NCBI GenBank assembly: GCA_963674965.2
Contig: CAXXFL010000006.1
Span: 864,001 to 928,000, forward strand
DNA length: 64,000 nucleotides
From: a bacterium
GTDB taxonomy: Bacteria > RBG-13-61-14 > DATKZS01
Direction of reading: 5' to 3'
Shown: piece by piece, positions 1 to 64,000 of the stretch
Position numbering within the stretch: the first letter of the stretch is position 1
How the letters are laid out: every line of letters begins with the position of its first letter
The notes under the pieces: model-generated
The model's input: only the letters and a program-made list of their open reading frames with translations
The model's database searches: none
What the model was told of the DNA's origin: nothing
Made by a program: the position numbers and the translations under genes

Positions 1-1132
1 AGCGCGATCCTGCCTACAACCTCCCACACCTTCATCAGGTAGTCAGCAAGCTCGACCTTCTTGCCTTCGGCGGTTTCGACCCTCTCATATCGGGAATAAA
101 TTTCCAGGGCAGGGCCAATACAGGCGAACACAAGGTCCGCGCCCCGCACGCCCTCGTTCTGTAACCGCTCCATCCAGTCCCGCACCCGAGGAGTCAATTC
201 ACGAAGGACATTTCCCCAATCGCCAATACCAGCGTCTTCTGAACGGGGACGGCAAACAAGATGGACACTTGTTGCAAGAGCGGCAGAGTCACGTGATCTA
301 AGCCGATTTGGTCTTTCTGTTGCTACTGGCCATGATGCAGTTATCACCCATCCTCCTTTTATTACTCCTGATAAAAGTGCTTCCCATCCTTCTGTTGTCT
401 TATGGGCAAATACGATTGACCCAATACCTTCACTGTTAAGTACTCTACTACCCTCTTTAAATACGACTGACATTTGGCTTTCAAAAAAATCACGATCTTT
501 TGGGCGACCCTCAAAATCTCTTGTCTCGTCCTGGACAATTTCATTTGTCTTGGGGGAAAGAGTATTTGATTGATCAAATGGATCGCGAAGCAAATCTTTA
601 TCGGGCACGGTTCGTTTGAGCCATGCAAAGAAGAAATCCGACAAATCAGAATAAGGCACTGCATCATAATATGGAGGATCAGTAAACCAAATGGATGCAC
701 TTTTATCTGGCAGGGGAGAAATCCTTGCATCCGAACACTCAGCTTGCCCAGGAAATGGCAAAGGGACAAAATCCTGAACCGCTTGTGACTTTACACCTAA
801 ACCATGTAGGAAGCTACCGGTCGAATCAGAAAGTACAGCAGCTTCAGCAAAATCCCATAACATTGGAAGAGCTTGTCTTCCGAATACTCCGAGAATAGTT
901 TCCATATATGGCTCTGGGCTCCACCTACAAAGAGTTGAATTCCTCTCTACCGTATGATTAAGCATGAGAGACAATAAATTACCTGTTGATCTTGATTTTT
1001 GCCCTTCATGCCAAATTAGTTCTGCGAGCACTTTCAACGCGATATTCTGTCTCGCTGAAAACAAGTCTCCCCATTGGAGCATGCCATATCTCTGCACCCT
1101 GAATCCAAGAGTCCCAATAGGGGGCAACGGAA
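1..1132 (-). pseudogene. DUF1156-family adenine DNA methyltransferase, 3' part (cut off by IS3; runs off window start)
   Basis: Manual minus-strand translation of sampled stretches gives PLPPIGTLGFRVQRYGM..., WFTDPPYYDA (catalytic DPPY, ~660-690), VFAHKTTEGWEALL..., GADLVFACIGPALEIYSRY. Missing from the ORF track, consistent with having no stop in the window. Confidence 0.85.
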
Positions 1133-1167
1133 TGTGTCAAGCAAAATGAGACACGCCTTTCCTGAAT

Positions 1168-2184
1168 TTAGTGTGGCAAACTGTTTATTTCCTCCGGTTT
1201 CGCCGGTGGGTTGATCCACGCTTTGCCGGGCAACTCCGGCGCCGTCGGCGGTCTTTTCACGAAGCGCTCCGGTTTTTTTTCATAGGCGTGGTCGAGCGTT
1301 TTTTGCCTGGCGGCCACGATCTCGCTCGCCATTCCGTAATGGACCATCTCGGGCGTCATCAGGCCGATCCCGGTGTGCCGATGCTCGCGGTTGTACCAAT
1401 CGAAAAACTTCACGCAAAAGGCCCTGGCGTCCTCGATGGAGCCGAACCGGCTCGGGAACTCGGGCCGGTACTTCATGGTCTTGAACTGGCTTTCCGAGTA
1501 GGGGTTGTCGTCGGACACGTGGGGCCGCGAGTGGCTCTTGGTCACGCCCAGGTCGGCCATCAAGAAGGCCACCGGCTTTGATTTCATCGAACTCCCCCGG
1601 TCGGCGTGGATGGTGAGTTGTCCCGGCTCGATCCCCTGTTTTCGGATGCTGTCCCCGATCAGGCGGCGGGCCAGCTCCGCGCTCTCGCGTCCGGCGATCA
1701 TCCATCCCACCACGCAGCGGCTGAAGATGTCCATGATCACGTAGAGTTGGTAGCAGGTCCATTTGGCCGGTCCCTTGAGCTTGGTGACGTCCCAGGACCA
1801 GACCTGGTTGGGGGCCTCGGCCAGCAACTCGGGTTTTTTGTATCGGGGACGCCGAAGCTGGTTGCGCCGCTCCCTGACTTCCTTTTCCGAGTCGAGGACG
1901 CGGTACATGGTGCGGACCGAGCACAGCCATGTCCCCTCGTCCAGGAGCGTTGCCCAGACCTCGCGGGGGGCCTTGTCGGCAAAGCGCTCGGAGTGGAGTC
2001 CGTCCAGCACCCGGCGCCGCTCGTCCTCGCTCAACGACCTTGCCGGCTTGGCCGCGCGCCTCGGCGGCGGAGGCCCGAAGGGAATTTTAGCGCGACGATT
2101 AAACGTTGCTCGCGACAGGCCCAGGGCCTCGCAGGCGGCCTTGGCGCCGACCCGGGGAGCGGCCGTGCTTGCCGATTCCATCAT
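1168..2184 (-). CDS. IS3-family transposase OrfB (rve/DDE integrase core)
   Basis: PNQVWSWDVT, HADRGSSM and DNPYSESQFKTMK form the DDE triad. Confidence 0.93.
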   Translation of the reverse strand: MMESASTAAPRVGAKAACEALGLSRATFNRRAKIPFGPPPPRRAAKPARSLSEDERRRVLDGLHSERFADKAPREVWATLLDEGTWLCSVRTMYRVLDSEKEVRERRNQLRRPRYKKPELLAEAPNQVWSWDVTKLKGPAKWTCYQLYVIMDIFSRCVVGWMIAGRESAELARRLIGDSIRKQGIEPGQLTIHADRGSSMKSKPVAFLMADLGVTKSHSRPHVSDDNPYSESQFKTMKYRPEFPSRFGSIEDARAFCVKFFDWYNREHRHTGIGLMTPEMVHYGMASEIVAARQKTLDHAYEKKPERFVKRPPTAPELPGKAWINPPAKPEEINSLPH

Positions 2185-2720
2185 TCGCTCTCTTCGCCGG
2201 GCGGCTTGGCCAGGGGTATCCCCAGCAGATCGGCAACTTTTTTTTGGAAGTCGATTATCATCTCGGCCTGTTCGAGCCGCTTTTGGAGCTTCCCGTTCTC
2301 GCGCTCGAGGCGGGCCACTTCATCGGCCAGCGGGTTTTTGGCCTTGGGCTTGCGGCCCCGCTTTACGGGCGAAAGCGCTTTCAAGGCCCCCTCGTCCCGC
2401 TGCTTGCGCCAGGCCGTCAGGTGCGACGAATAAAGGCCCTCCCGGCGCAGCAGGGCGCCGACCTCGCCATGCCCCGAGCAGGCGTCGGCCTTCCCGAGGA
2501 TTGCGAGCTTGTAAGCCGCGGTGAAGCGCCGCCGGGCGGGCTTTTCCGGGACCTCCGGCTCGGGAAGAATGATCGGCGCCCCCACCCGCTCGGGCCGCTT
2601 GGCAGGAGTGTCCTCCGGCTCGGCCGTCCCGGTTGGGGAGACTCCGGTCGCCCTACGGGCTCCCTCCGTCTCCCCAACAATCCCTGCCTTCTTCCTGTCT
2701 TCATCCATCTCTCTATACAT
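2181..2720 (-). CDS. IS3-family transposase OrfA (HTH + coiled coil)
   Basis: RRRFTAAYKLAIL...LLRREGLYSSHLTAWR motif; ATGA overlap with orfB; exact start uncertain. Confidence 0.85.
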   Translation of the reverse strand: MYREMDEDRKKAGIVGETEGARRATGVSPTGTAEPEDTPAKRPERVGAPIILPEPEVPEKPARRRFTAAYKLAILGKADACSGHGEVGALLRREGLYSSHLTAWRKQRDEGALKALSPVKRGRKPKAKNPLADEVARLERENGKLQKRLEQAEMIIDFQKKVADLLGIPLAKPPGEESE

Positions 2721-2784
2721 CCTAATACCTCCCCCGCCCTACAGTAATTTAACATAGGGGAAGTGTCTCATCTACGTTGGCACA

Positions 2785-3952
2785 GAGGGCAAAGGCTCAT
2801 CCGGTATAGGCGACAACCCATTCGGGAGTTTTTCTTTCGAGATTTTCTCAAGCCTTTTTGTCGCTTTCCATATAGCTTTATAATCCCGATCATCAGGCAA
2901 GCGATAATGTCGGCCCTTCTCACCGGGTTTTAGTGTAACCACTGCCAGGAGTCTTGCGCCACCAGTCCGTTTACCTTTGCCGTTGAAAATTGTGTCGGCT
3001 CCTCCTCGTTGTTCCGATAGCTGTGCCCGGACCCGGTCTGGCTGAAGGACGGAGCCGCAGGCCAGGCATTTGGCTTTTGCCCTGCTAACGGTTCCAGAGG
3101 GAATTTCAGAGTCTTTTTTCGGCTCGAAAATCTCGAACTCGATCTCGGGCGGTCCCTTTTTAGGCTTTACTACTTTATATTTCAAGGCCCGTTTGCGCTT
3201 TGGTTTCTTGCAGAGCCAGAAGGACCGCATGAGCGGGATTTCGGCTCCACAATTGGGGGCCTCGCATTTGACGGTCCTCGCCCATAGGTAGGCGATAGGC
3301 TTGGCCCCGTCCGGGTCGTCGGGGTAGAACTCCTTGAGTTCTTTTTCAGCCTTTTCCTTGATCTCCTGTCCGACCTTCCGGAGTTCATCGGCCAGTTCGG
3401 GTCCGTGCCGGGGAATATCCTCCAGCAAGACCTTTTGGATAAGGCATGCCACGGGATTGAGGTCAGAGGCAAAGGCATCACACCCAAGACGCAGGGCCTC
3501 AAGAGGGATCGAGCCTCCACCGGCGAAAGGGTCCACCACCAGGGGAGTCTCGTCCGGGTGAGCGGCCTTGACCAACGCTCTTCCGCAGGCAAGATAGTCC
3601 GGGTCCGAAGAGTTGTCCCAGTTGGCGAAGTCACCAATGAACTTTAGCAGGACTTTTCTCAGGCCCTCGTCCTTTTTAACATCCTTGCTCCATGACGCAG
3701 GCCCTATGGGCAGTCCAACAGCGCCTTTCTCGCCCCTTCCTTGAACGCTTCCGGGCACTCGGGATCGCAAGGGTCCGGCAGCAACAGCCCCATCAACACG
3801 GCCCGACAAGCCGCCAGCGGCCTCCTCGCCCACCACAGATGCAGCGTGGAAGGATGCCCATGCCTGATCGACTTCTCCCTCGCCGAATGCCTCGACACCT
3901 CGGCAATCGGAAAATCCACCTCAATCAGTCTTTTGCATTCTTTGGGGATCAA
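2785..3952 (-). pseudogene. DUF1156-family DNA methyltransferase, 5' part (frameshift near 3705)
   Basis: KRLIEVDFP...[16 protein letters not shown] in one frame stops at 3704; VVDPFAGGGSIPLEALRLG (SAM motif) and YLWARTVKC continue in another frame until the IS3. Confidence 0.88.
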
Positions 3953-3956
3953 ATCA

Positions 3957-5231
3957 CTACTCCCGCCGCCCACTTGCCATTACCGCGTCGGATTCACTGA
4001 CCAATCTGGTATCTCTCAGGGCCTCCATAACTCTTCTCATGAATTTCTCGTCTCGCAAGGATTCATAAGTAACGTCTTTAAAAACGACTTTTATCTCCAT
4101 GTTTTTAGCCGTTCTCCCCGCTTTTATAAATTCATAATTGATATCACAAACAAGAAAATCTTCAATATCCTTTTCCGAGATAATATCGCCCCGCAATCTG
4201 ATATATTTGTCGGGAGGGTTCTGCTTCACGGCCGGTAGCAGGGCTTTGGTCAATGCATCGACATTTTTTTTCACGTGGTCCTTAAGAATATTCTTAATCC
4301 CCTCCTGAAAAGCCTCGACCTCATTTTTTAACTTATCGACTTCTTCCTCGAACTTTTCCTTGTTTACGCGGAGGATAATATTGCCATAATTGGCAATGGG
4401 TACAAGATACCTATCGGCGATTTCTTTCCTGTGGTCCATCAGGGATTTCTCGGATATCTTTTTCCCGTTTTTTTCAATGACGAGGTCCGATTGCTCCACG
4501 AGATTAAAGTGGGCCTGGAACTGACTCTTAATTTCCTTTTCCCTTGCCAATCCTACAAGATCGCTGGGGATGGGTACCCTTTTCCGAGATATGTTACATC
4601 CGGTCATGGTGAACTCGACAAACTGGAACTTCGATGTATAAATCCTTATCTGGCGAGCAAGATCGAATTTTAAAGGAGGGCTTTGTTGGAGGTCGGCCTC
4701 GACGGCTTTTATCCTTTTCGCGTCCACCGGAGTAGCCTCAGATATGCTCCGACTCCTGGAGTCTTCATCCAATCTAATCTCCGACGAAAGGCCCGCGGGA
4801 GTCTCTCCAATTATTATTGCATTGGGACGCTCTTGATTGGTTGATCCCGCCTCAATCAAGAGTGGGGTGGGACTGTAAATAAGAGTTGTGTTGTCGCAGA
4901 TGAGGACGCCAATCCTGATGCCGGGCTGATGATAGACTGTTGTGCCCATTTTATTTGCCGCGTCGTTTAATACTTGCAGCCCTTCAAGAGTGCCGTAACC
5001 AAGTCGGCACACTTCAGGGTCAATATCAATAATAACTTGAACCGCTTCTCCGCGATTTAAGCGAAACCAAGCCTCATGGATTGCTGTTGCTACCGGCTCT
5101 GACACGCCCGGCGCCATGTAGAAGACCATATCTCGAGCGGTCTTTATCAGGCTGATAATAAGGTCGTCATCGACATTGGTTATTGCGGGTCCGTTTCCCA
5201 TTGATTCCACCCCCGATTCAAATATGATCAC
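3957..5231 (-). CDS. Hypothetical protein, N-terminal PLD-like domain plus helical C-terminus
   Basis: 424-aa ORF coupled to both neighbours; [15 protein letters not shown]...VQVIID...RIGVLICD...YSPT resembles a PLD fold without a canonical HKD. Confidence 0.6.
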
Positions 5232-8200
5232 CTTTGATAGAATTTACGGGCAACTGATAATGCGCGACTTTAGTGACCTCTTTCCAATCCAGCCTTGCCG
5301 GGTCTTTAATAGGCTCCTTGAGCGTGGGCGCGCTCTTGCAATTAGTCACAACATAGAGCCAATAGCAATCGCGTCGGTCTTCTGCCACTCGCCGTTCGTT
5401 GGGAGTGAGGATAACGGCGCCGGATTCCGCTCCGATCCCTTTGACTTCGATAAGCCGAAGATCGCCGGAGTTGAGGTCCAGGCTGGTAACATCATAGCCT
5501 AGATTTTTCTCGGATACGTCATATACCCGTCGGCCCTGGGCCTGTTCATGCTCCATGACCACGCGCATGGCGATCATCTCGGTTTCTTTGTCCGGCCTGA
5601 GATTTTTCATCTCGGGCTTTTCCCGGTCCGGATGGGGAAGAATGAGCGCGGAAGTGAGACGTTCAATGCCCTGGAGGGTTAGAGATCGCTGCCTTGCCAA
5701 TTCCTCGCGTCGTTTTTCTCTTCGGGCCATCAACTCGGCATGTCTTGCTTCGGCCTGAGCCAGACGGCCTTCGGCTCCTTGCATCTTGCTTTCGATGTCT
5801 TCCTGGGCCTTGCCGATCTCCTCATCTACCTTGCCCAGCAATTCAGTCAAGGACAATTCGACATGGGCCGCTATCCTCTCGACCTCTTCAAGCCTTTCCT
5901 TGCGGACCGTTTCGATGAATTCCGTGAGGGCATTCTGATTCAGGAAAGATGTCGCCTCGGGCACCGAAACAAGGTTCGGCAGTTGTGAGGGTGGATTCTC
6001 GACCGGCAGCATGTTCCCGAGAATGCCAGGTTCATGGAGTCGCACTCCACCATTATCCGTCAGCCCCAGACAGAAGAGTCTTTCATGAACGATCTTTCCC
6101 ATGCCGTCCACTACCTTGGCCCGATAAAAGTCCAGGCGCTCGGGCTGATCATGGGATAGCGAGTAATAGCAAGCTCCCTTTCCGAAATGGGCGATGGCCT
6201 GGGTGTAGGTTTCCCGTCGAATAGCCTCGAACAGGGGATGGCCGGGGGTGATCCACTCAAGGCGGTTTTTCTCGGCAGTTTCCCGGTCGGTCGAGCATCT
6301 TGGATAGCGATTTGAGAGTGGCGGCAGTTTCCAGTCATCATCCTGCTCGTATCTTCGGAGGGCGGGAGGAGTTCTGGACGGATCAAAGGTGTGCCGAAGC
6401 TTTTCCACGAAGGTGATCTTTATGGGCATGAAATCGGATGCTTCCTTCATGAAGCGGGCGATGGTTTCCGGCACAACCCTACGCTCCTGAGCGCGGGCTC
6501 TTCTCTCGATCAGCATGGCTAGGTTCAAATTCTTGGTGGCCAGTCCTTCGAGAGCTGTTTGGCAAATCGAGCGGAATTTATCCTCGTCCATGGGCTTAAG
6601 GATACGATCTTCTAGATCGGCATCTCCGAGACGGCCCGCATAGTATTCACGAAGTATGCGTTCTATATGTGCTGGCGGCAAAACCTCACCTACAACGTTA
6701 AAAACCGTATCGTTTTCCAAGGCGTCCCGAATGCTCTGGAGCTTTTCAAGGAGCCTTTCAAGTACTCGGCCCTCGATAGTGTTGGTGGCGACAAAGTTCC
6801 AAATGAAGCAGGGATATAGCTGTCCATAACGATGGATGCGGCCCATCCGTTGTTCGAGACGGTTGGGGTTCCAGGGGATGTCATAGTTGAACATAATGTT
6901 GCAGCACTGGAGGTTGATTCCTTCCCCGGCTGCCTCGGTGGCGACCAAAACCTGGATGTTCCCTTCCTTGAACTGTTGCTCCATGAAGATGCGGGTTCCG
7001 GGGATGTCCCGGTCTCCCGGCTTCATACCGCCGTGGATGTGACCCGTGGAGAAGCCCCAGTCCTTGAGGCACTCAATGAGGTAGTTCAAAGTGTCCTTGA
7101 ACTCGGTGAAGATAAGAAGTCGCTTGTTCTTGTCTTCGTAGAAGCCCTCGTCTTTCAGAAGGTTTTTCAGCTTGGTGAGTTTGGCCTCGCACCCCATGTC
7201 CACGACCTTTTGGGCCTGCTTTGCCAAAACTCTGAGTTCCTCGATCTCTTCCTTGATGAGGTCGGCATTATTGGTCATGGTGATGGCTTCGATGAGTTTC
7301 TCGAACTTCTCCTGCTCGGCCTCCTCCATCTCTTCCCAATCTTCTTGGTCCGGGATGGTGGGCGGGGCATGAGCGACCATCTCTTTAGCGTCTTTGAGTT
7401 TGTTCTCAAGACGATTGGCGCGGTTCTCAAGAGAGTTCTTTAGAGCTGCGGTGCTTGAGGCCAAGCGGCGCTGGTAGAGTGACATTAGGAAGCCAACTGC
7501 ACGGGCGCGGGGATCATCTCCAGCCTCGGCAGCTTTGGTGGCGTTGCGCTTAACGAATCGAGTGACTTCCTTGTAAAGAGTCATCTCATCGCCGTCTATT
7601 TTGAAATCTGCCGTGTTGGGTATTCGTTTGGTGAAGATAGGTCTAGCTTTCCAGTTCCCTTCCTCGTCTTTCTCCGGGAAGTAGAACATGGCTTCCTTGG
7701 TGCGGCGAAGATAAAAGGGAGCGCGCCGCTTCTGCATTGCTTCCTCAATGGACTTGACATCAGCATAGACATCTTTGTCGAGGAGTTGCAGGAAAAGAGT
7801 GAAGTTTGCCGGCACGCCTTTGTGAGGAGTCGCGGTAAGCATCAGCATGTGATCGGCTGTGTCCCTAAGCAGTTCGCCCAGGGCGTATCGTGCCGTCTTC
7901 TTCGAAGGGGGCGACCATGACATCCGATGGGCCTCGTCGATGATGACCAGATCCCAATGGACCTGTTTGAGGCCGGGTAGAATCTCTTCGCGCTTGGCCA
8001 GATCGAGGGAGGTTATGACCTGGTTTTTCTCCAGCCATTCATTAACGCCATATTGTTCCCTGATGTCAGTTCCCTTAAGAGGAGTGAAGTTCTCGCGGAA
8101 CTTGTCCCACAGTTCACGCTTCCATTGAAAGGATAGGTTCGCCGGGCATACAATCAGGATGCGTTCGCAAAGCCCCCTGAGTTTTAGCTCACGGATTAGT

Positions 8201-8622
8201 AGGCCGGACATGATCGTCTTGCCCGCCCCGGCATCATCAGCCAGAAGAAATCGTACCTGAGCGAGCTTGAGCATGTAATCATAGACGGCCTCAAGCTGGT
8301 GAGGCAGAGGATCAACCCTGGAGATGGAAAGTCCAAAGTAAGGGTCGAACTCCCAGGCAATACCCAGAGAGTAAGCGTCGAGGCCGAGCTTCAAAAGTCT
8401 TCCATTGCCTTCATAAGTGCAACCGGCTTCCTGAACAGTAATATATTCCAGATCATGTGATGAAATTGTGACGCGTCGGAACTGCTCGGTCTTGATGCCT
8501 ACGAGACCTACAATCCAGCTATCCATTCCATTGGGCTTGACGGTCTCAACCCTCATTGGTTCGTTGAATAACGGGCCGGATACAATGCAATCGCCGTGAA
8601 ATGGAGACTTTAAAGAATTCAT
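5218..8622 (-). CDS. SNF2-family helicase with C-terminal DUF3883 (PD-(D/E)xK-like) nuclease domain
   Basis: LLADDAGAGKT, IIDEAH, LTATPH, EGINLQ, EQRMGRIHRYGQ; C-terminal GYDVTS...IEVKG. Confidence 0.92.
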   Translation of the reverse strand: MNSLKSPFHGDCIVSGPLFNEPMRVETVKPNGMDSWIVGLVGIKTEQFRRVTISSHDLEYITVQEAGCTYEGNGRLLKLGLDAYSLGIAWEFDPYFGLSISRVDPLPHQLEAVYDYMLKLAQVRFLLADDAGAGKTIMSGLLIRELKLRGLCERILIVCPANLSFQWKRELWDKFRENFTPLKGTDIREQYGVNEWLEKNQVITSLDLAKREEILPGLKQVHWDLVIIDEAHRMSWSPPSKKTARYALGELLRDTADHMLMLTATPHKGVPANFTLFLQLLDKDVYADVKSIEEAMQKRRAPFYLRRTKEAMFYFPEKDEEGNWKARPIFTKRIPNTADFKIDGDEMTLYKEVTRFVKRNATKAAEAGDDPRARAVGFLMSLYQRRLASSTAALKNSLENRANRLENKLKDAKEMVAHAPPTIPDQEDWEEMEEAEQEKFEKLIEAITMTNNADLIKEEIEELRVLAKQAQKVVDMGCEAKLTKLKNLLKDEGFYEDKNKRLLIFTEFKDTLNYLIECLKDWGFSTGHIHGGMKPGDRDIPGTRIFMEQQFKEGNIQVLVATEAAGEGINLQCCNIMFNYDIPWNPNRLEQRMGRIHRYGQLYPCFIWNFVATNTIEGRVLERLLEKLQSIRDALENDTVFNVVGEVLPPAHIERILREYYAGRLGDADLEDRILKPMDEDKFRSICQTALEGLATKNLNLAMLIERRARAQERRVVPETIARFMKEASDFMPIKITFVEKLRHTFDPSRTPPALRRYEQDDDWKLPPLSNRYPRCSTDRETAEKNRLEWITPGHPLFEAIRRETYTQAIAHFGKGACYYSLSHDQPERLDFYRAKVVDGMGKIVHERLFCLGLTDNGGVRLHEPGILGNMLPVENPPSQLPNLVSVPEATSFLNQNALTEFIETVRKERLEEVERIAAHVELSLTELLGKVDEEIGKAQEDIESKMQGAEGRLAQAEARHAELMARREKRREELARQRSLTLQGIERLTSALILPHPDREKPEMKNLRPDKETEMIAMRVVMEHEQAQGRRVYDVSEKNLGYDVTSLDLNSGDLRLIEVKGIGAESGAVILTPNERRVAEDRRDCYWLYVVTNCKSAPTLKEPIKDPARLDWKEVTKVAHYQLPVNSIKGDHI

Positions 8623-8840
8623 TTGCCAACCTTTCGGGCATTTTTATCTCGATCTTTGTCATCACCACCAGATTTTACCCACTGATCAATTTCTTCTTTA
8701 CGGAATTTCCAAAGACGACCAACCTTATGAGCTGGCATGCTCTTGCGAGATATCCACTTATATACCGTGTCCCGCTTCACACCAAGGTAGGCAGCTATCT
8801 CATCCACGGAAAGCCGGCGATCTCCTATGGTGTCAATCAT
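8619..8840 (-). CDS. Excisionase-like HTH_17 DNA-binding protein (copy A)
   Basis: LSVDEIAAYLGVKRDTVYKWI...PAHKVGRLWKF; ATGA overlap with the helicase. Confidence 0.88.
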   Translation of the reverse strand: MIDTIGDRRLSVDEIAAYLGVKRDTVYKWISRKSMPAHKVGRLWKFRKEEIDQWVKSGGDDKDRDKNARKVGK

Positions 8841-8855
8841 TCCTATTCTCCAAGC

Positions 8856-8892
8856 CATATAGCCAACCACAAGGACTTGTCAACGGTTGACA
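8856..8892 (-). promoter_or_regulatory. Putative sigma70 promoter/operator upstream of HTH copy A
   Basis: Minus-strand TTGACA-16nt-TATATG, overlapped by the palindrome TGTCAAC-G-GTTGACA (8878-8892); conserved in copy B. Confidence 0.5.
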
Positions 8893-9099
8893 ACGTTGTA
8901 GTTCAAGCAATCTGTCCAACAAATCGGATTTGAACTATCCCAATCATAACAGGAGCGTATGCCATGTCAAGATGGAGTACCCAATAGTTTTTTATGTAAC
9001 GCGAAATCTCGTTACGGCCAACTTAGTATTCTATGAGTGTTTTGCCAATTCTTTCTCTTTTCTTCGAAGATTAAAAGCCAAGTAACTGATATTTTGCAT

Positions 9100-9279
9100 T
9101 TTTTACCACACTAAATATAAGCAAAGCACTCTATTGTAAGTATTATTGCATCCAGGCTTAAATCCCTCCAACCTATCAATCGCCGGGAGCATCACCTCCG
9201 GATCGTCAAAGGTCAGAAGCTTCCCCGACACGCGGCGCCAATCGCTCGTGGGCTGGTCTTTGGGGAGAAGATGGGGGTG
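9100..9279 (-). pseudogene. 3' remnant of gamma-glutamylcyclotransferase gene (paralogue of 53658-54206)
   Basis: Reads HPHLLPKDQPTSDWRRVSGKLLTFDDPEVMLPAIDRLEGF, versus HPHLLPKDPPTGDWARVSGELLTFDDPEVRLPAIDRLEGF in the intact copy. Confidence 0.8.
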
Positions 9280-9380
9280 TTGGGCCAGTTTTTCGGCGAA
9301 GCGCCGTTCATAGCCGATTCCTGTCGGTGGGAACGTCCAGTTGGGCGATCACTTGGCCTTGCATGCCGATCGCCTTTATT

Positions 9381-9480
9381 CTACAATTTCGACAAGGACA
9401 CGTCGATGCCCACGAACGTATTACAATCATTTAGTTTCTCCATAACGGGCTCTCGCGGTAATGGTTTTGCAAGCTTCATT
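9381..9480 (-). pseudogene. Possible IS110 transposase 5' remnant
   Basis: MEKLNDCNTFVGIDVSLSKL resembles the IS110 N-terminal GIDVS motif, then stops. Confidence 0.35.
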
Positions 9481-9680
9481 TTACCAGAGCGTCCGTCTTT
9501 TAAAATATCATCCTGGCCGAGCTTCCGCTGAAGCGGATACGGACAAACGTGCTGGAGGAATAGATAACAAATGGGCGCTTGAAATACTCGAGAACAGGAG
9601 CATTCCATTTATTCGTAATGAAATCAGCTTGAAGTTAAACCTGTAATAGGGCGCCGTTCGTCAGCTAAGGGGGTCAAAAA

Positions 9681-10496
9681 ATGGTATTTAACCTTAAAGA
9701 TGAAAAAGATTTTCGGGCATATCAAGAGCGCATGGAGATTGAGATGAAAAAAGACTGTAGTTTTTATTACAAATCAAACAAGACTTTCAATAATTTCTTC
9801 TACTATCTCACAATTGACGCCAATAATACTTATTACTCTGATGATAAAGCAAGTGCAGAAGACAAAACATTTGCGATACTTAAGAAAAAATCAATCAAGG
9901 AAGTCTGGCATCATATGTTATACCGTGACATGCCAGATGAGGTATCTATTAAAGAGGACACGGCCCGGTACGCCGCGTATATGCTTATCCGCAGTCAGAG
10001 GTGTGAGCGATATATACAAATTGACAAAAATGCCGCCAGGGTGCGCCAGAGCGGAAAAATTGAGGGTCATCATGCAGAAGAAATGGCATATGCGGTATAT
10101 GAAGCAAAGAATTGGGTGCATCAATGGGTCAGGGATGACAATATTGATAAATTGATTGAGCTTGGAGAGGCCCTCGAACAAATGCGCGCAAAAATCAATG
10201 GCAACACAAATATAGGGCGACGCTATTTTTGTTATATGTACTGGAATTATTGCAGAAAACTATTCCAAAGGTCGGGCGAGCAAATTCCGTTCCAAGAATT
10301 CATGTTTTATAAACTTAAGGCTTTAGGACTTGAAATGCCGAATACAAAGACCATTCCCCGTAACAAACAGGGTGAGCCGAATGGCGAGCCAATCTTGGAT
10401 GATAATCCCGAATCATTCGGAGCTTACTATCGTTCTAAACTAAAACTATCCGACAACTCCGATTCCCCAATAATAACCTGTACTGAATGGCAATAA
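9681..10496 (+). CDS. Hypothetical protein (low GC)
   Basis: 271-aa ORF with an AAGGGGG RBS; no motif recognised. Confidence 0.6.
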   Translation: MVFNLKDEKDFRAYQERMEIEMKKDCSFYYKSNKTFNNFFYYLTIDANNTYYSDDKASAEDKTFAILKKKSIKEVWHHMLYRDMPDEVSIKEDTARYAAYMLIRSQRCERYIQIDKNAARVRQSGKIEGHHAEEMAYAVYEAKNWVHQWVRDDNIDKLIELGEALEQMRAKINGNTNIGRRYFCYMYWNYCRKLFQRSGEQIPFQEFMFYKLKALGLEMPNTKTIPRNKQGEPNGEPILDDNPESFGAYYRSKLKLSDNSDSPIITCTEWQ

Positions 10497-10545
10497 ACCA
10501 TTTAAATGTAACGCTTTTTTACAGGCCAAACGAAATATTTATTGT

Positions 10546-10579
10546 TCACTAAACGAAATTTTTTTTTTTCGTTTAGTGA
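10546..10579 (+). terminator. Inverted repeat (terminator or operator)
   Basis: TCACTAAACGAAA ... TTTCGTTTAGTGA, 13-bp arms around a T-run; AAACGAAA also at ~10528. Confidence 0.45.
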
Positions 10580-10629
10580 CTACCTTTTCTTTCTTCTCTA
10601 TACTGCGTAAACAAGCTAACGAAACCATT

Positions 10630-10860
10630 ATGGAGCAAGAAATGAAAGGTGAGTATTATACGGTTAAAGAAGCCGCAATCCGGCTTGGCGTGTCGAGCAA
10701 GACGATCTACAACTGGATTCACAAGGGCCTGTTCCCCGCCACCAATATGTCCCCTCGCCCTGGCAAACCATGCTTGAGGATCAAAAAGCAACGGTTGGAG
10801 GCTTTTGAACAAGCCCGAGAGACAAGAAGCGAGGGTGATATAAATAATGAGAAAAAATGA
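10630..10860 (+). CDS. Excisionase/AlpA-like HTH protein
   Basis: YYTVKEAAIRLGVSSKTIYNWIHKG; directly upstream of the primase. Confidence 0.8.
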   Translation: MEQEMKGEYYTVKEAAIRLGVSSKTIYNWIHKGLFPATNMSPRPGKPCLRIKKQRLEAFEQARETRSEGDINNEKK

Positions 10861-13111
10861 GGCGGCAATGGTTGCGACGCCCGATGAAGATGCCCGCGTA
10901 ATGCGCGTCCGGGAGGTTGAGGCCGGGCACGGGAGGGGATGGTCTTTCTTACCTCTTATCGGGAAGAAGCCTTGCCATAAAAAATGGTCCAAGGCTCAGC
11001 GGGAAACCCTGGACGAGGCGAGGGCATGGGCCAAGAGTGGAAATATCGGCTTACGCTGCGGCGCTGCATCTGGGGGCTTGGTCGTTTTGGATGTAGACCC
11101 CGGCGCGGACTTGACTACGCTACCTCAACTGCCGGAGACGGTTGAGGTAACGACTGGGCGCGGGCGCCACTATTATTTCTCATCCAACGGCTACAAGGTA
11201 GGAAACAGTGCCGGCAAGTTGGGACCTAACCTGGACATCCGGGGCGAAGGCGGCCAGGTGGTCTTCCCTGGCAGCATTCATCCTGAAACCGGCAATGTCT
11301 ATTGCTGGGCGGACGGCCGCTCTCCTGACCAGATCGAGCTCGCTCCGCTCCCGGCATGGATAGTAGAGAGGCTCGCTGCAAAACAGACCCGAAAACGAGC
11401 CTCGAAAACGACTGGCGCTTATGGACAAGCCGCGCTTGAAAGAGAGGCCGCTCGCGTCCGTGAGGCGCTGGAAGGCACGCGCAACGACACCCTGAATGAA
11501 GCATCGTACAACCTGGGCCAGCTTTTTGCCGGCGGCTTGTTGGAACGCGGCCTAATTATTAACGAACTGCTAGACGCCGCTCTCGCGGCCGGCCTCTCCG
11601 AACATGAGGCCAGGTCCACCATTGATAGTGGCCTCAAGGCCGGCGAGCAAAAACCTCGGAAGGCCCCTGCTAAAAAGGATAATCAGCCAGCCCCAGTCAA
11701 CTTTTCATCGCCCCCCTCCTCAATGGATCAGGGTATGGCCGTCGGCCAGACCAGGCCAAAGGCCTTTGCGTTAACCGATCTGGGCAATGCAGAGCGACTC
11801 GTCCAGAAGCATGGGGATAACATTCGCTACTCCTATGAGAAAAATCGCTGGCTCTTTTGGGATGGCTCCCGCTGGACTTGGGACCCGGGCGATAAAATTA
11901 TGCAAAGAGCAAAAGACGTTGCCCGCGGCATCTACGCTGAAGCGGAGTCGGAACCTGACTCGGATGCCCGAAAAAAAATTGCCGGTCATGCACGTACATC
12001 GGAGTCAAAGCATAGGTTAAAGGCATTGGCGTCATTGGCTAAATCCGAGCCTGGAATCCCGATCAAGCTGGATGCTCTGGACGCCGACCCTTGGCTCCTG
12101 AACGTAAATAACGGGACCCTTGCTTTGCGGTCTGGGGAACTCCGACCTCACGACCGGAGGGACATGCTCACTGGCTTATGTCCCGTCGCTTTCTATCCTT
12201 ATGCGGTCTGCCCGACCTGGGACGGCTTCTTGAATAAAATAATGGCCGGCAACGCTGACCTTGTAGCCTGGCTTCAGGAGGCGGTCGGTTATTCCATGAC
12301 CGGACTCACGGATGAACGGGTCATTTTCGTATGCCACGGCTCCGGCATGAACGGAAAAAGTATTTTCTTGAGCACGCTTGCTGAGATTATGGGCAACTAT
12401 GCTCAACGGGCCATAACCGAGACATTTTTTGTCTCAAAGCACGTTAACGGCGCGAGGAATGACATCGCCCGTCTCCGCGGCGCTCGCTTTGTCTATGCGT
12501 CAGAGTCGGAACAGGGGAGTCGGCTGGCCGAATCTCTTGTCAAGGATATTAGCGGTGGCGAGAAGATAGCGGCCCGCTTTCTCTACGGTGAGTACTTTGA
12601 CTTCATGCCCACCTTCAAACTTTGGCTTGGCACGAACCATAAACCCACCGTCAGGGGGACAGATCCCGCGATTTGGGACCGGATCAGATTAATCCCGTTC
12701 AATGTCCGCATCAAGGACAGCGAGAAAAAGCCCCGGCGCGAAATCATGGCGGCGCTGCAAAATGAATGGCCTGGCATCTTGGCCTGGGCCGCGCGGGGGT
12801 GTTTGAAATGGTACAGGCGTGGAGCGCTTCCCAACTGTCAGGAAATCACAGCGGCGGTTAGGGACTACCGCGACGACATGGACTTCCTGAAGGCTTTCAT
12901 CAAGGATCGATGCTTGACCGGTCCGGAGTTCCGGGAGTCCATCTCAAATCTATACGATGCCTTTAGAACTTGGGTGGACGCCTCTGGAGAGGTGGAGGCG
13001 CAAGTGTCGAAGCGCGAGTTTGGCGTCCGCCTATCCGAGCGGGGTTTCATTAAGGGAAGAACCGGCCAGAGTCGTTTTTGGAGTGGGATTAAGCTACGGG
13101 ATGACGCATGA
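10847..13111 (+). CDS. Bifunctional primase-polymerase fused to P4-family/D5-like SF3 helicase
   Basis: NIGLRCG...VVLDVD, TGRGRHYYF, DIRGEGGQVVFPGS (Prim-Pol); TDLGNAERL (D5_N); GSGMNGKS Walker A. Confidence 0.92.
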   Translation: MRKNEAAMVATPDEDARVMRVREVEAGHGRGWSFLPLIGKKPCHKKWSKAQRETLDEARAWAKSGNIGLRCGAASGGLVVLDVDPGADLTTLPQLPETVEVTTGRGRHYYFSSNGYKVGNSAGKLGPNLDIRGEGGQVVFPGSIHPETGNVYCWADGRSPDQIELAPLPAWIVERLAAKQTRKRASKTTGAYGQAALEREAARVREALEGTRNDTLNEASYNLGQLFAGGLLERGLIINELLDAALAAGLSEHEARSTIDSGLKAGEQKPRKAPAKKDNQPAPVNFSSPPSSMDQGMAVGQTRPKAFALTDLGNAERLVQKHGDNIRYSYEKNRWLFWDGSRWTWDPGDKIMQRAKDVARGIYAEAESEPDSDARKKIAGHARTSESKHRLKALASLAKSEPGIPIKLDALDADPWLLNVNNGTLALRSGELRPHDRRDMLTGLCPVAFYPYAVCPTWDGFLNKIMAGNADLVAWLQEAVGYSMTGLTDERVIFVCHGSGMNGKSIFLSTLAEIMGNYAQRAITETFFVSKHVNGARNDIARLRGARFVYASESEQGSRLAESLVKDISGGEKIAARFLYGEYFDFMPTFKLWLGTNHKPTVRGTDPAIWDRIRLIPFNVRIKDSEKKPRREIMAALQNEWPGILAWAARGCLKWYRRGALPNCQEITAAVRDYRDDMDFLKAFIKDRCLTGPEFRESISNLYDAFRTWVDASGEVEAQVSKREFGVRLSERGFIKGRTGQSRFWSGIKLRDDA

Positions 13112-13203
13112 CACAAGTGACTTATTTTTTATAAACCTCTATAAGAAGAAAAATAGAGAGTAAAGTTTTATAGAAACAACGTCATCATGCGTCATACGTC
13201 ATC
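13101..13203. promoter_or_regulatory. Putative replication origin (convergent TGAC iterons around an AT-rich core)
   Basis: ATGACGCATGA at 13101 and its inverse TCATGCGTCAT at 13185, extra TGAC/GTCA units, AT-rich spacer, right after the primase. Confidence 0.55.
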
Positions 13204-13317
13204 GGAAGGTCAAAGGCGCGCTAATAAACGGTTTTGACACAGCGAAGGGAGCCAAGCTCCTTGAGAATAATCTGAATTGGGTCCGCTCAACGACTGTTAA
13301 GTGCAGGAGGTTGTGTC

Positions 13318-13689
13318 ATGATGGAATCAGAGAAGGATGAAGGTCAAAGGGACCGTGTTCCGGCCGTGCTTGACGGACACGGGGAAGGTGGGGCAGGAAT
13401 GGCGGGTGGCCAAGATGGGACGAAGGCCGGGTCGGGTGAGGTGATATGCCTTGCGGGGCTGGACCCGGACGCGATCCTGGACGAGACGGCTCTGGCTGGC
13501 GCGCTGGGGGTATGCGTTCGGACCTTGCGGCGCATGGTGGTTAGGCACGAGTTGCCCCCGCCCTTTAAGGCGGCTGGACGTTCGAGGTGGTTCGCGGGCA
13601 GGGTCCTGGAGCACTTCAAACGGGCGGCGGAGCGCAAGGAAAAAGAGGCTGAACGGGCCGCCGCGAAAATTAGATCAATTTCTCCTTGA
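13318..13689 (+). CDS. HTH (AlpA-like) DNA-binding protein
   Basis: ALAGALGVCVRTLRRMV...LPPPF...SRW. Confidence 0.65.
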   Translation: MMESEKDEGQRDRVPAVLDGHGEGGAGMAGGQDGTKAGSGEVICLAGLDPDAILDETALAGALGVCVRTLRRMVVRHELPPPFKAAGRSRWFAGRVLEHFKRAAERKEKEAERAAAKIRSISP

Positions 13690-13723
13690 TAAATGTATAT
13701 ACCTATGTCATGGTGTTGGCAAG

Positions 13724-13900
13724 ATGGCCAAGAAGGAAAGCAAGATGGGTCGCCCCTGGAAATCTCTTGAGAAGAGGTCCGAGATTGTGATCCTCCGCGT
13801 GACGCCCGGCGAGAAGCAGGTGCTCATCGAGGAATCGGATAAAAGCGGGGAAACCGTCTCCGAGGTTTTAATGCGCCCCTGGCGCAAGGAAGGAAGGTAG
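13724..13900 (+). CDS. Small ribbon-helix-helix-like protein
   Basis: GRPWK...IVILRVTPGEKQVL...GETVSEVL pattern; ends 3 nt before the integrase. Confidence 0.5.
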   Translation: MAKKESKMGRPWKSLEKRSEIVILRVTPGEKQVLIEESDKSGETVSEVLMRPWRKEGR

Positions 13901-13903
13901 TAC

Positions 13904-15157
13904 ATGGCAACGGTTTTTCGGACCTTCAAGTCCAAAAGGAACCCGGCGACCGGGAAGCGCGTCCCGGTCCTGGACGCCAAGGGACGTCCGATCCCGCATG
14001 AGCGCTGGCGATTCGAGTACACGGATTATCAGGGCAGGCGCCGGACCGCGAGCGGGTCCGCGTCTAAGGCACAGACAACGGCGCTGGCGGCGCGGGTCCA
14101 GGCGCGGGAGGACGAAATCAGACGCGGTTTCCGTCCGGCTCCCAAGCGCGAGGATGAGCACGCCCTCCGGCCTATTGAGAAGGTCATTGAGGAATACCTC
14201 GATTATGGCGCGGCCTGCGGAGGCCTGCGGGGGAAACCTTGGGGCCCGGTCCATCTCCGGCGCAAAGCCGCGACCCTCGAATGGTGGGTGGGAAAGCTCA
14301 ACTTGAAGGTGCTCGGGGACTTGAACGGCAACATCCTGGCGCGGGTCGAACAAATCCTCCGCGATTACCACCGAAAGGGCCGGACGGGGAAAACCTGCCG
14401 CAATCAAGCGGAAGCGTTAAGGAGTTTTTGCCGATGGTGCGTGAAACTGTCCTACCTGGGCCAGGATCCATTGCAGAGTCTTTCTCAATACGACGCCAGC
14501 CCGACCACTATCCGGCGGGCATTCACGCCGGAAGAATGCGAAAGACTCCTCCTGGCCGCTCCTCCCGACCGGAGACTGATATATGCCGTAGCGCTTGCCT
14601 CTGGCCTTAGGGCGAACGAGATTAGAAGCCTGCGGGTCATGGACCTCGACGTCGTTAACAAGGGGCTCCATCTTTCCGAGAACTGGACCAAGAACCGGAG
14701 GGGCGGCTTCCAACCTCTGCCCCTGGACCTGGTGGACCAGCTTGCCCAATCAGCGCGAGGCAAGGACGTTGCCGCGCCCCTTCTGTTTAATGCCTCACGG
14801 CGCGATTTTACGCGACTGATGGACGACGACCTAAAGGCGGCGGACATCAAGAAACGCGGGCCAGGCGGTGTGGTGTGTTTCCACTCACTTCGCCACAGCT
14901 TCATAAACATACTCTTGGAGCAGGGCGCCGGCGCCAAAGAGGTGCAGGACCTGGCGCGGCACCAGACGCTCAGTATGACCATGAACCACTACGCAAAGTC
15001 CAGCATGAAGCGAAAGCGAGAGTTAGCGGAAAAACTGGGGGAAACCATTAATATCCCGGAACTTCCCATAACCGGTCCGGAACGGAAAGTGGTGGGTCTT
15101 GAAACCCATGATTATCATGAAGGAATTCTGGCTCCCCGGAAGCAACTCTCTTCATAA
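13904..15157 (+). CDS. Tyrosine recombinase/integrase
   Basis: GLRANE, WTKN, FHSLRH, LARH and HY catalytic residues. Confidence 0.92.
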   Translation: MATVFRTFKSKRNPATGKRVPVLDAKGRPIPHERWRFEYTDYQGRRRTASGSASKAQTTALAARVQAREDEIRRGFRPAPKREDEHALRPIEKVIEEYLDYGAACGGLRGKPWGPVHLRRKAATLEWWVGKLNLKVLGDLNGNILARVEQILRDYHRKGRTGKTCRNQAEALRSFCRWCVKLSYLGQDPLQSLSQYDASPTTIRRAFTPEECERLLLAAPPDRRLIYAVALASGLRANEIRSLRVMDLDVVNKGLHLSENWTKNRRGGFQPLPLDLVDQLAQSARGKDVAAPLLFNASRRDFTRLMDDDLKAADIKKRGPGGVVCFHSLRHSFINILLEQGAGAKEVQDLARHQTLSMTMNHYAKSSMKRKRELAEKLGETINIPELPITGPERKVVGLETHDYHEGILAPRKQLSS

Positions 15158-15350
15158 CGTTCTATTTTGGAGAAAATATCAAAAAATGTAGGCGCCGATG
15201 GGAGTTACACGCGAGTGGGGAAAGAAAGCCGGTGAGAAATAATTTAACGAAGGTTTCCCAACTAAAAGACTAATTGAAGGGGTAAAGGAAATGCCGGAGG
15301 TCCATTTCTCCAGGAAAGATTTCGGCGACTCCTTCGTAACTCGTGGCCGC

Positions 15351-15939
15351 GACCCATTATCGAAGCGCACCGTGTACGTCCCCGCGTCCAGCGCGCCCGC
15401 CACGGACAGCTTGAGAGTGTCGCCCTCCTCGAGCTCGTCGGACCAGGTGTCGCCGTCGCCGAGGGTCAGCTCGCCGATGGCGCTCTCGGCCAGGAGCCGT
15501 AGCCGCGCCGCGTCCAGCTCGGGCGTCGCCGAGTCCCCCTCTCCCGGCCCGCAGAGCACGGTCTCGCCGCTCATGACGGAGGTCACGCCGTCGCACAGCC
15601 CGTCGCCGTCGGTATCGGGATTCAGGGGATTGGTGTAGAAGTAGCCCGAGTTCAGGTATTCCTCGAGGTTGGTCCTCCCGTCGCCGTCGGGGTCATCGGC
15701 CGCGTCGTCCACCAGCGGGTCCAGCCCGGCCACGACCTCCCAATAATCGTCGATCCCGTCCCCGTCCGAGTCGGCCAACCTCGGGTCCGTCCCCAGCCTC
15801 GCCTCGATAATCGCCGCCATCCCGTCCCCGTCATAATCCGCCACCGCCTCATCGCACTCCACCACCACCGGATCGAACCCCAAGCTATCCGCATACTCCA
15901 CCTCCCACCAGTCCGTGAAGCCGTCAAAGTCGGAATCGG
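15351..15939 (-). pseudogene. Orphan paralogous fragment of the giant toxin lipoprotein (pre-core region)
   Basis: Aligns with 18594-19186, near-identical centrally ([19 protein letters not shown]...[14 protein letters not shown]) and diverged at the ends; lacks the Rhs core. Confidence 0.88.
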
Positions 15940-16027
15940 CGGAAAGAATAATGACAAGTTTTCAAAGAACGTAGTTACATCATTATCGACAACCTAAGCA
16001 GAGGTCATCCTTTGGAAACGATTCTCT

Positions 16028-16109
16028 ATGACCTGCTCGCTATGCTCGCCCATATAGCAGAGCTATATGGGTTACTTATATTTAAGACCCTTTTGTGGGT
16101 TACCTGTTG
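16028..16109 (+). repeat. ~82-bp direct repeat, copy 1 (att-arm-like)
   Basis: ATGACC..CGCTATGCTCGCCCATATAGCAGAGCTATATGGGTTACTTATATTT..ACCCTTTTGTGGGTTACCTGTTG, repeated at 16731-16813. Confidence 0.9.
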
Positions 16110-16390
16110 CGAGCTTGTAAGCCGCGGTGAAGCGCCGCCGGGCGGGCTTTTCCGGGACCTCCGGGTCGGGAAGAATGATCGGCGGACATCCCCGCTCGGG
16201 CCGCTTGGCCGGAGTGTCATCCGGCTCGGCCGTCCCGGTTGGGGAGACTCCGGTCGCCCTACGGGCTCCCTCCGTCTCCCCAACAATCCCTGCCTTCTTC
16301 CCGTCTTCATCCATCTCTCTATACATCCTAATACCTCCCCCGCCCTACAGTAATTTAACATAGGGGAAGTGTCTCATCTACGTTGGCACA
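16107..16390 (-). mobile_element. Truncated copy of the IS3 (one IR plus orfA start)
   Basis: Matches 2501-2784 with several substitutions. Confidence 0.9.
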
Positions 16391-16734
16391 GAGGGTACAT
16401 CCATATTACCAGCGCCGACGTAAAGGACAGGTATTTGTCCAAGCTTGGCCTGGAGAAGAGCGATAATGTAAGCCAACTGAACCCCAAGATATGCCCCCAT
16501 TGCAAGCATCCAAACCTTTTTAACGCCTCGATATGTGAGTATTGCGGTAATGTTCTCGACGATGATATTGGCATACAAATGGATGACAGGATGATCTCGA
16601 TGAGGAAATTCCTTCACGCTCTCAGCCAAGACAGTTACGTGAGATACAGGATCGAGGAGATGGCCAAGGACAACGCTAAGTTCAGGACGGTAATAGAGAG
16701 CATTGGCCATGGGCAGGAAAATCAATCTCAATGA
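16391..16734 (+). pseudogene. C-terminal remnant of a tyrosine integrase with Zn-ribbon
   Basis: YIHITSADV...LNPKICPHC..PN..NASICEYCG resembles the catalytic-Tyr plus Zn-ribbon tail of SNJ2-like integrases; 5' end removed by the IS. Confidence 0.55.
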
Positions 16735-16813
16735 CCTTCTCGCTATGCTCGCCCATATAGCAGAGCTATATGGGTTACTTATATTTTATAACCCTTTTGT
16801 GGGTTACCTGTTG
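16731..16813 (+). repeat. ~82-bp direct repeat, copy 2
   Basis: See copy 1; GGGTTAC occurs three times here. Confidence 0.9.
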
Positions 16814-16838
16814 GGTTACATCTAAAGCTACCCGCTTA

Positions 16839-17387
16839 CTATTTTTCTCGCGCTATTGGATTTCTCAAAACCTCTTCACAATTAGGGCATTTTACCATTG
16901 GATACCCAAGAGTGTCCTCCCATGACTCAGTACAGATCGGGCACATAACCCAATGATCTGCAAGAAGATTTGCAGGTGGTTTCGAATTGTCCAGATAGGC
17001 TAATTTCCTTATTTCCGCCCTTTGCATAAGAGTTCTCATAGGTTCTGGGTAGTCTTCTCCATCCCATATTCGTGAATAAGCCTCAGGGCTTTTAGAAATA
17101 ATTTCAGGCCCATAAATCACTCGTATATGATCATTAAAAACTTTACATACCCAATCATCAGGGATTGAAAAGTCGAAAATATCAAATAAGAATAGTGGCA
17201 ATGCACTTGCTATCGCTTCACCTACCAATAAAAGCACTTTACAAATACCATTATCATTAATTGTCAAGGCATGCACTTCATAATCATTGTCTTTCTTGAT
17301 TGGAAGAACTGTTTTCTTTGAGTTATGTGATACCATTAAGTACCAGTCAGAATTTTCGTAGTCAGTTATTTTTGCTCTTACAATCAT
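16839..17387 (-). CDS. Putative immunity protein (C-terminal CxxC...CxxC Zn ribbon)
   Basis: ATGA-coupled to the toxin stop codon; low GC like the toxin tip. Confidence 0.65.
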
Positions 17388-20300
17388 TTTTTCATACCTT
17401 TATCATCTACGATTTTAAAATCATCCATTTCAAGCGTATTTTCATTATATACGTAATGGACGTTAACGTCACCGTAAGGACTTTTATGTACATACTGGTA
17501 TTTTTTCCATCCATCTTTTGCATCCCATCTACCATCTCCCATTGGACATTCTTCTATCCAGTCTCCTTTTCCTGGATTGGCCATTACCTCATCAATAGCA
17601 AGTTTCTCCCTTAAATTTCTTGGCGCATATCTTCCTTTTGATGGATTGATAGTTGAACCGCGGCCAAGAGGACCTTTCGATACGCTTGTTTCTGCTGCAA
17701 CTTCACTTTCTGCGGCAAGGCCTTTCCCAGAAATAGATTTTGCGCCTTCCGCAAGCATATATACACCCAGGCAAGTTCGAATGGTGTAATAAGCCAGATA
17801 GTATGATTGTTCTTCTTCTGGAAGAGCCATAAAATCGTCATATATCTTATCATAGTTCTCTCCGATATAAATTGCTGACTCACCCATGTCGATAATATCC
17901 TCAATAATCACCCCTATTGCGCTTTGCGATCTGTTTGGATCTATAGAATCAAGGACACCTTTAGGTATATCAATAATGCTATCTCCAACGCCCCACATAG
18001 CCCAGCCAGTGTTTTTTGCAATTTGGACGGCAGCTTCATCCGATCCTGTTGGTCTAAGAGAGCTTTTCGAAGCCCAATCTGAATATCCAGGCTCTCCCGC
18101 TTGACCACTTGCATCATTATATACAAAAGGGTTGTTATAAGCGTACGCGTATTGATTAAAGAACCCCGGTACCGGATCCACGCTCACGAACCTCCCCAGG
18201 TCCGGGTCGTACCAGCGGGCGCCGAGTTGGTAGAGGCCGACGTCATTATCTTGTCGGCGGCCGACGAAGCCGTGGGTAATAGCGTCGTTATTAATGGTGA
18301 TGGGCCGGTAGGGAGAGCCGGCGAAGTCGCCTCCGAAGGGGAGGTAGGCGCGGCGCCAGACGGTCTCGCCGTCGGAGTTGGTGGCGACCACCGGGGAGTG
18401 GAGACCGTAGTGGAGGTAGAGGCGCTGGGTGAGGTTGACGGTGGTCGTGCCCGAGTCGAGGAGGCTCGCGCCCGAGTCGTCGGCAATGTCCACCCAAAAG
18501 ATGCTTGTTTCATCGTCCCAAAGGTCGCTTATGTCCACGATAACATAGGTCGCGCCCTCGGATACGGCTACTTCGATCTCGTGAACCGATCCCGAACCGT
18601 TATCGAACCGTACCGTATAAGTGCCCGCGTCCAGGCTTGAGGTCACGGCCAGCCGGAGCACCGTGTCTCCCTCCTCAAGCTCATCCGCCCAGGTGTCGCC
18701 GTAGCCCAGGGTTATTTCCCCGATCCCACTTTCGATCATAAGCCGTAGCCGCGCCGCGTCCCACTCGGAAGTTGTCGAGTCCCCCTCTCCCGGCCCGCAA
18801 AGCTGAGTCGCGCCGTCCATAACGGTAGTCACGCCGTCGCACAGCCCGTCGCCGTCGGTATCGGGATTCAGGGGATTGGTGTAGAAGTAGCCCGAGTTCA
18901 GGTACTCCTCGAGGTTGGTCCTCCCGTCGCCGTCGGGGTCATCGGCCGCGTCGTCCACCAGCGGGTCCAGCCCGGCCACGACCTCCCAATAATCGTCGAT
19001 CCCGTCCCCATCCGAGTCGGCCAACAGCGGGTCCGTCCCCAGCCTCGCCTCGATAATGGCCGCCATCCCGTCCCCGTCATAATCCACCACAGCCTCATTG
19101 CAATTTACCACCTCCGGGTCGAAGCCAAGGGTGTTGGAGTACTCGACCTCCCACCCGTCCGTGAAGCCGTCAAAGTCGGAATCGGGGGAGCGGGGATTCA
19201 AATCGGACATGCAAAATACATAGTTATAATACATGTCCTCAAATAACGGATTGCCAAGATATGGATTACACTCGACAATATCAGTGACTTGATCCCCATC
19301 GGAATCGGTTGTACTTAAATTGGCGGACATGGGATCGAGGCCGTACTCTAATTCCCAACCATCAGGCAAATCGTCCGTGTCGCTGTCCATAAGTTCAGGA
19401 TAGGTGCCTAGGGCGTAAAGCTCCAGTCCATCTGAGAGGCCGTCCCCGTCGGTATCGTCCCAGTCAAGATGCATTGAAACCCACCAAGGGTTGTCGGCAA
19501 GATCGTAAAAAGGGCTTATGTAATAGTATTCTGTGAAATCATCGACGTAATCCTCATCTGTGTCGGGTTTGAATGGGTCACTAAAATAAGAATCCAATAT
19601 CCAACACTCTTGCATATTAGTCACTCCATCCCCGTCAGAGTCCTGCAATGTGTCCGAGACTAATATATTGGTTCCATAGTGATACTCAAAATAGTCATTA
19701 CAGGAATCCCCATCAAAGTCCCATGCGTCAGGTTCAGTTCCGAGTATATATGAAGTTCTTGCCTCCAAGATGCCATTATTGAGAACTTTATACGAATCAC
19801 CTTTCGTTGGATCCAGTTCAGGGTAGTAAAGTACCTCCCAGCCGTCCGGCATTCCGTCCCCGTCGGTGTCGGGGTTGGTAAAACTTGAGGAGTAAGTAGA
19901 ATACTCAACTAGATTGCTGAGACCGTCCTGGTCGAGGTCAGTGTACGCGTCGGAGGAGTCGTTCGGGTCAAGGCCAAATAGAGCCTCGTCATAGTCATCT
20001 ATCCCATCGCCGTCCGAGTCCACCGTTGTATCGGAGGCGTCCACGTAGAGTTCCTCGATATATAGCAGTTCGTCTTCATCCTGGTCCGCGAAATAGGATG
20101 GATTACCATAAGCCTCGGCCACGTTCATAAGCGAGTACTTAACGTGGTACACGTCGGTTGGGTCTTTTTCCACCCACATGACATGGAGATACTTTCTATT
20201 GGGACTGGCTTTAATCCTTGCCAGAATGGCCTGGTTTTCAGGGTTGGATATAAGGATCGGCGGTCGCCAAGTGGTGGAATCCAGCGGTAAGTCTTTGTAA

Positions 20301-23300
20301 TAATGGGTTTTTACTTCTTCGTTTGAGTAGAGAATGACCGACCTTGTCTGACCCGAACCCACGGGAGTTTCGACCACGGCTTTCCATACCGCGTGGTACC
20401 TCTCTCCAATTGTCTCGTCCACGAAGGCGACGGGCTTTTCCGTTTGTTTTACATAGTCCGGGAAATGGGAGATACTTTGCAACTCGATGCTATCCCAATC
20501 CTCAAGTTCATCGCCGTATCCATCCATTATGTCGTACTTGACCGTCCATCCATCTAACTCGCCCGTAAACGTAAATCCAGGCTGATGATTGTAGGCCAGA
20601 TATGGGCCAATCAGAGAATTCAAGTAATAATCTAATATCTTATATTTTCTAATCCAAGTTTGATCTCCCAATGATAAGTACATACTACAAGTTGAAGGGC
20701 CGCTAAGTTCCCATTCCAACCCCAGAGGGTAGGTATCTATTTTATCGACGGAATTATATTCAGAGCGCAAAGACCCCCATTCAACGTATGGATATGTTGA
20801 AGTATAGCTACTTTCAGGGAAATAATAATCATACGATATTTTTGAAGGGTCTGCGGCGTTGTTCCTTTTGGCCGCGAAAAGGAAATTACCCGTGAAACTG
20901 CCATAACCGGTGGTGTCCGACTCGCTCGCCAAGGCGGGGGCGAACATATCATCGAAGTCCCAGCATACTGGGATTATAGTAATCGTATCAGCATCATACA
21001 GGCAGACGCTGACTTTATTGGTGTCTCCCGCCGTTACGAAAGGCAAAGCGAAGAGATAGTCTTGGTCATTAATGTCCGAGGCGGCCATGAAATCGCCAGG
21101 CGACAGAACCCATTCGGCGATAGCCTCCCCCCTTTGATATTGGCCGCTGACCATGACGCTGTTTCCCTTAACGATCATCGTTTTATTGATCCACTGGGTA
21201 TTTCCATTTTCATAAGCGTAAAACAAGCTGACCAGGGTCGTCTCGCTTGGCGCTATGTCCGCTAAAAACGCTTCGTTTACCGTGCTACCAACGGTGAATT
21301 CGACGGACATTTGGGGATAGGTCAAGCCGGATAAGGTATAGTAGTCGTCACTGGGATCGGAGACGCTGTTCCCGATATTAATCTCCACTCCGTCGGGGTC
21401 TCCTCCTCCGTCCGTGTCGAAGTTGACGGGACTGGTGAACGTTACATAAAGTTCTTGATAGTCGGATAATCCGTCGTGATCCGTGTCGGCCAGAGTGGGG
21501 TTGAGGTCGCAGGCCGTGGCTCCTCCAATGCACACGTTAATATAAGGGTGGTAGGCGGTGCTTCCATCGAAGGAGGTATCGCCGTCAAAGGAAATTTCCT
21601 GTAGGTCGGTAAGGCCGTCTCCGTCGGTGTCGTTGGAACTGGGGTTGGTACCGAACCTGTACTCCCAGATATTGGAGATGGAGTCCGAGTCGGGGTCGGC
21701 GGTCAGGTCATCGTCCACCGTGGGATGTAGGTACATAAGTTCCCAATAGTCCCCAAGGAAGTCTCCGTCTGAGTCGCTCGAGAGTGGATCGAGGGCGTTG
21801 GCGTCGTCGCAAGTGCCGCCGCAAGTCTGATAAGGCTCAAGGAATAATGCGCAACATTCCTCAATATTAGTAATGCCATCGCCGTCAGAGTCAACTTCGG
21901 CGTCTTTCACCAGGGGATCGAGACCGACGGAGACCTCCCAATTGTCATCCATCCCATCATGGTCCGTATCCTTGTGATAGGGGTTGGTCCCGGCCAGGTA
22001 CTCGCCCAAGGTGTTCAGGCCGTCCGAGTCGAAATCCTGGAGCGTGTCGCTGGTGATGGGTCCCGTGTTCCATATGCGCTCCCATCCATCGGGGAGCAGG
22101 TCGCCGTCGGTGTCAACTCTGCATGGGCTGGTCTCGGTATTGCCGTCAAGAGCGCCGTCCTGGTCCATATCCTCAAGGCCGTCGGGAATGCCGTCTCCGT
22201 CAGAGTCCTGATTGCCGGGAGAGATCGTGCATCCAATTCCGACGGTAAAGCCATATAGCGCCTGGGTTTCAAGGTAATCTCTGATTCCGTCGATATCGGA
22301 GTCCGCGCTTCTGGGATTAATGGAGAGTTCGTATTCCTGGAGGTTGGTCAGGGTATCGCCGTCAAGGTCGCCCGTCGAGTCGTCAATCGTGGGGTCCAGG
22401 CCATAAAGGATTTCCCAGTCGTCCGGCATGCCGTCGGAATCGCTGTCCGTGGCGCCAGGCAGCGTCCCATGAAGGTACTCTGTCCGATCGCTCAATCCGT
22501 CCTGGTCAGCGTCCGCCGCGCATGAATTAAGGACGAGGATACTCAAGTTATTCGTTAATTCCCATCCATCGGGGAGACCGTCTCCATCGGTATCCATATT
22601 ATAGGGATCGGACTCCGTAGCGTCCACGACGTAATTGCCATTTACGTCCTCCCCGGTGGACCCGTCGTTTAAAATGCCGTCTCCATCCATGTCGTTAAAC
22701 ACGTATATGGGCGGCTTGCCTTCATTAATCAGTTCCTGCTCGTCATCGACGCTATTGCCGTTTTTATCGCTTGTTCCGTTGGGATTCGTCATATAGAAAT
22801 ATTCGTCGCCGTCGTTATACCCGTCGTCGTCCGAGTCGTCATCTTGCGGGTCCGTGCCGAGGAGTAATTCCTCATAATCGTTCAGTCCGTCACCGTCCTC
22901 GTCGGCGAGACAAGGGTCGGTCTCGCCCGCGTCCTCTTCTACTCCGTCGGGTATGCCGTCACCGTCGGTGTCGGGGTTGGCCGGGTCGAGACAACCGCTG
23001 GACTGGGTCTCGAAGTAGTCCGAAAGATTATCATCGTCCGTGTCCTGCTCGATCGGGCTACAACGGTAATTCATAATGATCGCGCCGGTCATTTCGATTT
23101 CGTACCCATCATTAAGTCCGTCCTCGTCCGAGTCAGCGACGTTTGGGTTGGTATAGACCTTTAAGGTATGGCCGTCACTAGGGCACCCGGCGAGAGCGTC
23201 GCATGAGGCCCCCTTGTAGAGCAGGAACTCCTGGAGGTTGGTGAGGCCGTCGGAGTCCCAGTCCGTGTCCCCGTCCTGGACATGGGGATTCAGGCCCCAG

Positions 23301-26300
23301 AAGACCTCCCACCCGTCGTCCATGCCGTCGCCGTCGGTATCTGCCAGACATGGGTTGGTCTCCGTATCACCGTCAAGGACGCCGTCAAGGTCTATATCCT
23401 CGAGTCCATCGGGAATGCCGTCGCCGTCACTGTCGGGATTCGTGGGCACGATGGTGCAACCCATTCCGACCGTCAGGCCGTAGATGGCCGTGGTTTCCTG
23501 ATAATCGCTCAGTCCGTCGGCGTCCGTGTCGGTGGAATTAGGAGAAGTCCCCAGCGTTACTTCAACGCTGTCTATAAGGGAGTCTCCGTCGGAATTGGAA
23601 GTCGCGTCTCCCGGATCGGTGCCCAGTGCAAGTTCTTCCAGGTCGGACACGCCATCTTCGTCGCTGTCGGCAACGTAAGGATTAGTGCCGTTTTGCGCCT
23701 CGTATAGATTGTCCACTCCGTCGCCATCCGGATCGGCTATCGTGGCGCTGGACAATATAGTCAAAGCATCGAAGGGGTCCAGGGGATCAAGAGAGTATTG
23801 TCTCTCATAAGCGTCATTCATTCCGTCGCTGTCGCTGTCTGCCCGGCAGGGGTTGGTTTCTCCCTCATCAACCTCGAAATCGAGGTCGGCGTCCTCGCCG
23901 TTGGAGCACAATAAAGTGGAACCGTCATAAACGGAGGTGTTTCCATCGCATAATCCGTCTCCATCGGAGTCGGGATCGCTCGGAGATGTGCAATAGTCAT
24001 ATTCAGCCGCGTCGCCCAATGCATCGCCATCAGTGTCAACAAGCGTGGGGTCGGTGTTGGCCGTCATTATTTCGACGTAGTCCGATAACGAATCGCCATC
24101 CGTGTCCGTTAGTAGAGGGTTCGAACCGAAATCGACCTCTACACCATCAGAGAGATCGTCTCCATCCGTGTCTTCCTTGCAGGGATCAGTCTCGCCCGCG
24201 TCAACTTCCCCGTCATTATCCTGGTCCTCGCCCATGGTCCGACCGTCTATTAAGCCGTCATCATCCGAGTCGTCGTCGATAGGGCTTGTGCAGTAGCCGA
24301 TTTCCACGTCATCGTCCAGTCCATCGCCATCTGAATCCGCCAGCTGGGGATTCGTGTAGTTGTCCTCCTCGCTGGAGTTGATAACTCCGTCCCCGTCCGG
24401 GTCCTCGAGGTCGTCCGTGATGGAATTACTATCGCTGTCCGCGATGTAAGGGTCATATCCGTATTCGATCTCCCAAGCGTCGCTAAGTCCGTCGGAGTCC
24501 GAGTCGTCGTCGGCGGTGAAGATGAAATCTATTGCGTCCACGCCGGGGCTGCCGGCGGTGGATGAATGCACGGTAATCCGATGCCTTTTACGAGGCAACA
24601 GGACCTCTGTCCGATAATTAGTAGAGTTCTGGGAATTGAACTCGTCGATCAAGTCCTCCCAAGAGATGGTGAAACTCTTCTCCAGGCCCTTGTAATGAAA
24701 TAGATAGACGTCAAGGTCCGAATTCGTGTCGCCTGGAAGCAATTGCTCCTCGCTGGAAAAGAGTATCCATTCGTTTTCCTCGTCCATGGAGACGAGAGGC
24801 GGAGCGTCGCCGGCAGAGGCGATAACGGGTTCGGTCGTGATCGCGTAGCCCCACGCGTTATAGGTCCTGTCGTCGGCGTATCTCGTGGGTTGGAGGAGGA
24901 AGTAGTTATATCCGGACGTGACCGTGTCTCCCGAAAAATTATGATTGGAAAGGACCAGAACGTCGATATTGCCGTTACCGTCAGGCAAGGATACACCGGC
25001 GGGGATAACCGTAACGCCGGGAGAGGCGTTGGTTATCTGTTCAATCTCGTTATAGACGGCGGTGTCGCCGCTGAGCCTCCTATAAACGAAAAGCTCGGTG
25101 GAGACAGAGTCTCCATCATTGGAAAATCCGTCTATTCCGCCGTAATTCCCGTTGGAACTGAAGTAAATCGACTGTAATGAATCGTCGGCAATAACTGGAT
25201 AATCGTTGGTCACGGTGGACCCGGAATCAGTGACTTGGTGAACGCCCACTCCGTATTCCCCATAGTAGAAAATTTCATAGTTGTAGTCCGAGTTGCCGAC
25301 CGACGCGTCCCAGTCCTCGGCGGAAACGAACGCCACGTATTCGCCGTTGGTAGTCGAGGACAAGCGTGGATTAATTCCTTGCTGATGCAAAGTAGTGCCC
25401 TGGACGATATTTACACAGCCAATGGGGTATGGCCCTCCGACGTCACTGTAAGTACATCTGAGGAGTTCATAATGATCGAGCGTGTCGCCGGCTGAAGAGT
25501 TTTCCGTCCAAAAGAAGAAAATATTTTCATAGGAAAGAACGGCGTCATAATTTGGCTCGCCCCTGGTGTCCCCGAAAAGATCGCTGGTAGTGACCTGAAA
25601 CAGGCCCTCGCTCTCGTCCCAAAAATACAATTCTCCATCAGTGGACGTTTCACCGTCCTCAAGGTCCTGGCGAGACCAGAACACGGCCTGATCACCCGCG
25701 TTGTTGGGTGAAATACTATGGCTGGCGAGCGCCTGAGCGTCGTCGCGGCCCACGGTAAACGAGGTCAGCGCGTCCGTGGAATATCCGTCAACCGTCAGGT
25801 CGGTCCGGTAGACCTGAAAGACATTGTCGGTGGTCCCGTCCTGCGCCCAATAGAACATGTATTGGCCATTCCTCGACATGGCGGGAGCGAGGACCGTTGA
25901 CGAAAACAAGGGCATGGAAAGACTGGAAAGAGGCTTAAGCTCGTCGGTTATTTCCACGCCCATCTCGGAGCCGATCAAGTCGGTCCAGTGGTCCATGGTT
26001 ATGCGGACCTCGTCCACGTCCGGCGTGGCCCTCACGGTCAAGTAGCTCTCCGAGTACGCCGCTTTATGATAGGAATATGTAACTGGTTCGTCGATAACGA
26101 CCGGTCCGACGCGCCCTTTTACTTCATAGACCTTAACGTATGTGGGATGATCACTGTAAAAGCCGGCGTGGAAAACGTCCCGCTCGACGACGTCTTCCTC
26201 AAGTATTTGGAAGGTCGAGTCCGAGGGAAGAACGATGGCCTTGCCAAACGCGTTGATTGGGGGAGGAGAAACAAGAAGGACGTCCGATAACTCTCCGTCC

Positions 26301-27244
26301 ATTGAAATGGTCGCTCCCGAGCCTGGACCATAGGTAACGTCGTAATAGTTCTGAGGACGAGAGTAAATCCAAAAATGGTACTCGATATCGAGAGGCATTC
26401 CCGAGGAAGCGCCGATCTCGATTTTTCTGTTATTTCTGACTATTACGCTGGGATTGCCGATTGAAGGGCCGTCAAACGGGGCATGGAGATCGTCGTCGTG
26501 CCAGAAAACCTCATAGGGAATATAAGACAGGTTGAGAACAGGCTCGGAACTTCCAAGAGTAAACGTCGAGTGAGGAGGCATGGGCATGTATAAAAGGGAG
26601 TCGCCGGAAAGCCCCGAGCCGCTCGCCGGATAAACGTGGCTCAAAGTGGGATGTTTCGCGTTATTCGCGAAGTCGCGCACGATGAAATAATTGATTACGT
26701 CGCCGCTTGATTGATTCTCTTCCGAGTCATGGAATATCTTATCAATTACCAGTTTATACGCGAACGCTCCTTCATAATCGTCCATTCCGTGCCACAGCGT
26801 GTCATCGTCAACGAGGCCCACGTAGAGCTTGTCGCTATAGCCGGACTCGCACTCGGTCGTGGACGCCCAAATAGTACCGGTGAAATAAGCGCCGCTGGAA
26901 AGGGAGTCCCATGACTTTGTAAAGCAATAATCGAAGTTAAAGACGGATTGACTGGGAGTGAGGTAAGAATCGAAATTTGTAACGGTCTGCCCGTAAAGCT
27001 CAAGATCAGACAAGGTCACCGTGTCGTCGTCAACGCACCTGTCGAAAAACACCACGAGTCTATGCTGGTTGTCCTCCATGGACGGGTCCAGGATTTCCAC
27101 GTTCTTGCCGAGAGACATTACCTCCGTGTAAGCCGGGCCAAGTCCCTTGACAAAGCTGTTCTGATTGGCTCCACAGCCTACAATTACCGCCGCTAGAAAA
27201 AATATGACGAAGATCGCCGCCGCTTTCATTACCTTTAACTTCAT
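17384..27244 (-). CDS. Giant lipoprotein: TolB-like propeller, many DxDxDG (TSP3-like) Ca-binding repeats, Rhs-associated core and C-terminal toxin
   Basis: Probable start MKLKVMK with lipobox VIVGC; dozens of NP..xDTDGDG..D..E repeats; YLPFGG...[17 protein letters not shown]...[14 protein letters not shown] followed by a low-GC ~240-aa tip. Confidence 0.88.
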
Positions 27245-27267
27245 GGCTTCGCTCCTTGTTTCCTTGC

Positions 27268-28083
27268 CTACTTGCATATCGATCGCTCGGCGTTCTCGGG
27301 ATCGAGAATCAAGAGGTGCTCGTTTAGCGACTCGAATAACTCCCTGGGGATACACTCCGATGAGACCGAAGAGGAAAGGGAGCGCCTGGTCGGAATGGTG
27401 GACTCGGCTAGCGCCTTCTCGACCGGAGAGACTAACGTCTCGCCCGTTAGCTTTTCAAGGGCCTCGGAAGCCGCCGTCTGGACAAGGAGCGACGCGTCGG
27501 TCTTCATGGCTAACTCAAGGGGGGACTTGAACTCGATGTAGCCGCTCGCCCCCAGTGAGCGCGCGGCCGAGGCTCGGACCACCGCGCTCTTATCGCGAAA
27601 TAGGGCCTTGCGGAGAGGCTCGAGGGAGGCAACAGCCGCCGCTCGGTCTTCCTCGGCCTTGCTTAGTTCGGCCAAGGCCGCCGCCGCCAGGGTCCTTGTG
27701 GCCAGGTCATGATTATTATCTCCACCTTCGAAAATATCGGTGAGCGAATCAATGGATTCATTAGCCTCAGCCTTGTTTTTGGAAGAGGCGAGTCCGCGTA
27801 TTTTCGCCCGCAGATTGGTTTCTCCAACGGGGGAGCGTTGTATGCCCTTCCTCGGCTCTTTGCGCTCGGTTGCGGTATTGGCGGGGACAGCCCGTTCTTT
27901 CACCGATGAGGATGAAGCTTGTTTTCCTGAAACTGCCGCGCCGGCGTCGCCGTCCGAGCCGGTCCTATCCATTCCTTGGCCGCAGCCCATGGAGGCCGCT
28001 ATGAATATTGAAAATAGAAACGCCAACGCGAGGCCAGTGGCTTTGTTAATAGTGATCCAGTTCCAGCAAGATAACCTTTTCAT
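27268..28083 (-). CDS. HEAT-repeat lipoprotein
   Basis: Lipobox SMGC; HEAT-like [15 protein letters not shown] and [17 protein letters not shown]. Confidence 0.75.
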
Positions 28084-28106
28084 TTTATCCTCCTCTCCTT
28101 CTTCGA

Positions 28107-31100
28107 CTAAAACTGGGCCACCATCTGGCCGTTGGCGTATACGTACAACTTGCGGCTGATCAGCCGGAAGTCGCTAAGTCGGAAGGTCTTCTCGCATAGC
28201 ATTCGACCGCCTGGATCGTAGAAGTAGACAGTCGCCTCCTCCTCGGTCACCTTCAGGAATTTGTTTCCACCGGCGGTGTAATAGATTTTGACCTTGCCGT
28301 CGTCGGCGTCAACCAGCCGGTCGAAAAGATCGAAGCCGTACTTGTGCGTGGGCGTCTGGATAACGTTTCCACGAGAGTCGTGTACGTAATCTCCGATGGT
28401 TGGACCGTCAGTGGATGTATCACCGGCCTCCACAGAGGAGAGACGATTGAGATTGTCGTAGTAGTAATGATAGGACTCTGATGATCCCGGGTCCCATGTC
28501 AAGTCCTTAGATTCTCGATTACCTCTACGATCAAAACCATAGGCAACGTGCAAAAATGGCTCTACTGTAGTATTTCCAGCAAAATAAGACACATCGGAAA
28601 GATGCTGTTCCTTGTCGTAAGAGGCGTTAATTTTTAAAGCGGGTGCGCCATAAGGACCGATTTTAGCATTAAGCGGATTTAGGTAATTGTCGAAATTCAA
28701 GAAGGTGCCGTTGAAATAATTATAGCCGTATTGTTCTCTCCAATATGCGTATGCACCCGCTGGATTTATCAACATAATATCATTTGCAACGTCACTCCTG
28801 TCGGGAGACTGGGCTAAAGTGCGAATGTCTATCTGTGTTATAACGCCAAGGCCGTACAACTGATAAATGTCAGTTACCACGTCGTTTCCATAGCTAAGTC
28901 GCTTCAACGAGCCGTCAGGCTGATACTCTATGGCATCCATTATGTCATCGGAGCCGCTCTTAGCTATCGAGACCACCCTGCCTAGAAGGTCGCGAGTAAG
29001 GGTAATGGTCATGTCGCCGTCATAGTCCGACGACGTTATCTCGCCGTATTCGTTATAATCGTATTTAATATCGAAGTCGGCGTAATTAACTCCCATGGAA
29101 GTGGGGATTGTATAATGTATTGAAACCTCGTCAAGAAGAGGGGCCGAGTTGTTGTAATCGTAATCAATATCGTAGGAAACCTGGTTCCAGTCTCCCTCCT
29201 CCTTGGTCAGGCTGCCCGATCCCGAGTGATAGGTAAACTTGTAAAGAGGCTGATTGACGCCAACGGCCTGGATTTGCGTCACCCGATCGGCTCGGTCATA
29301 AGTCATGTTAACCACCGCGTTGTCCGAGGCCCTGATCGACGTTATCCGGCCTCTAGAGTCGCGCGTGAACCTCCTCTGGCCGGACTCGGGACTGTATGTG
29401 CCGATAACGTTTCCCTTGGCGTCGTAAGTGAATTCACGGTCCCCAATGCCGGCCCCGCTCTCCTCGGATATGGAAAGAAGCTCGCCCTTTGAGCCATAGT
29501 TATATTTAAACTTGCGAGGAGTAGGCCCGCCGCTCACGATCGGACCCTCGCGTTCCGTCATGTATAGTTCTCCCGGACTCGGACCCTTATAGATTTCCTT
29601 ATAACTGGTGGCGTAGGTTTCATGCTTACAAAGATACGAGCCGGAAACGCAGTCCACTGTAATATCGACTTCCAAACCGGAACTACCCGCCGCTCCATAC
29701 TCGTACGTTACGTACCTGCCGAACTTGCCCGATTCTCCAGTCTGGTCCGTTGAAAAAGCCGGTCTGCCAAAGGCGTCGTGGGCGCTGATGGATAGCGCTC
29801 CAATTGGATAGCTGTTATCGTCAATGTTTTCCGAGGTCACGGGCGAAAAAATATTCCTGGGCGCGCCGCATAAATCGCGCTCAACAAATTGCGCGAGAGT
29901 GTAGCCGTCGTCCGTTTCAACCTCGGTTTTCCAAGTCCTCCCCCAACCGTCGAGGTATTCGGTTAGCTCGCGACCGCCCGTAACGCTCTTTCGTTGTTTG
30001 GCGTAATAAAAATGATTGAGGTTGCCTTGGGAAGGGCCGTCAGTTGTGCTCGTGCCGGCCAAATAAGTTATCTCCGTGTCCTCGATATCACCGGGACGGA
30101 TAATGGACTTGAGACGACCAACGTTGTCATAAACGTATTGATATGAGAGCTCGTCGCCGCCGGCGTTAGGCACCGTTATTTGGGTCGCCTGTCCTAAAGC
30201 GTTATACGTCAAATCACCCGTCAAAGCTTCATCATAAAGCTTCACGGTCTGGGGGCGACCATTAACATAATCCTCGTACGCGTTTTTTACCGAGTCGTCG
30301 CCCGTGGCGTTGGTTACGTTTCCACCTGAGTCGTACTCCAGGCTTAGAGCGCTCATGTCAACCACTGAGGCCTGGAGGAGGCCATTAGTCATGTCCGTTC
30401 TGTACGTTCCAAGGTTGCCCGCGCCGCCGTTCAGGCTGGAGTCCGCGTTAGTCGTCACGCCGATCATGTAGGTGTCCCCGCTTACCTGGGCCTCGTGACT
30501 GAACTTGTAATTGCTCGTCCTCGAATAGCCCCCTCCTCCATCCATATATGACAAGACTTTCCCGGGGGAGTTATATATATTGAAATCGCTCGCCTCCATG
30601 TGATAGGTAACGCCGTCGCGAATAATTTGCACGCTGGAAATGGCCGGAATCGTGGGAGTCGGATCGATAAAATGTCGAGATAAGCCGCCAACGTCCCTGT
30701 CATAATAGACGTGGTAAGGAGTTGAAGAGCTCGAATTGTCGGATATCAACCGGATGCCATGCAAAAAGGGAGAGGGCAGACCAATCCAATTATATTCCAC
30801 GTCACTCAATGAAAAACTATCGCCACCGTCTCGAACGCCAAAAGTCTTTAATGCTTTAAGAAGATGCACGCGCCAAATCGAGCCGTTCTCGTTTATAGAG
30901 GGAGTGTCATAGTAATAATATTCCTTTTTCACGGAATGGAAGTGATTTTTTATATCCGTTTCGCCAGGCACGTAATCGGCGAAACATCGCAATATATGAG
31001 GATCATCGCCGTCCATCAGCTTGTCGATTTCTATCGTGGTCTTCAAGGTGCCCGCCTGATCTCCCGTGCCAACCCTCTTCATCGCGCTGAAAGCGTCAAA

Positions 31101-32681
31101 CCTGGCCCTTGCATAGGTCTCTGTCCCGGTTCTTATATAATTGGTTTCATATCGTTGATACGCGGAATTCCAGATTTCTATAGTGGGAAAATAACTGTTC
31201 CCATATAAAATCTGCGGATCATATTCAACCACGGTGTAGCTATAGGATACGTCGGCGCTCCATGGGGAGACAATTCGCTTCACGTCGCCTATATAACAAC
31301 TAATAACCACATCGCCTCCCAAGCATTGTTCATCAGAAAAACAGTATTCAATTTGCCGGTCTCCACAATATGAGACGCAATCGCAATATCCATTATCTCC
31401 AACTCCATAGAACGTGGCGGGCTCGAAATGCCAATGATCAGAAACTATATCGGGATCAAGATCGGTTGGAATACTGTTGCCGAATTCAACGACGGCCGCC
31501 TGGTCCAAAACGAAAGTGTCCACTAGTTGATAGTCGCTGGGGCCAACGTGGTGCAACGGGACATCGTTATCATAAAGAGGAGTATAAAATGATTCAGGCA
31601 CCACGTGGTAAATATAATAACGGCTGTAAAGAAGCGTTTCGTTTTGGCTGACCTCAAGCCTTTTAAGCTTTCCCGCCGGCCGGTTGGTCTTACGACACAC
31701 CAGGGTGTTTCCGTTCATGCATTCTATATTATTATATTGCGATATCTGGCTTGACACGTCCTCGTATTTGAAGTCGACTTTATAAATGGTATTGCCCGCT
31801 CCCTCGAGAGTCACTTTTTCAGGCATATTATAGAAACCGTAAATCGCCTCTTTATCCTCCTCAAGGTAATCTATGGTAACTTTAGAACCGTTTGGATAGT
31901 CGACCTCAACAAGCTTTAGCCTTACAGGTTCCCACGGCGGTGGAATATGACCCGACGTAAGCTTGTACGTCTTCTTGGTTCCATCAGGAAGGAAAAGGCG
32001 GGCTTCCGTTTGTATAAAAGGCGTAGACCACCCTTCAGCTTTTGCGATATTTTTAGAGATAGCCTCAATCCTCCAGTTATTGTCCGAAAAGTACAATTCT
32101 TGCCTGGCTTGTACCGTGCTTCCCGCCGGATATGGGTAATTATCTTGAGGAGTGACAATTTCCCAGTAATCCCCCCGCCAAGCGCATCCCGTGCCCTCGC
32201 AGGCGTTGAAATGATAAAGCTCGCCGCCCTGGGTTAATAAATATGCGTGCAAAATATCTCTAATGTATTCAGGACGCGTCTCGAAATCATAAAAACTACT
32301 GTAATGGAAAACAATGCGTTCGTTCATCACTTCCCAATTTAGACCATAAGGGGTTGCGGACTCCCGCCCAAGGAGAGTATACATGAAATCATCGGTCGCG
32401 GTGGGATCGGATCTACGTATAATGGAAAAACCATATCCCCCATCCGATCCGATAGTCACATCCGCAAATGCAAGGTGGGGAATTCCGGTCATAGTGTCAA
32501 TGTATTCGAAACTGGAAGGACGGTAATATTCCCTATATGGCGACATGAATTCCAACGTTCTTCGATAGTCATACTCGATTGGATTCAAAGTACCTTCCGC
32601 CATTACCTTCGCGCTTGGAATAACAACTACCGCCAGCGCCGCCATCAAGATTACCTTTACACTTGCATACTTCAATTTCAT
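28107..32681 (-). CDS. Secreted YD/RHS-repeat shell protein lacking the Rhs core
   Basis: GGAGGT RBS, Sec-type signal MKLKYASV...VMA; YD repeats (YDSGGNV, YNALGQ, YDNVGRL, YDAKGNV, YDRADRV, YDNLNRL); ends YVYANGQMVAQF. Confidence 0.85.
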   Translation of the reverse strand: MKLKYASVKVILMAALAVVVIPSAKVMAEGTLNPIEYDYRRTLEFMSPYREYYRPSSFEYIDTMTGIPHLAFADVTIGSDGGYGFSIIRRSDPTATDDFMYTLLGRESATPYGLNWEVMNERIVFHYSSFYDFETRPEYIRDILHAYLLTQGGELYHFNACEGTGCAWRGDYWEIVTPQDNYPYPAGSTVQARQELYFSDNNWRIEAISKNIAKAEGWSTPFIQTEARLFLPDGTKKTYKLTSGHIPPPWEPVRLKLVEVDYPNGSKVTIDYLEEDKEAIYGFYNMPEKVTLEGAGNTIYKVDFKYEDVSSQISQYNNIECMNGNTLVCRKTNRPAGKLKRLEVSQNETLLYSRYYIYHVVPESFYTPLYDNDVPLHHVGPSDYQLVDTFVLDQAAVVEFGNSIPTDLDPDIVSDHWHFEPATFYGVGDNGYCDCVSYCGDRQIEYCFSDEQCLGGDVVISCYIGDVKRIVSPWSADVSYSYTVVEYDPQILYGNSYFPTIEIWNSAYQRYETNYIRTGTETYARARFDAFSAMKRVGTGDQAGTLKTTIEIDKLMDGDDPHILRCFADYVPGETDIKNHFHSVKKEYYYYDTPSINENGSIWRVHLLKALKTFGVRDGGDSFSLSDVEYNWIGLPSPFLHGIRLISDNSSSSTPYHVYYDRDVGGLSRHFIDPTPTIPAISSVQIIRDGVTYHMEASDFNIYNSPGKVLSYMDGGGGYSRTSNYKFSHEAQVSGDTYMIGVTTNADSSLNGGAGNLGTYRTDMTNGLLQASVVDMSALSLEYDSGGNVTNATGDDSVKNAYEDYVNGRPQTVKLYDEALTGDLTYNALGQATQITVPNAGGDELSYQYVYDNVGRLKSIIRPGDIEDTEITYLAGTSTTDGPSQGNLNHFYYAKQRKSVTGGRELTEYLDGWGRTWKTEVETDDGYTLAQFVERDLCGAPRNIFSPVTSENIDDNSYPIGALSISAHDAFGRPAFSTDQTGESGKFGRYVTYEYGAAGSSGLEVDITVDCVSGSYLCKHETYATSYKEIYKGPSPGELYMTEREGPIVSGGPTPRKFKYNYGSKGELLSISEESGAGIGDREFTYDAKGNVIGTYSPESGQRRFTRDSRGRITSIRASDNAVVNMTYDRADRVTQIQAVGVNQPLYKFTYHSGSGSLTKEEGDWNQVSYDIDYDYNNSAPLLDEVSIHYTIPTSMGVNYADFDIKYDYNEYGEITSSDYDGDMTITLTRDLLGRVVSIAKSGSDDIMDAIEYQPDGSLKRLSYGNDVVTDIYQLYGLGVITQIDIRTLAQSPDRSDVANDIMLINPAGAYAYWREQYGYNYFNGTFLNFDNYLNPLNAKIGPYGAPALKINASYDKEQHLSDVSYFAGNTTVEPFLHVAYGFDRRGNRESKDLTWDPGSSESYHYYYDNLNRLSSVEAGDTSTDGPTIGDYVHDSRGNVIQTPTHKYGFDLFDRLVDADDGKVKIYYTAGGNKFLKVTEEEATVYFYDPGGRMLCEKTFRLSDFRLISRKLYVYANGQMVAQF

Positions 32682-33268
32682 ACCTCCCAGATATGCGCTT
32701 AAAACTGATCCCTGGCCTTCACGACACGAAAAGGCGCAGGGAGAACAAGCAAAGCTTTCCCCTTCGGTCAAAATAGCCGGGATAAATAAATTGGATTTTC
32801 GATCTCCGCTCATGCCCCAAATTACAAGCCTCGCGTCCGAAGACTCTCCCCAAGAGTCAAGACTGGACTTTAACCGCCGTAAATGAACTGGACGGCTCTT
32901 TTCCGTTCCTTATTATTAATGGTGAGCATTCAGGAGGGCTTGTGTCGGTCTTGGTGCTGTTGTTCCCCCCACGCACTTATAACTTATATTTATATAACTT
33001 GATCGCGAATCGTAGCAAAATGTTGTAATCAAGTCAAGATAGAATATTTGAAAAGATTGTGCCAACCTAAATTGTGTTACCAATACAGATAGTTATAATT
33101 TATTAGAAACCCCTGGTCTGCGCCTTCAAGAGCAATGTCTTGATAAGATACTGTCACTGCTGTTTGAATGTATAAGTGCCCTGTTCAAGGTAATGCGAGC
33201 CTCCCCGCGGTTAAAATGGAGTATCAGGCTTTTTAAGGCCGTCACCCAAACCAGACAAGGAGGCTTGC

Positions 33269-34294
33269 ATGAAAGATTATCATTATGTTGGGTTGGATGT
33301 CCACAAGAAGAGCATTGCTTTTTGTGTGAAGGAGGCGGACGGTCGGATCGTTGAGGAGGGCGAGATCGGGGCTACCCGTCGGGAGTTGGCGGCGTGGGCC
33401 GAGGGTCGAGATCGGGCGTGGAACGGGGCCATGGAGGCGACGATGTTCACGGGTTGGATCTACGATTTTCTTTTGCCTTACGCTGAGGACCTCAAGGTGG
33501 GTCACTCGTACATGTTGCGGGCGATTTGCGCGTCGAAGAAGAAGAACGACCGGGTTGACGCTCGCAAACTGGCCGACACCCTTCGCTGCGACTGGTTTCC
33601 CGAGTGCCACATGGCGCCGCCGGAGATTCGCGAGCTGCGCCGGGTCTTGCGCTACCGCAACTTGCTGGTTCGGGAGGCGGCCAAGCTCAAGACCAAGACG
33701 GCGGGACTGTTGATGGAGGTCGGGGCCGAATACGACAAGAATCGGCTCCATGGCGAGCGCTATTTCGAGGCCCTGCTCGGGAGTTTGGAAGACGTGCCGG
33801 ACTCGGTAGTTGAGTTGCTCGAGTTGACCCATTCGGGGATGAGGATTTTCGAGACGAATCAGAAACGGCTGGTTAACGCCTTGGTCGAACACCCGGTCCT
33901 GGCCGAGAGGGTAAAGCGGTTGATGACGATCCCCGGGGTTGGACAAGTAACCGCTCTGACCTGGGCGCTCGAAATCGGCGACCCGCATCGCTTCACTTCC
34001 GTGAAAAAAGCGCAGAGCTATTGCGGCCTGTGCAGCGCCCAAAACGAATCGGCGGGCAAGAGCAAACGCGGTCCGTTGTCCAAGCAGCGCAACAAACATC
34101 TTCAAACCATGCTGGTCGAGGCGGCCAAGCTCGCGCCTCGATATAACTCCCAGTTAGCGGAGGTTCACGAAAAAGCCCGGGCCGGAGGCGCTAACCGCAA
34201 CCGCGCCACTCTGGCCGTGGCCCGCAAACTGGTGGCGTACTTGTTGTGCGTGGATAAAACCGTGAGGCCCTTTGTGATGGCCGACGAAAATTAA
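33269..34294 (+). CDS. IS110-family recombinase (DEDD RuvC + Tnp domain)
   Basis: GLDVHK, MEAT, KNDRVDA, IPGVG, YCGL...ESAG. Confidence 0.95.
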   Translation: MKDYHYVGLDVHKKSIAFCVKEADGRIVEEGEIGATRRELAAWAEGRDRAWNGAMEATMFTGWIYDFLLPYAEDLKVGHSYMLRAICASKKKNDRVDARKLADTLRCDWFPECHMAPPEIRELRRVLRYRNLLVREAAKLKTKTAGLLMEVGAEYDKNRLHGERYFEALLGSLEDVPDSVVELLELTHSGMRIFETNQKRLVNALVEHPVLAERVKRLMTIPGVGQVTALTWALEIGDPHRFTSVKKAQSYCGLCSAQNESAGKSKRGPLSKQRNKHLQTMLVEAAKLAPRYNSQLAEVHEKARAGGANRNRATLAVARKLVAYLLCVDKTVRPFVMADEN

Positions 34295-34296
34295 TC

Positions 34297-34496
34297 TCCG
34301 ATCGCGCGCCACCCGCCGGTCCTCGCCGATTTTGGACTGGGCGACCCCGCTTCGGCGGGAGATGCTCCCTTACTGCTGTTTCGAGGCCGGCGGGATGATC
34401 CAAACTCAATCTTCGGCGATGGCCCAGGCCTGATGCCGCAAATGGATGTCTGGTCGCCCTCGGGGTCGGCCAAGGTCAAGAGGCGCGGCGATCGAA
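34297..34496 (+). ncRNA. Putative bridge/seek RNA of the IS110 element
   Basis: Closing stem 34299-34310/34482-34494 and stem 34312-34325/34382-34394; four 8-9 nt segments match the target and donor junctions. Confidence 0.8.
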
Positions 34497-35547
34497 AAGA
34501 AAATGAGTTTATCGCTTTGAGGGCCTACGGCCGGGACGAAGAAAAAAGGGCGAAGCAAATCCGCCCCGCCCGGCCGTCTGGACACCCGCGTCGGCGCTCA
34601 GGTTGCTCTCCAGCGGAGCCCTATCCTCCGCGCGGGCAAAAAGGATGATAGCATGAGTTGATCAGCGGATAAATCGTCGATGAACGGGGAGCCTCCCACT
34701 CCCCTTGACAAACACTTATCATGGAGGTCGCCCTCGGGGTCGGCCAAGGTCAAGAGGCGCGGCGATCGAAAAGAAAATGAGTTTATCGCTTTGAGGGCCT
34801 ACGGCCGGGACGAAGAAAAAAGGGCGAAGCAAATCCGCCCCGCCCGGCCGTCTGGACACCCGCGTCGGCGCTCAGGTTGCTCTCCAGCGGAGCCCTATCC
34901 TCCGCGCGGGCAAAAAGGATGATAGCATGAGTTGATCAGCGGATAAATCGTCGATGAACGGGGAGCCTCCCACTCCCCTTGACAAACACTTATCATGGAG
35001 GTCGCCCTCGGGGTCGGCCAAGGTCAAGAGGCGCGGCGATCGAAAAGAAAATGAGTTTATCGCTTTGAGGGCCTACGGCCGGGACGAAGAAAAAAGGGCG
35101 AAGCAAATCCGCCCCGCCCGGCCGTCTGGACACCCGCGTCGGCGCTCAGGTTGCTCTCCAGCGGAGCCCTATCCTCCGCGCGGGCAAAAAGGATGATAGC
35201 ATGAGTTGATCAGCGGATAAATCGTCGATGAACGGGGAGCCTCCCACTCCCCTTGACAAACACTTATCATGGAGGTCGCCCTCGGGGTCGGCCAAGGTCA
35301 AGAGGCGCGGCGATCGAAAAGAAAATGAGTTTATCGCTTTGAGGGCCTACGGCCGGGACGAAGAAAAAAGGGCGAAGCAAATCCGCCCCGCCCGGCCGTC
35401 TGGACACCCGCGTCGGCGCTCAGGTTGCTCTCCAGCGGAGCCCTATCCTCCGCGCGGGCAAAAAGGATGATAGCATGAGTTGATCAGCGGATAAATCGTC
35501 GATGAACGGGGAGCCTCCCACTCCCCTTGACAAACACTTATCATGGA
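34452..35547 (+). repeat. Four tandem, apparently identical 274-bp copies of the IS110 right end
   Basis: Units start GGTCGCCCTCGG at 34452, 34726, 35000 and 35274, and end TTGACAAACACTTATCATGGA. Confidence 0.95.
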
Positions 35548-35630
35548 TGTCCAAAATAGGACGGACCTTGCCTTTGCCCCATTATAAAACGGGGATTTAG
35601 ATGGTCAAGCTATGGGTTTTCAGGTTGAGG

Positions 35631-36251
35631 TTATCCCTTTTTGTCCCGCCGGGGCTGTCCAAGACCGCTGATGGGAAGATATAGTTGCTGGGGTTTGGGC
35701 ACGATAGGCTCCACGCCGAAGGGATTTTGCAGCCATTCCGTCAAATCCCGATAAGTAAAGAGGTTCAGCCGCGGCATGGAGGCCAGGTTCGAGAACGACC
35801 AGCCGGCCATGGATATGTAATGGAGCCACTTCAAAATAAGGATGGCGATTAAGGCTGTCCAAATCCGGATGAGCAGCGCGTTCTCGCTCGTGCCCACGAA
35901 GGACTTGATTTTGAGGTTTTGTTTCAGGGCCTTGAAGAATATCTCGATCTCCCACCGGTCCTTGTAAAGCGCGGCGGGCCGGTTTTTGTTGGCGTAGGCG
36001 AGGGGCGACTTGTTGGGGTCCTTTTTGACGCCGAGGTGGACGAGCTTGCCCATGCAGCACTTGAGTCCGTTGCAGATTTCACGCAGGGAGTCGGCCCTCG
36101 CGAGTTGGCAGAACATCATGGCCACGAACTGGTCCCAGCAGGTGAAGCCCTTGGCCTTGTACTCGGCGTTGTTTTTCCTGACCAGGGCCGCGAACTCGGA
36201 GCGGGGAAAATGTTTCAATACTTGACTGAACAGGCTGGATACGCGTACCAT
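35631..36251 (-). pseudogene. IS4 (DUF4372) transposase with in-frame internal deletion
   Basis: DUF4372 N-terminus (CWDQFVAMMFCQL..SLREI) joined directly to LYKDRWEIEIFFK; most of the DDE core is absent (206 aa). Confidence 0.88.
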
Positions 36252-36325
36252 AGTTTAGTCCTCCTTGTTGCCATGGATTTTTGTGTAATAAAAGTATCCC
36301 ACGGCATGGAGGACTTTTCATTTAA

Positions 36326-37668
36326 GGATCAACGTATTTAAGTATGGGTATATTTAGCATGGAAAGCGCCCCTTATCTTTAGGAAGAAGTATTCCATGTC
36401 CCTGAAGCCGAAGGCAATGCGCTTTATCACCTTGATCTTGTTGTTCACTCCCTCGATGAGGCTGGTGTGAATAGGATAACGGCAATGAGAGATGAGACCG
36501 GGCATGTGATCCTTGAGCTTCTTGGCGAATTTCTTCAAAGCGTCGATCCGCGATCTCATCGCTCGATGATACCAGTTCATCAGCCACTTGCGCGACCAAG
36601 CCTCGCTTTTATACCTCCAGATCTGCTTGAGGTCGTCCTTAAGAACATAGACTTTGAAAAGCTTGCGGTTAAGCCGGAGGAGATCGGCCAACCGAACGTG
36701 CTCGCCCCTTTCCACGTCAAGGTTCGAGGCGTTTTTAAGAAGCAGGTAGCGGCTGCCCTTGATGGCTTCCTTGCGTTCGCCTCGGGCCATCCTGAATTCC
36801 TGGACCCGGACCTTGTCCACCACCTCGCGTCCGTAAGCCGAAATGACGTGGAAGGGATCGTAAACTATCGCGGCGTTAGGGCAATGCTCGCGAGTGGCCT
36901 CCTCATAAGGCTTCCACATGTCCATGGCCACCGCCTCGATCTTCTCGCACTTTTCCGGCCCCAGGGCCTCGTAAAAAAAGGACAGGCTCTCCTTGGTCCG
37001 GTCCAGGCCGATGTAGGGGATTTCACCGCTCTTGAAGTCGATCACGGCCGTGGCGTAGCGATGGCGGCGGCGGATGGAAAACTCGTCCACGCCGATGACG
37101 GTGGGAGAAGCCTCGGACGGATCGGGCACTCGCTCATCCAGCGCGGCCTTGTCTATGGCCTTGACCGTCTTCTCGTGGAGGCCGTACTGCTCGGCAACGG
37201 CCTTAAGGCTACGAATCTCCTCGCAGGCCAAAGCCACCTCGGCGGCAAGACGTTTCGAGTACTCGACCCGGGGAAGCGTCCACTCGAGGCTCTCGGTGAC
37301 CACTCCGCAGTCGGGGCAATCAACGCGGACCTGATAGAAAAAAAGGTAACTCCGCTTGAAGACGCCGTAGGAAAGATCACGGACGCAACGTTCGTCGCAG
37401 TCGTAATACGCGCTGAACTCCCTGCCGCATCTGCACTTGTAAACGTTGCGATCGCGCGAAAGCTCGATCATCAGGCTGGGGAATTCATCTCCCTCCCAAG
37501 TATGAGTGCTGACCCGATGAACGGAAAAACCTGGAATGTTGACCATAATATCGATATAATCCTTTTTGACCGCCATCTCGTCCTCCTTGTTTTGGTGCTT
37601 TTTGCTAAAACTACTCTGACAAAGAGAACGGGGGCGGTCAATTCACCCACACTAAATTACGTAGAACC
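36326..37668 (-). mobile_element. ISL3-family element
   Basis: IRs GGATCAACGTATTTAAGTATGGGT and revcomp GGTTCTACGTAATTTAGTGTGGGT; 8-bp TSD TCATTTAA (36318-36325, 37669-37676). Confidence 0.92.
36338..37576 (-). CDS. ISL3-family transposase
   Basis: Zn finger, IGVDEFS, AMDMWKPY, YDPFHV, IEGVNNKIKVIKRIAFGFR. Confidence 0.95.
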   Translation of the reverse strand: MAVKKDYIDIMVNIPGFSVHRVSTHTWEGDEFPSLMIELSRDRNVYKCRCGREFSAYYDCDERCVRDLSYGVFKRSYLFFYQVRVDCPDCGVVTESLEWTLPRVEYSKRLAAEVALACEEIRSLKAVAEQYGLHEKTVKAIDKAALDERVPDPSEASPTVIGVDEFSIRRRHRYATAVIDFKSGEIPYIGLDRTKESLSFFYEALGPEKCEKIEAVAMDMWKPYEEATREHCPNAAIVYDPFHVISAYGREVVDKVRVQEFRMARGERKEAIKGSRYLLLKNASNLDVERGEHVRLADLLRLNRKLFKVYVLKDDLKQIWRYKSEAWSRKWLMNWYHRAMRSRIDALKKFAKKLKDHMPGLISHCRYPIHTSLIEGVNNKIKVIKRIAFGFRDMEYFFLKIRGAFHAKYTHT

Positions 37669-37889
37669 TCATTTAAAAGCTATCTTGGACAAGAGTGAGA
37701 TACTGTATTATTTTTTCTTTCTTCTCTGGAAAAATATTTATTATTGGGTCATATAATGCCGCTAAAATCAAGAAATGTTATAGACAAAATGAGTCACATG
37801 CGTCCGCCTTTTTGCAATGCTCGATAAATTCCGTTAACTCAGATATCACTTGTCCTCTTACTCTTGCCAAGCCCTCAAAAGTCATCATG

Positions 37890-38828
37890 CTATTTCGCAA
37901 AGGGCACGGATAAACGCTCCGCCAGTTCCAATGCATCCGCGGGCCAGAACCTCTCGGTCCGAGGATGGCGCACATTCCGCCGTCCAAACGCGGGGCGGCA
38001 TTCGAGCAGGGACTCGACCCATTGGGTGGGGAGCGAGTTCCGGCCATGCACCGCGCCCAACAGCGCGCCACAGATGGCGGCGTTGGTGTCGGTATCTCCG
38101 CCTCGCATAACGGTGTCAACGACGGCTTCCTCCAGGTTCGGGGCGTGCGGAAGCTGCCACAGGGCGTTTCCGAATGCCGTCAGTACCCACCCCTGTTGGT
38201 GGACATAGTCGGCGGGCGGCGCGTCGGCCGCTCTTCGGACAGCATCAAGGAGACTTTCATCCACCTCCATGCCTTCCGACCAGGTCACGATCTGCTCATA
38301 CAGATTTCGGCCATCGCACCCCGAGTGGATGGCATGGGCAATCGCCATCGTGAACAATGCGTTGGCTTGCTGGCAAACCGGATGGGGATGGGTGATCGCG
38401 GCATCCTGTCGCGCCCACTCGGCCACATGCTTCAAATCATGGTTGGCTCCGAAGATGCCGAGCGGACTGATCCGCATCATCGCGCCGTTGGCCTGGCTGT
38501 CCGGATTGGGACGACCCCGCAGACCACCGGCGACGGTCATGCCACAATCGAACGGCCCGGAGTCCAGCCAGAAGATGTACGCTTTCCTGGCTTCAGCGGG
38601 ATCGTACTTTCCCCGCTCGGAAAGCATGCGGGCCAGGGAGAGGGCCATCTCGGAATCATCGGTCGGTTGTCCGGCAATCGTGTCCCAGGCGCCTCCGTCG
38701 GCAAGCTCCCTCACTCCGTCGGGGTATTCCCGTCGGATGTCCTCCGGAGTTCGAAACTCGACCAGGCCGCCCAGCGCGTCTCCGGCAAGCTGTCCAAGGA
38801 GACAGCCTTGGGCGCGTTCAACTTGCAT
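37890..38828 (-). CDS. ADP-ribosylglycohydrolase (DraG/ARH family)
   Basis: GQLAGDALG, QPTDDSEM, ANGAMMR, THPHP, GGDTDTNAAICGAL. Confidence 0.92.
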   Translation of the reverse strand: MQVERAQGCLLGQLAGDALGGLVEFRTPEDIRREYPDGVRELADGGAWDTIAGQPTDDSEMALSLARMLSERGKYDPAEARKAYIFWLDSGPFDCGMTVAGGLRGRPNPDSQANGAMMRISPLGIFGANHDLKHVAEWARQDAAITHPHPVCQQANALFTMAIAHAIHSGCDGRNLYEQIVTWSEGMEVDESLLDAVRRAADAPPADYVHQQGWVLTAFGNALWQLPHAPNLEEAVVDTVMRGGDTDTNAAICGALLGAVHGRNSLPTQWVESLLECRPAFGRRNVRHPRTERFWPADALELAERLSVPFAK

Positions 38829-39048
38829 GGGATATCTCCATAAATTCTAAAAGTCGCCGTCAGACTGTCGAAATTCAGATTGGCCCGCGGACCCTGACTG
38901 AATTGAAGGCTCAATGCCCATTAGTCAGCGCGGCGAACAATAATTTCTGAGCCGCTCGAGCGATGAAAGTCTAGTCGAAATCACTGATCGAAGTCAAGGA
39001 GGACGATGGAAAAGAATAAGTTGTCCTCGTATATTTTTTCATTCCATC

Positions 39049-39232
39049 TTATTCATCCGGCAGAACAAGCGTCCAAATACGTTTGAGAGGCAATTCGGCC
39101 TGGATGTCTTCTGAAAGTTTTTCATAGTGAGCAAAAAGCGCGTCCATTAAATCTTCAGAATCCCATAGACGAATCTGGAAAAATATCTGCCTTGACTCCG
39201 TTTCCACGTTTCCTTTAAAGCCTCCCCGACCA
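39049..39232 (-). pseudogene. 3' remnant of Mrr-type restriction endonuclease
   Basis: GGFK...FFQIRLWD...YEKLSEDIQAELPLKRIWTLV resembles the Mrr C-terminus; the N-terminus is absent. Confidence 0.7.
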
Positions 39233-39401
39233 CAACTGTCATTATAACCACTCTCTATTCGACAACATGTCCCTTTTTGCTTTTCATCCTCAACTCCCCA
39301 ATACGGTAATTTTAATAGCGACTTCATGTAGCATGAGCAGTCAATACCGCCAATCTGATCCCAAAGTATTAAATATTATTTCATGATCATTATCTATTTG
39401 T

Positions 39402-40292
39402 CTATCCCTGTTTCTCATAGCTAGACCGAATATGATCCAGAAGCTCATCTTTATTGCAACGATTTGATTCGAAGAACAGCGAAGCCTCCTTGAGCAGGTT
39501 CCCAACAATCGGACCAGGTGCAATGTGCAACATATCAATGATATCGCGTCCTGTTACTGGAATAACAATACAATTTTCATCAAGGAGAGCTTTTTCGATC
39601 AGGAGAATGGCTTCGTGCTCAAAATCGAAACCATCATCCAAAATTTCAAGCTGTTTACGCCAGCGGTTAATATATCGGTTGCGGAATGCGACGGTGTTAA
39701 GCGCTTCCCTCCCGAGTTGACGCTTTGAATCTTCAATGAGCGGATCGAACGATGCAGCTGGCCAACTGCGAGCCAGGCGTCGGTTCCAGTCTTCAATTTT
39801 ATCTTTAGCGTTATCACCATCGGACTCTATTTGCCTCACAATAGTTTCAATACCGCCCAGGAATTCGACCGCATCCTCGATAAGATGATTGTAACATTCG
39901 AGCCAATGCTCTGCTTTTTCTGGTATGGCAGTGCCGCATGACTTCCGACGCCACAATTCGGCGACCGTTCTAGCTTGCTGATCAGAGTCGGCAAATCCAA
40001 GATTATGATGAAGTTCGGTCCGGAGACATCGCACCGCTTCGAGGTGTTGGTCAGTCCGATCACGATCCATTACATGATTAGTTTCACCAATACGCCTAAG
40101 GAATAATATACTTACTCGGCCCCCTTCGTAATAAAGACAGTATAGCCAAGATGTAGCTCTTATAAATGCGGGTTCAGGACAAATAGGATCTGGCAACATC
40201 ACATGAATCTCTTCAAAAGCAGAGCGCCCAATAAGACTTCTGCTAAGCGCGTTAATGCGCTGATGGTGGCGAAGAATATCTTCGAAGCTCAT
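39402..40292 (-). CDS. Hypothetical protein with HEPN-like Rx4H motif and CCA-enzyme-like C-terminal tail
   Basis: LRTELHH; C-terminal PVTGRDIIDMLHIAPGPIVGNLL; ATGA-coupled to the upstream gene. Confidence 0.55.
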   Translation of the reverse strand: MSFEDILRHHQRINALSRSLIGRSAFEEIHVMLPDPICPEPAFIRATSWLYCLYYEGGRVSILFLRRIGETNHVMDRDRTDQHLEAVRCLRTELHHNLGFADSDQQARTVAELWRRKSCGTAIPEKAEHWLECYNHLIEDAVEFLGGIETIVRQIESDGDNAKDKIEDWNRRLARSWPAASFDPLIEDSKRQLGREALNTVAFRNRYINRWRKQLEILDDGFDFEHEAILLIEKALLDENCIVIPVTGRDIIDMLHIAPGPIVGNLLKEASLFFESNRCNKDELLDHIRSSYEKQG

Positions 40293-43200
40293 CTTCTGCC
40301 TACCCGTCTACTAGGACAGTCTGCAATAGGACCAATATAATTGAAGGCGATGTTAAATCCACCGTGAATCCCTGCTCCACGCTTAAGCTCAATCATAGGA
40401 AAATCTCGTGCCTGTAGTATTACCTCCTGGTGAATACCCTCAACTAGAACACGAAAACGTCCACTCTCCGGTGCCTCGGAGATGATGCGTCCATTGAATA
40501 GTTCGGGCGCACCCTTATGATCAGTCCAGACATGTTGGCGAACAACTCTACGCGAGTCACTATAATCTGTCTCACGGCTTAGCCCCTGCCACAGGTCTCG
40601 TGCAGTGCGCTCATTTCTGAGCCTCCATTGCAGAACGGCTTCTAGGTAACGTATGCGTGGGTCACCCAACGATCCTTCTACAGCTCGCAGACGTTCAACC
40701 GATTTTAGTACAATATGTAGATTCTTTTCATCATTTGGGATTGGAGCCCGCTCTTTGCAGAAAAGGTAGGACAGAGTCCAAATGAGCCACTGGCATTTGA
40801 GGAGATATCGTAAGCAGCGAGCATCGTCGCTAATGTATTCCTCATGCTCGAGCAAGAATGCGGCTGCCTGCTTTGCGCGCTCGACTTCTTCCTCATTGGG
40901 GGTTCCAGAACCAAATAGAGGTCCTCCGATATTCCGCGCATGAAGGAATAATCCGGCCCGAGACCCAGACTCTTGCAGAGCTTTAAGCGCATTCTGCTCA
41001 AGTTGTTTATTATCCAGTGTCTGGGCAACTCTAACTCTTCTGCTCTCGAATTGCTCACGTTGATCGATATCTAGAGACTCTGAGTTAACACGCTCAAGAG
41101 CATCCCATATATCAGCGATTAACTCAGCACGCGTCTTCTGGTCCCAATCAGCACCCTTAAGTAAGTCATTGGGAACCCAAATACTAATGTCGATTGCGTG
41201 GTACGTATCAGCCGCGAAAATGGCTGATTGAGCTGACTCTTTTGCAGCTAAGTAGAATTGCCAAACTTCATTAAGTTTTGCACCCTGTTTAAGAAGCTGA
41301 ACAGCCCGGAATCCATAGATCGCTGCACGCTCGACCCGCAGATTCGCACACATTCGCTTAAGACCTGGACTAGTGCTTCCATTAAATTTATCAAGCGCCA
41401 AGTCCACAACTTCTTTTGCCTCTTCAAGAATCGTTGCAGGGTCAATGTCCGAATCGTTAGATGCATCCCGGAGGTAACGCCGACGCAGTGTCGCTTCTTG
41501 TAGCATCAGACTGGGATCTTCCACACCTCTCTTAGTACGCATTTCAGTGAGAGCCCGAGCGATGGTCAAGTAACTTTGATGATATCTGATTTTATATGGA
41601 CCGTCTGGTCCCAATCGATGCACGATATCTAGGACAAACCTCCTTTCAGAGCTACCATAATATCCTGGATTCGCATAGTTGAGTAGCTGAATAGCAACTT
41701 CAGCCTCCGCCTGTGCCGTTCCTAAACGACGTGCGGAGATAAGCTCGGCCTCTAGTCGGAGTCGTGGGTGAATAAATATATCATCTTCGTCATTTGCACT
41801 CCAACGAAACAGGTCGATTCCTAAGAAAAGGTTGGCTACATCAATTAAGTTTTCACTACTACCAACCGCACGCATCAAAATATTAACAGGAACTGGGCAA
41901 CCAAGCTTGCCAGGAACCATTACATAGTCGATTGCCCGAATCGATGCATCTGACTTGCTACCCAAGAACTCTTCTATTTTTTCCTCAAGAAGCGTTTTGG
42001 GATTTAATAAACCAGCATTGATCAATGCCTGGCCAAGTTGACCAACTTGCATAGGAGTTGTGCTTTTTACCCTTCCACGGTTTCGTAGGCATTCTTCCGC
42101 GACTCTTGCCTCTCTACTTAGACCAGTGGCCAGAAGCGGACGTACTTCTGGCAATATATGATATATTGCCGGAAGCAGGTATTCTGACTCAGTAATCTGA
42201 GGTGCAATGCCCGTGAAACGCTTGAGAATTTCAGTAAGCAATTGCAGCTCTGTCTCGTCTAGTTCCGAAGGTACCTCAATCAAATATTTGCTTGCCTTAT
42301 TACCATCGACCTCGGGAGTATCAATAACTCGATAAGCGCTACCTACGACAACAACTCGACGTCCCCTGCTAAAAAGCGCACGAACAATTTCGCGGTAGCG
42401 GGAAATGGGAGCATTAGCGTCGCAGACGAACAGGGTTGCCAAAGCCCCAGCGGCTTCGGCCTCAATACAAAATTCGTCAATTTCATCGATTCCAGGAACG
42501 CGAGTAGCCCTCGGAGAAAAGAGAACAGGAAATTTTTTAGTGGCGCGAATTTCGTAAGCGAGCCTGGTTAGGCCGATGCTTTTACCTGAGCCAGACTGTC
42601 CATGAATAAGAACCGCTTCTTGGTTCGACCCCGCGTTGTTGAGTGCCTTCAGAACGCGTTCTCTAAGTAAGTCCTCAAATCTTCTTCGGATTGCAAATCC
42701 CCTGCGAATACCTTCGATAAGGCGTCGCGCATCCTCCGCATATCCATGAAAACGTCGGAACTCAAAATATTCTGACTCTGGCCCTAACGGGACGAGGGGG
42801 CCTAGCCATGTGTCATCTAGAATGGAAGCCGCTGTAGAGGTCTTTAGGCGTGTTGCTGCTGATAGGTTGAGAAGATTGTCTCCAATCGAAACCGAATCTT
42901 CGCTAATGTACCTAATCGGTGCCGTTAGGTCTATGTGATTAGTAAGTTCAAGTTCCCGCAGGGCGGTAGATAGTCGTTCTCGGACTAGCACTATCTGGCC
43001 ACTCTGATCAGCAAGTTCTCTAATGAGCTTATTTTCCATTATATCATCCTGATCGTTCCAGCCGAACCAGTAAATTTGGCCGGAACGAAATGCGCTCAGG
43101 ATTCCAGCAAGGGCATCAGTAGAAAGCCAATCGCGACCACATGCGAAGCCATCTATTACCAGCACTCCAAGTGGGGTCACAGTGTCATAAACTCTAGATA

Positions 43201-43723
43201 GGAGCGGTATTGCGTGTAATGCGGTCCTCGTTCGTAGCTCTTGAATGCTATGCGGAGGAACCTCATTACGCTGCCGCTCACCTGCTCTGCCAAAGAGATA
43301 CGTTATATGCAGCCTGCTACGTTGGCGAGGGGAGACGGGGTTGTCTTCTTTGCTAAGCACAGTCTCCACGTCACGGGCATGAGACCTAAAGATTTTGGTC
43401 AATGATGGGTTGATGGACGTTGTGAAGACGGCATTCCACAATAATGCAGCAACTGGTTCCATCCACTCTGGTATTGGCTGGCGCTCGTACAAGTCAGCAA
43501 GCCACTCGTAGAACTCTGGCGTAAATGGCGAGTCGTCAAGTAATGAAGGAAAGCCCGAAACCGCAGTTTCGGCGGAATAGCGATTGTTACGTTTTAATGC
43601 CGCTACCAGAACCGGATCAACGAGATTATTTTCTGACCAAGCGTTTTGACCGAGAAATAGAACCAGTGGTCGTCGCTCAGTGATAGCAACAACAAGATCA
43701 TCTAGGGTTCCTGTGTTATACAT
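40289..43723 (-). CDS. SIR2-like domain + STAND-type P-loop NTPase + helical repeats
   Basis: LVLFLGQ...WNAVFTTS...YLFG (degenerate SIR2-like); GQSGSGKS Walker A; LFVCD Walker B; HPRL winged-helix-like motif; AGGAGG RBS. Confidence 0.65.
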   Translation of the reverse strand: MYNTGTLDDLVVAITERRPLVLFLGQNAWSENNLVDPVLVAALKRNNRYSAETAVSGFPSLLDDSPFTPEFYEWLADLYERQPIPEWMEPVAALLWNAVFTTSINPSLTKIFRSHARDVETVLSKEDNPVSPRQRSRLHITYLFGRAGERQRNEVPPHSIQELRTRTALHAIPLLSRVYDTVTPLGVLVIDGFACGRDWLSTDALAGILSAFRSGQIYWFGWNDQDDIMENKLIRELADQSGQIVLVRERLSTALRELELTNHIDLTAPIRYISEDSVSIGDNLLNLSAATRLKTSTAASILDDTWLGPLVPLGPESEYFEFRRFHGYAEDARRLIEGIRRGFAIRRRFEDLLRERVLKALNNAGSNQEAVLIHGQSGSGKSIGLTRLAYEIRATKKFPVLFSPRATRVPGIDEIDEFCIEAEAAGALATLFVCDANAPISRYREIVRALFSRGRRVVVVGSAYRVIDTPEVDGNKASKYLIEVPSELDETELQLLTEILKRFTGIAPQITESEYLLPAIYHILPEVRPLLATGLSREARVAEECLRNRGRVKSTTPMQVGQLGQALINAGLLNPKTLLEEKIEEFLGSKSDASIRAIDYVMVPGKLGCPVPVNILMRAVGSSENLIDVANLFLGIDLFRWSANDEDDIFIHPRLRLEAELISARRLGTAQAEAEVAIQLLNYANPGYYGSSERRFVLDIVHRLGPDGPYKIRYHQSYLTIARALTEMRTKRGVEDPSLMLQEATLRRRYLRDASNDSDIDPATILEEAKEVVDLALDKFNGSTSPGLKRMCANLRVERAAIYGFRAVQLLKQGAKLNEVWQFYLAAKESAQSAIFAADTYHAIDISIWVPNDLLKGADWDQKTRAELIADIWDALERVNSESLDIDQREQFESRRVRVAQTLDNKQLEQNALKALQESGSRAGLFLHARNIGGPLFGSGTPNEEEVERAKQAAAFLLEHEEYISDDARCLRYLLKCQWLIWTLSYLFCKERAPIPNDEKNLHIVLKSVERLRAVEGSLGDPRIRYLEAVLQWRLRNERTARDLWQGLSRETDYSDSRRVVRQHVWTDHKGAPELFNGRIISEAPESGRFRVLVEGIHQEVILQARDFPMIELKRGAGIHGGFNIAFNYIGPIADCPSRRVGRR

Positions 43724-43965
43724 ATCTGCTGATCTTCCTCCTAATTTCCTACACGTTCGAGGCAATTGGCAAAATGCTTTATCACAACTGATCTTATCAT
43801 AATTAAAGCTTACGATCAGCCTGTATTAAGGGGAGCAAGGTAATTTGTACAATGTAAAGTTGCAGCCCCCCTAAACGAATAGAAACGGTGGTCTCTATAA
43901 AGGGAAAAATGTCCAAACAATCTCGCTCCCATTAGTAAGGCGCCCCCATCGGATGTGAAAACCAC

Positions 43966-44907
43966 CTAGCAAGCCTCGAATTTCCATCCATTATCGTCCA
44001 GGGTAATATCAGCAGAAGCAAGGAGATCATCTATGGTTCTGTCTATATTTGGAACTCCCCGCACCTGTGCAAAAAGTCTTGCAGACTTAACAAACAGTTT
44101 CAACATCTCTTTATAGTGGTCACCGACTGGCGTGTCCTTTAAGCCGTTGTAAAAATGAATTGCCAGTCTGAAAAGTTCATTCACATTTGAGACATCATTA
44201 TCTTCTACTAGCCAGTATGCGGGCCAAAGTATTTCATACAACTCTCCACTATTGACTGGTGACACATACTTCTTGTGTTCATCGTCTAATAAATCTGCAA
44301 AAGTTCCATCGCATATAATTCTGGGGCCTTTGAGTCCGGAACTTTCCAGTTTGACTGCATTGACAACACCGTTACCAAGAATGTTTGTTACAACGCCGAT
44401 TTCCGAGTTCACAACAGCATTCTGCCGAAAAGTATCAAAATCACCAAAGGTAACTCCACCTCGGAATAATATGGGAAATACGTTCATGTGATCTTGTTCG
44501 ACGTGAGCCTTCATCTTTCCATCTTTTGGTTTAAGCTTGAATACAGGAAACTCTGTGTTGTAAGGAGAGGCTGGGTCAGGAGCATCTCTCCATAATTCAG
44601 AGGGCAGTAAAAAGCAACTTACCAGGAAATTGGACAGTTGTCTCAGAAACAGGTCCGCATCGGTGGCGGTGATGAAAATGGAATCACTGCAAGGAATGAA
44701 GATATTGAAGCTATTCATCAAATTACTTTCCGCCCGCTCTTTGAGTTCATCATTTGGATATGAGTCTGGAGGATGGGATTCAAAATCTTGCAGTTTTGTC
44801 TTAACTATAAGCTGATAGGACAACAATAGGTTAGCCGCAGACGCAAAGTCCGCACGGCAAAAATAGCTGAAGCCCAAGAGGTCTAGAAATGCTATGATTC
44901 CATTCAT
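43966..44907 (-). CDS. Class III nucleotide-cyclase-like protein
   Basis: AFLDLLGFS, SDSIFI, FRGGVTFG, GNGVVNAVKLES, PRII. Confidence 0.6.
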   Translation of the reverse strand: MNGIIAFLDLLGFSYFCRADFASAANLLLSYQLIVKTKLQDFESHPPDSYPNDELKERAESNLMNSFNIFIPCSDSIFITATDADLFLRQLSNFLVSCFLLPSELWRDAPDPASPYNTEFPVFKLKPKDGKMKAHVEQDHMNVFPILFRGGVTFGDFDTFRQNAVVNSEIGVVTNILGNGVVNAVKLESSGLKGPRIICDGTFADLLDDEHKKYVSPVNSGELYEILWPAYWLVEDNDVSNVNELFRLAIHFYNGLKDTPVGDHYKEMLKLFVKSARLFAQVRGVPNIDRTIDDLLASADITLDDNGWKFEAC

Positions 44908-45554
44908 CTGGATACCTCATCTTTTCGATGAATCAAAGTTCCGAGCTCCATTGCCGTGTCAACACCCAACTCCGTCAGGGAAGAGTTGGCGGGATGGTCG
45001 AAGGTGTGGACGGGCTTGCTCCAGGCGATGGCTTGGCGGGCGAGGTCCTGGGTTTTGCTGCCGGGCTGTGCGTGGACGATGAAGATGGTGGCGGCCAGGG
45101 CGGCGACGAAAAGGTTGCGGCGTTCGGCAAGGGCGGCGGTGGTTCGGTTCTGGCCGGGTGAGAAGGGAGAGAGGATCAGGAGTCGGCCCTGGTCGAGGGG
45201 GGTCTTCCACTCCTTGGGGATGCGCATGGTGTCGATGCTCCGGGCCGGGCAGATCACGATTGGCTGCTTGCCCTTCAGGAGGATGCCCAGGCAATCCTTC
45301 TCCATGGGAGAGTGGAACCCGCCGATCACCGGCACGCCCTGGTCCCGAAGCTCGGTCGCCAGGTCGTAGGTTTTCAGGATCAAATCTCCGGGGCACTTGA
45401 CCGAAGAGAACAGCGCAAGAGTTGGCCGCTCAAGGATGTCCATGTTACCGATGGCTGTGACTGTTTCCGGTGCCTCATATTTAAGGTGAGCCACCAGCGA
45501 CGGTGGGTATCGGGCATTTCCCTTGTCTACGGTCTGTAGTTCACGGCTAGCCAT
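44904..45554 (-). CDS. DprA/Smf-like (SLOG superfamily) protein
   Basis: YPPSL, AIGNMDIL, IGGFHSPME, AERRNLFVAALA, PGSKT. Confidence 0.85.
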   Translation of the reverse strand: MASRELQTVDKGNARYPPSLVAHLKYEAPETVTAIGNMDILERPTLALFSSVKCPGDLILKTYDLATELRDQGVPVIGGFHSPMEKDCLGILLKGKQPIVICPARSIDTMRIPKEWKTPLDQGRLLILSPFSPGQNRTTAALAERRNLFVAALAATIFIVHAQPGSKTQDLARQAIAWSKPVHTFDHPANSSLTELGVDTAMELGTLIHRKDEVSR

Positions 45555-46522
45555 TACCCACGCAATCCTTTTTCTGTGTTCTTTAACAGGTCACGCCAAT
45601 TGTCGTCTTCTATTGCCCCAACAGTTCGGGCCGTTATGATCGCAAACCGGACTATCTCTCCTCGCTGCGGCTGCTCGCCTTTGAACCAGGTTTCGTGGCT
45701 GTGATACACATCGCCTTGCAGGGTCAATAACTTCTCGTAGGCTTGCCTGGCACCGGGAGCCTTAAGCAGCATCCGTTCAGTGATTACTTCTGTGTAATGC
45801 TGGGCGAGGCCCTCGATGACTTCTTTGTCGCTATCAAAGAAGTCACCATCTTCCCAGCTGGCACCGTCGATGTCACGCCCGACGTGGGTGTAGCCGTGGG
45901 CCAGTTCGTGGATAAGGACCACGATGGTCATGTCTTCGATTCTTAGGTCGAGCATGGCCGCAACCATCGCTATGGGCATCCAGTAAAGCTCGACCCATGA
46001 AGACCTGGCCAAGTATTTATATCTGTACATTCCGAGGATGTCCTCCACAAAGGACTTGAACTCATCCTCGATCTGTAGCTTAAGTATCTTCTGCTGGAGG
46101 GCGTTCGTAATCTCAAGGGTCTTTTCGATGCTGGGTTTGCCGTTCCGGGCCTCTTCGGGCAGGTGGGGCCAGCGCTCCACTCGGTCCCAGTCTTCGAGCA
46201 GAAACTCCAACCCCTCGATAATCCCGCCAAGCTTTGGCTGGCCCACAATCAAACGCCACAGAACCGGGTCGTGGGACTCCGCAATCAACTCAGCCAGCGG
46301 CCTGGGGAAACCTTCGACGATTTTTACGGGGATGGAAAAGCGGCTGTCGCCTTCGGACAGCTTTAACCCGGTCTCGCTCCGAATATGTTCACGCACTGCC
46401 AGGTTCCATTGCTTAAAGGATCGCATCACTCTGTCCTTAGAGTCCTTGGGGATCAGGGGGCGAATGATCTCCTCGGCTGCCTTGGAGAGCGCCTGGTCTA
46501 TGGCTGGGTGTTCCTGGTTCAC
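45554..46522 (-). CDS. Putative zincin metallopeptidase (HExxH)
   Basis: VLIHELAHGYTH...VIEGLAQ; GTG start after GAGGAG. Confidence 0.65.
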   Translation of the reverse strand: MNQEHPAIDQALSKAAEEIIRPLIPKDSKDRVMRSFKQWNLAVREHIRSETGLKLSEGDSRFSIPVKIVEGFPRPLAELIAESHDPVLWRLIVGQPKLGGIIEGLEFLLEDWDRVERWPHLPEEARNGKPSIEKTLEITNALQQKILKLQIEDEFKSFVEDILGMYRYKYLARSSWVELYWMPIAMVAAMLDLRIEDMTIVVLIHELAHGYTHVGRDIDGASWEDGDFFDSDKEVIEGLAQHYTEVITERMLLKAPGARQAYEKLLTLQGDVYHSHETWFKGEQPQRGEIVRFAIITARTVGAIEDDNWRDLLKNTEKGLRG

Positions 46523-46533
46523 GACCGTACTCC

Positions 46534-49500
46534 TCAATCCGTACTCTCGTCCTCAGTCAGGTCCTGGCCCATCCGGAACTTGATGTCGTAGTTAATAATG
46601 AAGTCGAGTTGTTGTTCGTTGAATCCATAATGCTCAGCGAGCAGGCGGTCTATATCATCAATAATGTCCTTAGATTTTGAGCCGAAATACTCGGCATAAG
46701 TGATAACATCACCACTTTGCAGGTTGATGCTCTGTCGCTCTGACTTCGATTCGAGGTCGTCCATTAACTTCTTACCCAAGTTCGACAAGTTTTTATCATT
46801 CGCTATGGCTTCAGTAATTGGAAAAGAAGAAACCAGTGTGTCACTAAGGTGGAAGCAATCCCCGTATGTAATGAAATAAAGGTAGAACAGAGTGCTGTTG
46901 AGTAAAGAACAGACAGCATATGCTATTTGGTCGTCACTGAAGAAAACATATCTACCATGAGCCGGAGCACCGACCTCTTCGTTCTTTGCATAGTACGGCA
47001 AACCATAGGTTGCCTTAACCCAATACTGCGTCGCTTCCTGGTAAAACAGGAGATGTTCTGTTTCGTATTTGTCAATATAAAATTTGATCGGAGTGTTGCT
47101 GCTCATCTTGCAGAGGGACAAGGTTTCATCGTGGGTTACTGTTGCAATCTTAGGGAATACTTCAGAGATAATCTGTTCATTTACTACATTTGAATAGTGG
47201 ATTAAGTCGAATAAGAGGCCACGATTACTACTATTCCACCTTTGGTATTTCGAGTTGTAAACTTTTGGTTTATTGGCTTGCTGCTTCTTCAACAAGAAAA
47301 TTACACTCCTGCAATGTTGTAGGCCGTTGAACAATTTTCCAGGCCTATCATCGAATGGTATTAGGTGGAGTACAGAGCTATTCTCAAGAATGACTTTCCT
47401 TACTGCTGTCATCCTGGATGAGCTTGCCATAGGAAGCTGAACAATATAGCTCATCCTGCCGAAGTCTGAAGAAAGTTCTAGGCTCCGCTCTGTGAAAATC
47501 CCATGCAAATTTCCACAGGATTCCGTGGAATACCCACAGACTGAATACATTTTTCTAACCGAGCTATATTTTTTCCAGGGAGGATTGCCTATAACAACGT
47601 CAAATCCTCCACCACTCATAATTCCGTAAAATTCGACCAGCCAATGGAAAGGTTGGTGTGATTCATGCCATTGCTTGTATTTCCTGGGCTTGCCTGGGTC
47701 CTCTCCATAATCAATGGCAAGATAGCGGTCCAGTTCATCCCGGAGCTCATCGAGTCGTTTACGAAGGTCCTCCTTGGCGTTTCGAAAATCCTTGGCCTTC
47801 ATGCCCTGCTTGGTTTGCATTTCCCGGAATCTTCGGAATGCCAGGGAAGACATTTCCGCCTTTTCCTTGATACGGTCCCAGGAATCATCGAAGTCAAAGG
47901 AGCCGCTTCCCTTGACGGCCTTTTCCACGTCTTCAACGGTTGCGAAACCGACCAGGGAATTTCCGGCCCTGATGTTGAAGTCGATGTCGGGCAGGGGCTC
48001 GATCTGGTCCGCCGACTCCAGTTGAGACACGAGCTTGAGGAAGAGGCGGAGTTTGCAGATTTCCACGGCCTCGGCCATGATGTCCACGCCATAGAGGTTG
48101 TTCACCACAATGGACTTGAAGACAAAGTAGTGCTCGTTGGGATGGCCATCGACCTCGGCCAGTATCTTCTCGAAGTCCTCGAACTTCTTGCTGTTCTTGG
48201 GCTTCTCCTCGATGAACCTCCTCATCCGCTCCAGGCAGGCCACATAGAGCGGCTCCAGGATGTTGAGAGCCGCGAAAAGGAACGCCCCTGACCCGCAAGC
48301 CGGGTCGAGCACGGTGATGCCCTGGCGGAATTTTTTATTGGTCCCTGTCTCTGAAAGCTGGCCATGAATTGTTACCCAAAAGGCCCGAAGCAGTTCCGGT
48401 CCTTCGCAGTTTTCGATCACGTCCTGGGCGAACTGCTGGATGTCGAGGTTATAGGTGATAAGGTCGTTGATGGAACTGATCTCTCCCGCCTCCATCTTGG
48501 CCTTTACTTCCTGGTAGCGTTGTCTTCTGGCCACTACCTCCCGCCATATCTCGGTAGGAAGAGCTGCCTCTTCCGGGGCTTGCGCGTTCCAGACCTTTCT
48601 TCTTTCGATGAGGTTGGGCTTGGTGGTGTCCAGGCCGTCCTCGATCTCGGGCGGATAGGGGACCTCCTCATCGAGGGGGCAGTCGTTTCGATAGTCCCAG
48701 GTGACGCCATGGCGCACGGCCTTGTAGATGTAGCGGTCCGGGTCGTTTTTTAGGAGACTCCAGACAGCTCCCTTTTCGTCAAAGGCAATGTTGCATTCCT
48801 TCTTGGCCTGGTCGAAGAGGAAGGGGATCACGGTGTTCCTGGAGATGTAGCCGGTGATGTCCTCCTTGGTGTAGTAGGCTCCCATCTGTTTCTGGTTGAT
48901 GTACTTCTCGAAGATGTAGCCGAGCACGTCCGGGTTTATCTCGTTGTCCGCCCGGAGGGGCCGCTCGTCGAGGTGCCAGTTGTATTCGTCGAAGAAGTTG
49001 AATATCTCTTCGAAGGCCTCGTCCGGTATTTTGATCTTGGGGTTCTCGATTTCGAGTTCGTGAACGTCGAAGAGTCCGCCGTTGAGATATGGCACCTTGC
49101 CCAGGAGCTTGGCCAGTTCGGGCTTCCGCTCAGCCTCGGGCAGACCCAGTCCCTCGTGGAAGAGGCGGAGCAGGAAAAGGCGGTAGAAGTCATGATACTT
49201 TCCCTTGATGCCCTCCTCCTGCATCATCTTGAGGCGGTTGCGGAGATAGTCGGTGTCATTGTCCAGGAATCCCTTCTTCTGGACGAAGTAGATGAACATC
49301 ATCCGGTTCAACATGAGGGAGGCGTACCATTCCTGGTCGGCCCGGTCCTTGATGCCCTTGATGAAGGTCAGGAATTTTTTATGCTCCTGCTTGAAGCGGT
49401 CGTAGAATTTCTTGGTGACCTTTTCCAGGTCAAAGGCGGCACGGGCGCGACTGGTCACCGTGAAGATGTCAAGAAGGTCTTCCTCGCCCAGGGCGAACTC

Positions 49501-49908
49501 CAGGCGCTCCAGGCGTTGGATGAGGTTCTCGGCGGTCCCGCCCTTGTAGTATGAGTGCTCCCTGGAGGCGGCTGGCTTGCCCGGTTCACGTCTGACCCAC
49601 TGCCAGGTCTGGACGGTCTGGTCTGCATCCACATAGATGATGATGTGCTCGTAATGAATCTTGCCGACACGATGATCCAGCTTCTTCCTGATCTTGTATT
49701 CCGGGACCTTTCCATCCGGGCCGGGTTCGCACACGTAGACGACCATGCCCCTCTTGTCGGCCACGGCGTTCAGGATGTATTCCTGGCCGTCGAGTTGGAT
49801 ATCAAGCGGTCTCTGATCGCACTTGTCCCAGCCGAGTTCACCGACCAGGGCTCCCTTGAGGTCGAAGTCCCTAATCTTTTGTCGAAGTCTTTCCCTGTCT
49901 ACCGCCAT
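46534..49908 (-). CDS. Type IIG/Eco57I-like N6-adenine DNA methyltransferase with low-GC target-recognition domain
   Basis: YLNGGLF, GAYYT, LDPACGSGAF, FDVVIGNPPW. Confidence 0.92.
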   Translation of the reverse strand: MAVDRERLRQKIRDFDLKGALVGELGWDKCDQRPLDIQLDGQEYILNAVADKRGMVVYVCEPGPDGKVPEYKIRKKLDHRVGKIHYEHIIIYVDADQTVQTWQWVRREPGKPAASREHSYYKGGTAENLIQRLERLEFALGEEDLLDIFTVTSRARAAFDLEKVTKKFYDRFKQEHKKFLTFIKGIKDRADQEWYASLMLNRMMFIYFVQKKGFLDNDTDYLRNRLKMMQEEGIKGKYHDFYRLFLLRLFHEGLGLPEAERKPELAKLLGKVPYLNGGLFDVHELEIENPKIKIPDEAFEEIFNFFDEYNWHLDERPLRADNEINPDVLGYIFEKYINQKQMGAYYTKEDITGYISRNTVIPFLFDQAKKECNIAFDEKGAVWSLLKNDPDRYIYKAVRHGVTWDYRNDCPLDEEVPYPPEIEDGLDTTKPNLIERRKVWNAQAPEEAALPTEIWREVVARRQRYQEVKAKMEAGEISSINDLITYNLDIQQFAQDVIENCEGPELLRAFWVTIHGQLSETGTNKKFRQGITVLDPACGSGAFLFAALNILEPLYVACLERMRRFIEEKPKNSKKFEDFEKILAEVDGHPNEHYFVFKSIVVNNLYGVDIMAEAVEICKLRLFLKLVSQLESADQIEPLPDIDFNIRAGNSLVGFATVEDVEKAVKGSGSFDFDDSWDRIKEKAEMSSLAFRRFREMQTKQGMKAKDFRNAKEDLRKRLDELRDELDRYLAIDYGEDPGKPRKYKQWHESHQPFHWLVEFYGIMSGGGFDVVIGNPPWKKYSSVRKMYSVCGYSTESCGNLHGIFTERSLELSSDFGRMSYIVQLPMASSSRMTAVRKVILENSSVLHLIPFDDRPGKLFNGLQHCRSVIFLLKKQQANKPKVYNSKYQRWNSSNRGLLFDLIHYSNVVNEQIISEVFPKIATVTHDETLSLCKMSSNTPIKFYIDKYETEHLLFYQEATQYWVKATYGLPYYAKNEEVGAPAHGRYVFFSDDQIAYAVCSLLNSTLFYLYFITYGDCFHLSDTLVSSFPITEAIANDKNLSNLGKKLMDDLESKSERQSINLQSGDVITYAEYFGSKSKDIIDDIDRLLAEHYGFNEQQLDFIINYDIKFRMGQDLTEDESTD

Positions 49909-49915
49909 TAGTGCC

Positions 49916-52900
49916 TTACTCCTTGTCGAACATGCCCATTGAACAGATGATGCGAGGTTCCTGGAGATTGACTTCTTCCTCGATGAGACAAAGTTTTCCT
50001 TCCTCTTTGAGGAGGAGGACCAACTCGGCCAGGCGGTCATCGTCCACGCCCGCCCTGAGTTGGCGGTTGAGCATGTCAATGGCCGTCTGCCGCAAGGGGA
50101 ATCGATAGATAAGGTCGATGGCCTTCTGGATGTCATTGGCATGCTGCTCGAACAGCGTCCCCTTTAGGTCTCTGATATATTTGTCGAGTCTGGTATAGGT
50201 GCGAAAACGGGCTCCGCTCGGCCTGCCCAACTGCCCGCCCACTCGTTTCTCTTCCTTGGCCACATGGCGGACCGCCTCCTGGACCAGTGAGTGGTGTTTC
50301 TTGTGGCGAGGGATGGCCGGAGTGTCCGGGCCGCACTCCGCTATCTTCAAAATCTCATACTGGGATTCAGTGATGCTGTCGCCGTGCTTGTTCATGTAGG
50401 CAAGAGCGTCATTGCCCTCGGCGGTTCGCATGTAGCAAAGGACTCCTTCCGGCTCTTCTTCGCTTGGCATGTGGGGGCGGGTTGAATAAATCACATCGGG
50501 CAGTCCCTCGACCTTTTTCCTGAGTTCGGGGTTGTCCTCTGTTGCCTGTTTCCAAATCTCGAACGCCCTGGACGCAAGGTCCACGTCCTGGTCGTCGTCA
50601 TCGAGGATGCCCGCCTTTTCGTGGTAGAGGTCGATGGCGGTTTTTTCGTCCATGTCATCCTCGAAGAACGCCTCATCAGCGCCGACCACTTCGGCATTCT
50701 CGGTGAGCCGCTGCCGGACCCGCTGGCGGAGGCGGATGATTTTTTCGACTCCATCGGCGGGAAGGAAGGAATAACAGAGTATCTTGTCCGCCTTTTGTCC
50801 GATACGGTCCACACGGCCCGCCCGTTGGATAAGGCGGATGATAGCCCAGGGCAGATCGTAATTGACCACGATGGCGCAATCCTGGAGGTTCTGGCCCTCG
50901 GAGAGGATGTCGGTTGCCACCAGGACCCGGAGTTCCTGTTCCGGACTGACACGGCTTCGCTTGTTGTTGCTCTCGGGACTGAAGCGCCAGGCCAGGGCGG
51001 TCGGGTCCGCTGAATCTCCGGTGACTCCCGCTGATGCCTGGATGCCAGAGTCCGTGAGCTGAGCTTCCAGGTAGCGGACCGTGTCGGCAAACTGGGTGAA
51101 GATGATGACCTTCTCGCCCTGGTGAGTGTGCGTAAGGAGCCTGAACAACGAACTCAGCTTCTCGTCCTTTTTCGGGTCCCATTCTCCCGCTTCATGGAGA
51201 ATGCCCATCAGGGCCGTTGCGTCCTTCTCCATGTCCTTGCCCAGGGACTTTACGAAAAGGCCCGGCCTCAGCCATTTGAAGCGGCTCCCGTACTGTTTGT
51301 CGTACTCCTCATAGACCTCTGCCGCCCGTGCCTTGAACTCGGCCTCGGTGCGGAGGCAGGTATGATTGTTGATGCTGTCGCCATTGTCGTCATCATCATC
51401 GAACAGGGTCCCCACCATCTGGTCCGAGTCCTGGTCGGTGATACGGGTGTCCAGCATGGCGGCATCCTGGGTCCCGAGGGGCAGAGGAAGGTTGTTCTCT
51501 ATGGCGTGCAGGAAGATGTAGTTCCGGAGTATGTGGCGCTCTACTGACTGGAGGAAGGCGGAGCCGCTGCTCTCCAGGCGTTTGAACAGATTGGTCCTGC
51601 AAAATCCCATGAGACGCTTCCCTGCTCTGCCCAAATCGGCGAGTTGCTTGGCTTCGGTTTGGTTCGGTGGATTGCGTGGAGTTGATGCAATGTAGTTGCC
51701 CAGTCCGTAGCGGGGAAGGTTCAGGGAGTTGATGGTGTCCACCACCTCCTCGGCATAGAGGCGGGCGTATTGGTCATCCGGACTCTTGTCATCAATTGAG
51801 AACTTGACCGTCCTGGGCGTTCGCTCGGGGAAGTAGGCCTTCCCTCCGTCCTCATAGGTTATGTACTTACGACCATTGCCCTGGTCGGTCTTGGCGTAGT
51901 TGTCCTTGATGAAGCTTCGGGTTCGGCGGACAAGGTATAAACGCATGAGGTCCCGCCAGTCGTCGGCATAGTAACTCTTCTCAAATGCGGCCAGGGAACG
52001 AGTGGAACACTGATGACGGCGGATGAATTCGGTCTCGCCAATGTCCCGGAGAAGTTGCTCCGGGCGGATGCCGATGTCCCGCTCTTCTTCAAGGAACAGA
52101 CGGAGCTGGCTGGAAAGGTCCAGATAGCTCTTGTTATAGGGAGTTGCTGACAGGAGAATTACTCTGCTGTCATTCTCCTTGATGTATTCCTGGATTGCCC
52201 GGAAACGCTTGCCCTCCCGGTTACGGAGGTTATGGCTCTCATCTATCAGCACGAGACGGTAGCGGCGCATTTCCGGAAGTCTCTTGATGACCTTGCTTAT
52301 TGAGATCACCTTGCCCCGGAGCCGGAATCCTTCCCGGTAGTCCTTCCACATGGGGACCAGGTTTTTGGGACAGATGATTAGGGTCTCCAGGCCGAAGTCA
52401 TCCTCGAAGATTCGAGCCACGGCTGTGGCCATCAAGGTCTTGCCCAGGCCGACAACATCACCTATCAGCACGCCATTGCGCTTGTGAAGATGATGGGCGG
52501 CTATCTTGACGGCAGCGACCTGGAACTCGAAGAGCTTGTCTCCAAAGTCCTTCGGGATATTGAACTCGGACAAGCCGGACCTGGCCTCCTGGGAAAGGTG
52601 GTAGGCCATCTTGAGATAGACGTGGTATGGGGGAATGAGGTCTTCCCTGGCCCAACTGGTCTCGATGATCTCGGCCAGTTCTTCGGATATGTCCAGGCAG
52701 AAGCGGTCTTCCCAGCGGTCCTCGAACCACTTGGCCAGCTTCTGGCAAGCGTCCTGTTCGAGCACATCCACGTTGAGCTCGCCCTGGACCTTCAGCCCGG
52801 AGAAGGTCAGGTTGCTACTGCCCAGGAAGCCGACAACCTTGAAATTTGGTTCATTAGGACGAAAGCATAAGTAAAGTTTGGCGTGAAGCGGGTTTCGGAG

Positions 52901-53299
52901 ATAGAGCTTGACTCGGACTTTCTTGGCCCTGATCTGCCTTGCCAGCCTCTGAAGTCCAGCCTCATCCTCGTTGGTTGGAGTCCCGATAAGCAACTGCTGG
53001 CGGAACTCCTCGGCCAAGCGTTTCTTGAGGCGCATGGCAGTCTGGTTGTCCATCTCGTCGTCACCGTCTGCCGTGCTGAGGGCTTCCTTTAGTTCATCAT
53101 GAGGTAGCCTCTGCATCCCGACCAGGAGACGGCAGCAAGAGTCGTCAGTCCCTTGCCAGCTCTCGATGTAGGAGTCCAGAAGCTTCCAGCCACGAAGATT
53201 GAAGTATCCGACACAGAAGTCGGCCCGTTTTGAAACTTGCAGGGTATCTTTTAATCCGCGTATCAAATGAAATTCAATATTGTCGTAAATTGTAGGCAC
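49916..53299 (-). CDS. PLD nuclease-SNF2 helicase fusion (NgoFVII-like)
   Basis: LHAKLY...GSSNLT...ELN; DVVGLGKT, IDESH, SATP, EGQNLQ, QRAGRVDRIGQ. Confidence 0.92.
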   Translation of the reverse strand: MPTIYDNIEFHLIRGLKDTLQVSKRADFCVGYFNLRGWKLLDSYIESWQGTDDSCCRLLVGMQRLPHDELKEALSTADGDDEMDNQTAMRLKKRLAEEFRQQLLIGTPTNEDEAGLQRLARQIRAKKVRVKLYLRNPLHAKLYLCFRPNEPNFKVVGFLGSSNLTFSGLKVQGELNVDVLEQDACQKLAKWFEDRWEDRFCLDISEELAEIIETSWAREDLIPPYHVYLKMAYHLSQEARSGLSEFNIPKDFGDKLFEFQVAAVKIAAHHLHKRNGVLIGDVVGLGKTLMATAVARIFEDDFGLETLIICPKNLVPMWKDYREGFRLRGKVISISKVIKRLPEMRRYRLVLIDESHNLRNREGKRFRAIQEYIKENDSRVILLSATPYNKSYLDLSSQLRLFLEEERDIGIRPEQLLRDIGETEFIRRHQCSTRSLAAFEKSYYADDWRDLMRLYLVRRTRSFIKDNYAKTDQGNGRKYITYEDGGKAYFPERTPRTVKFSIDDKSPDDQYARLYAEEVVDTINSLNLPRYGLGNYIASTPRNPPNQTEAKQLADLGRAGKRLMGFCRTNLFKRLESSGSAFLQSVERHILRNYIFLHAIENNLPLPLGTQDAAMLDTRITDQDSDQMVGTLFDDDDDNGDSINNHTCLRTEAEFKARAAEVYEEYDKQYGSRFKWLRPGLFVKSLGKDMEKDATALMGILHEAGEWDPKKDEKLSSLFRLLTHTHQGEKVIIFTQFADTVRYLEAQLTDSGIQASAGVTGDSADPTALAWRFSPESNNKRSRVSPEQELRVLVATDILSEGQNLQDCAIVVNYDLPWAIIRLIQRAGRVDRIGQKADKILCYSFLPADGVEKIIRLRQRVRQRLTENAEVVGADEAFFEDDMDEKTAIDLYHEKAGILDDDDQDVDLASRAFEIWKQATEDNPELRKKVEGLPDVIYSTRPHMPSEEEPEGVLCYMRTAEGNDALAYMNKHGDSITESQYEILKIAECGPDTPAIPRHKKHHSLVQEAVRHVAKEEKRVGGQLGRPSGARFRTYTRLDKYIRDLKGTLFEQHANDIQKAIDLIYRFPLRQTAIDMLNRQLRAGVDDDRLAELVLLLKEEGKLCLIEEEVNLQEPRIICSMGMFDKE

Positions 53300-53312
53300 T
53301 CTTAAAACCTCA

Positions 53313-53507
53313 TTATTTGGATTTGATATTCGAACCTTTCCGAACCCATACGTCAATTTCTTCTTTACGGAATTTCCAAAGGCGGCCAACCTTATGAGCC
53401 GGCATGCTCTTGCGAGATATCCACTTATATACCGTGTCCCGCTTTACGCCAAGGTAGGCAGCTATCTCATCCACGGAAAGCCAGCGATCTCCGATGGTGT
53501 CGTTCAT
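53313..53507 (-). CDS. Excisionase-like HTH_17 protein (copy B)
   Basis: Near-identical to 8619-8840. Confidence 0.88.
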   Translation of the reverse strand: MNDTIGDRWLSVDEIAAYLGVKRDTVYKWISRKSMPAHKVGRLWKFRKEEIDVWVRKGSNIKSK

Positions 53508-53524
53508 TCTATTTTCTCCAAGCC

Positions 53525-53560
53525 ATATAGTTGACCACAAGAACTTGTCAACGGTTGACA
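53525..53560 (-). promoter_or_regulatory. Putative promoter/operator upstream of HTH copy B
   Basis: TTGACA-16nt-TATATG on minus strand with palindrome TGTCAAC-G-GTTGACA (53546-53560). Confidence 0.5.
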
Positions 53561-53657
53561 TAGACACAGTTCAAGCAATCTGTCCAATAGATCAGATTAG
53601 AACCATCCCAATCATAACAGGAGCACATGCTCTGTCAAGGACGGGAACCTTAGCTTA

Positions 53658-54206
53658 TTATGGCCAGCTAATTATTCTATGAGTCTCGTGCTTAGTAATT
53701 CCATTGTCATCGAAGATGTAGAGCCAAGCAAGTGATTGGCTGCTCCCTTCGAAGTCTAGAAAAGAGGCAAGTACTCGCTTGTAAGCACCATGGCATCCAA
53801 GCCGAAACCCCTCCAACCGATCAATCGCCGGTAGCCTCACTTCCGGATCGTCGAAGGTCAGAAGTTCCCCCGACACGCGGGCCCAGTCGCCCGTGGGCGG
53901 GTCTTTGGGGAGGAGATGGGGGTGCTGATCAGAGAAGCGCTCCTGGGTGGCCACGTCGGCCAGGGGATCGGAGGTGCCGTGGGCGAGGATGTGCTCGGGG
54001 GGAACTTCGAGGATGGGGATACCGGAGGGGAACTGGTAGAGGCGGCCGATGATGGTGATTGGCTCAATCGAAAGGACTCCTCGACAGAATCGGTCATGAT
54101 TTGCCCGCCCTTTTCGCAGGGTACCGTAAGTGGCCAGGCGGAGCAGTCCCTTTGTGTTCTCCTTCAGGGGATCATGATGGTTCATTGGGGGTACTTCCCG
54201 GTTCAT
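53658..54206 (-). CDS. Gamma-glutamylcyclotransferase family protein
   Basis: YGTLRKG..NH, VSGELL, IDRLEG, YKRV. Confidence 0.85.
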   Translation of the reverse strand: MNREVPPMNHHDPLKENTKGLLRLATYGTLRKGRANHDRFCRGVLSIEPITIIGRLYQFPSGIPILEVPPEHILAHGTSDPLADVATQERFSDQHPHLLPKDPPTGDWARVSGELLTFDDPEVRLPAIDRLEGFRLGCHGAYKRVLASFLDFEGSSQSLAWLYIFDDNGITKHETHRIISWP

Positions 54207-55000
54207 TGTACTCCTCCCGTCGTTACTTTCATGGACCTTGCCTGGGCCTGGAACGTGAAGCCTTCCCTCGAGTACCCAGAGACATCCTCGAACCTGAACA
54301 CAACCAGGCTCATGGGAGGCAATGGAACCTCGCGCCAACCCCGTTCACCTTCCAGCACCGAATCCAGAAAACCCTTTTCAGAAGCGTAAAGTACGGCCCG
54401 GTGGCGCTTGTTGAAGCATAAGCTGAGGGGTTTATTGCCTTTCAGGACCAGGACGGTACCAGGAAGGCTTCGAGAGCTCATTATCGCGGTAAGCTGCCCG
54501 CGACAGTGTGAGAGCTGGCGCTTGAACCCGTCGAGATCAAGCTGCCCGTTCCTGAAAGCCCTGTTGGCCAGGCGAAAGATGATCTCGCTGTCCACTTCCG
54601 CGTAACGCCTCAGTTTGAACTTGTTAAACAGGTAATTGGCGTTGTAGATGGTCCCATTGTGCGTCCCTATGATCTCTCCAGCGCGGATGGGATGGTTATT
54701 GAGGTTATTGCGTTTGTCGCCGCGCGTGCGCCTGCGGGTGTGGCCGAGCAGCACGGTGGTCTTGTTGTCGATCTCGGAGATGACGTCAAAGTAAGCCTTG
54801 TCGGCGATGAAGATTTCGGCGGGCAGGGGCCGCTTGAATATTTTGTATTCTCCACTCAGCTTCAGCCAGGCGATGCCGGTGGCGTGGGCGCCGCGTTTCT
54901 CGCTGAGGGCGAGCAGGCGCGTGAAGAGCCAGGCGAGGCGCCTGCGCTCCTCGGCTCGCCTTTGTTTCTTGCCGAAGATGATCCCGACCTGGCCGCACAT
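54203..55000 (-). CDS. Class II glutamine amidotransferase
   Basis: MCGQVG, RGAHATG, LGHTR, NNHP, HNGTIYN, VDSE. Confidence 0.9.
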   Translation of the reverse strand: MCGQVGIIFGKKQRRAEERRRLAWLFTRLLALSEKRGAHATGIAWLKLSGEYKIFKRPLPAEIFIADKAYFDVISEIDNKTTVLLGHTRRRTRGDKRNNLNNHPIRAGEIIGTHNGTIYNANYLFNKFKLRRYAEVDSEIIFRLANRAFRNGQLDLDGFKRQLSHCRGQLTAIMSSRSLPGTVLVLKGNKPLSLCFNKRHRAVLYASEKGFLDSVLEGERGWREVPLPPMSLVVFRFEDVSGYSREGFTFQAQARSMKVTTGGVQ

Positions 55001-55491
55001 CAGGACTTCCCCCCTTCCACTCGGAAGCCCCGGAACAGGCCCTCGGAGTACCTCGCGCGGTTGGCCTCGATCCACTTGGCGGTCTCGGGGAACCCGAACT
55101 TGCGGGCAAGTTCGACCACCATGGGCCGGTCGAGCATGTGGGTCACTCCAGAGCGCCGGACCACATCGAGTCCTTCCAGGACCACTCGCGGCAAGGTGAT
55201 CGGGCCGCTTTTCTCGTCGTCCACGAACTCGGCGAATCCCGCACTTTCCAGTTCGGTGATAAAGGACTCGGCCATTTCCTCGAGGGACACTCCCTTAATC
55301 TCCAGGTCCTGGCCCGAGAAGCTTCGGATATTGTCGGTGACCATCTTGAGATACTGTTCGAGGTCTACGCCGATAAGCGAGGCCGCGTTCATGGCGTGAA
55401 CGATGTCCAGTTCGGTCTTGCCCTCGAACACCTGGCCATCTCCATCGAGCGGCTCTCCACTTAGTGTCGTGTTCCTTATCAAAATCTTCAT
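55000..55491 (-). CDS. Hypothetical protein, C-terminal DUF5049-like domain
   Basis: [15 protein letters not shown]...[12 protein letters not shown]. Confidence 0.6.
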
Positions 55492-56429
55492 TGCGCTCCT
55501 CCTTCGACTCTGCTTTGCTCAACCGCTACTGTCTCAGTGGCCTCGTTCCTGGGCCTCGCCTTCTTAAAGGCCGAGTCGCCGGGAAGTCCGGCCAGCAGGT
55601 GTTTACGCGCGGTCTTGAACTCGTCGCCGATGAGACCGAGGTGGAGCAGGAAGACCCGGAAGTCGTATCGCGCGCTCTCGGCGTTGAAGGTCCTTTTCCG
55701 GCTGGAGGCGGCGCGTCCGTTCAGGGCCTTAGCCGCTATGGCCAGGCAAAGCTGGATGTAGGCCTTGACCTTTCCCGCGTGGAGCGTCCCCTCGAACCAG
55801 CGGAACTCGATGGTCCCCCGGTACCAGACATTGTGCAGGTTCACGCCGTGATAGCGGCTGCTGTCGAAGTGGGATGGCTGTCGGTTGTGGTACCCGTACC
55901 AGATCTGGTTCAACTGGTCCTTGGTCCTGGGGCGGCTCTTCTCGATCTTCTTGATCAGGTCTTCGCTCATCGGCTTGGTGTACCGGTTAAGCCTGTGGGT
56001 GGCGACGCCCAGCGCGGTGAGGATAAGCGCCTCCTGCTTGTAGATGATCTTGGCCAGATTCCCGAGGGTGCGTCCGTCAAAGGGCGCGGCGTTCACGTGA
56101 ATATGGATGCCGCATTTCTCGTCGATCTTGGCCCCGCACTTACGGACCGCCCTGATGACCTCCTGCAGGGTCGGGATGTCCTCGTATGAGAGGACCGGGC
56201 TTACGACCTCGGCCCGCAGGCTGAAGGGCACGTTGATGAGCGAGCCGTCCGCCACCACCTTCCAGACGCGGCCCTGGCTGTCCTTCACCTCCCAGGGATC
56301 GAAGCTACCCGGGCTGCCCACGTAAGTGACTTCGCCGCCCACCGCCAACTGGATGGCCCGAGCCACCCTTTCCCGTGTTCTTTTAACCGTCTCGATCTCG
56401 ACTCCAAAGTTTAATTCCCGTAGGTCCAT
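55488..56429 (-). CDS. Amidoligase (COOH-NH2 ligase, Amidoligase_2)
   Basis: [42 protein letters not shown]. Confidence 0.9.
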
Positions 56430-56669
56430 GATTCCTCCTTGCTTTCCGTAAGTCGTTGTTCCGTAACCGTTTTTAGTGCTTTGCATGACTCACATGAACG
56501 CTTCTTTCATCTTGGAAAGCAAGTCATTTCTGAAGTAAGTTCGGTCTGGATCCACGGGTTTTTCGGGCGCATGTACATGGCGAAAATACTCGCCAATTAA
56601 CGACGGGTTGCGGCCCGGCCAGGAATCGGGGGCATGGCCAGGGACACCATGAAAGAACACCGGCCCGAT

Positions 56670-57974
56670 TTACTTCCACTCGGCTCCGGTGAATTTCTGC
56701 CATGCACCGCCGTCGGGGAGGTCGGTGTTGAACCACTCGTCGCCCAGGGCGGGCGTGGGGATGGCGGCGTCGCGCTCGGCGGTGGCGCCCTGGCCGCGCA
56801 GGACCTTGGCCTGGGGACTCAATCCCTGCCCGAGTCGGCTAGGCGCGAGGAGGTCGGTCCAATCCAGCCTCTGGGCCCGGAGGCGGGCGACGAAGGTCTC
56901 GTAGTCCGATCCGCTACGGCCGGCGCGGTACAGGAGGAACGATCCGTCCTCGTCCTGGACCAGGCTTGGCGTGTAGCATCTTTGCAGGAAAGGACCCATC
57001 CCGGCCTGGAACACGGGGTTGAAATGAGCTTTGGTCCAATGTATACGGTCCCAGGACCAGGCGTAGCCGATCCCTTTGTTGCCGCCGCCTCCGCCCGAGT
57101 AGAGCATCCACCATCTTCCGTCCTCGAGCCTTTCCACGTGACAGGCTGAAATATAACCGTTGGCGCCTTCCCAGGATTGAGGATCGATCAGGCCGGAGAG
57201 GATGGGAGCATCGCCATATAGATTCCAGTTGATCGCGTCATCGGAGTAGCCTAGACCGAGGCAGTCGTTTCCTCCGGTGCTGGCGATAAAGTACATGGCG
57301 TAGCGCCAGGTAAATGGCTTCCCTGGGATCGACGTCGGCTCCGGGTTGTACCAGAGGAAGGAGGGACCGTAGTGGCCTCGGTTCCAAACGGGTTCACTTC
57401 CCTCGGTCACCAGATCGCCGGAGCACGAGAGGTCATCATAAAAAGCCGATGGATCGTCCAGCGGATTGCAGACGGCGGCGCGAAGCCCGGCCATGTTGTA
57501 GGGCTGATTGGCCACGTCCGGGTCCCAATAGAGGGCGCGTAGTCTCTCGGGCGTCTCGAGAACGCAGACGACGTGGTAGCCGTTCGCGGCGAGGCCGGAG
57601 ACCTTTTTCTCGGCGTCCCATGCCATGCCGTCATCCGAGAAAGCGATACTCATCCCGGCTCCGTCGCCGTAATAAGCGACGAAGTCTCTCATGGCGGAGC
57701 CGTCGTTGAATCCGCCCGCCGAGCGAAGGACTCGAACGTAATAAGCCCGGCTCGATGAGATCGGCAGCGCCTTGGGATAGTAGTGCTTGAAAATAACCGG
57801 CGGCGGGCCGGTGGGAGCGGCCGCGCCCGAAGGCGCCTCGATAAGGCCCAGGCCGATGGCTCGCGCGAGGTCCGGCGTGACGGAGGGAACTATAAGTGAC
57901 TCGCCCGGCCGGAGGACTCCCGGTATACCGGTCAGCTCGAGCACGGCGTCGGTAACGCTTTTGATGGTAATCAT
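56670..57974 (-). CDS. Putative tail-associated beta-propeller (glycosidase-like) protein
   Basis: Repeated blades IAFSDDGMAW, LGYSDDAINW, YAWSWDRIHW...NPV; follows the tail genes. Confidence 0.55.
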   Translation of the reverse strand: MITIKSVTDAVLELTGIPGVLRPGESLIVPSVTPDLARAIGLGLIEAPSGAAAPTGPPPVIFKHYYPKALPISSSRAYYVRVLRSAGGFNDGSAMRDFVAYYGDGAGMSIAFSDDGMAWDAEKKVSGLAANGYHVVCVLETPERLRALYWDPDVANQPYNMAGLRAAVCNPLDDPSAFYDDLSCSGDLVTEGSEPVWNRGHYGPSFLWYNPEPTSIPGKPFTWRYAMYFIASTGGNDCLGLGYSDDAINWNLYGDAPILSGLIDPQSWEGANGYISACHVERLEDGRWWMLYSGGGGGNKGIGYAWSWDRIHWTKAHFNPVFQAGMGPFLQRCYTPSLVQDEDGSFLLYRAGRSGSDYETFVARLRAQRLDWTDLLAPSRLGQGLSPQAKVLRGQGATAERDAAIPTPALGDEWFNTDLPDGGAWQKFTGAEWK

Positions 57975-58243
57975 GACTCTATCCCTTCGGCGTGGGATAT
58001 TCCCAGTTCCATGATTTTTCGGTTGAGTTCGCTCGCCTGGCGCTCTTCTCGTCCAATGCGGTCCAGGAGATCGTCGAACCGCGACGCCTCCTCGAGAGGA
58101 AGTCCGAAGGCCTCCTCGATTCTTTTTACTCGCTTATGAAGCTCCTCGATCAGGCCGAGCGCGTGGTCCCTTATCACTCCGTCCCGCTTCTCCTGGGGCG
58201 TTGGAATGAACTCGGTCATGCCTCCGTCTTTTCTTACGATCAC
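57971..58243 (-). CDS. Phage hypothetical protein
   Basis: 90-aa ORF coupled within the tail operon. Confidence 0.6.
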   Translation of the reverse strand: MIVRKDGGMTEFIPTPQEKRDGVIRDHALGLIEELHKRVKRIEEAFGLPLEEASRFDDLLDRIGREERQASELNRKIMELGISHAEGIES

Positions 58244-58253
58244 GTCTATCCTC

Positions 58254-61200
58254 CTAGCTCAGGGTCGCGCCCAGGGAGTGAACGCGCGGATAGACCAGGT
58301 TGTTGCCGGTCATCTCGGCCTTGTAGCGCACTTTCCTCGCGGTGGGATCGGTGAACGACCTGGTCAGGATATACTCGGTCCACTCGTGGTCGATCTTCCT
58401 GGTCGAGTCGATGGACATGGCCTCCCAGGTATCGCCGCCGTCGTTGGAGGCGAACCAGTTGACGTTGGTCCCGCTGGGTATATTCATTTGCGCGTAGACC
58501 TTGGTGGACTCGACCCCCTGGGTAAGCTCGTTTTCCCTGGTGACGTAGGCCCCGGCCACGTTGTTTAAGTACCCCACCAGGTTCACGTCCTTATAGTTGA
58601 GGGCGGGCGAATCGTTCGCAAGGTCGCTGGTGAAGATGGCCCGGACGAGCACCTGGCCCGCTATGTTGGGCAAGTCCTCCTCATCTGCCGGCACGATGGC
58701 GTCCCAGGTGGCCCCGCCGTCGGTCGAGTATTCCCAGACGATCCCGGCCCCCTCGGGGATGGCCGAGTACTCGTCGAGGTTGATCTCGCTGAACTGGACC
58801 CCGGTGATGGGCTGAAAGCGGACCTCGCCGGCGGGATTGAAGTCGTATCCGTAGATTTTCATGCTCAGGTCCGAGCCGTTGAGGGGCGTCCAGGTCTCGG
58901 CGTTCGAGGATTCGAGGAGCACTCCCACCGGGTAGGCCTGCCGGGTAATAACGCCGTTTTGTCCCATCTGGCCCAGGGTGGCCACGCGGACCTTGTAATT
59001 GGTACCGTTGGTGAGAATCACCATCGCGTAGCCGGCGTCGGCCTCGGCGTAAAAGGGATCGTCGAACTCGATTTTGGTCTCGGCGTTCAAGGTTATCTCG
59101 GCGGGGGAGACGACCTTCTCGGCCAGGACCACCTCGTTGGGCAGTCCGGTGGTAACCCCTCGAATCTGGATGGTGACCGGGATGGCCGCTTCCTTTTGCG
59201 TGAAATACACTCCCACGGCGGAGATGACTCGGTTTTGGGCAAAGCTGAAGGTCTGGGCCAGGGGATCGCGGCGCCTGGTCCTCACCCGCCGGCGCCACAC
59301 GGTCCGGACCACGGGAACGCGTATAACGCGGGGTGGAGCGGGTTCGACCGTGACCTGCCGCCGCACGATGGCGCGGTCGACCACCACCCGCTCGATTCGG
59401 GTGATCTCCAATGGGTCGTTCACCTGGAGGTTGGCCTGGGCCGAATAAGTCCCGTCCGTCATCTCGACCACGCGGTCCCCGTTTCTGGCCTCCGAGGGGA
59501 TGGTGAAGGAGGCGATCACGCGCCCGACCGAGTCGGCTGTCAGGCCGGACGCTGCCACCTGGCCGTCGCAGCGAAGAATGACGTTTGCGGCGCTGGGCGT
59601 GAAATTCGATCCTATCGCGGCGATTCCGGTCTGACCTCGTCTTCCCATGTTCGGCGTGATCTCGAGCGCGGCCTCGGGCTTATCGAACACGGCGTAGGGG
59701 TTGACGTTTTTTTCCTCGGACCAGTCGGGCTGTTCCACCAGCGTCGTCTCGAGGCCCGGCAGGAAGGCCAGGCTGCCCCTGAACATGGCGTCGCTCGAGG
59801 CCTCGTCAACGACCAGCGGGTTGGGCGTGGCGTCGCGGTCCGGTCCCACGAACCTCCTTATCTCGTCGATGCGGGCGCTCCACTCGTCATGGAAAAGGTC
59901 CGACTGGGCGTCATTGGAGAAGTCGTCGGAGTAGATGCCCTTCTTGGTCTGGGCGTCCCGGTTCTGGAGTTCGTTGTTCATCTGGAACTGGGCGTCGTTG
60001 TATTTCAGGTCTTCCACGTCCTGGATGATCTCGTGAATGCGGTCCATGGTGACGCGGGTAAGGCCGAAGTTCCTGACCGTCATCTCGACCGAGTTGGGCG
60101 GGCATTCGACGCTGCAAAGACCGAGGGTCCCCTCCGGCGCGATGGGCAGCTTGGGAGAGTCGGCGGGCGATCCCTCGAGCCTTTTGATCTCGCCGGTGGT
60201 CGCGTAGATAATGTCCTTCCTGCCCAGGTAATAGTCGTAATCGACGCTGCAGTTGGACCCGTCCACCGGCTCGTCGCCAATGGCCGCCCTCCCGAAATTA
60301 ATGACGCTAAGGTTGTCAAGCTCGATCTCGACGGGCGACATGGCGAGGGCGCTGGTGTTGGTCTCGGGAGGATTGCCTCCCGCGATCACGTCCACGCCGT
60401 CGTCGATGTATGAGGTTTCACCGCTTCCCACCTGTTTTAGAAGCTGGAAGTCGGTCCTGACCGCGTTCTGAGTTCCCCGATACACCTTGTAACCCGTGGC
60501 TCCATTGACCGGAAGCCAGCTGATCCGGTTGATCTCACCGGCGAGAGTGGCCCTGGAGACAACTTCCTCGGCGCTATACTCGGTCTCGCCCGAGGCGTCG
60601 GTTACGGTGACGAGATAGAAGTATTCCTCCGCCGATGGATGTCCGGATTGGCCGAACCAGCCGCCGTCAACGTAGTCATCTCCCTTTGCCATTTGTTTGA
60701 CGTAGGTCCAGCGAACGGTGTAGGTGGTCCCTATGGCCGGCTCGCTTCCCGTGCCCAGCCAGTCCACGAAATTGCCCGACTGTTGCCAGTCCACTCCCTC
60801 GGCGAACACGGTCGCGCCCTGGCTCACCTCGAGGATATCCACCACCGGGTTGGGGACCAGGAGGTCCTCGCCGCCCCCCACCGAGCCGCGCGTGACGTTC
60901 GAGACGATCTCGACGATGGCCTCGACCTGGGTGGTTTCCTTGAGGGGGGTCGAGTTCAGGGCATAGCGCCGCTGGCTCACGTTGTAGGTTTTTTGCTCGC
61001 CTCGGACCGACTTCGTGGCCTCGGACTTGGGGACCAGGAGGGTGGCGGGAAGGTCGCGCTGCAAACGATAACCCCGGATATAAGCGCGCCCCGCGTTGGT
61101 GATGACCTCGACCTCCTGGCCGTCGTTGTCCCCGATAAAGCTGTCCAGCCCCTTGACCAGGTAGCTTCCCGCCTGGTCGAAGGTCCGCTCGGCCAGGTTC

Positions 61201-61847
61201 TGGAGGAGCGAGTTAAGCCCCTCGGCGGCGGCGAAGGCCAGTTGGTTCTCGGTGATGGAGGACACGGTGATGCGGCTTCCGGGCAAGGTCCCCAGAAGGT
61301 CCTGGAGATAGATGTTGGATTTCTCCCGGACCGTGGCCGTTACCTCGTCCAAATCCCGGTCGAACTTGTAGATGGCCACGACCTTGCGCTCGGTCACGTT
61401 GTTGGGCAGGCTCTCGCCGGAGGCGTCGTGGTCCTTGAGGGTCAGCACCCACTTCTCGCGCTCGGCGGTCGGCTCGCCCGTGGCGGGATTGATGAGGGTC
61501 GCGTCCTGGTTGTAGCCGTAGTTGTACTTCAGAAGCTCGACGTAAACGTAATCCACGCCCGAGGTCTTGGCGGGATCGAAGGTGAGCGCGGCCCCGGGCA
61601 CGGCTTCGAGATGGCCGTCAATATAAAGGACGCCGGTGCCCACGGTGAGAACATTGTCATCCTTGCTGACCTCGAGGCCGGTTATGACCGCTCCTTCCTT
61701 GAAGAGCATGTCGGCCAGCTTCTTGCGCTCAAGGTTGATGACGTCCTGTTGCTCGTTGAGCTCCGAGTCGAGCAGGTCCCGGTCCTGGTGGTAACGCACC
61801 CGTTTGTAGTTCTTGGCCGGGTCGAAAGTTTCGCGTGAAATGGACAT
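58254..61847 (-). CDS. Phage baseplate/tail protein (DUF4815-like)
   Basis: FDPAKNYKRV..LLDSELNEQQ, LAERTFDQAGSY, GRAYIRGY, KGIYSDDFS, DPLAQTF. Confidence 0.82.
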   Translation of the reverse strand: MSISRETFDPAKNYKRVRYHQDRDLLDSELNEQQDVINLERKKLADMLFKEGAVITGLEVSKDDNVLTVGTGVLYIDGHLEAVPGAALTFDPAKTSGVDYVYVELLKYNYGYNQDATLINPATGEPTAEREKWVLTLKDHDASGESLPNNVTERKVVAIYKFDRDLDEVTATVREKSNIYLQDLLGTLPGSRITVSSITENQLAFAAAEGLNSLLQNLAERTFDQAGSYLVKGLDSFIGDNDGQEVEVITNAGRAYIRGYRLQRDLPATLLVPKSEATKSVRGEQKTYNVSQRRYALNSTPLKETTQVEAIVEIVSNVTRGSVGGGEDLLVPNPVVDILEVSQGATVFAEGVDWQQSGNFVDWLGTGSEPAIGTTYTVRWTYVKQMAKGDDYVDGGWFGQSGHPSAEEYFYLVTVTDASGETEYSAEEVVSRATLAGEINRISWLPVNGATGYKVYRGTQNAVRTDFQLLKQVGSGETSYIDDGVDVIAGGNPPETNTSALAMSPVEIELDNLSVINFGRAAIGDEPVDGSNCSVDYDYYLGRKDIIYATTGEIKRLEGSPADSPKLPIAPEGTLGLCSVECPPNSVEMTVRNFGLTRVTMDRIHEIIQDVEDLKYNDAQFQMNNELQNRDAQTKKGIYSDDFSNDAQSDLFHDEWSARIDEIRRFVGPDRDATPNPLVVDEASSDAMFRGSLAFLPGLETTLVEQPDWSEEKNVNPYAVFDKPEAALEITPNMGRRGQTGIAAIGSNFTPSAANVILRCDGQVAASGLTADSVGRVIASFTIPSEARNGDRVVEMTDGTYSAQANLQVNDPLEITRIERVVVDRAIVRRQVTVEPAPPRVIRVPVVRTVWRRRVRTRRRDPLAQTFSFAQNRVISAVGVYFTQKEAAIPVTIQIRGVTTGLPNEVVLAEKVVSPAEITLNAETKIEFDDPFYAEADAGYAMVILTNGTNYKVRVATLGQMGQNGVITRQAYPVGVLLESSNAETWTPLNGSDLSMKIYGYDFNPAGEVRFQPITGVQFSEINLDEYSAIPEGAGIVWEYSTDGGATWDAIVPADEEDLPNIAGQVLVRAIFTSDLANDSPALNYKDVNLVGYLNNVAGAYVTRENELTQGVESTKVYAQMNIPSGTNVNWFASNDGGDTWEAMSIDSTRKIDHEWTEYILTRSFTDPTARKVRYKAEMTGNNLVYPRVHSLGATLS

Positions 61848-61859
61848 GGCAATTCCTCC

Positions 61860-62393
61860 TTAGATCTTGATTACTCCGACAAGCTCGACCCGCGTGTCGG
61901 AGGTTTTGTTGAAGTCGGAGATGTTCTTCACTTCGTACAGATAGCCGGGGACCAGCACCTCGCCGGTCGGGTTTATATCCTCGTGGTAGACGCCGTTCGC
62001 GGCGTAGTCCGAACCCAGGCCGTCGATGTATTCCACGTTGCCGCCGAAAAAGCCGTACTCCTTGATGGTGACCCCGTTGGCCTCGTTCTCCTCGAAGCGG
62101 AAGAAGACCCCGATGGTCTGGGTTTCTTCCGACGTCTCGATGTAATGGATGCCGTTTACGATGAGCGTCCCGCTCGGGTCTTCCTTAAGGAAAGTCCGCT
62201 TATAATACTTCTTGCGGGCCCGCTCGTTCTTGAGCGCTGTCTGCTCGACGTCCGGCGAGGGTGGATTGATCGGATCGTCAAAGGTCGCGTCCCCGTCGCC
62301 GATGGCGCAATGGGTCAGTCCCTCGATAGGGTCTCCCATGAGCAGCCTGGCGGTCAGGATGCGACCGGTTTTTACGATTAGTCCTAATGACAC
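61860..62393 (-). CDS. Phage tail/baseplate (tail-collar-like) protein
   Basis: THCAIGDG...QTALKNERAR...IKEYGFF. Confidence 0.65.
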   Translation of the reverse strand: MSLGLIVKTGRILTARLLMGDPIEGLTHCAIGDGDATFDDPINPPSPDVEQTALKNERARKKYYKRTFLKEDPSGTLIVNGIHYIETSEETQTIGVFFRFEENEANGVTIKEYGFFGGNVEYIDGLGSDYAANGVYHEDINPTGEVLVPGYLYEVKNISDFNKTSDTRVELVGVIKI

Positions 62394-62408
62394 GATGTAC
62401 CTCCTTTT

Positions 62409-63965
62409 CTAGTTCAATACCTGGTGCTCGGACCAGGCTTCCATGGGCGGCTCCAGGTATGCATGCTCGTCTTTCTGCCTGAATCTCCAATGGAGCGATT
62501 TTTCCAAAACGCGGAACCCGGAGTTGTTCAGGGGCATAAGTCCCAGGCGCATGGGCCTGGTCCTGTCCACGGACAAGCGCAGACCCGCGTGATTTATCCT
62601 TCGGTTGTTCAAAACGAGCGTCTCCACTCTTCGTCGGCGCGGATATCCCGTATCCACCTTCAACTCGAACGAGGCCCTTGCCTCGGTAACGTAAGCGTCG
62701 GTAAGCTCACCAAGGTTGAGGGCCTGGTTGTTGAGATTGAATCCGGGCCTTCGGGCCCTCCAGCGGTCGACCACGTCATAGGCCTCCCGGACCTCGGACC
62801 ATAGCGCTCCCGCGAAAGCGATCAGGAAGGCGTGTCTTCCAACTGACGCGCCGGAGACCTTGTCCATACCGCCAAGCGGGGAATGGTTCACTCTGAACCA
62901 ATGTGACAAACGGGACCGCTTGCCATACTGATGGACTCGCCCATCGGCTATAATTACGGCTGGAGATATGCTCGACTCGGAGAGCATGTCCTTTTGCCTG
63001 AATTTGATTCTGCAGGGAACGCCCGATTGGTTCAGTCGCGAGCGGTTCAGATTTTCTCCGGCAAAACGAATGTATGGAACTCCAGTTTCAATCTCGCGGC
63101 GAGTGTCCACGTCACAACAGATGGCGAGTTTGCGTTCGCTCACCCACAGGTTGGGGAACTTTTCAGTGTTCAGAGGAACGCTGTTCAATCGGAATCGTTG
63201 GTCCCTGGCATGCCAGCGCGAGATGCAGGTGCCGGCCCGCTCGACGTCCTGGAGGAGCGTGGTCCCGCTCGTGATCTGCCACCAGCCCCAGGTCTTGTTC
63301 TTGCGGGTGAGATGATAGTCGGTGTTCAAGGAATTGTGATTGACCACAAAGGTCTCGTGAAGATGTCCCAGACAGACTCGCTGGGCCACCTTCTTGATGA
63401 AGGCCTCGAAGTCGGTTTCCATTGACAGCACCGAGTAAAGCCATTGCAGGAAAAACACCCTGGTCCCGGCCGGGTGATGAGGCTCGAGCGCGTCGCGGAT
63501 GTCCTGGATGACGTTGTCTTGCTCTATCCGATAGACGCCCAGGCTGTAGATGAGGCCGGGAAGGCGGGCGTGATTCATCACTGAGCGGCGGTTGAGCCGC
63601 AGTGCCTGGCGGAAGGTTTCCTCTATGTTGCCTTCCCATCCGATATCGGTGAGCGATCTCCTGATCGCGGGGATGGTTCCCTTCCTGCGATAGAACTCGA
63701 CGGCTTCACGGATTGCCCGGCGCTGAGTCGCCGAGTCCCTGGTCGGGTCGAAAGACCATCCCACGATTCGGGCCAGGTATGGCAGGAACCTCTCATCGCA
63801 TTGTTCGACGTCGAACAACTCCGGGAATCGATCGATAAGCTCCTTGATCTCGTCCAGGGTGACCGACGGCACGGTGAGAAAAGTTTGCAGGTCTCCGCTC
63901 TCGTCCTCTCGCTCGTACAAAGGAGGCAGGAGTTCGATGAGCTTTTTATCAAAGTAGGTGCCCAT
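62409..63965 (-). CDS. Phage tail protein, P2 gpI-like N-terminus
   Basis: LLPPLY, FLPYLARIVGW, QRRAIREAVEFYRRKGT, HHPAG. Confidence 0.8.
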   Translation of the reverse strand: MGTYFDKKLIELLPPLYEREDESGDLQTFLTVPSVTLDEIKELIDRFPELFDVEQCDERFLPYLARIVGWSFDPTRDSATQRRAIREAVEFYRRKGTIPAIRRSLTDIGWEGNIEETFRQALRLNRRSVMNHARLPGLIYSLGVYRIEQDNVIQDIRDALEPHHPAGTRVFFLQWLYSVLSMETDFEAFIKKVAQRVCLGHLHETFVVNHNSLNTDYHLTRKNKTWGWWQITSGTTLLQDVERAGTCISRWHARDQRFRLNSVPLNTEKFPNLWVSERKLAICCDVDTRREIETGVPYIRFAGENLNRSRLNQSGVPCRIKFRQKDMLSESSISPAVIIADGRVHQYGKRSRLSHWFRVNHSPLGGMDKVSGASVGRHAFLIAFAGALWSEVREAYDVVDRWRARRPGFNLNNQALNLGELTDAYVTEARASFELKVDTGYPRRRRVETLVLNNRRINHAGLRLSVDRTRPMRLGLMPLNNSGFRVLEKSLHWRFRQKDEHAYLEPPMEAWSEHQVLN

Positions 63966-64000
63966 CAGCTTGCCCTCTTCATATCGAGGATGACCTCGCC

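Follow-up and report, generated by a model that had tools for sequence, protein, structure and literature searches.

Several described systems come close to the locus studied here. Single-chain Rhs proteins (RhsA 7q97, Tse15 8uy4, RhsP 8h8a, S. bongori Rhs 8qjc, and WapA) share with it the YD beta-cocoon, a core with both aspartates, a variable toxin directly after the core, an immunity gene, and orphan cassettes; we take WapA to be a Sec-dependent single-chain Rhs/YD toxin and RhsA to belong to the T6SS. The BC cocoon of the Tc toxins (TcB–TcC; 4o9x, 6l7i, 4igl) is likewise encoded by two genes, the second of which carries core and toxin, and to our knowledge the B and C subunits lack export signals. 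CglD and MtsD are myxobacterial lipoproteins made largely of bacterial TSP3 calcium-binding repeats, in which the likeness to this locus lies only in the repeats, and we know of no Rhs core or toxin in either. Finally, the bacterial teneurin-like proteins (TLP, 9ifo) are described in PMC13018210 as single chains with a YD-shell toxin, an immunity gene, and a Sec/SPII anchor. They resemble this locus in the Gram-negative lipoprotein-type anchor, the YD shell, the immunity gene, and a delivery route that is not established (PMC13018210). Besides TcB/TcC, no paper listed in our literature searches, PMC3482391 and PMC13018210 included, describes a Rhs shell whose core is encoded by another gene.

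Organization of the operon

In the window (the whole stretch of 64,000 nucleotides that was analysed), the ORF list contains four tightly coupled minus-strand genes, encoding a shell, a HEAT lipoprotein, a giant lipoprotein, and an immunity-like protein (Table 1), and they lie where the original prediction had placed them, with the HEAT lipoprotein between the two halves of a Rhs system. The stop codon of the shell comes after ...VAQF, followed by the separate HEAT gene and then by the giant gene, and this succession is repeated in three loci. The ribosome-binding site GGAGAGGAGG is found 23 nt past the shell stop, before the HEAT gene; good ribosome-binding sites stand upstream of both the HEAT and the giant starts, and the giant stop and the start of the immunity-like ORF overlap in ATGA.

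The likely starts are M47 for the shell (position 32675, giving 1,522 aa) and M38 for the giant (position 27244, giving 3,286 aa), both in agreement with the database starts. From these, by eye, the shell begins with the Sec signal peptide MKLKYASVKVILMAALAVVVIPSAKVMA and the giant with a signal ending in ...AAVIVGC, with residue 61 as the lipobox Cys; the lipobox of the HEAT protein, ...AASMGC, was also recognised by eye. The Sec or lipoprotein signals that the original prediction gave all three large genes are accordingly signals assigned by eye.

Table 1. Features of the split Rhs-type locus, in window coordinates.
Feature	Position	Strand	Remarks
Core-less Rhs/YD shell gene	28107..32813	-	ORF 1,568 aa
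HEAT-repeat lipoprotein	27268..28083	-	271 aa, lipobox ...SMGC; HEAT_2 match
Giant TSP3-repeat lipoprotein with Rhs core and toxin	17384..27355	-	ORF 3,323 aa
First TSP3-type D.D.D calcium-repeat block	21476..24511	-	Giant residues 949-1960; TSP3_bac and motif positions
Second TSP3 block	18806..20086	-	Giant residues 2424-2850; orphan cassettes start within, at ~residue 2737
Pre-core domain of no recognised family	18425..18805	-	Giant residues 2851-2977
Rhs-associated core	18101..18424	-	Giant residues 2978-3085; YLPFG; TIGR03696
Variable C-terminal toxin region	17387..18100	-	Giant residues 3086-3323, 238 aa; no known family
Immunity-like gene	16839..17387	-	182 aa; role inferred from position
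Truncated orphan cassette	15179..15901	-	240 aa

Shell, core, and toxin, joined in one polypeptide in single-chain Rhs proteins, are not so joined here: shell and core are different polypeptides with a HEAT lipoprotein gene in between, and core and toxin are appended to ~2,900 residues of a non-YD lipoprotein. Unlike those proteins, the ones described here have Sec-type export signals (by eye) and are without PAAR, VgrG, or a clade domain, and the export signals also set them apart from Tc B and C.

Mobile elements abound in the region: an IS110 immediately precedes the shell, and an integrase lies downstream. The original prediction had seen no PAAR, VgrG, or TcA gene in the window, which fits its 25 ORFs, but contractile-injection-type genes do lie at 58–64 kb, and a PAAR ORF is found 4 kb past the window end. 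A link to this cluster and PAAR was set aside, given, at this locus, the distance of ~25 kb, the defence and mobile genes in between, and the Sec-type signals. We also set aside a T6SS link (two TssC matches, on another contig) and a Tc link, there being no TcB mid-N or SpvB family in the genome: PF12256 (TcdB_toxin_midN) and PF03534 (SpvB) gave 0 matches in this 97.6%-complete genome while their controls were detected. PF18276 (TcA_TcB_BD) also gave 0 matches, while its control was detected in no genome.

The shell protein

One RHS_repeat match (35.7 bits, cut-off 22) and one YD_repeat_2x match were found in the shell, which ends ...KLYVYANGQMVAQF (likewise given as ...YVYANGQMVAQF), and the family profile search found no Rhs_assc_core in it. 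Comparing the whole shell with PDB sequences (phmmer) gave 0 matches. The AF2 model covers residues 369–1568 with a mean pLDDT of 53, its first 444 residues being without confidence; residues 813–1568 (model 445–1200) form a beta-hairpin array with pLDDT 60–94. Compared with solved structures, this model reached VIA Z 19.5 to 8qja (rmsd 7.0 A, 417 residues aligned), 19.3 to Tse15, and 16.0 to TccC2; across the single-chain Rhs proteins the values were 15–19.5 for the shell and 21–25 for a fused member of its family. By RHS_repeat and fold matches, the shell family has the character of a YD-repeat beta-cocoon. Residues 70–700 gave weak Rhs-like clusters in the ESM Atlas. In the comparison with TLP, the YD part alone was matched; TIP, FN-plug, NHL, and other TLP domains had no Pfam match here, and the N-terminal 750 shell residues are modelled without confidence. 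The YD protein does stop, as originally described, where canonical Rhs chains go on: Rhs_assc_core is missing, and three paralogues and three foreign shells stop alike.

The giant lipoprotein and the HEAT protein

The giant contains TSP3_bac repeats (64 bits, seven stretches) and 54 D.D.D motifs. Its scores with the CglD model (313.6 bits, cut-off 400) and the MtsD model (153.6, cut-off 800) are both below threshold. RHS/YD families of Pfam and NCBIfam-type profiles had no match in it, and a profile of the shell family matches shells only, with none in giants or orphans. The description of a ~3,290-aa lipoprotein with calcium repeats and without a YD shell is borne out, and the propeller that had been proposed in it is not, since residues 62–940 match no Pfam family at E <= 1. 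The pre-core domain also matches none at this threshold.

The core missing from the shell is on the end of the giant. Rhs_assc_core (TIGR03696) matches residues 3006–3085 with 55.5 bits (cut-off 32.5), and the canonical lead-in strand begins at ~residue 2978, which sets the core span of Table 1, close to the ~18104–18430 of the original prediction. For the last 371 aa of the giant, matches were found in the cores of 24 distinct solved sequences (Rhs, TcC, teneurin-like, and SGS). Among 24 aligned cores from this genome, D and G are invariant in D-x-x-G and D is nearly invariant in S-x-D-P, and from these motifs D3060 and D3081 are predicted to be the catalytic Asp pair, taking the catalytic role of the two residues to be that given in the Rhs/TcC literature. 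It is the giant, not the shell, that carries a Rhs-associated core including both aspartates of the self-cleaving site. Among proteins of 1,827–5,816 aa that match the giant core, YD-shell families are found on the same chain in 31 of the 32 that are not the giant itself.

The protein encoded between the two halves has a HEAT_2 match of 45.3 bits, and its gene lies between shell and giant in all three loci; the paralogues are 72% and 98% identical, and dN/dS is 0.27 between loci A and B.

Toxin tip, immunity gene, and orphan cassettes

As originally proposed, the core is followed by a toxin tip and a coupled immunity-like gene: the 238-aa tip is variable, and the two genes overlap. DNA homology among the three loci ends at the end of the core, before the tip. 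Neither the tip nor the immunity protein matched a Pfam family at E <= 0.001, with only noise at E <= 5. ESM features of the tip are like those of MafB-class polymorphic toxin clusters (0.92, with low feature overlap), which serves as a lead only. The immunity-like protein, without a signal peptide, ends with CxxC...CxxC and gave weak zinc-ribbon matches only.

We found 14 complete orphan core–toxin cassettes (five at locus B and nine at locus C) and three truncated ones. All 14 start within giant gene sequence and none within the shell; they align from residue 2737 or ~2888, all retain the pre-core domain, and they carry no shell sequence. The truncated cassette of Table 1 is 85% identical to giant residues 2737–2921 and then cut off, and the same fragment closes locus B. 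Immunity-type families occur in 7 of 16 small ORFs downstream (SUFU twice, Imm11, DUF4304 twice, DUF4265, and Tdi1_C). By sequence, the locus therefore has the variable C-terminal toxin, the adjacent immunity gene, and the orphan cassettes of a polymorphic toxin, and toxin swapping by orphan cassettes occurs in the giant gene; it is a difference from single-chain Rhs proteins that orphans here recombine in a stalk gene and not in the shell.

Three loci under purifying selection

The shell–HEAT–giant block is present in three colinear copies in this genome, and one DNA match between loci spans both gene junctions. Identities among loci are 59–75% for the shells, 72–98% for the HEAT proteins, and 62–77% for the giants, and all three shells share their last 15 residues. 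Shell dN/dS is 0.18 at a dS of 1.7, falling to 0.07 over the last 100 codons, and that of the giant is 0.20. At loci A and B the shell gene remains unbroken over 1,500 codons and has kept its signal peptide and ribosome-binding-site coupling; at locus C an IS110 insertion splits it into ORFs of 582 and 892 aa. The split arrangement has been duplicated, is of old date, and is kept by purifying selection; it is real, precise, conserved, and not accidental, and because the block is present three times, diverged and with the same shell end, it is not a one-off. The original prediction had regarded continuous Rhs homologues, with a one-off insertion or a misassembly, as evidence against itself; continuous forms do exist in five relatives (see below), but three loci leave no place for a one-off or a misassembly.

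Relatives in other genomes

An exhaustive search for relatives covered 1.84 billion proteins. It found three core-less foreign shells, known here from shell genes alone in metagenomes (P0075, P0076, and P0077, on contigs of 5.5, 36, and 39 kb, respectively; E 1e-144 to 6e-95), which end in ...VAQY or ...VAQF at the stop point of the shell, and five fused shell–core–toxin relatives (P0080, P0081, P0092, L041, and L040). The cores of L040 and L041 are 68–69% identical to the core type of the giant. A segment of ~51 residues (LYLHYG...PFG) is present in the giant and absent from the fused relatives, so that the split and fused states do not differ by a simple cut. In a shell-family tree, from which P0092, L040, and P0079 were left out, split and fused forms were not separated, and the tree therefore carries no inference on one or several origins.

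Among 40 related genomes there was no true match to the shell (two were at chance level), a word-based search with the shell had close matches only to the shells of its own genome, and shell patterns had no match in a scan of metagenomes. Scanning species genomes with the core alignment gave 21 distant, ordinary Rhs loci, and plasmids gave one ordinary Rhs, 23% identical. The N-terminal 963 residues of the giant matched only themselves. The order shell–HEAT–giant, whose conservation had been suggested as a check, is thus kept in the three loci of this genome, but no giant homologue was found outside it by the core search, which covered proteins of 1,827 aa and more, or by the N-terminal one. 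The system appears rare, being seen in one genome and as three metagenome shells.

Mapping onto solved structures

The last residue of the shell model maps to TccC2 541, YenC2 567, RHS2 566, TLP 2034, TcdB2-TccC3 2034, and SGS1 2625, and the alignments of the giant core start at residues 553, 598, 592, 2049, 2060, and 2648, respectively. In these six solved chains the shell end and the core start are separated by a gap of 12–31 residues, with no overlap (fold alignments with rmsd 5–7 A over 347–441 residues). As far as the models go, the shell end and the start of the giant core fall at nearby positions in single-chain Rhs-type structures, and in every solved structure matched the core is located inside a shell. 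The model of the fused L041, which folds confidently (pTM 0.71), has a shell plus core plug joined by an 8-residue low-confidence loop, and its best match is TLP (VIA Z 26.4, rmsd 3.8 A over 613 residues).

The last strand of the shell is ambiguous in its motif-level homology. In P0081, positions 1–15 of TIGR03696 align to this strand, by which the shell end may overlap the first hairpin of the giant in role, rather than merely precede it. A global MAFFT alignment misplaced the strand, so the mapping was done without it.

The split point differs from that of the Tc toxins. The last ~500 residues of the shell (model 698–1200) align to TccC2 10–541 with Z 16.0, and the whole TcC-like shell part is thus in the shell protein; TcC brings ~540–570 shell residues together with its core, whereas the giant brings only a core of ~110 residues and no large shell part.

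Preferred reading and alternatives

On balance, we consider the four-gene operon to be a Rhs-type polymorphic toxin, putatively assembled in trans, with its parts split over two polypeptides, and from sequences and models the best reading is a predicted assembly of the cage in trans. The giant could instead be a self-sufficient polymorphic toxin, in which the Rhs core is only a self-cleaving release module without a cage and the shell is an accessory (for instance an adhesin, a helper for entry, or a container that is empty or has some other cargo). It owns an export signal, a stalk, a core, a toxin, and an immunity gene, and the orphan cassettes hold the pre-core region with no shell sequence at all. 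We nevertheless judge this unlikely: the shell stops exactly at the core point in three diverged paralogues and three foreign homologues, in the nearest fused relatives a shell of this family is continuous with a core of this type, gene order and junctions are kept as a block, the most constrained part of the shell is its last 100 codons, and in the matched structures the core sits within the shell.

An accidental separation has less in its favour. A single-chain ancestor that the HEAT and TSP3 genes had interrupted, leaving the shell as a relic, would suit a region rich in mobile elements, with IS110 on one side and an integrase on the other, as well as the interrupted shell of locus C and the existence of fused relatives; such decay is very improbable for shells A and B, intact at their dS and dN/dS and with signal peptides and coupling retained, and core-less shells of the same family come from three other sources. 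That a false stop or a chimeric join parts shell from core is hardly credible. Repeats and paralogues do hamper assembly here, and short-read contigs end at the paralogous parts, but three independent copies share the stop position, foreign homologues share the end, and the HEAT gene comes with a ribosome-binding site, a start, and a lipobox of its own. Two short-read runs of a single sample also gave contigs with no differences across the HEAT–giant junction (24189–27313) and the giant–immunity junction (16757–18209); since that sample is possibly the one from which this genome came, the match does not count as independent support.

Proposed mechanism and implications

For the assembly in trans that we favour, the following course can be proposed. 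After Sec export, the giant core (2978–3085) would dock by beta-strand addition on the last hairpin of the shell and plug the cocoon, by which the toxin would be enclosed in a cage provided in trans, and the two core aspartates would cleave after ...NDASG. The lipid-anchored, calcium-stiffened stalk may display the loaded cage on the cell surface, ready to be passed to neighbouring cells, and kin would be protected by the immunity protein in the cytoplasm. The HEAT lipoprotein, as a constant helper, may serve in assembly or holding, or as a tether. We know of no precedent for toxin encapsulation after export. The complete picture, a free Sec-secreted shell closing in trans, after export and aided by the HEAT protein, round the core and toxin tip of a lipid-anchored stalk of ~2,900 residues in a contact-dependent system, is offered tentatively, at somewhat less than even confidence.

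In the solved Rhs-type cocoons matched here, toxin and plug are on the chain of the shell itself or come with a TcC that supplies half of it, consistent with a cage that forms round its own tail. With a second exported protein giving only a ~110-residue core and the toxin, closing and loading in trans become directly testable, and the split system also lets the sole contribution of the core and the reuse of a shell for many cargoes be probed. A free shell loaded in trans would mean that one constant shell could serve varying toxin tips recombining only in the stalk gene. If true, a Rhs cocoon could be produced separately from its cargo, and polymorphic toxins would gain a delivery format in which a lipoprotein with a calcium-repeat stalk carries a caged tip. 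Such a device, delivering toxin on contact, would differ from T6SS Rhs, Tc toxins, CDI, and teneurin-like proteins alike. Natural split points of this kind are of use in engineering protein containers.

Gene organization of the locus

The ORF map of the window places four ORFs consecutively on one strand (locus A), namely a divergent YD-repeat protein (the shell, with one RHS_repeat match of 35.7 bits and one YD_repeat_2x match), a gene encoding HEAT repeats and a lipobox, a very large lipoprotein (the giant), and a small immunity-like ORF. In the domain-family search, the Rhs-associated core was absent from the shell, which ends in ...KLYVYANGQMVAQF and the stop codon, and YD repeats were absent from the giant. 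The latter carries a lipobox, two long bacterial TSP3 calcium-binding repeat blocks (54 D.D.D motifs), and Rhs_assc_core (TIGR03696) at residues 3006–3085 (55.5 bits, cut-off 32.5), preceded by the canonical lead-in strand from about residue 2978. Over its last 371 residues, 24 distinct sequences of solved structure (Rhs, TcC, teneurin-like, or SGS) are matched, each through its core region, and the 238-aa tip after the core matched no known family. The ORFs and domain matches thus confirm the original prediction of a shell without its core, with core and toxin two genes on at the end of the giant; a propeller also proposed in the giant was not confirmed. The shell stop is followed by 23 nt, including a strong ribosome-binding site, and the HEAT start; AAGGAG lies after the HEAT stop, ahead of a giant start at M38, and the small ORF start overlaps the giant stop. 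The database starts (1,522 aa shell, 3,286 aa giant) fit signal peptides read by eye.

Coordinates of the features discussed (window positions, or contig:positions for contigs C1, C2, C4, and C6 of the same genome)
Feature	Location	Strand	Remarks
Shell ORF	28107–32813	minus	1,568 aa
HEAT ORF	27268–28083	minus	271 aa
Giant ORF	17384–27355	minus	3,323 aa
Small immunity-like ORF	16839–17387	minus	182 aa
Truncated orphan cassette	15179–15901		
Locus A	in window	minus	reference for identities
Locus B	C6:748616–763775		vs A: shell 59%, HEAT 72%, giant 62% identical
Locus C	C2:63536–80060		vs A: HEAT 98%, giant 77% identical; IS110 insertion splits shell
HEAT gene, locus C	C2:69412–70227		
IS110 in locus C shell	C2:65518–66534		
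Mobile-element genes	10847–15157; 33269–37576		
Defence-island-like run	40289–53389		
Contractile-injection-type genes	58254–63965		
PAAR ORF	C6:931879–932091		88 aa
Single-chain Rhs	C6:845874–858328		2,900 aa
Short Rhs core-toxin ORF arrays	C4:370011–380896; C2:10382–17363; C6:476329–480091; C1:685326–689598		
Marsh contig matches	26725–26875; 27039–27189		giant gene 5' end

Recurrence and toxin exchange within the genome

With the four proteins as BLAST queries, the complete ORF set of the 6.5 Mb genome (97.6% complete) yields the shell-HEAT-giant block three times (loci A, B, and C), and the arrangement is not a one-off. A single DNA match runs over both gene junctions, with 87.5% identity across 9.5 kb between A and C and 71% across 7 kb between A and B, and this homology ends where the core ends. 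The last 15 residues are identical in all three shells. Between A and B, dN/dS is 0.18 for the shell (dS 1.7), 0.07 for its last 100 codons (dS 0.52), 0.27 for HEAT, and 0.20 for the giant; the copies are old and constrained. The HEAT genes of A and C differ at a dS of only 0.015, against 0.5–0.8 in the flanking shell and giant genes, which suggests a recent gene conversion across HEAT and the shell 3' end.

The genome holds 32 Rhs-core matches, and a shell-family profile matches the shells alone, no giant and no orphan. Orphan cassettes, core-toxin pieces without the rest of the giant, follow loci B (five) and C (nine). Each begins within the second TSP3 block or pre-core domain of the giant (around residue 2737 or 2888) and runs from this giant-like start through the core to a different toxin and a small ORF. 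Immunity-type families appear in 7 of the 16 post-cassette small ORFs (SUFU and DUF4304 twice each, Imm11, DUF4265, and Tdi1_C). Toxins are exchanged through these cassettes, in the stalk (giant) gene. The first ~140 residues after the giant's core (3086–3230) resemble the post-core region of P0080, a relative with fused shell and core, and one orphan has a weak PT-TG match (20.3 bits, under cut-off); a shared pre-toxin linker may precede a small toxin of ~90 aa.

Relatives in other sources

The shell was found in 0 of 40 related genomes, and close matches in a word-based search were the genome's own copies only. An exhaustive profile search of 1.84 billion representative proteins returned 857 at E <= 1e-3 and just eight at E <= 1e-30. 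Three of these eight (P0075, P0076, and P0077), from different contigs of 5.5, 36, and 39 kb, are 30–33% identical to the shell across its last 570 residues, contain no core, and end at the same residue as the shell (...YVYANGRLVAQY, ...WVNGRIVAQF, and ...YANGQVVAQF, respectively). A contig break is not a credible cause, the end being one shared codon on three contigs. The split system is rare but conserved.

In P0080, P0081, P0092, and two metagenome loci (L040 and L041) the shell is continuous with core and toxin, the same shell end leading through 8–12 residues to GFVGR...LGARWYDP...NNPF..D..G and the toxin. TIGR03696 matched all five, the core of L040 and L041 being 68–69% identical to the second half of the giant, and they lack the giant's segment of ~51 residues ending in YLPFG. 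The tree separates the shell family from ordinary Rhs (100/100), while split and fused members are not separated. YD-shell families lie on the same chain in 31 of the 32 non-self proteins (1,827–5,816 aa) matching the giant's core region; its N-terminal 963 residues matched nothing beyond the giant itself.

Structure models

The AF2 model of shell residues 369–1568 is poor overall (mean pLDDT 53), with a hairpin array at 813–1568 (pLDDT 60–94). Its top Foldseek matches are all Rhs, teneurin, or Tc shells, with VIA-align Z of 19.5 (8qja), 19.3 (Tse15), 17.1 (bacterial teneurin-like protein, TLP), 16.0 (TccC2), and 14.4 (YenC2). The last shell residue in the fold alignment (end of aligned range) and the first core residue in the giant's sequence alignment fall at 541 and 553 in TccC2, 567 and 598 in YenC2, 566 and 592 in RHS2, 2034 and 2049 in TLP, 2034 and 2060 in TcdB2-TccC3, and 2625 and 2648 in SGS1. 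The gap is 12–31 residues in these six chains, with no overlap, and therefore shell and giant core together tile the canonical chain, at positions that are approximate because the fold alignments have an rmsd of 5–7 A.

For L041, a fused relative of 1,045 aa that is truncated at its N terminus, the model is good (pTM 0.71), with pLDDT mostly 70–95 over residues 1–806 and below 40 in the toxin. It superposes on solved shell-plus-core structures up to the end of their cores (TLP, Z 26.4, rmsd 3.8 A, 613 residues; model 230–810 on TccC2 3–664), its shell end and core being linked by an 8-residue low-confidence loop. By this superposition, the model shows the shell family as a true Rhs cocoon with a predicted core plug inside, and a non-covalent, two-chain version appears plausible.

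Genomic neighborhood

Mobile-element genes lie on both sides of the toxin locus, with Prim-Pol/D5 primase and tyrosine integrase downstream and IS110 (the type inserted in the locus C shell), DDE, and ISL3 transposases upstream. A run of genes resembling BREX or DISARM encodes a STAND NTPase (1,158 aa), a DprA-like protein, an Eco57I/MmeI-type methylase (1,202 aa), and an SNF2 helicase with a PLD domain (1,157 aa). Genes of the contractile-injection type encode a DUF4815 protein of 1,197 aa, a baseplate wedge BW3TFN protein, and a Tail_P2_I protein; a PAAR ORF comes after them, 4 kb past the window end. Together they may form an extracellular contractile injection system; they lie ~25 kb from the Rhs locus, with defence and mobile genes between. 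An ordinary single-chain Rhs 6 kb before the window combines transglutaminase-like, Big_7, CHU_C, DUF6531, RHS_repeat (357 bits, 14 stretches), and core domains; it has one orphan and a nearby HEAT-repeat protein, homologous to the split-system HEAT in repeats only. Four short-ORF arrays carry two other core types, and ORF maps reveal no full-length Rhs gene beside them. Two 151-nt contigs from a marsh metagenome run of another study are identical to the giant gene 5' end, and so that run may contain this organism, or a very close one, at low depth.

Comparison with known systems and proposed mechanism

Shell, core, toxin-immunity logic, and orphans are all as in Rhs polymorphic toxins, but here they do not form a single chain. 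The Tc BC cocoon is likewise made of two chains, although split at another point, the first protein here having all of the TcC-like shell, and TcB-specific families were not found in the genome. The TcA family likewise gave 0 matches, in a search whose control was negative in every genome. Bacterial teneurin-like proteins are described as shell-packed, lipoprotein-anchored toxins and, unlike the shell and giant, as single chains (PMC13018210). No description of such a split was found in the literature searched, including parts of PMC3482391.

An assembly artefact is highly improbable given the three loci and the common shell end; short-read contigs also match the HEAT-giant and giant-immunity junctions with 0 differences (two runs of one sample, possibly the source sample). 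Decay of an Rhs gene is unlikely beside the constrained copies. The main competitor, that the giant's core is a release module only and the shell has another role, is possible, if rather doubtful. The original prediction of a cage assembled in trans on a membrane-anchored stalk is partly supported: conservation of the split stands (three loci, the common end of P0075–P0077, and the tiled structures), and the caging itself we consider somewhat probable.

What the data show is a conserved operon for a shell that is exported and has no core, a helper that is a lipoprotein, a lipoprotein stalk ending in core and variable toxin, and an immunity-like protein. We infer that the organism is diderm because the genome has five Omp85 matches. 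Under in-trans caging, Sec export would come first; the giant's core would then dock on the last hairpin of the shell, plugging it and caging the toxin in trans. D3060 and D3081, placed by alignment of cores and presumably the catalytic aspartates of the Rhs and TcC literature, would cut after ...NDASG. Thrombospondin type 3 repeats bind calcium and stiffen, and those of the giant would do so outside the cell, where the loaded cage would be shown to neighbouring cells.

Follow-up and report, generated by a model that had tools for sequence, protein, structure and literature searches.

A 2,387-bp insertion sequence of the IS110 family lies at positions 33164-35550 (plus strand) of the 64-kb stretch of DNA analyzed here (the window), and it is very probably an autonomous IS1111-type element whose 3' RNA guides its targeting to a site in the end of an IS4-family element. 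The anatomy of the element, its empty sites, an RNA scaffold borne out by covariation and the tracking of flanks by guides were all observed directly, and the coordinates given in the initial annotation were all correct on re-reading of the window sequence.

The boundaries of the element were set by empty sites in its own genome. The insertion site is CACTGCTGT/CCAAAATAGG (the slash marks the point of insertion) and is split between the two halves in the window, but the same site is unbroken at the tip of four other IS4-family remnant copies in this genome; read as CACTGCTGT/CCAAAATAGGACGG, it likewise has four uninterrupted copies there. The left half, CACTGCTGT (33155-33163, plus strand), is the outer 9 bp of the IS4-family terminal repeat and comprises the left target half and the GT core (33162-33163 on this side); it matches the left target guide described below and runs on into CCAAAATAGG in the four other genome copies. 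The right target half, CCAAAAT (35551-35557), is inside the IS4 remnant. GT occurs at both junctions of the element and once only in the four empty sites, so that the insertion is site-specific, shares a short core with its target and does not duplicate the target, as expected of the IS110 family. Removal of 33164-35550 gives CACTGCTGTCCAAAATAGG and thereby restores the IS4 terminal inverted repeat, as the initial annotation had stated.

At the ends of the element, the left subterminal inverted repeat ATAAGTGCCCTGTTCAAGG (33172-33190, plus strand) pairs imperfectly with CCTTGACAAACACTTAT (35525-35541), and the right end (35525-35550, plus strand) consists of the subterminal repeat followed by ATCATGGAT and the GT core. 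The subterminal repeats are thus present in imperfect form (ATG(T)ATAAGTG against CACTTATCAT, and TGTTCAAGG against CCTTGACA), and the terminal extensions, by reading of the ends, are 6 bp (GT included) and 4 bp. Homologues keep both ends, TTGAATG[T/C]ATAAG on the left and CTTATCATGGAT plus GT on the right, and this right end is followed in each of them by the complement of the element's own right target guide.

The sequence that was split is a remnant of an IS4-family element. Its body extends over 35551-37697 (minus strand; ~0.8 kb without the nested element described below), its terminal repeats are 18 bp long with 15 of 18 positions matching, and the partner repeat is at 37680-37697. Directly outside both inverted repeats stands the identical 9-mer AGATACTGT, at 33146-33154 and 37698-37706; the partner repeat and the 9-bp target-site duplication that had been read from the sequence were therefore both confirmed, and repeat plus duplication are those of the IS4 family. 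The transposase ORF of the remnant (35631-36251, minus strand; 206 aa) is truncated by an internal deletion and retains DUF4372 and the last ~70 profile positions of DDE_Tnp_1 (Pfam), scoring 88 bits against the NCBIfam IS4 family NF033592, under its cut-off of 115. No full-length IS4 copy was found in the same genome, and an insertion-free copy of the remnant, 98% identical, is located at C2:206402-207198. This uninterrupted copy set the boundaries of an ISL3-family element (36326-37668, minus strand; PF01610; NF033550, 294 bits) that is nested in the remnant and is flanked by an 8-bp target duplication, TCATTTAA, at 36318-36325 and 37669-37676. The nested ISL3 element, which has three further full-length copies in the genome (~100% identical), was absent from the initial annotation.

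The transposase/recombinase gene of the IS110 element (33269-34294, plus strand; 341 aa) is intact and is preceded by a Shine-Dalgarno-like AAGGAGG. Its product contains PF01548 (DEDD_Tnp_IS110; E 2.6e-15) and PF02371 (Transposase_20; E 8e-22) and matches NF033542, the NCBIfam "IS110 family RNA-guided transposase", with 192.4 bits against a cut-off of 140, in agreement with the family first assigned to it. Every residue that is invariant among 22 aligned homologues is kept, and the clade conserves the C-terminal motif GLCSAQNESAG. Among cellular homologues the best matches are at 58-72%, and a single one of 2,406 plasmid records reaches or exceeds 60%. More distantly, the protein shares 24% identity with the IS4321 transposase across 293 aa (E 1e-12), and phmmer relates it to the IS621 and ISCro4 recombinases (structures 8wt6 and 9t56; E 5e-8 and 9e-9, respectively). 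Only 105 bp of non-coding sequence precede the gene and 1,256 bp follow it (434 bp with a single 3' unit), and the longer non-coding region and the guide RNA are both downstream of the gene, as in the IS1111 subgroup. A scan of 33100-35620 found no promoter-like site on the plus strand of the linear element.

The 3' non-coding region holds two segments that match the two flanks of the insertion. The right target guide, ATTTTGGAC (34329-34337, plus strand), is complementary to the top strand of GT+CCAAAAT; it is the reverse complement of GTCCAAAAT (35549-35557) at 9 of 9 positions, and the match extends to 11 of 12 (34326-34337 against 35549-35560). The left target guide, ACTGCTGT (34372-34379, plus strand), is the same as the top strand at 33156-33163 (8/8) and is hence complementary to the bottom strand. 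The 9-mer of the right guide occurs nowhere in the 64-kb window except at guide and flank, and the 8-mer of the left guide at flank, guide and one unrelated place; by an arithmetic estimate, both matches would arise by chance in one ~150-nt RNA, on the right strands, with a probability of ~1e-6. The guide for the top strand is 5' of the guide for the bottom strand, which is the order of the IS1111 subgroup.

Both target guides occupy hypervariable positions of an otherwise conserved RNA, and among homologues the left slot tracks the left flank and the right slot the right flank. The covariation of guides with flanks, which had been proposed as a check, was evident in 26 distinct elements, where guide and flank were equal at 267 of 338 positions (in five rows of this set the reading is out of register by one or two bases, and five loci without a recognisable end are left out); when the pairings were permuted 10,000 times, 169 positions were equal on average and 203 at most. 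In the present copy, guides equal flanks at all 13 of 13 positions. It would be very surprising if the target were instead picked by the protein alone, or by the DNA structure of the IS4 repeat, with the RNA complementarity a coincidence or a by-product: the agreement across the 26 elements is far outside the permutations, and the guide slots are in loops of a covarying scaffold. Meanwhile, the full length of a guide is not always used. In a relative that is present 33 times in one Bryobacterales MAG, agreement with the flank at the four distal positions of the left guide is limited to 3-12 of the 33 copies, and the effective target of this relative is about CTGT/CCCC.

The RNA gene itself, whose putative extent is 34311-34461 (plus strand), corresponds to a block downstream of the stop codon that is conserved in 28 homologues. 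The RNAalifold consensus of 29 sequences contains 34 predicted pairs, 24 of them with compensatory change, and 95.8% of the pairing cells pair compared with 81.8% in shuffles (none of 500 shuffles reached the observed value) and 28-44% when partners were slid. The target-binding loop is closed by helix 1 (5' arm 34313-34325, 3' arm 34382-34393, plus strand), in which all 12 pairs changed on both sides across homologues; the two target guides thus lie within an internal loop closed by a long stem, as had been described, and every pair of that stem is compensatory. The inner hairpin of the donor-binding loop (34414-34438, plus strand) consists of helices 6 and 7, whose seven pairs all changed on both sides and whose tip has large insertions in homologues. 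No Rfam family matched within 32800-38000 at E up to 1. The single-sequence fold of 34305-34475 had a z-score of -0.05, which is uninformative for an RNA as G+C-rich as this one. Altogether, the predicted RNA has the form expected of the IS110 family, in which a folded non-coding RNA presents loops that are complementary to the target and also to the element's ends.

Four guides, two for the target and two for the element's own ends, had been proposed in the initial annotation, and both target guides and the left-donor guide stand. The left-donor guide, ATGGATGT (34442-34449, plus strand), is the same as the right end plus core at 35543-35550 (8/8). Where homologues have the guide ATAGATGT, the right end is ATAGAT in three of four (L030, L088 and L105, not L040), and this guide thus covaries with the right end. 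The right-donor guide, assigned to 34398-34405, is ambiguous since two overlapping candidate registers within 34398-34411 (plus strand) fit: ATCCAAAC (34398-34405), which has 7 of 8 positions in common with the reverse complement of GTTTGAAT (33162-33169), and ACTCAATC (34404-34411). In 23 elements, Watson-Crick matches to the core plus left end numbered 121 of 184 for the former and 132 of 184 for the latter, all other offsets giving at most 78 of 184. Changes in the register 34404-34411 also follow changes of the left end in L049 and L105, and this register fits the family slightly better.

For the targeting reaction we propose the following scheme. RNA expression, protein binding, a circular intermediate and strand exchange are inferred from the published mechanism of relatives. 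In the target-binding loop, the guide at 34372-34379 would pair with the bottom strand of ACTGCT+GT and the guide at 34329-34337 with the top strand of GT+CCAAAAT, so that the two guides would jointly specify the 15-bp site ACTGCTGTCCAAAAT. The second loop would hold the joined ends of the element itself, through the left-donor guide at 34442-34449 and the right-donor guide at ~34398-34411. The DEDD/serine recombinase would then exchange strands at the shared GT, and this exchange would insert the element behind the outer 9 bp of the IS4 terminal repeat, splitting the repeat without duplicating the target. Relatives have been reprogrammed experimentally (PMC11187229, PMC11208160).

A further feature, the enlarged 3' end, was absent from the initial annotation. 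TRF identified a tandem array of a 274-bp unit at 34452-35551 (plus strand; 4.0 copies, 99% alike), which makes up 1,100 of the 2,387 bases of the element; with one 3' unit only, the element would be 1,565 bp. The four copies are supported by the read depth of the repeated unit, as two runs of one sample gave unitig depths of 84.2/21.2 and 61.8/17.2 for the unit against the unique part. The last unit runs up to the true right end, and the internal junctions read ATCATGGAG/GT/CGCCC. The 80-aa ORFs repeated in the array had no Pfam match (tested for ORF 34680-34922). A 97.6% identical copy in another metagenome has a single 3' unit, and the Bryobacterales relative has arrays of 142 bp (up to ~10 copies), 330 bp and 614 bp.

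Two origins of these arrays have to be weighed. The recombinase of the clade may repeatedly recombine its own right end with internal core-like GT(C) sites and so build head-to-tail arrays of the 3' module, a reading to which we give somewhat less than an even chance; sub-circles would be formed and then re-integrated, or exchange would occur between sister copies at pseudo-sites. The chances are close to even that the arrays came from replication slippage or unequal crossing-over at short repeats, the recombinase being uninvolved and the position reflecting coincidence or tolerance. Such an origin agrees with the 142-bp arrays of the relative, which join two 9-nt direct repeats (ATGGATGTC), one in the left-donor guide and the other at the right end plus flank, with the TGTC microhomology shared by the 330- and 614-bp types, and with the junction in the window, which is one base off (G for T) a clean exchange at GT; growth from two to four copies could be achieved by homologous recombination alone. 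Against slippage, the four independent junction types (three in the Bryobacterales relative and one here) all have the exact right-end/core boundary as the left partner and a GTC site as the right partner, and 8 of the 10 in-element arrays with a period of at least 60 in 80 loci end exactly at the right end. Furthermore, the whole 6.5-Mb genome contains 16 TRF rows with a period of at least 100, among which the present array is the most uniform (99%). If the recombinase did make them, the arrays would show bridge recombination naturally turned, off target, on the element itself, and IS1111-type elements could acquire, lose or amplify 3' modules in this way.

In the Bryobacterales MAG, the same 4-unit array is present in L045 and L066 and the same 3-unit array in L051, L083 and L121, all at different places, which suggests, on these sequence comparisons, that arrays do not stop movement. 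Solo 3' units were not found in this MAG, as the seven extra places all had a full-length element (40 of 70 candidates were scored); in L121 and L124, the duplicated 3' units are attached to a full-length element.

The element is a single copy in its own genome. The 15-bp site ACTGCTGTCCAAAAT occurs there only at one end of IS4-family elements, and five exact targets, all at IS4-type ends, are unoccupied. These free sites are at C1:267329, C2:206394, C2:624353, C6:1182366 and C7:25399. No near-identical copy was present in 60 related genomes. The 97.6% identical contig from another study starts with CACTGCTGT, ends with GT CC and has guides without differences. An exact 20-nt scan of metagenome contigs for more copies returned six places, all unrelated chance matches. 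Separately, a joint 33472>34377 appeared in the contig sets X1/X2, from contigs with 4 differences in 42 nt. The description of the element as a parasite of IS4 ends has two cases behind it, this insertion and the one contig from another study; five perfect targets in the genome are free, and one copy beside five free perfect targets makes current activity doubtful or low. The element could be a relic, immobile in this host since its RNA guided one past insertion, with excision blocked, for example, by host factors, by poor expression or by the expansion of its 3' end. We regard this as rather unlikely. The free targets, the 1.1-kb array between the bridge RNA and the right end, and the position of the element in a pile of nested, decayed elements all fit a relic; the intact ORF with all clade-invariant residues, the preservation of both ends, the subterminal repeats and all guides, and the fact that array-bearing copies of the related element occupy different sites in the Bryobacterales MAG argue against it.

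Insertion at a fixed position in the terminal inverted repeat of another mobile element has parallels in the IS110 family. IS4321/IS5075 reportedly insert into terminal repeats of Tn21-family transposons, and IS1383 is said to target the inverted repeats of IS1384; as with these elements, the end of the host is split here, and the repeats provide recurrent, harmless landing sites. Here, unlike in those cases, the host is an IS4-family remnant and the 15-bp target is different. The bridge recombinases IS621 and ISCro4 belong to the same protein family, and their RNA also has two loops with target and donor guides sharing the core. In IS621 and ISCro4 the RNA is in the left end, upstream of the gene, whereas the present element has its RNA downstream, its target guides in the opposite order and GT as its core.

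The closest parallel in layout is the published IS1111 type, with its 3' non-coding region and subterminal repeats (Siddiquee et al. 2024, PMC11187229; Durrant et al. 2024, PMC11208160). As in the IS1111-type elements ISEc11, ISPa11 and ISKpn4, a long non-coding region follows the gene. The type is described (PMC11187229) as having a transposase of 330-350 aa with the motif GL-P----S(t)G, subterminal repeats of usually 11-13 bp that are near-perfect, extensions of 7 and 3 bp or 6 and 3 bp, and seekRNAs in which the match to the top strand is 5' of the match to the bottom strand. Our element agrees with this description in the length of its 341-aa DEDD transposase, the presence of subterminal inverted repeats (here imperfect), the lack of a target duplication, and an RNA whose top-strand segment is 5' of its bottom-strand segment, the two overlapping at the crossover. 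It differs from the same description in belonging to a distant clade with the motif GLCS....SAG, and in having extensions of, by count, 6 and 4 bp rather than 7 and 3. Its 3' end is, in addition, enlarged by the 4-copy array. For the array, there is a precedent in ISPpu9, an IS110-family element of Pseudomonas putida KT2440 that carries additional end-like boxes on the 3' side of its transposase gene (PMC12288879). It forms transposase-dependent circles in which different pairs of ends are joined, the crossover being at a dinucleotide that both ends share. The true right end of ISPpu9 can thus recombine with secondary sites, and its modular circles are comparable; its extra module is a separate sRNA gene that has boxes of its own and also occurs solo (PMC12288879). 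By contrast, the module here is the element's own 3' segment, repeated head-to-tail, and no solo unit was present in the seven extra places of the relative.

The targeting of other insertion sequences' terminal repeats by the IS110 family is already published, and the known mechanism is unchanged by our findings. What the present element offers is a very legible natural instance of targeting by a bridge/seek RNA, from an environmental clade that has been little studied. Its 15-bp target and empty sites, its guides and the 26-element set establish the guide slots, the core (GT) and the scaffold of the RNA in this clade; as far as sequence can tell, this would be what one has to know before trying the enzyme as a programmable recombinase. 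If made by the recombinase, the arrays at the right end would bear on off-target behavior at minimal GT(C) sites and on the evolution of modules. Finally, the element adds a case in which one insertion sequence uses the terminal repeat of another as a harmless, repeated landing site and disables that end.

Re-reading of the window sequence showed that every coordinate in the initial annotation was correct, and its observation is confirmed. The IS110-family element of the IS1111 type (the IS) extends from 33164 to 35550, and its transposase ORF (33269-34294) encodes a 341-aa protein that has both Pfam domains typical of IS110-family transposases and scores 192 bits against the NCBI model 'IS110 family RNA-guided transposase' (cut-off 140). 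The junctions read CACTGCT-GT|TTGAATGTATAAG on the left and ATCATGGAT-GT|CCAAAATAGG on the right. Excising the IS in silico restores CACTGCTGTCCAAAATAGG, the IS4-family tip proposed earlier, and four further copies of the host element in this genome carry this same sequence unsplit at their tips, at contig positions C2:206393, C2:624352, C6:1182365 and C7:25400 (minus strand); therefore, the empty site is observed rather than inferred. The IS itself occurs once in the 6.5-Mb assembly.

The split host is, from its sequence, an internally deleted IS4-family remnant of ~0.8 kb, and an insertion-free copy with 98% identity lies on contig 2. To the right of the IS, the stretch that starts at 35551 holds a truncated minus-strand transposase ORF of 206 aa, which contains DUF4372 but just the end of DDE_Tnp_1; its best NCBIfam model, 'IS4 family transposase', gives 88 bits, under the cut-off of 115, and no full-length transposase of this kind was found in the genome. 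The 18-bp terminal repeats of the remnant, one of them CACTGCTGTCCAAAATAG, which the IS splits, and the other at 37680-37697, match at 15 of 18 positions, and the 9-bp duplication AGATACTGT lies outside both (33146-54 and 37698-706), as annotated. The remnant also contains an ISL3-family element (36326-37668; minus-strand transposase at 36338-37576), which has an 8-bp duplication, TCATTTAA, and three further full-length copies (~100% identical) plus fragments in the genome. A 1,568-aa ORF (28107-32813) and an ADP-ribosylglycohydrolase gene (37890-38828; PF03747), both on the minus strand, bracket the pile of insertion sequences.

The IS is classed as IS1111-type by its architecture, not by phylogeny. 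It shares with the IS1111 type, as far as the published accounts describe it, a long non-coding region with an RNA downstream of the gene, the 341-aa protein size and a top-strand match located 5' of the bottom-strand match (PMC11187229; PMC11208160). Subterminal inverted repeats are present too (33172-90 and 35525-41), in imperfect form. In contrast, the C-terminal motif is GLCS....SAG instead of the published GL-P----S(t)G. Its clade lies far from the members studied so far: the protein has 24% identity over 293 aa with the transposase of IS4321 from plasmid R751, and the IS621 and ISCro4 proteins, whose structures are solved, match it with an E-value of ~1e-8. Bridge or seek RNAs of the IS1111 type have already been published and, according to one of these accounts, are predicted in 93% of the catalogued members (PMC11208160).

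For comparative analysis, one genome per species was scanned with the protein as guide, which yielded 80 homologue loci with 58-72% identity, about 45 of them copies of a relative in a single Bryobacterales metagenome-assembled genome (the Bryobacterales element). After the stop codon, 63 of the 80 loci share a conserved block, and RNAalifold on the 29 distinct versions predicted 34 base pairs, 24 of which have compensatory changes. On this structure, the share of alignment cells that pair was 95.8%, compared with 81.8% in column shuffles (none of 500 reached the observed value), and fell to 28-44% when the 3' partner was slid by 1-3 columns. Covariation is seen at each of the 12 outer-stem pairs (34313-25 with 34382-93) and at every pair of the two inner hairpins. 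Two predicted helices that join guide segments to each other show zero covariation and were taken as loop. In this arrangement the target guides line opposite sides of an internal loop, which a long stem closes, in agreement with the initial annotation. No Rfam family matched the RNA region.

The slots aligned to the right (34329-37) and left (34372-79) target guides vary more than any other part of the RNA, and their variation follows the flanks. With homologue ends located by guide-independent motifs, and six left and seven right positions compared excluding the core, 267 of 338 positions agreed across 26 distinct elements, against a mean of 169 and at most 203 when the pairing was permuted 10,000 times. 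Four elements, including the IS, match at 13 of 13 positions, and twelve at 11 or more. The total is an undercount, as the register of five rows was off by one or two bases; five loci lacking a recognisable end were left out, and 33 Bryobacterales copies with the same guides were treated separately. In these copies, agreement was 32-33 of 33 for CT plus GT and 28-32 of 33 for CCCC next to the core, but just 3-12 of 33 at the four distal left positions, indicating that the effective target of this element is short. One copy of the Bryobacterales element, L074, contains a 66-bp duplication within the target-binding loop (L074:4120-4256); DNA of the left target guide is joined at a common CTGTT to the sequence preceding the right target guide, resulting in a doubled loop in the bridge RNA gene.

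The 15-bp site ACTGCTGTCCAAAAT has five additional occurrences in the genome, all unoccupied and all at the same type of end of IS4-family elements, and the opposite end of the remnant differs from it at three of 15 positions. Two IS4-like terminal repeats, each one or two bases off the 15-bp target, face each other only ~44 bp apart at G000 C3:5409-5452 (genome, contig and position) and might represent a minimal pair of repeats or a collapsed MITE. As the targets of the homologues are mostly ...CTGT|CCCC..., frequently in short repeats, targeting of the IS4 end is a specificity of the IS and not of its clade. Many insertions of the Bryobacterales element (L050, L055, L061, L074, L076, L089 and L092) lie in a recurring flank, ...AAAGTAGTAGCCTGT|CCCC(C/G)ACTTT..., which looks like a dispersed palindromic repeat serving as target. 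We found no additional copy of the IS among 60 related genomes, and metagenome contigs scanned for exact 20-nt matches gave six, all of them due to chance. An independent copy is present on a 1,576-nt contig from a run of another study, which spans 33155-34712 with 97.6% identity, starts with CACTGCTGT and runs on to ...ATCATGGATGTCC, with no difference in the guides; as far as the 9+2 flanking bases show, the same IS occupies the same target there. The proposed RNA-guided targeting of an IS4 end is supported by comparative evidence. Targeting of other mobile elements' terminal repeats is already known for the IS110 family: IS4321/IS5075 reportedly target those of the Tn21 family, and IS1383 is said to target IS1384 repeats.

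The left-donor guide (34442-49), ATGGATGT, is identical to the right end, as claimed, and three of four homologues with the left-donor guide ATAGATGT have the right end ATAGAT. The right-donor guide is less clear-cut. The annotated register (34398-405) has 121 of 184 Watson-Crick matches to the core plus left end in 23 elements; a rival register six bases further, 34404-11, scores higher (132 of 184), and its variable base tracks the left end in L049 and L105. Both exceed every other offset well, and either register or both may constitute the guide.

The 3' end of the IS is made up of a tandem array absent from the initial annotation (34452-35551; 274-bp unit, 4.0 copies, 99% identity). It begins three bases past the left-donor guide, and the true right end completes its last unit. 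Its internal junctions, ATCATGGAG-GT-CGCCC, consist of the right end with one altered base, joined through GT to the CTG-GT-CGCCC site that directly follows the guide on its 3' side. The array is genuine: the depth of the unit unitig is 4.0 and 3.6 times that of the unique part of the IS in two short-read runs, probably of the source sample, which supports four copies. The other-study copy has one unit only. Reduced to a single unit, the IS would measure 1,565 bp, with 285 nt from guide to right end, where homologues have 132-292. Every unit repeats a terminator-like hairpin with a trailing T-run on the minus strand (34547-34571 in one unit), and the adjoining IS4 end carries a strong minus-strand promoter-like site directed into the IS (TTGACC-16-TATAAT, 35581-35608); the array may protect the IS against antisense transcription coming from outside.

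Arrays also occur in the Bryobacterales element (L045, L066, L090, L051, L083, L071, L065, L077 and L121), with periods of 142, 330 or 614 bp and 2 to ~10 units, each ending exactly at the right end. At every junction, the exact right end plus GT leads into one of three different internal GTC sites. Such arrays could have been made by the recombinase at pseudo-sites or by slippage at GTC/ATGGATGTC microhomologies; ISPpu9 shows that transposases of the IS110 family produce circles from alternative pairs of ends (PMC12288879). Eight of the ten in-element arrays with a period of at least 60 among the 80 loci terminate exactly at the right end, and the IS-bearing genome has only 16 TRF rows with a period of at least 100, which ties the arrays to the element. 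No solo 3' units were found at seven extra places in the Bryobacterales genome, where the best 40 of 70 candidates were scored. In L124 (= L069), ~1.6 kb of non-IS sequence lies within one 614-bp duplicated unit between element positions 941 and 922, with the flanking pieces overlapping by 20 positions, and may be an insertion of another element. Among the matches listed for full-text literature on IS1111 with tandem repeats or minicircles, no report of right-end arrays was found, and the word 'tandem' is absent from the seekRNA paper (PMC11187229). The right-end arrays are the sole feature that could be new, in an IS that is otherwise a clean example of a known mechanism.
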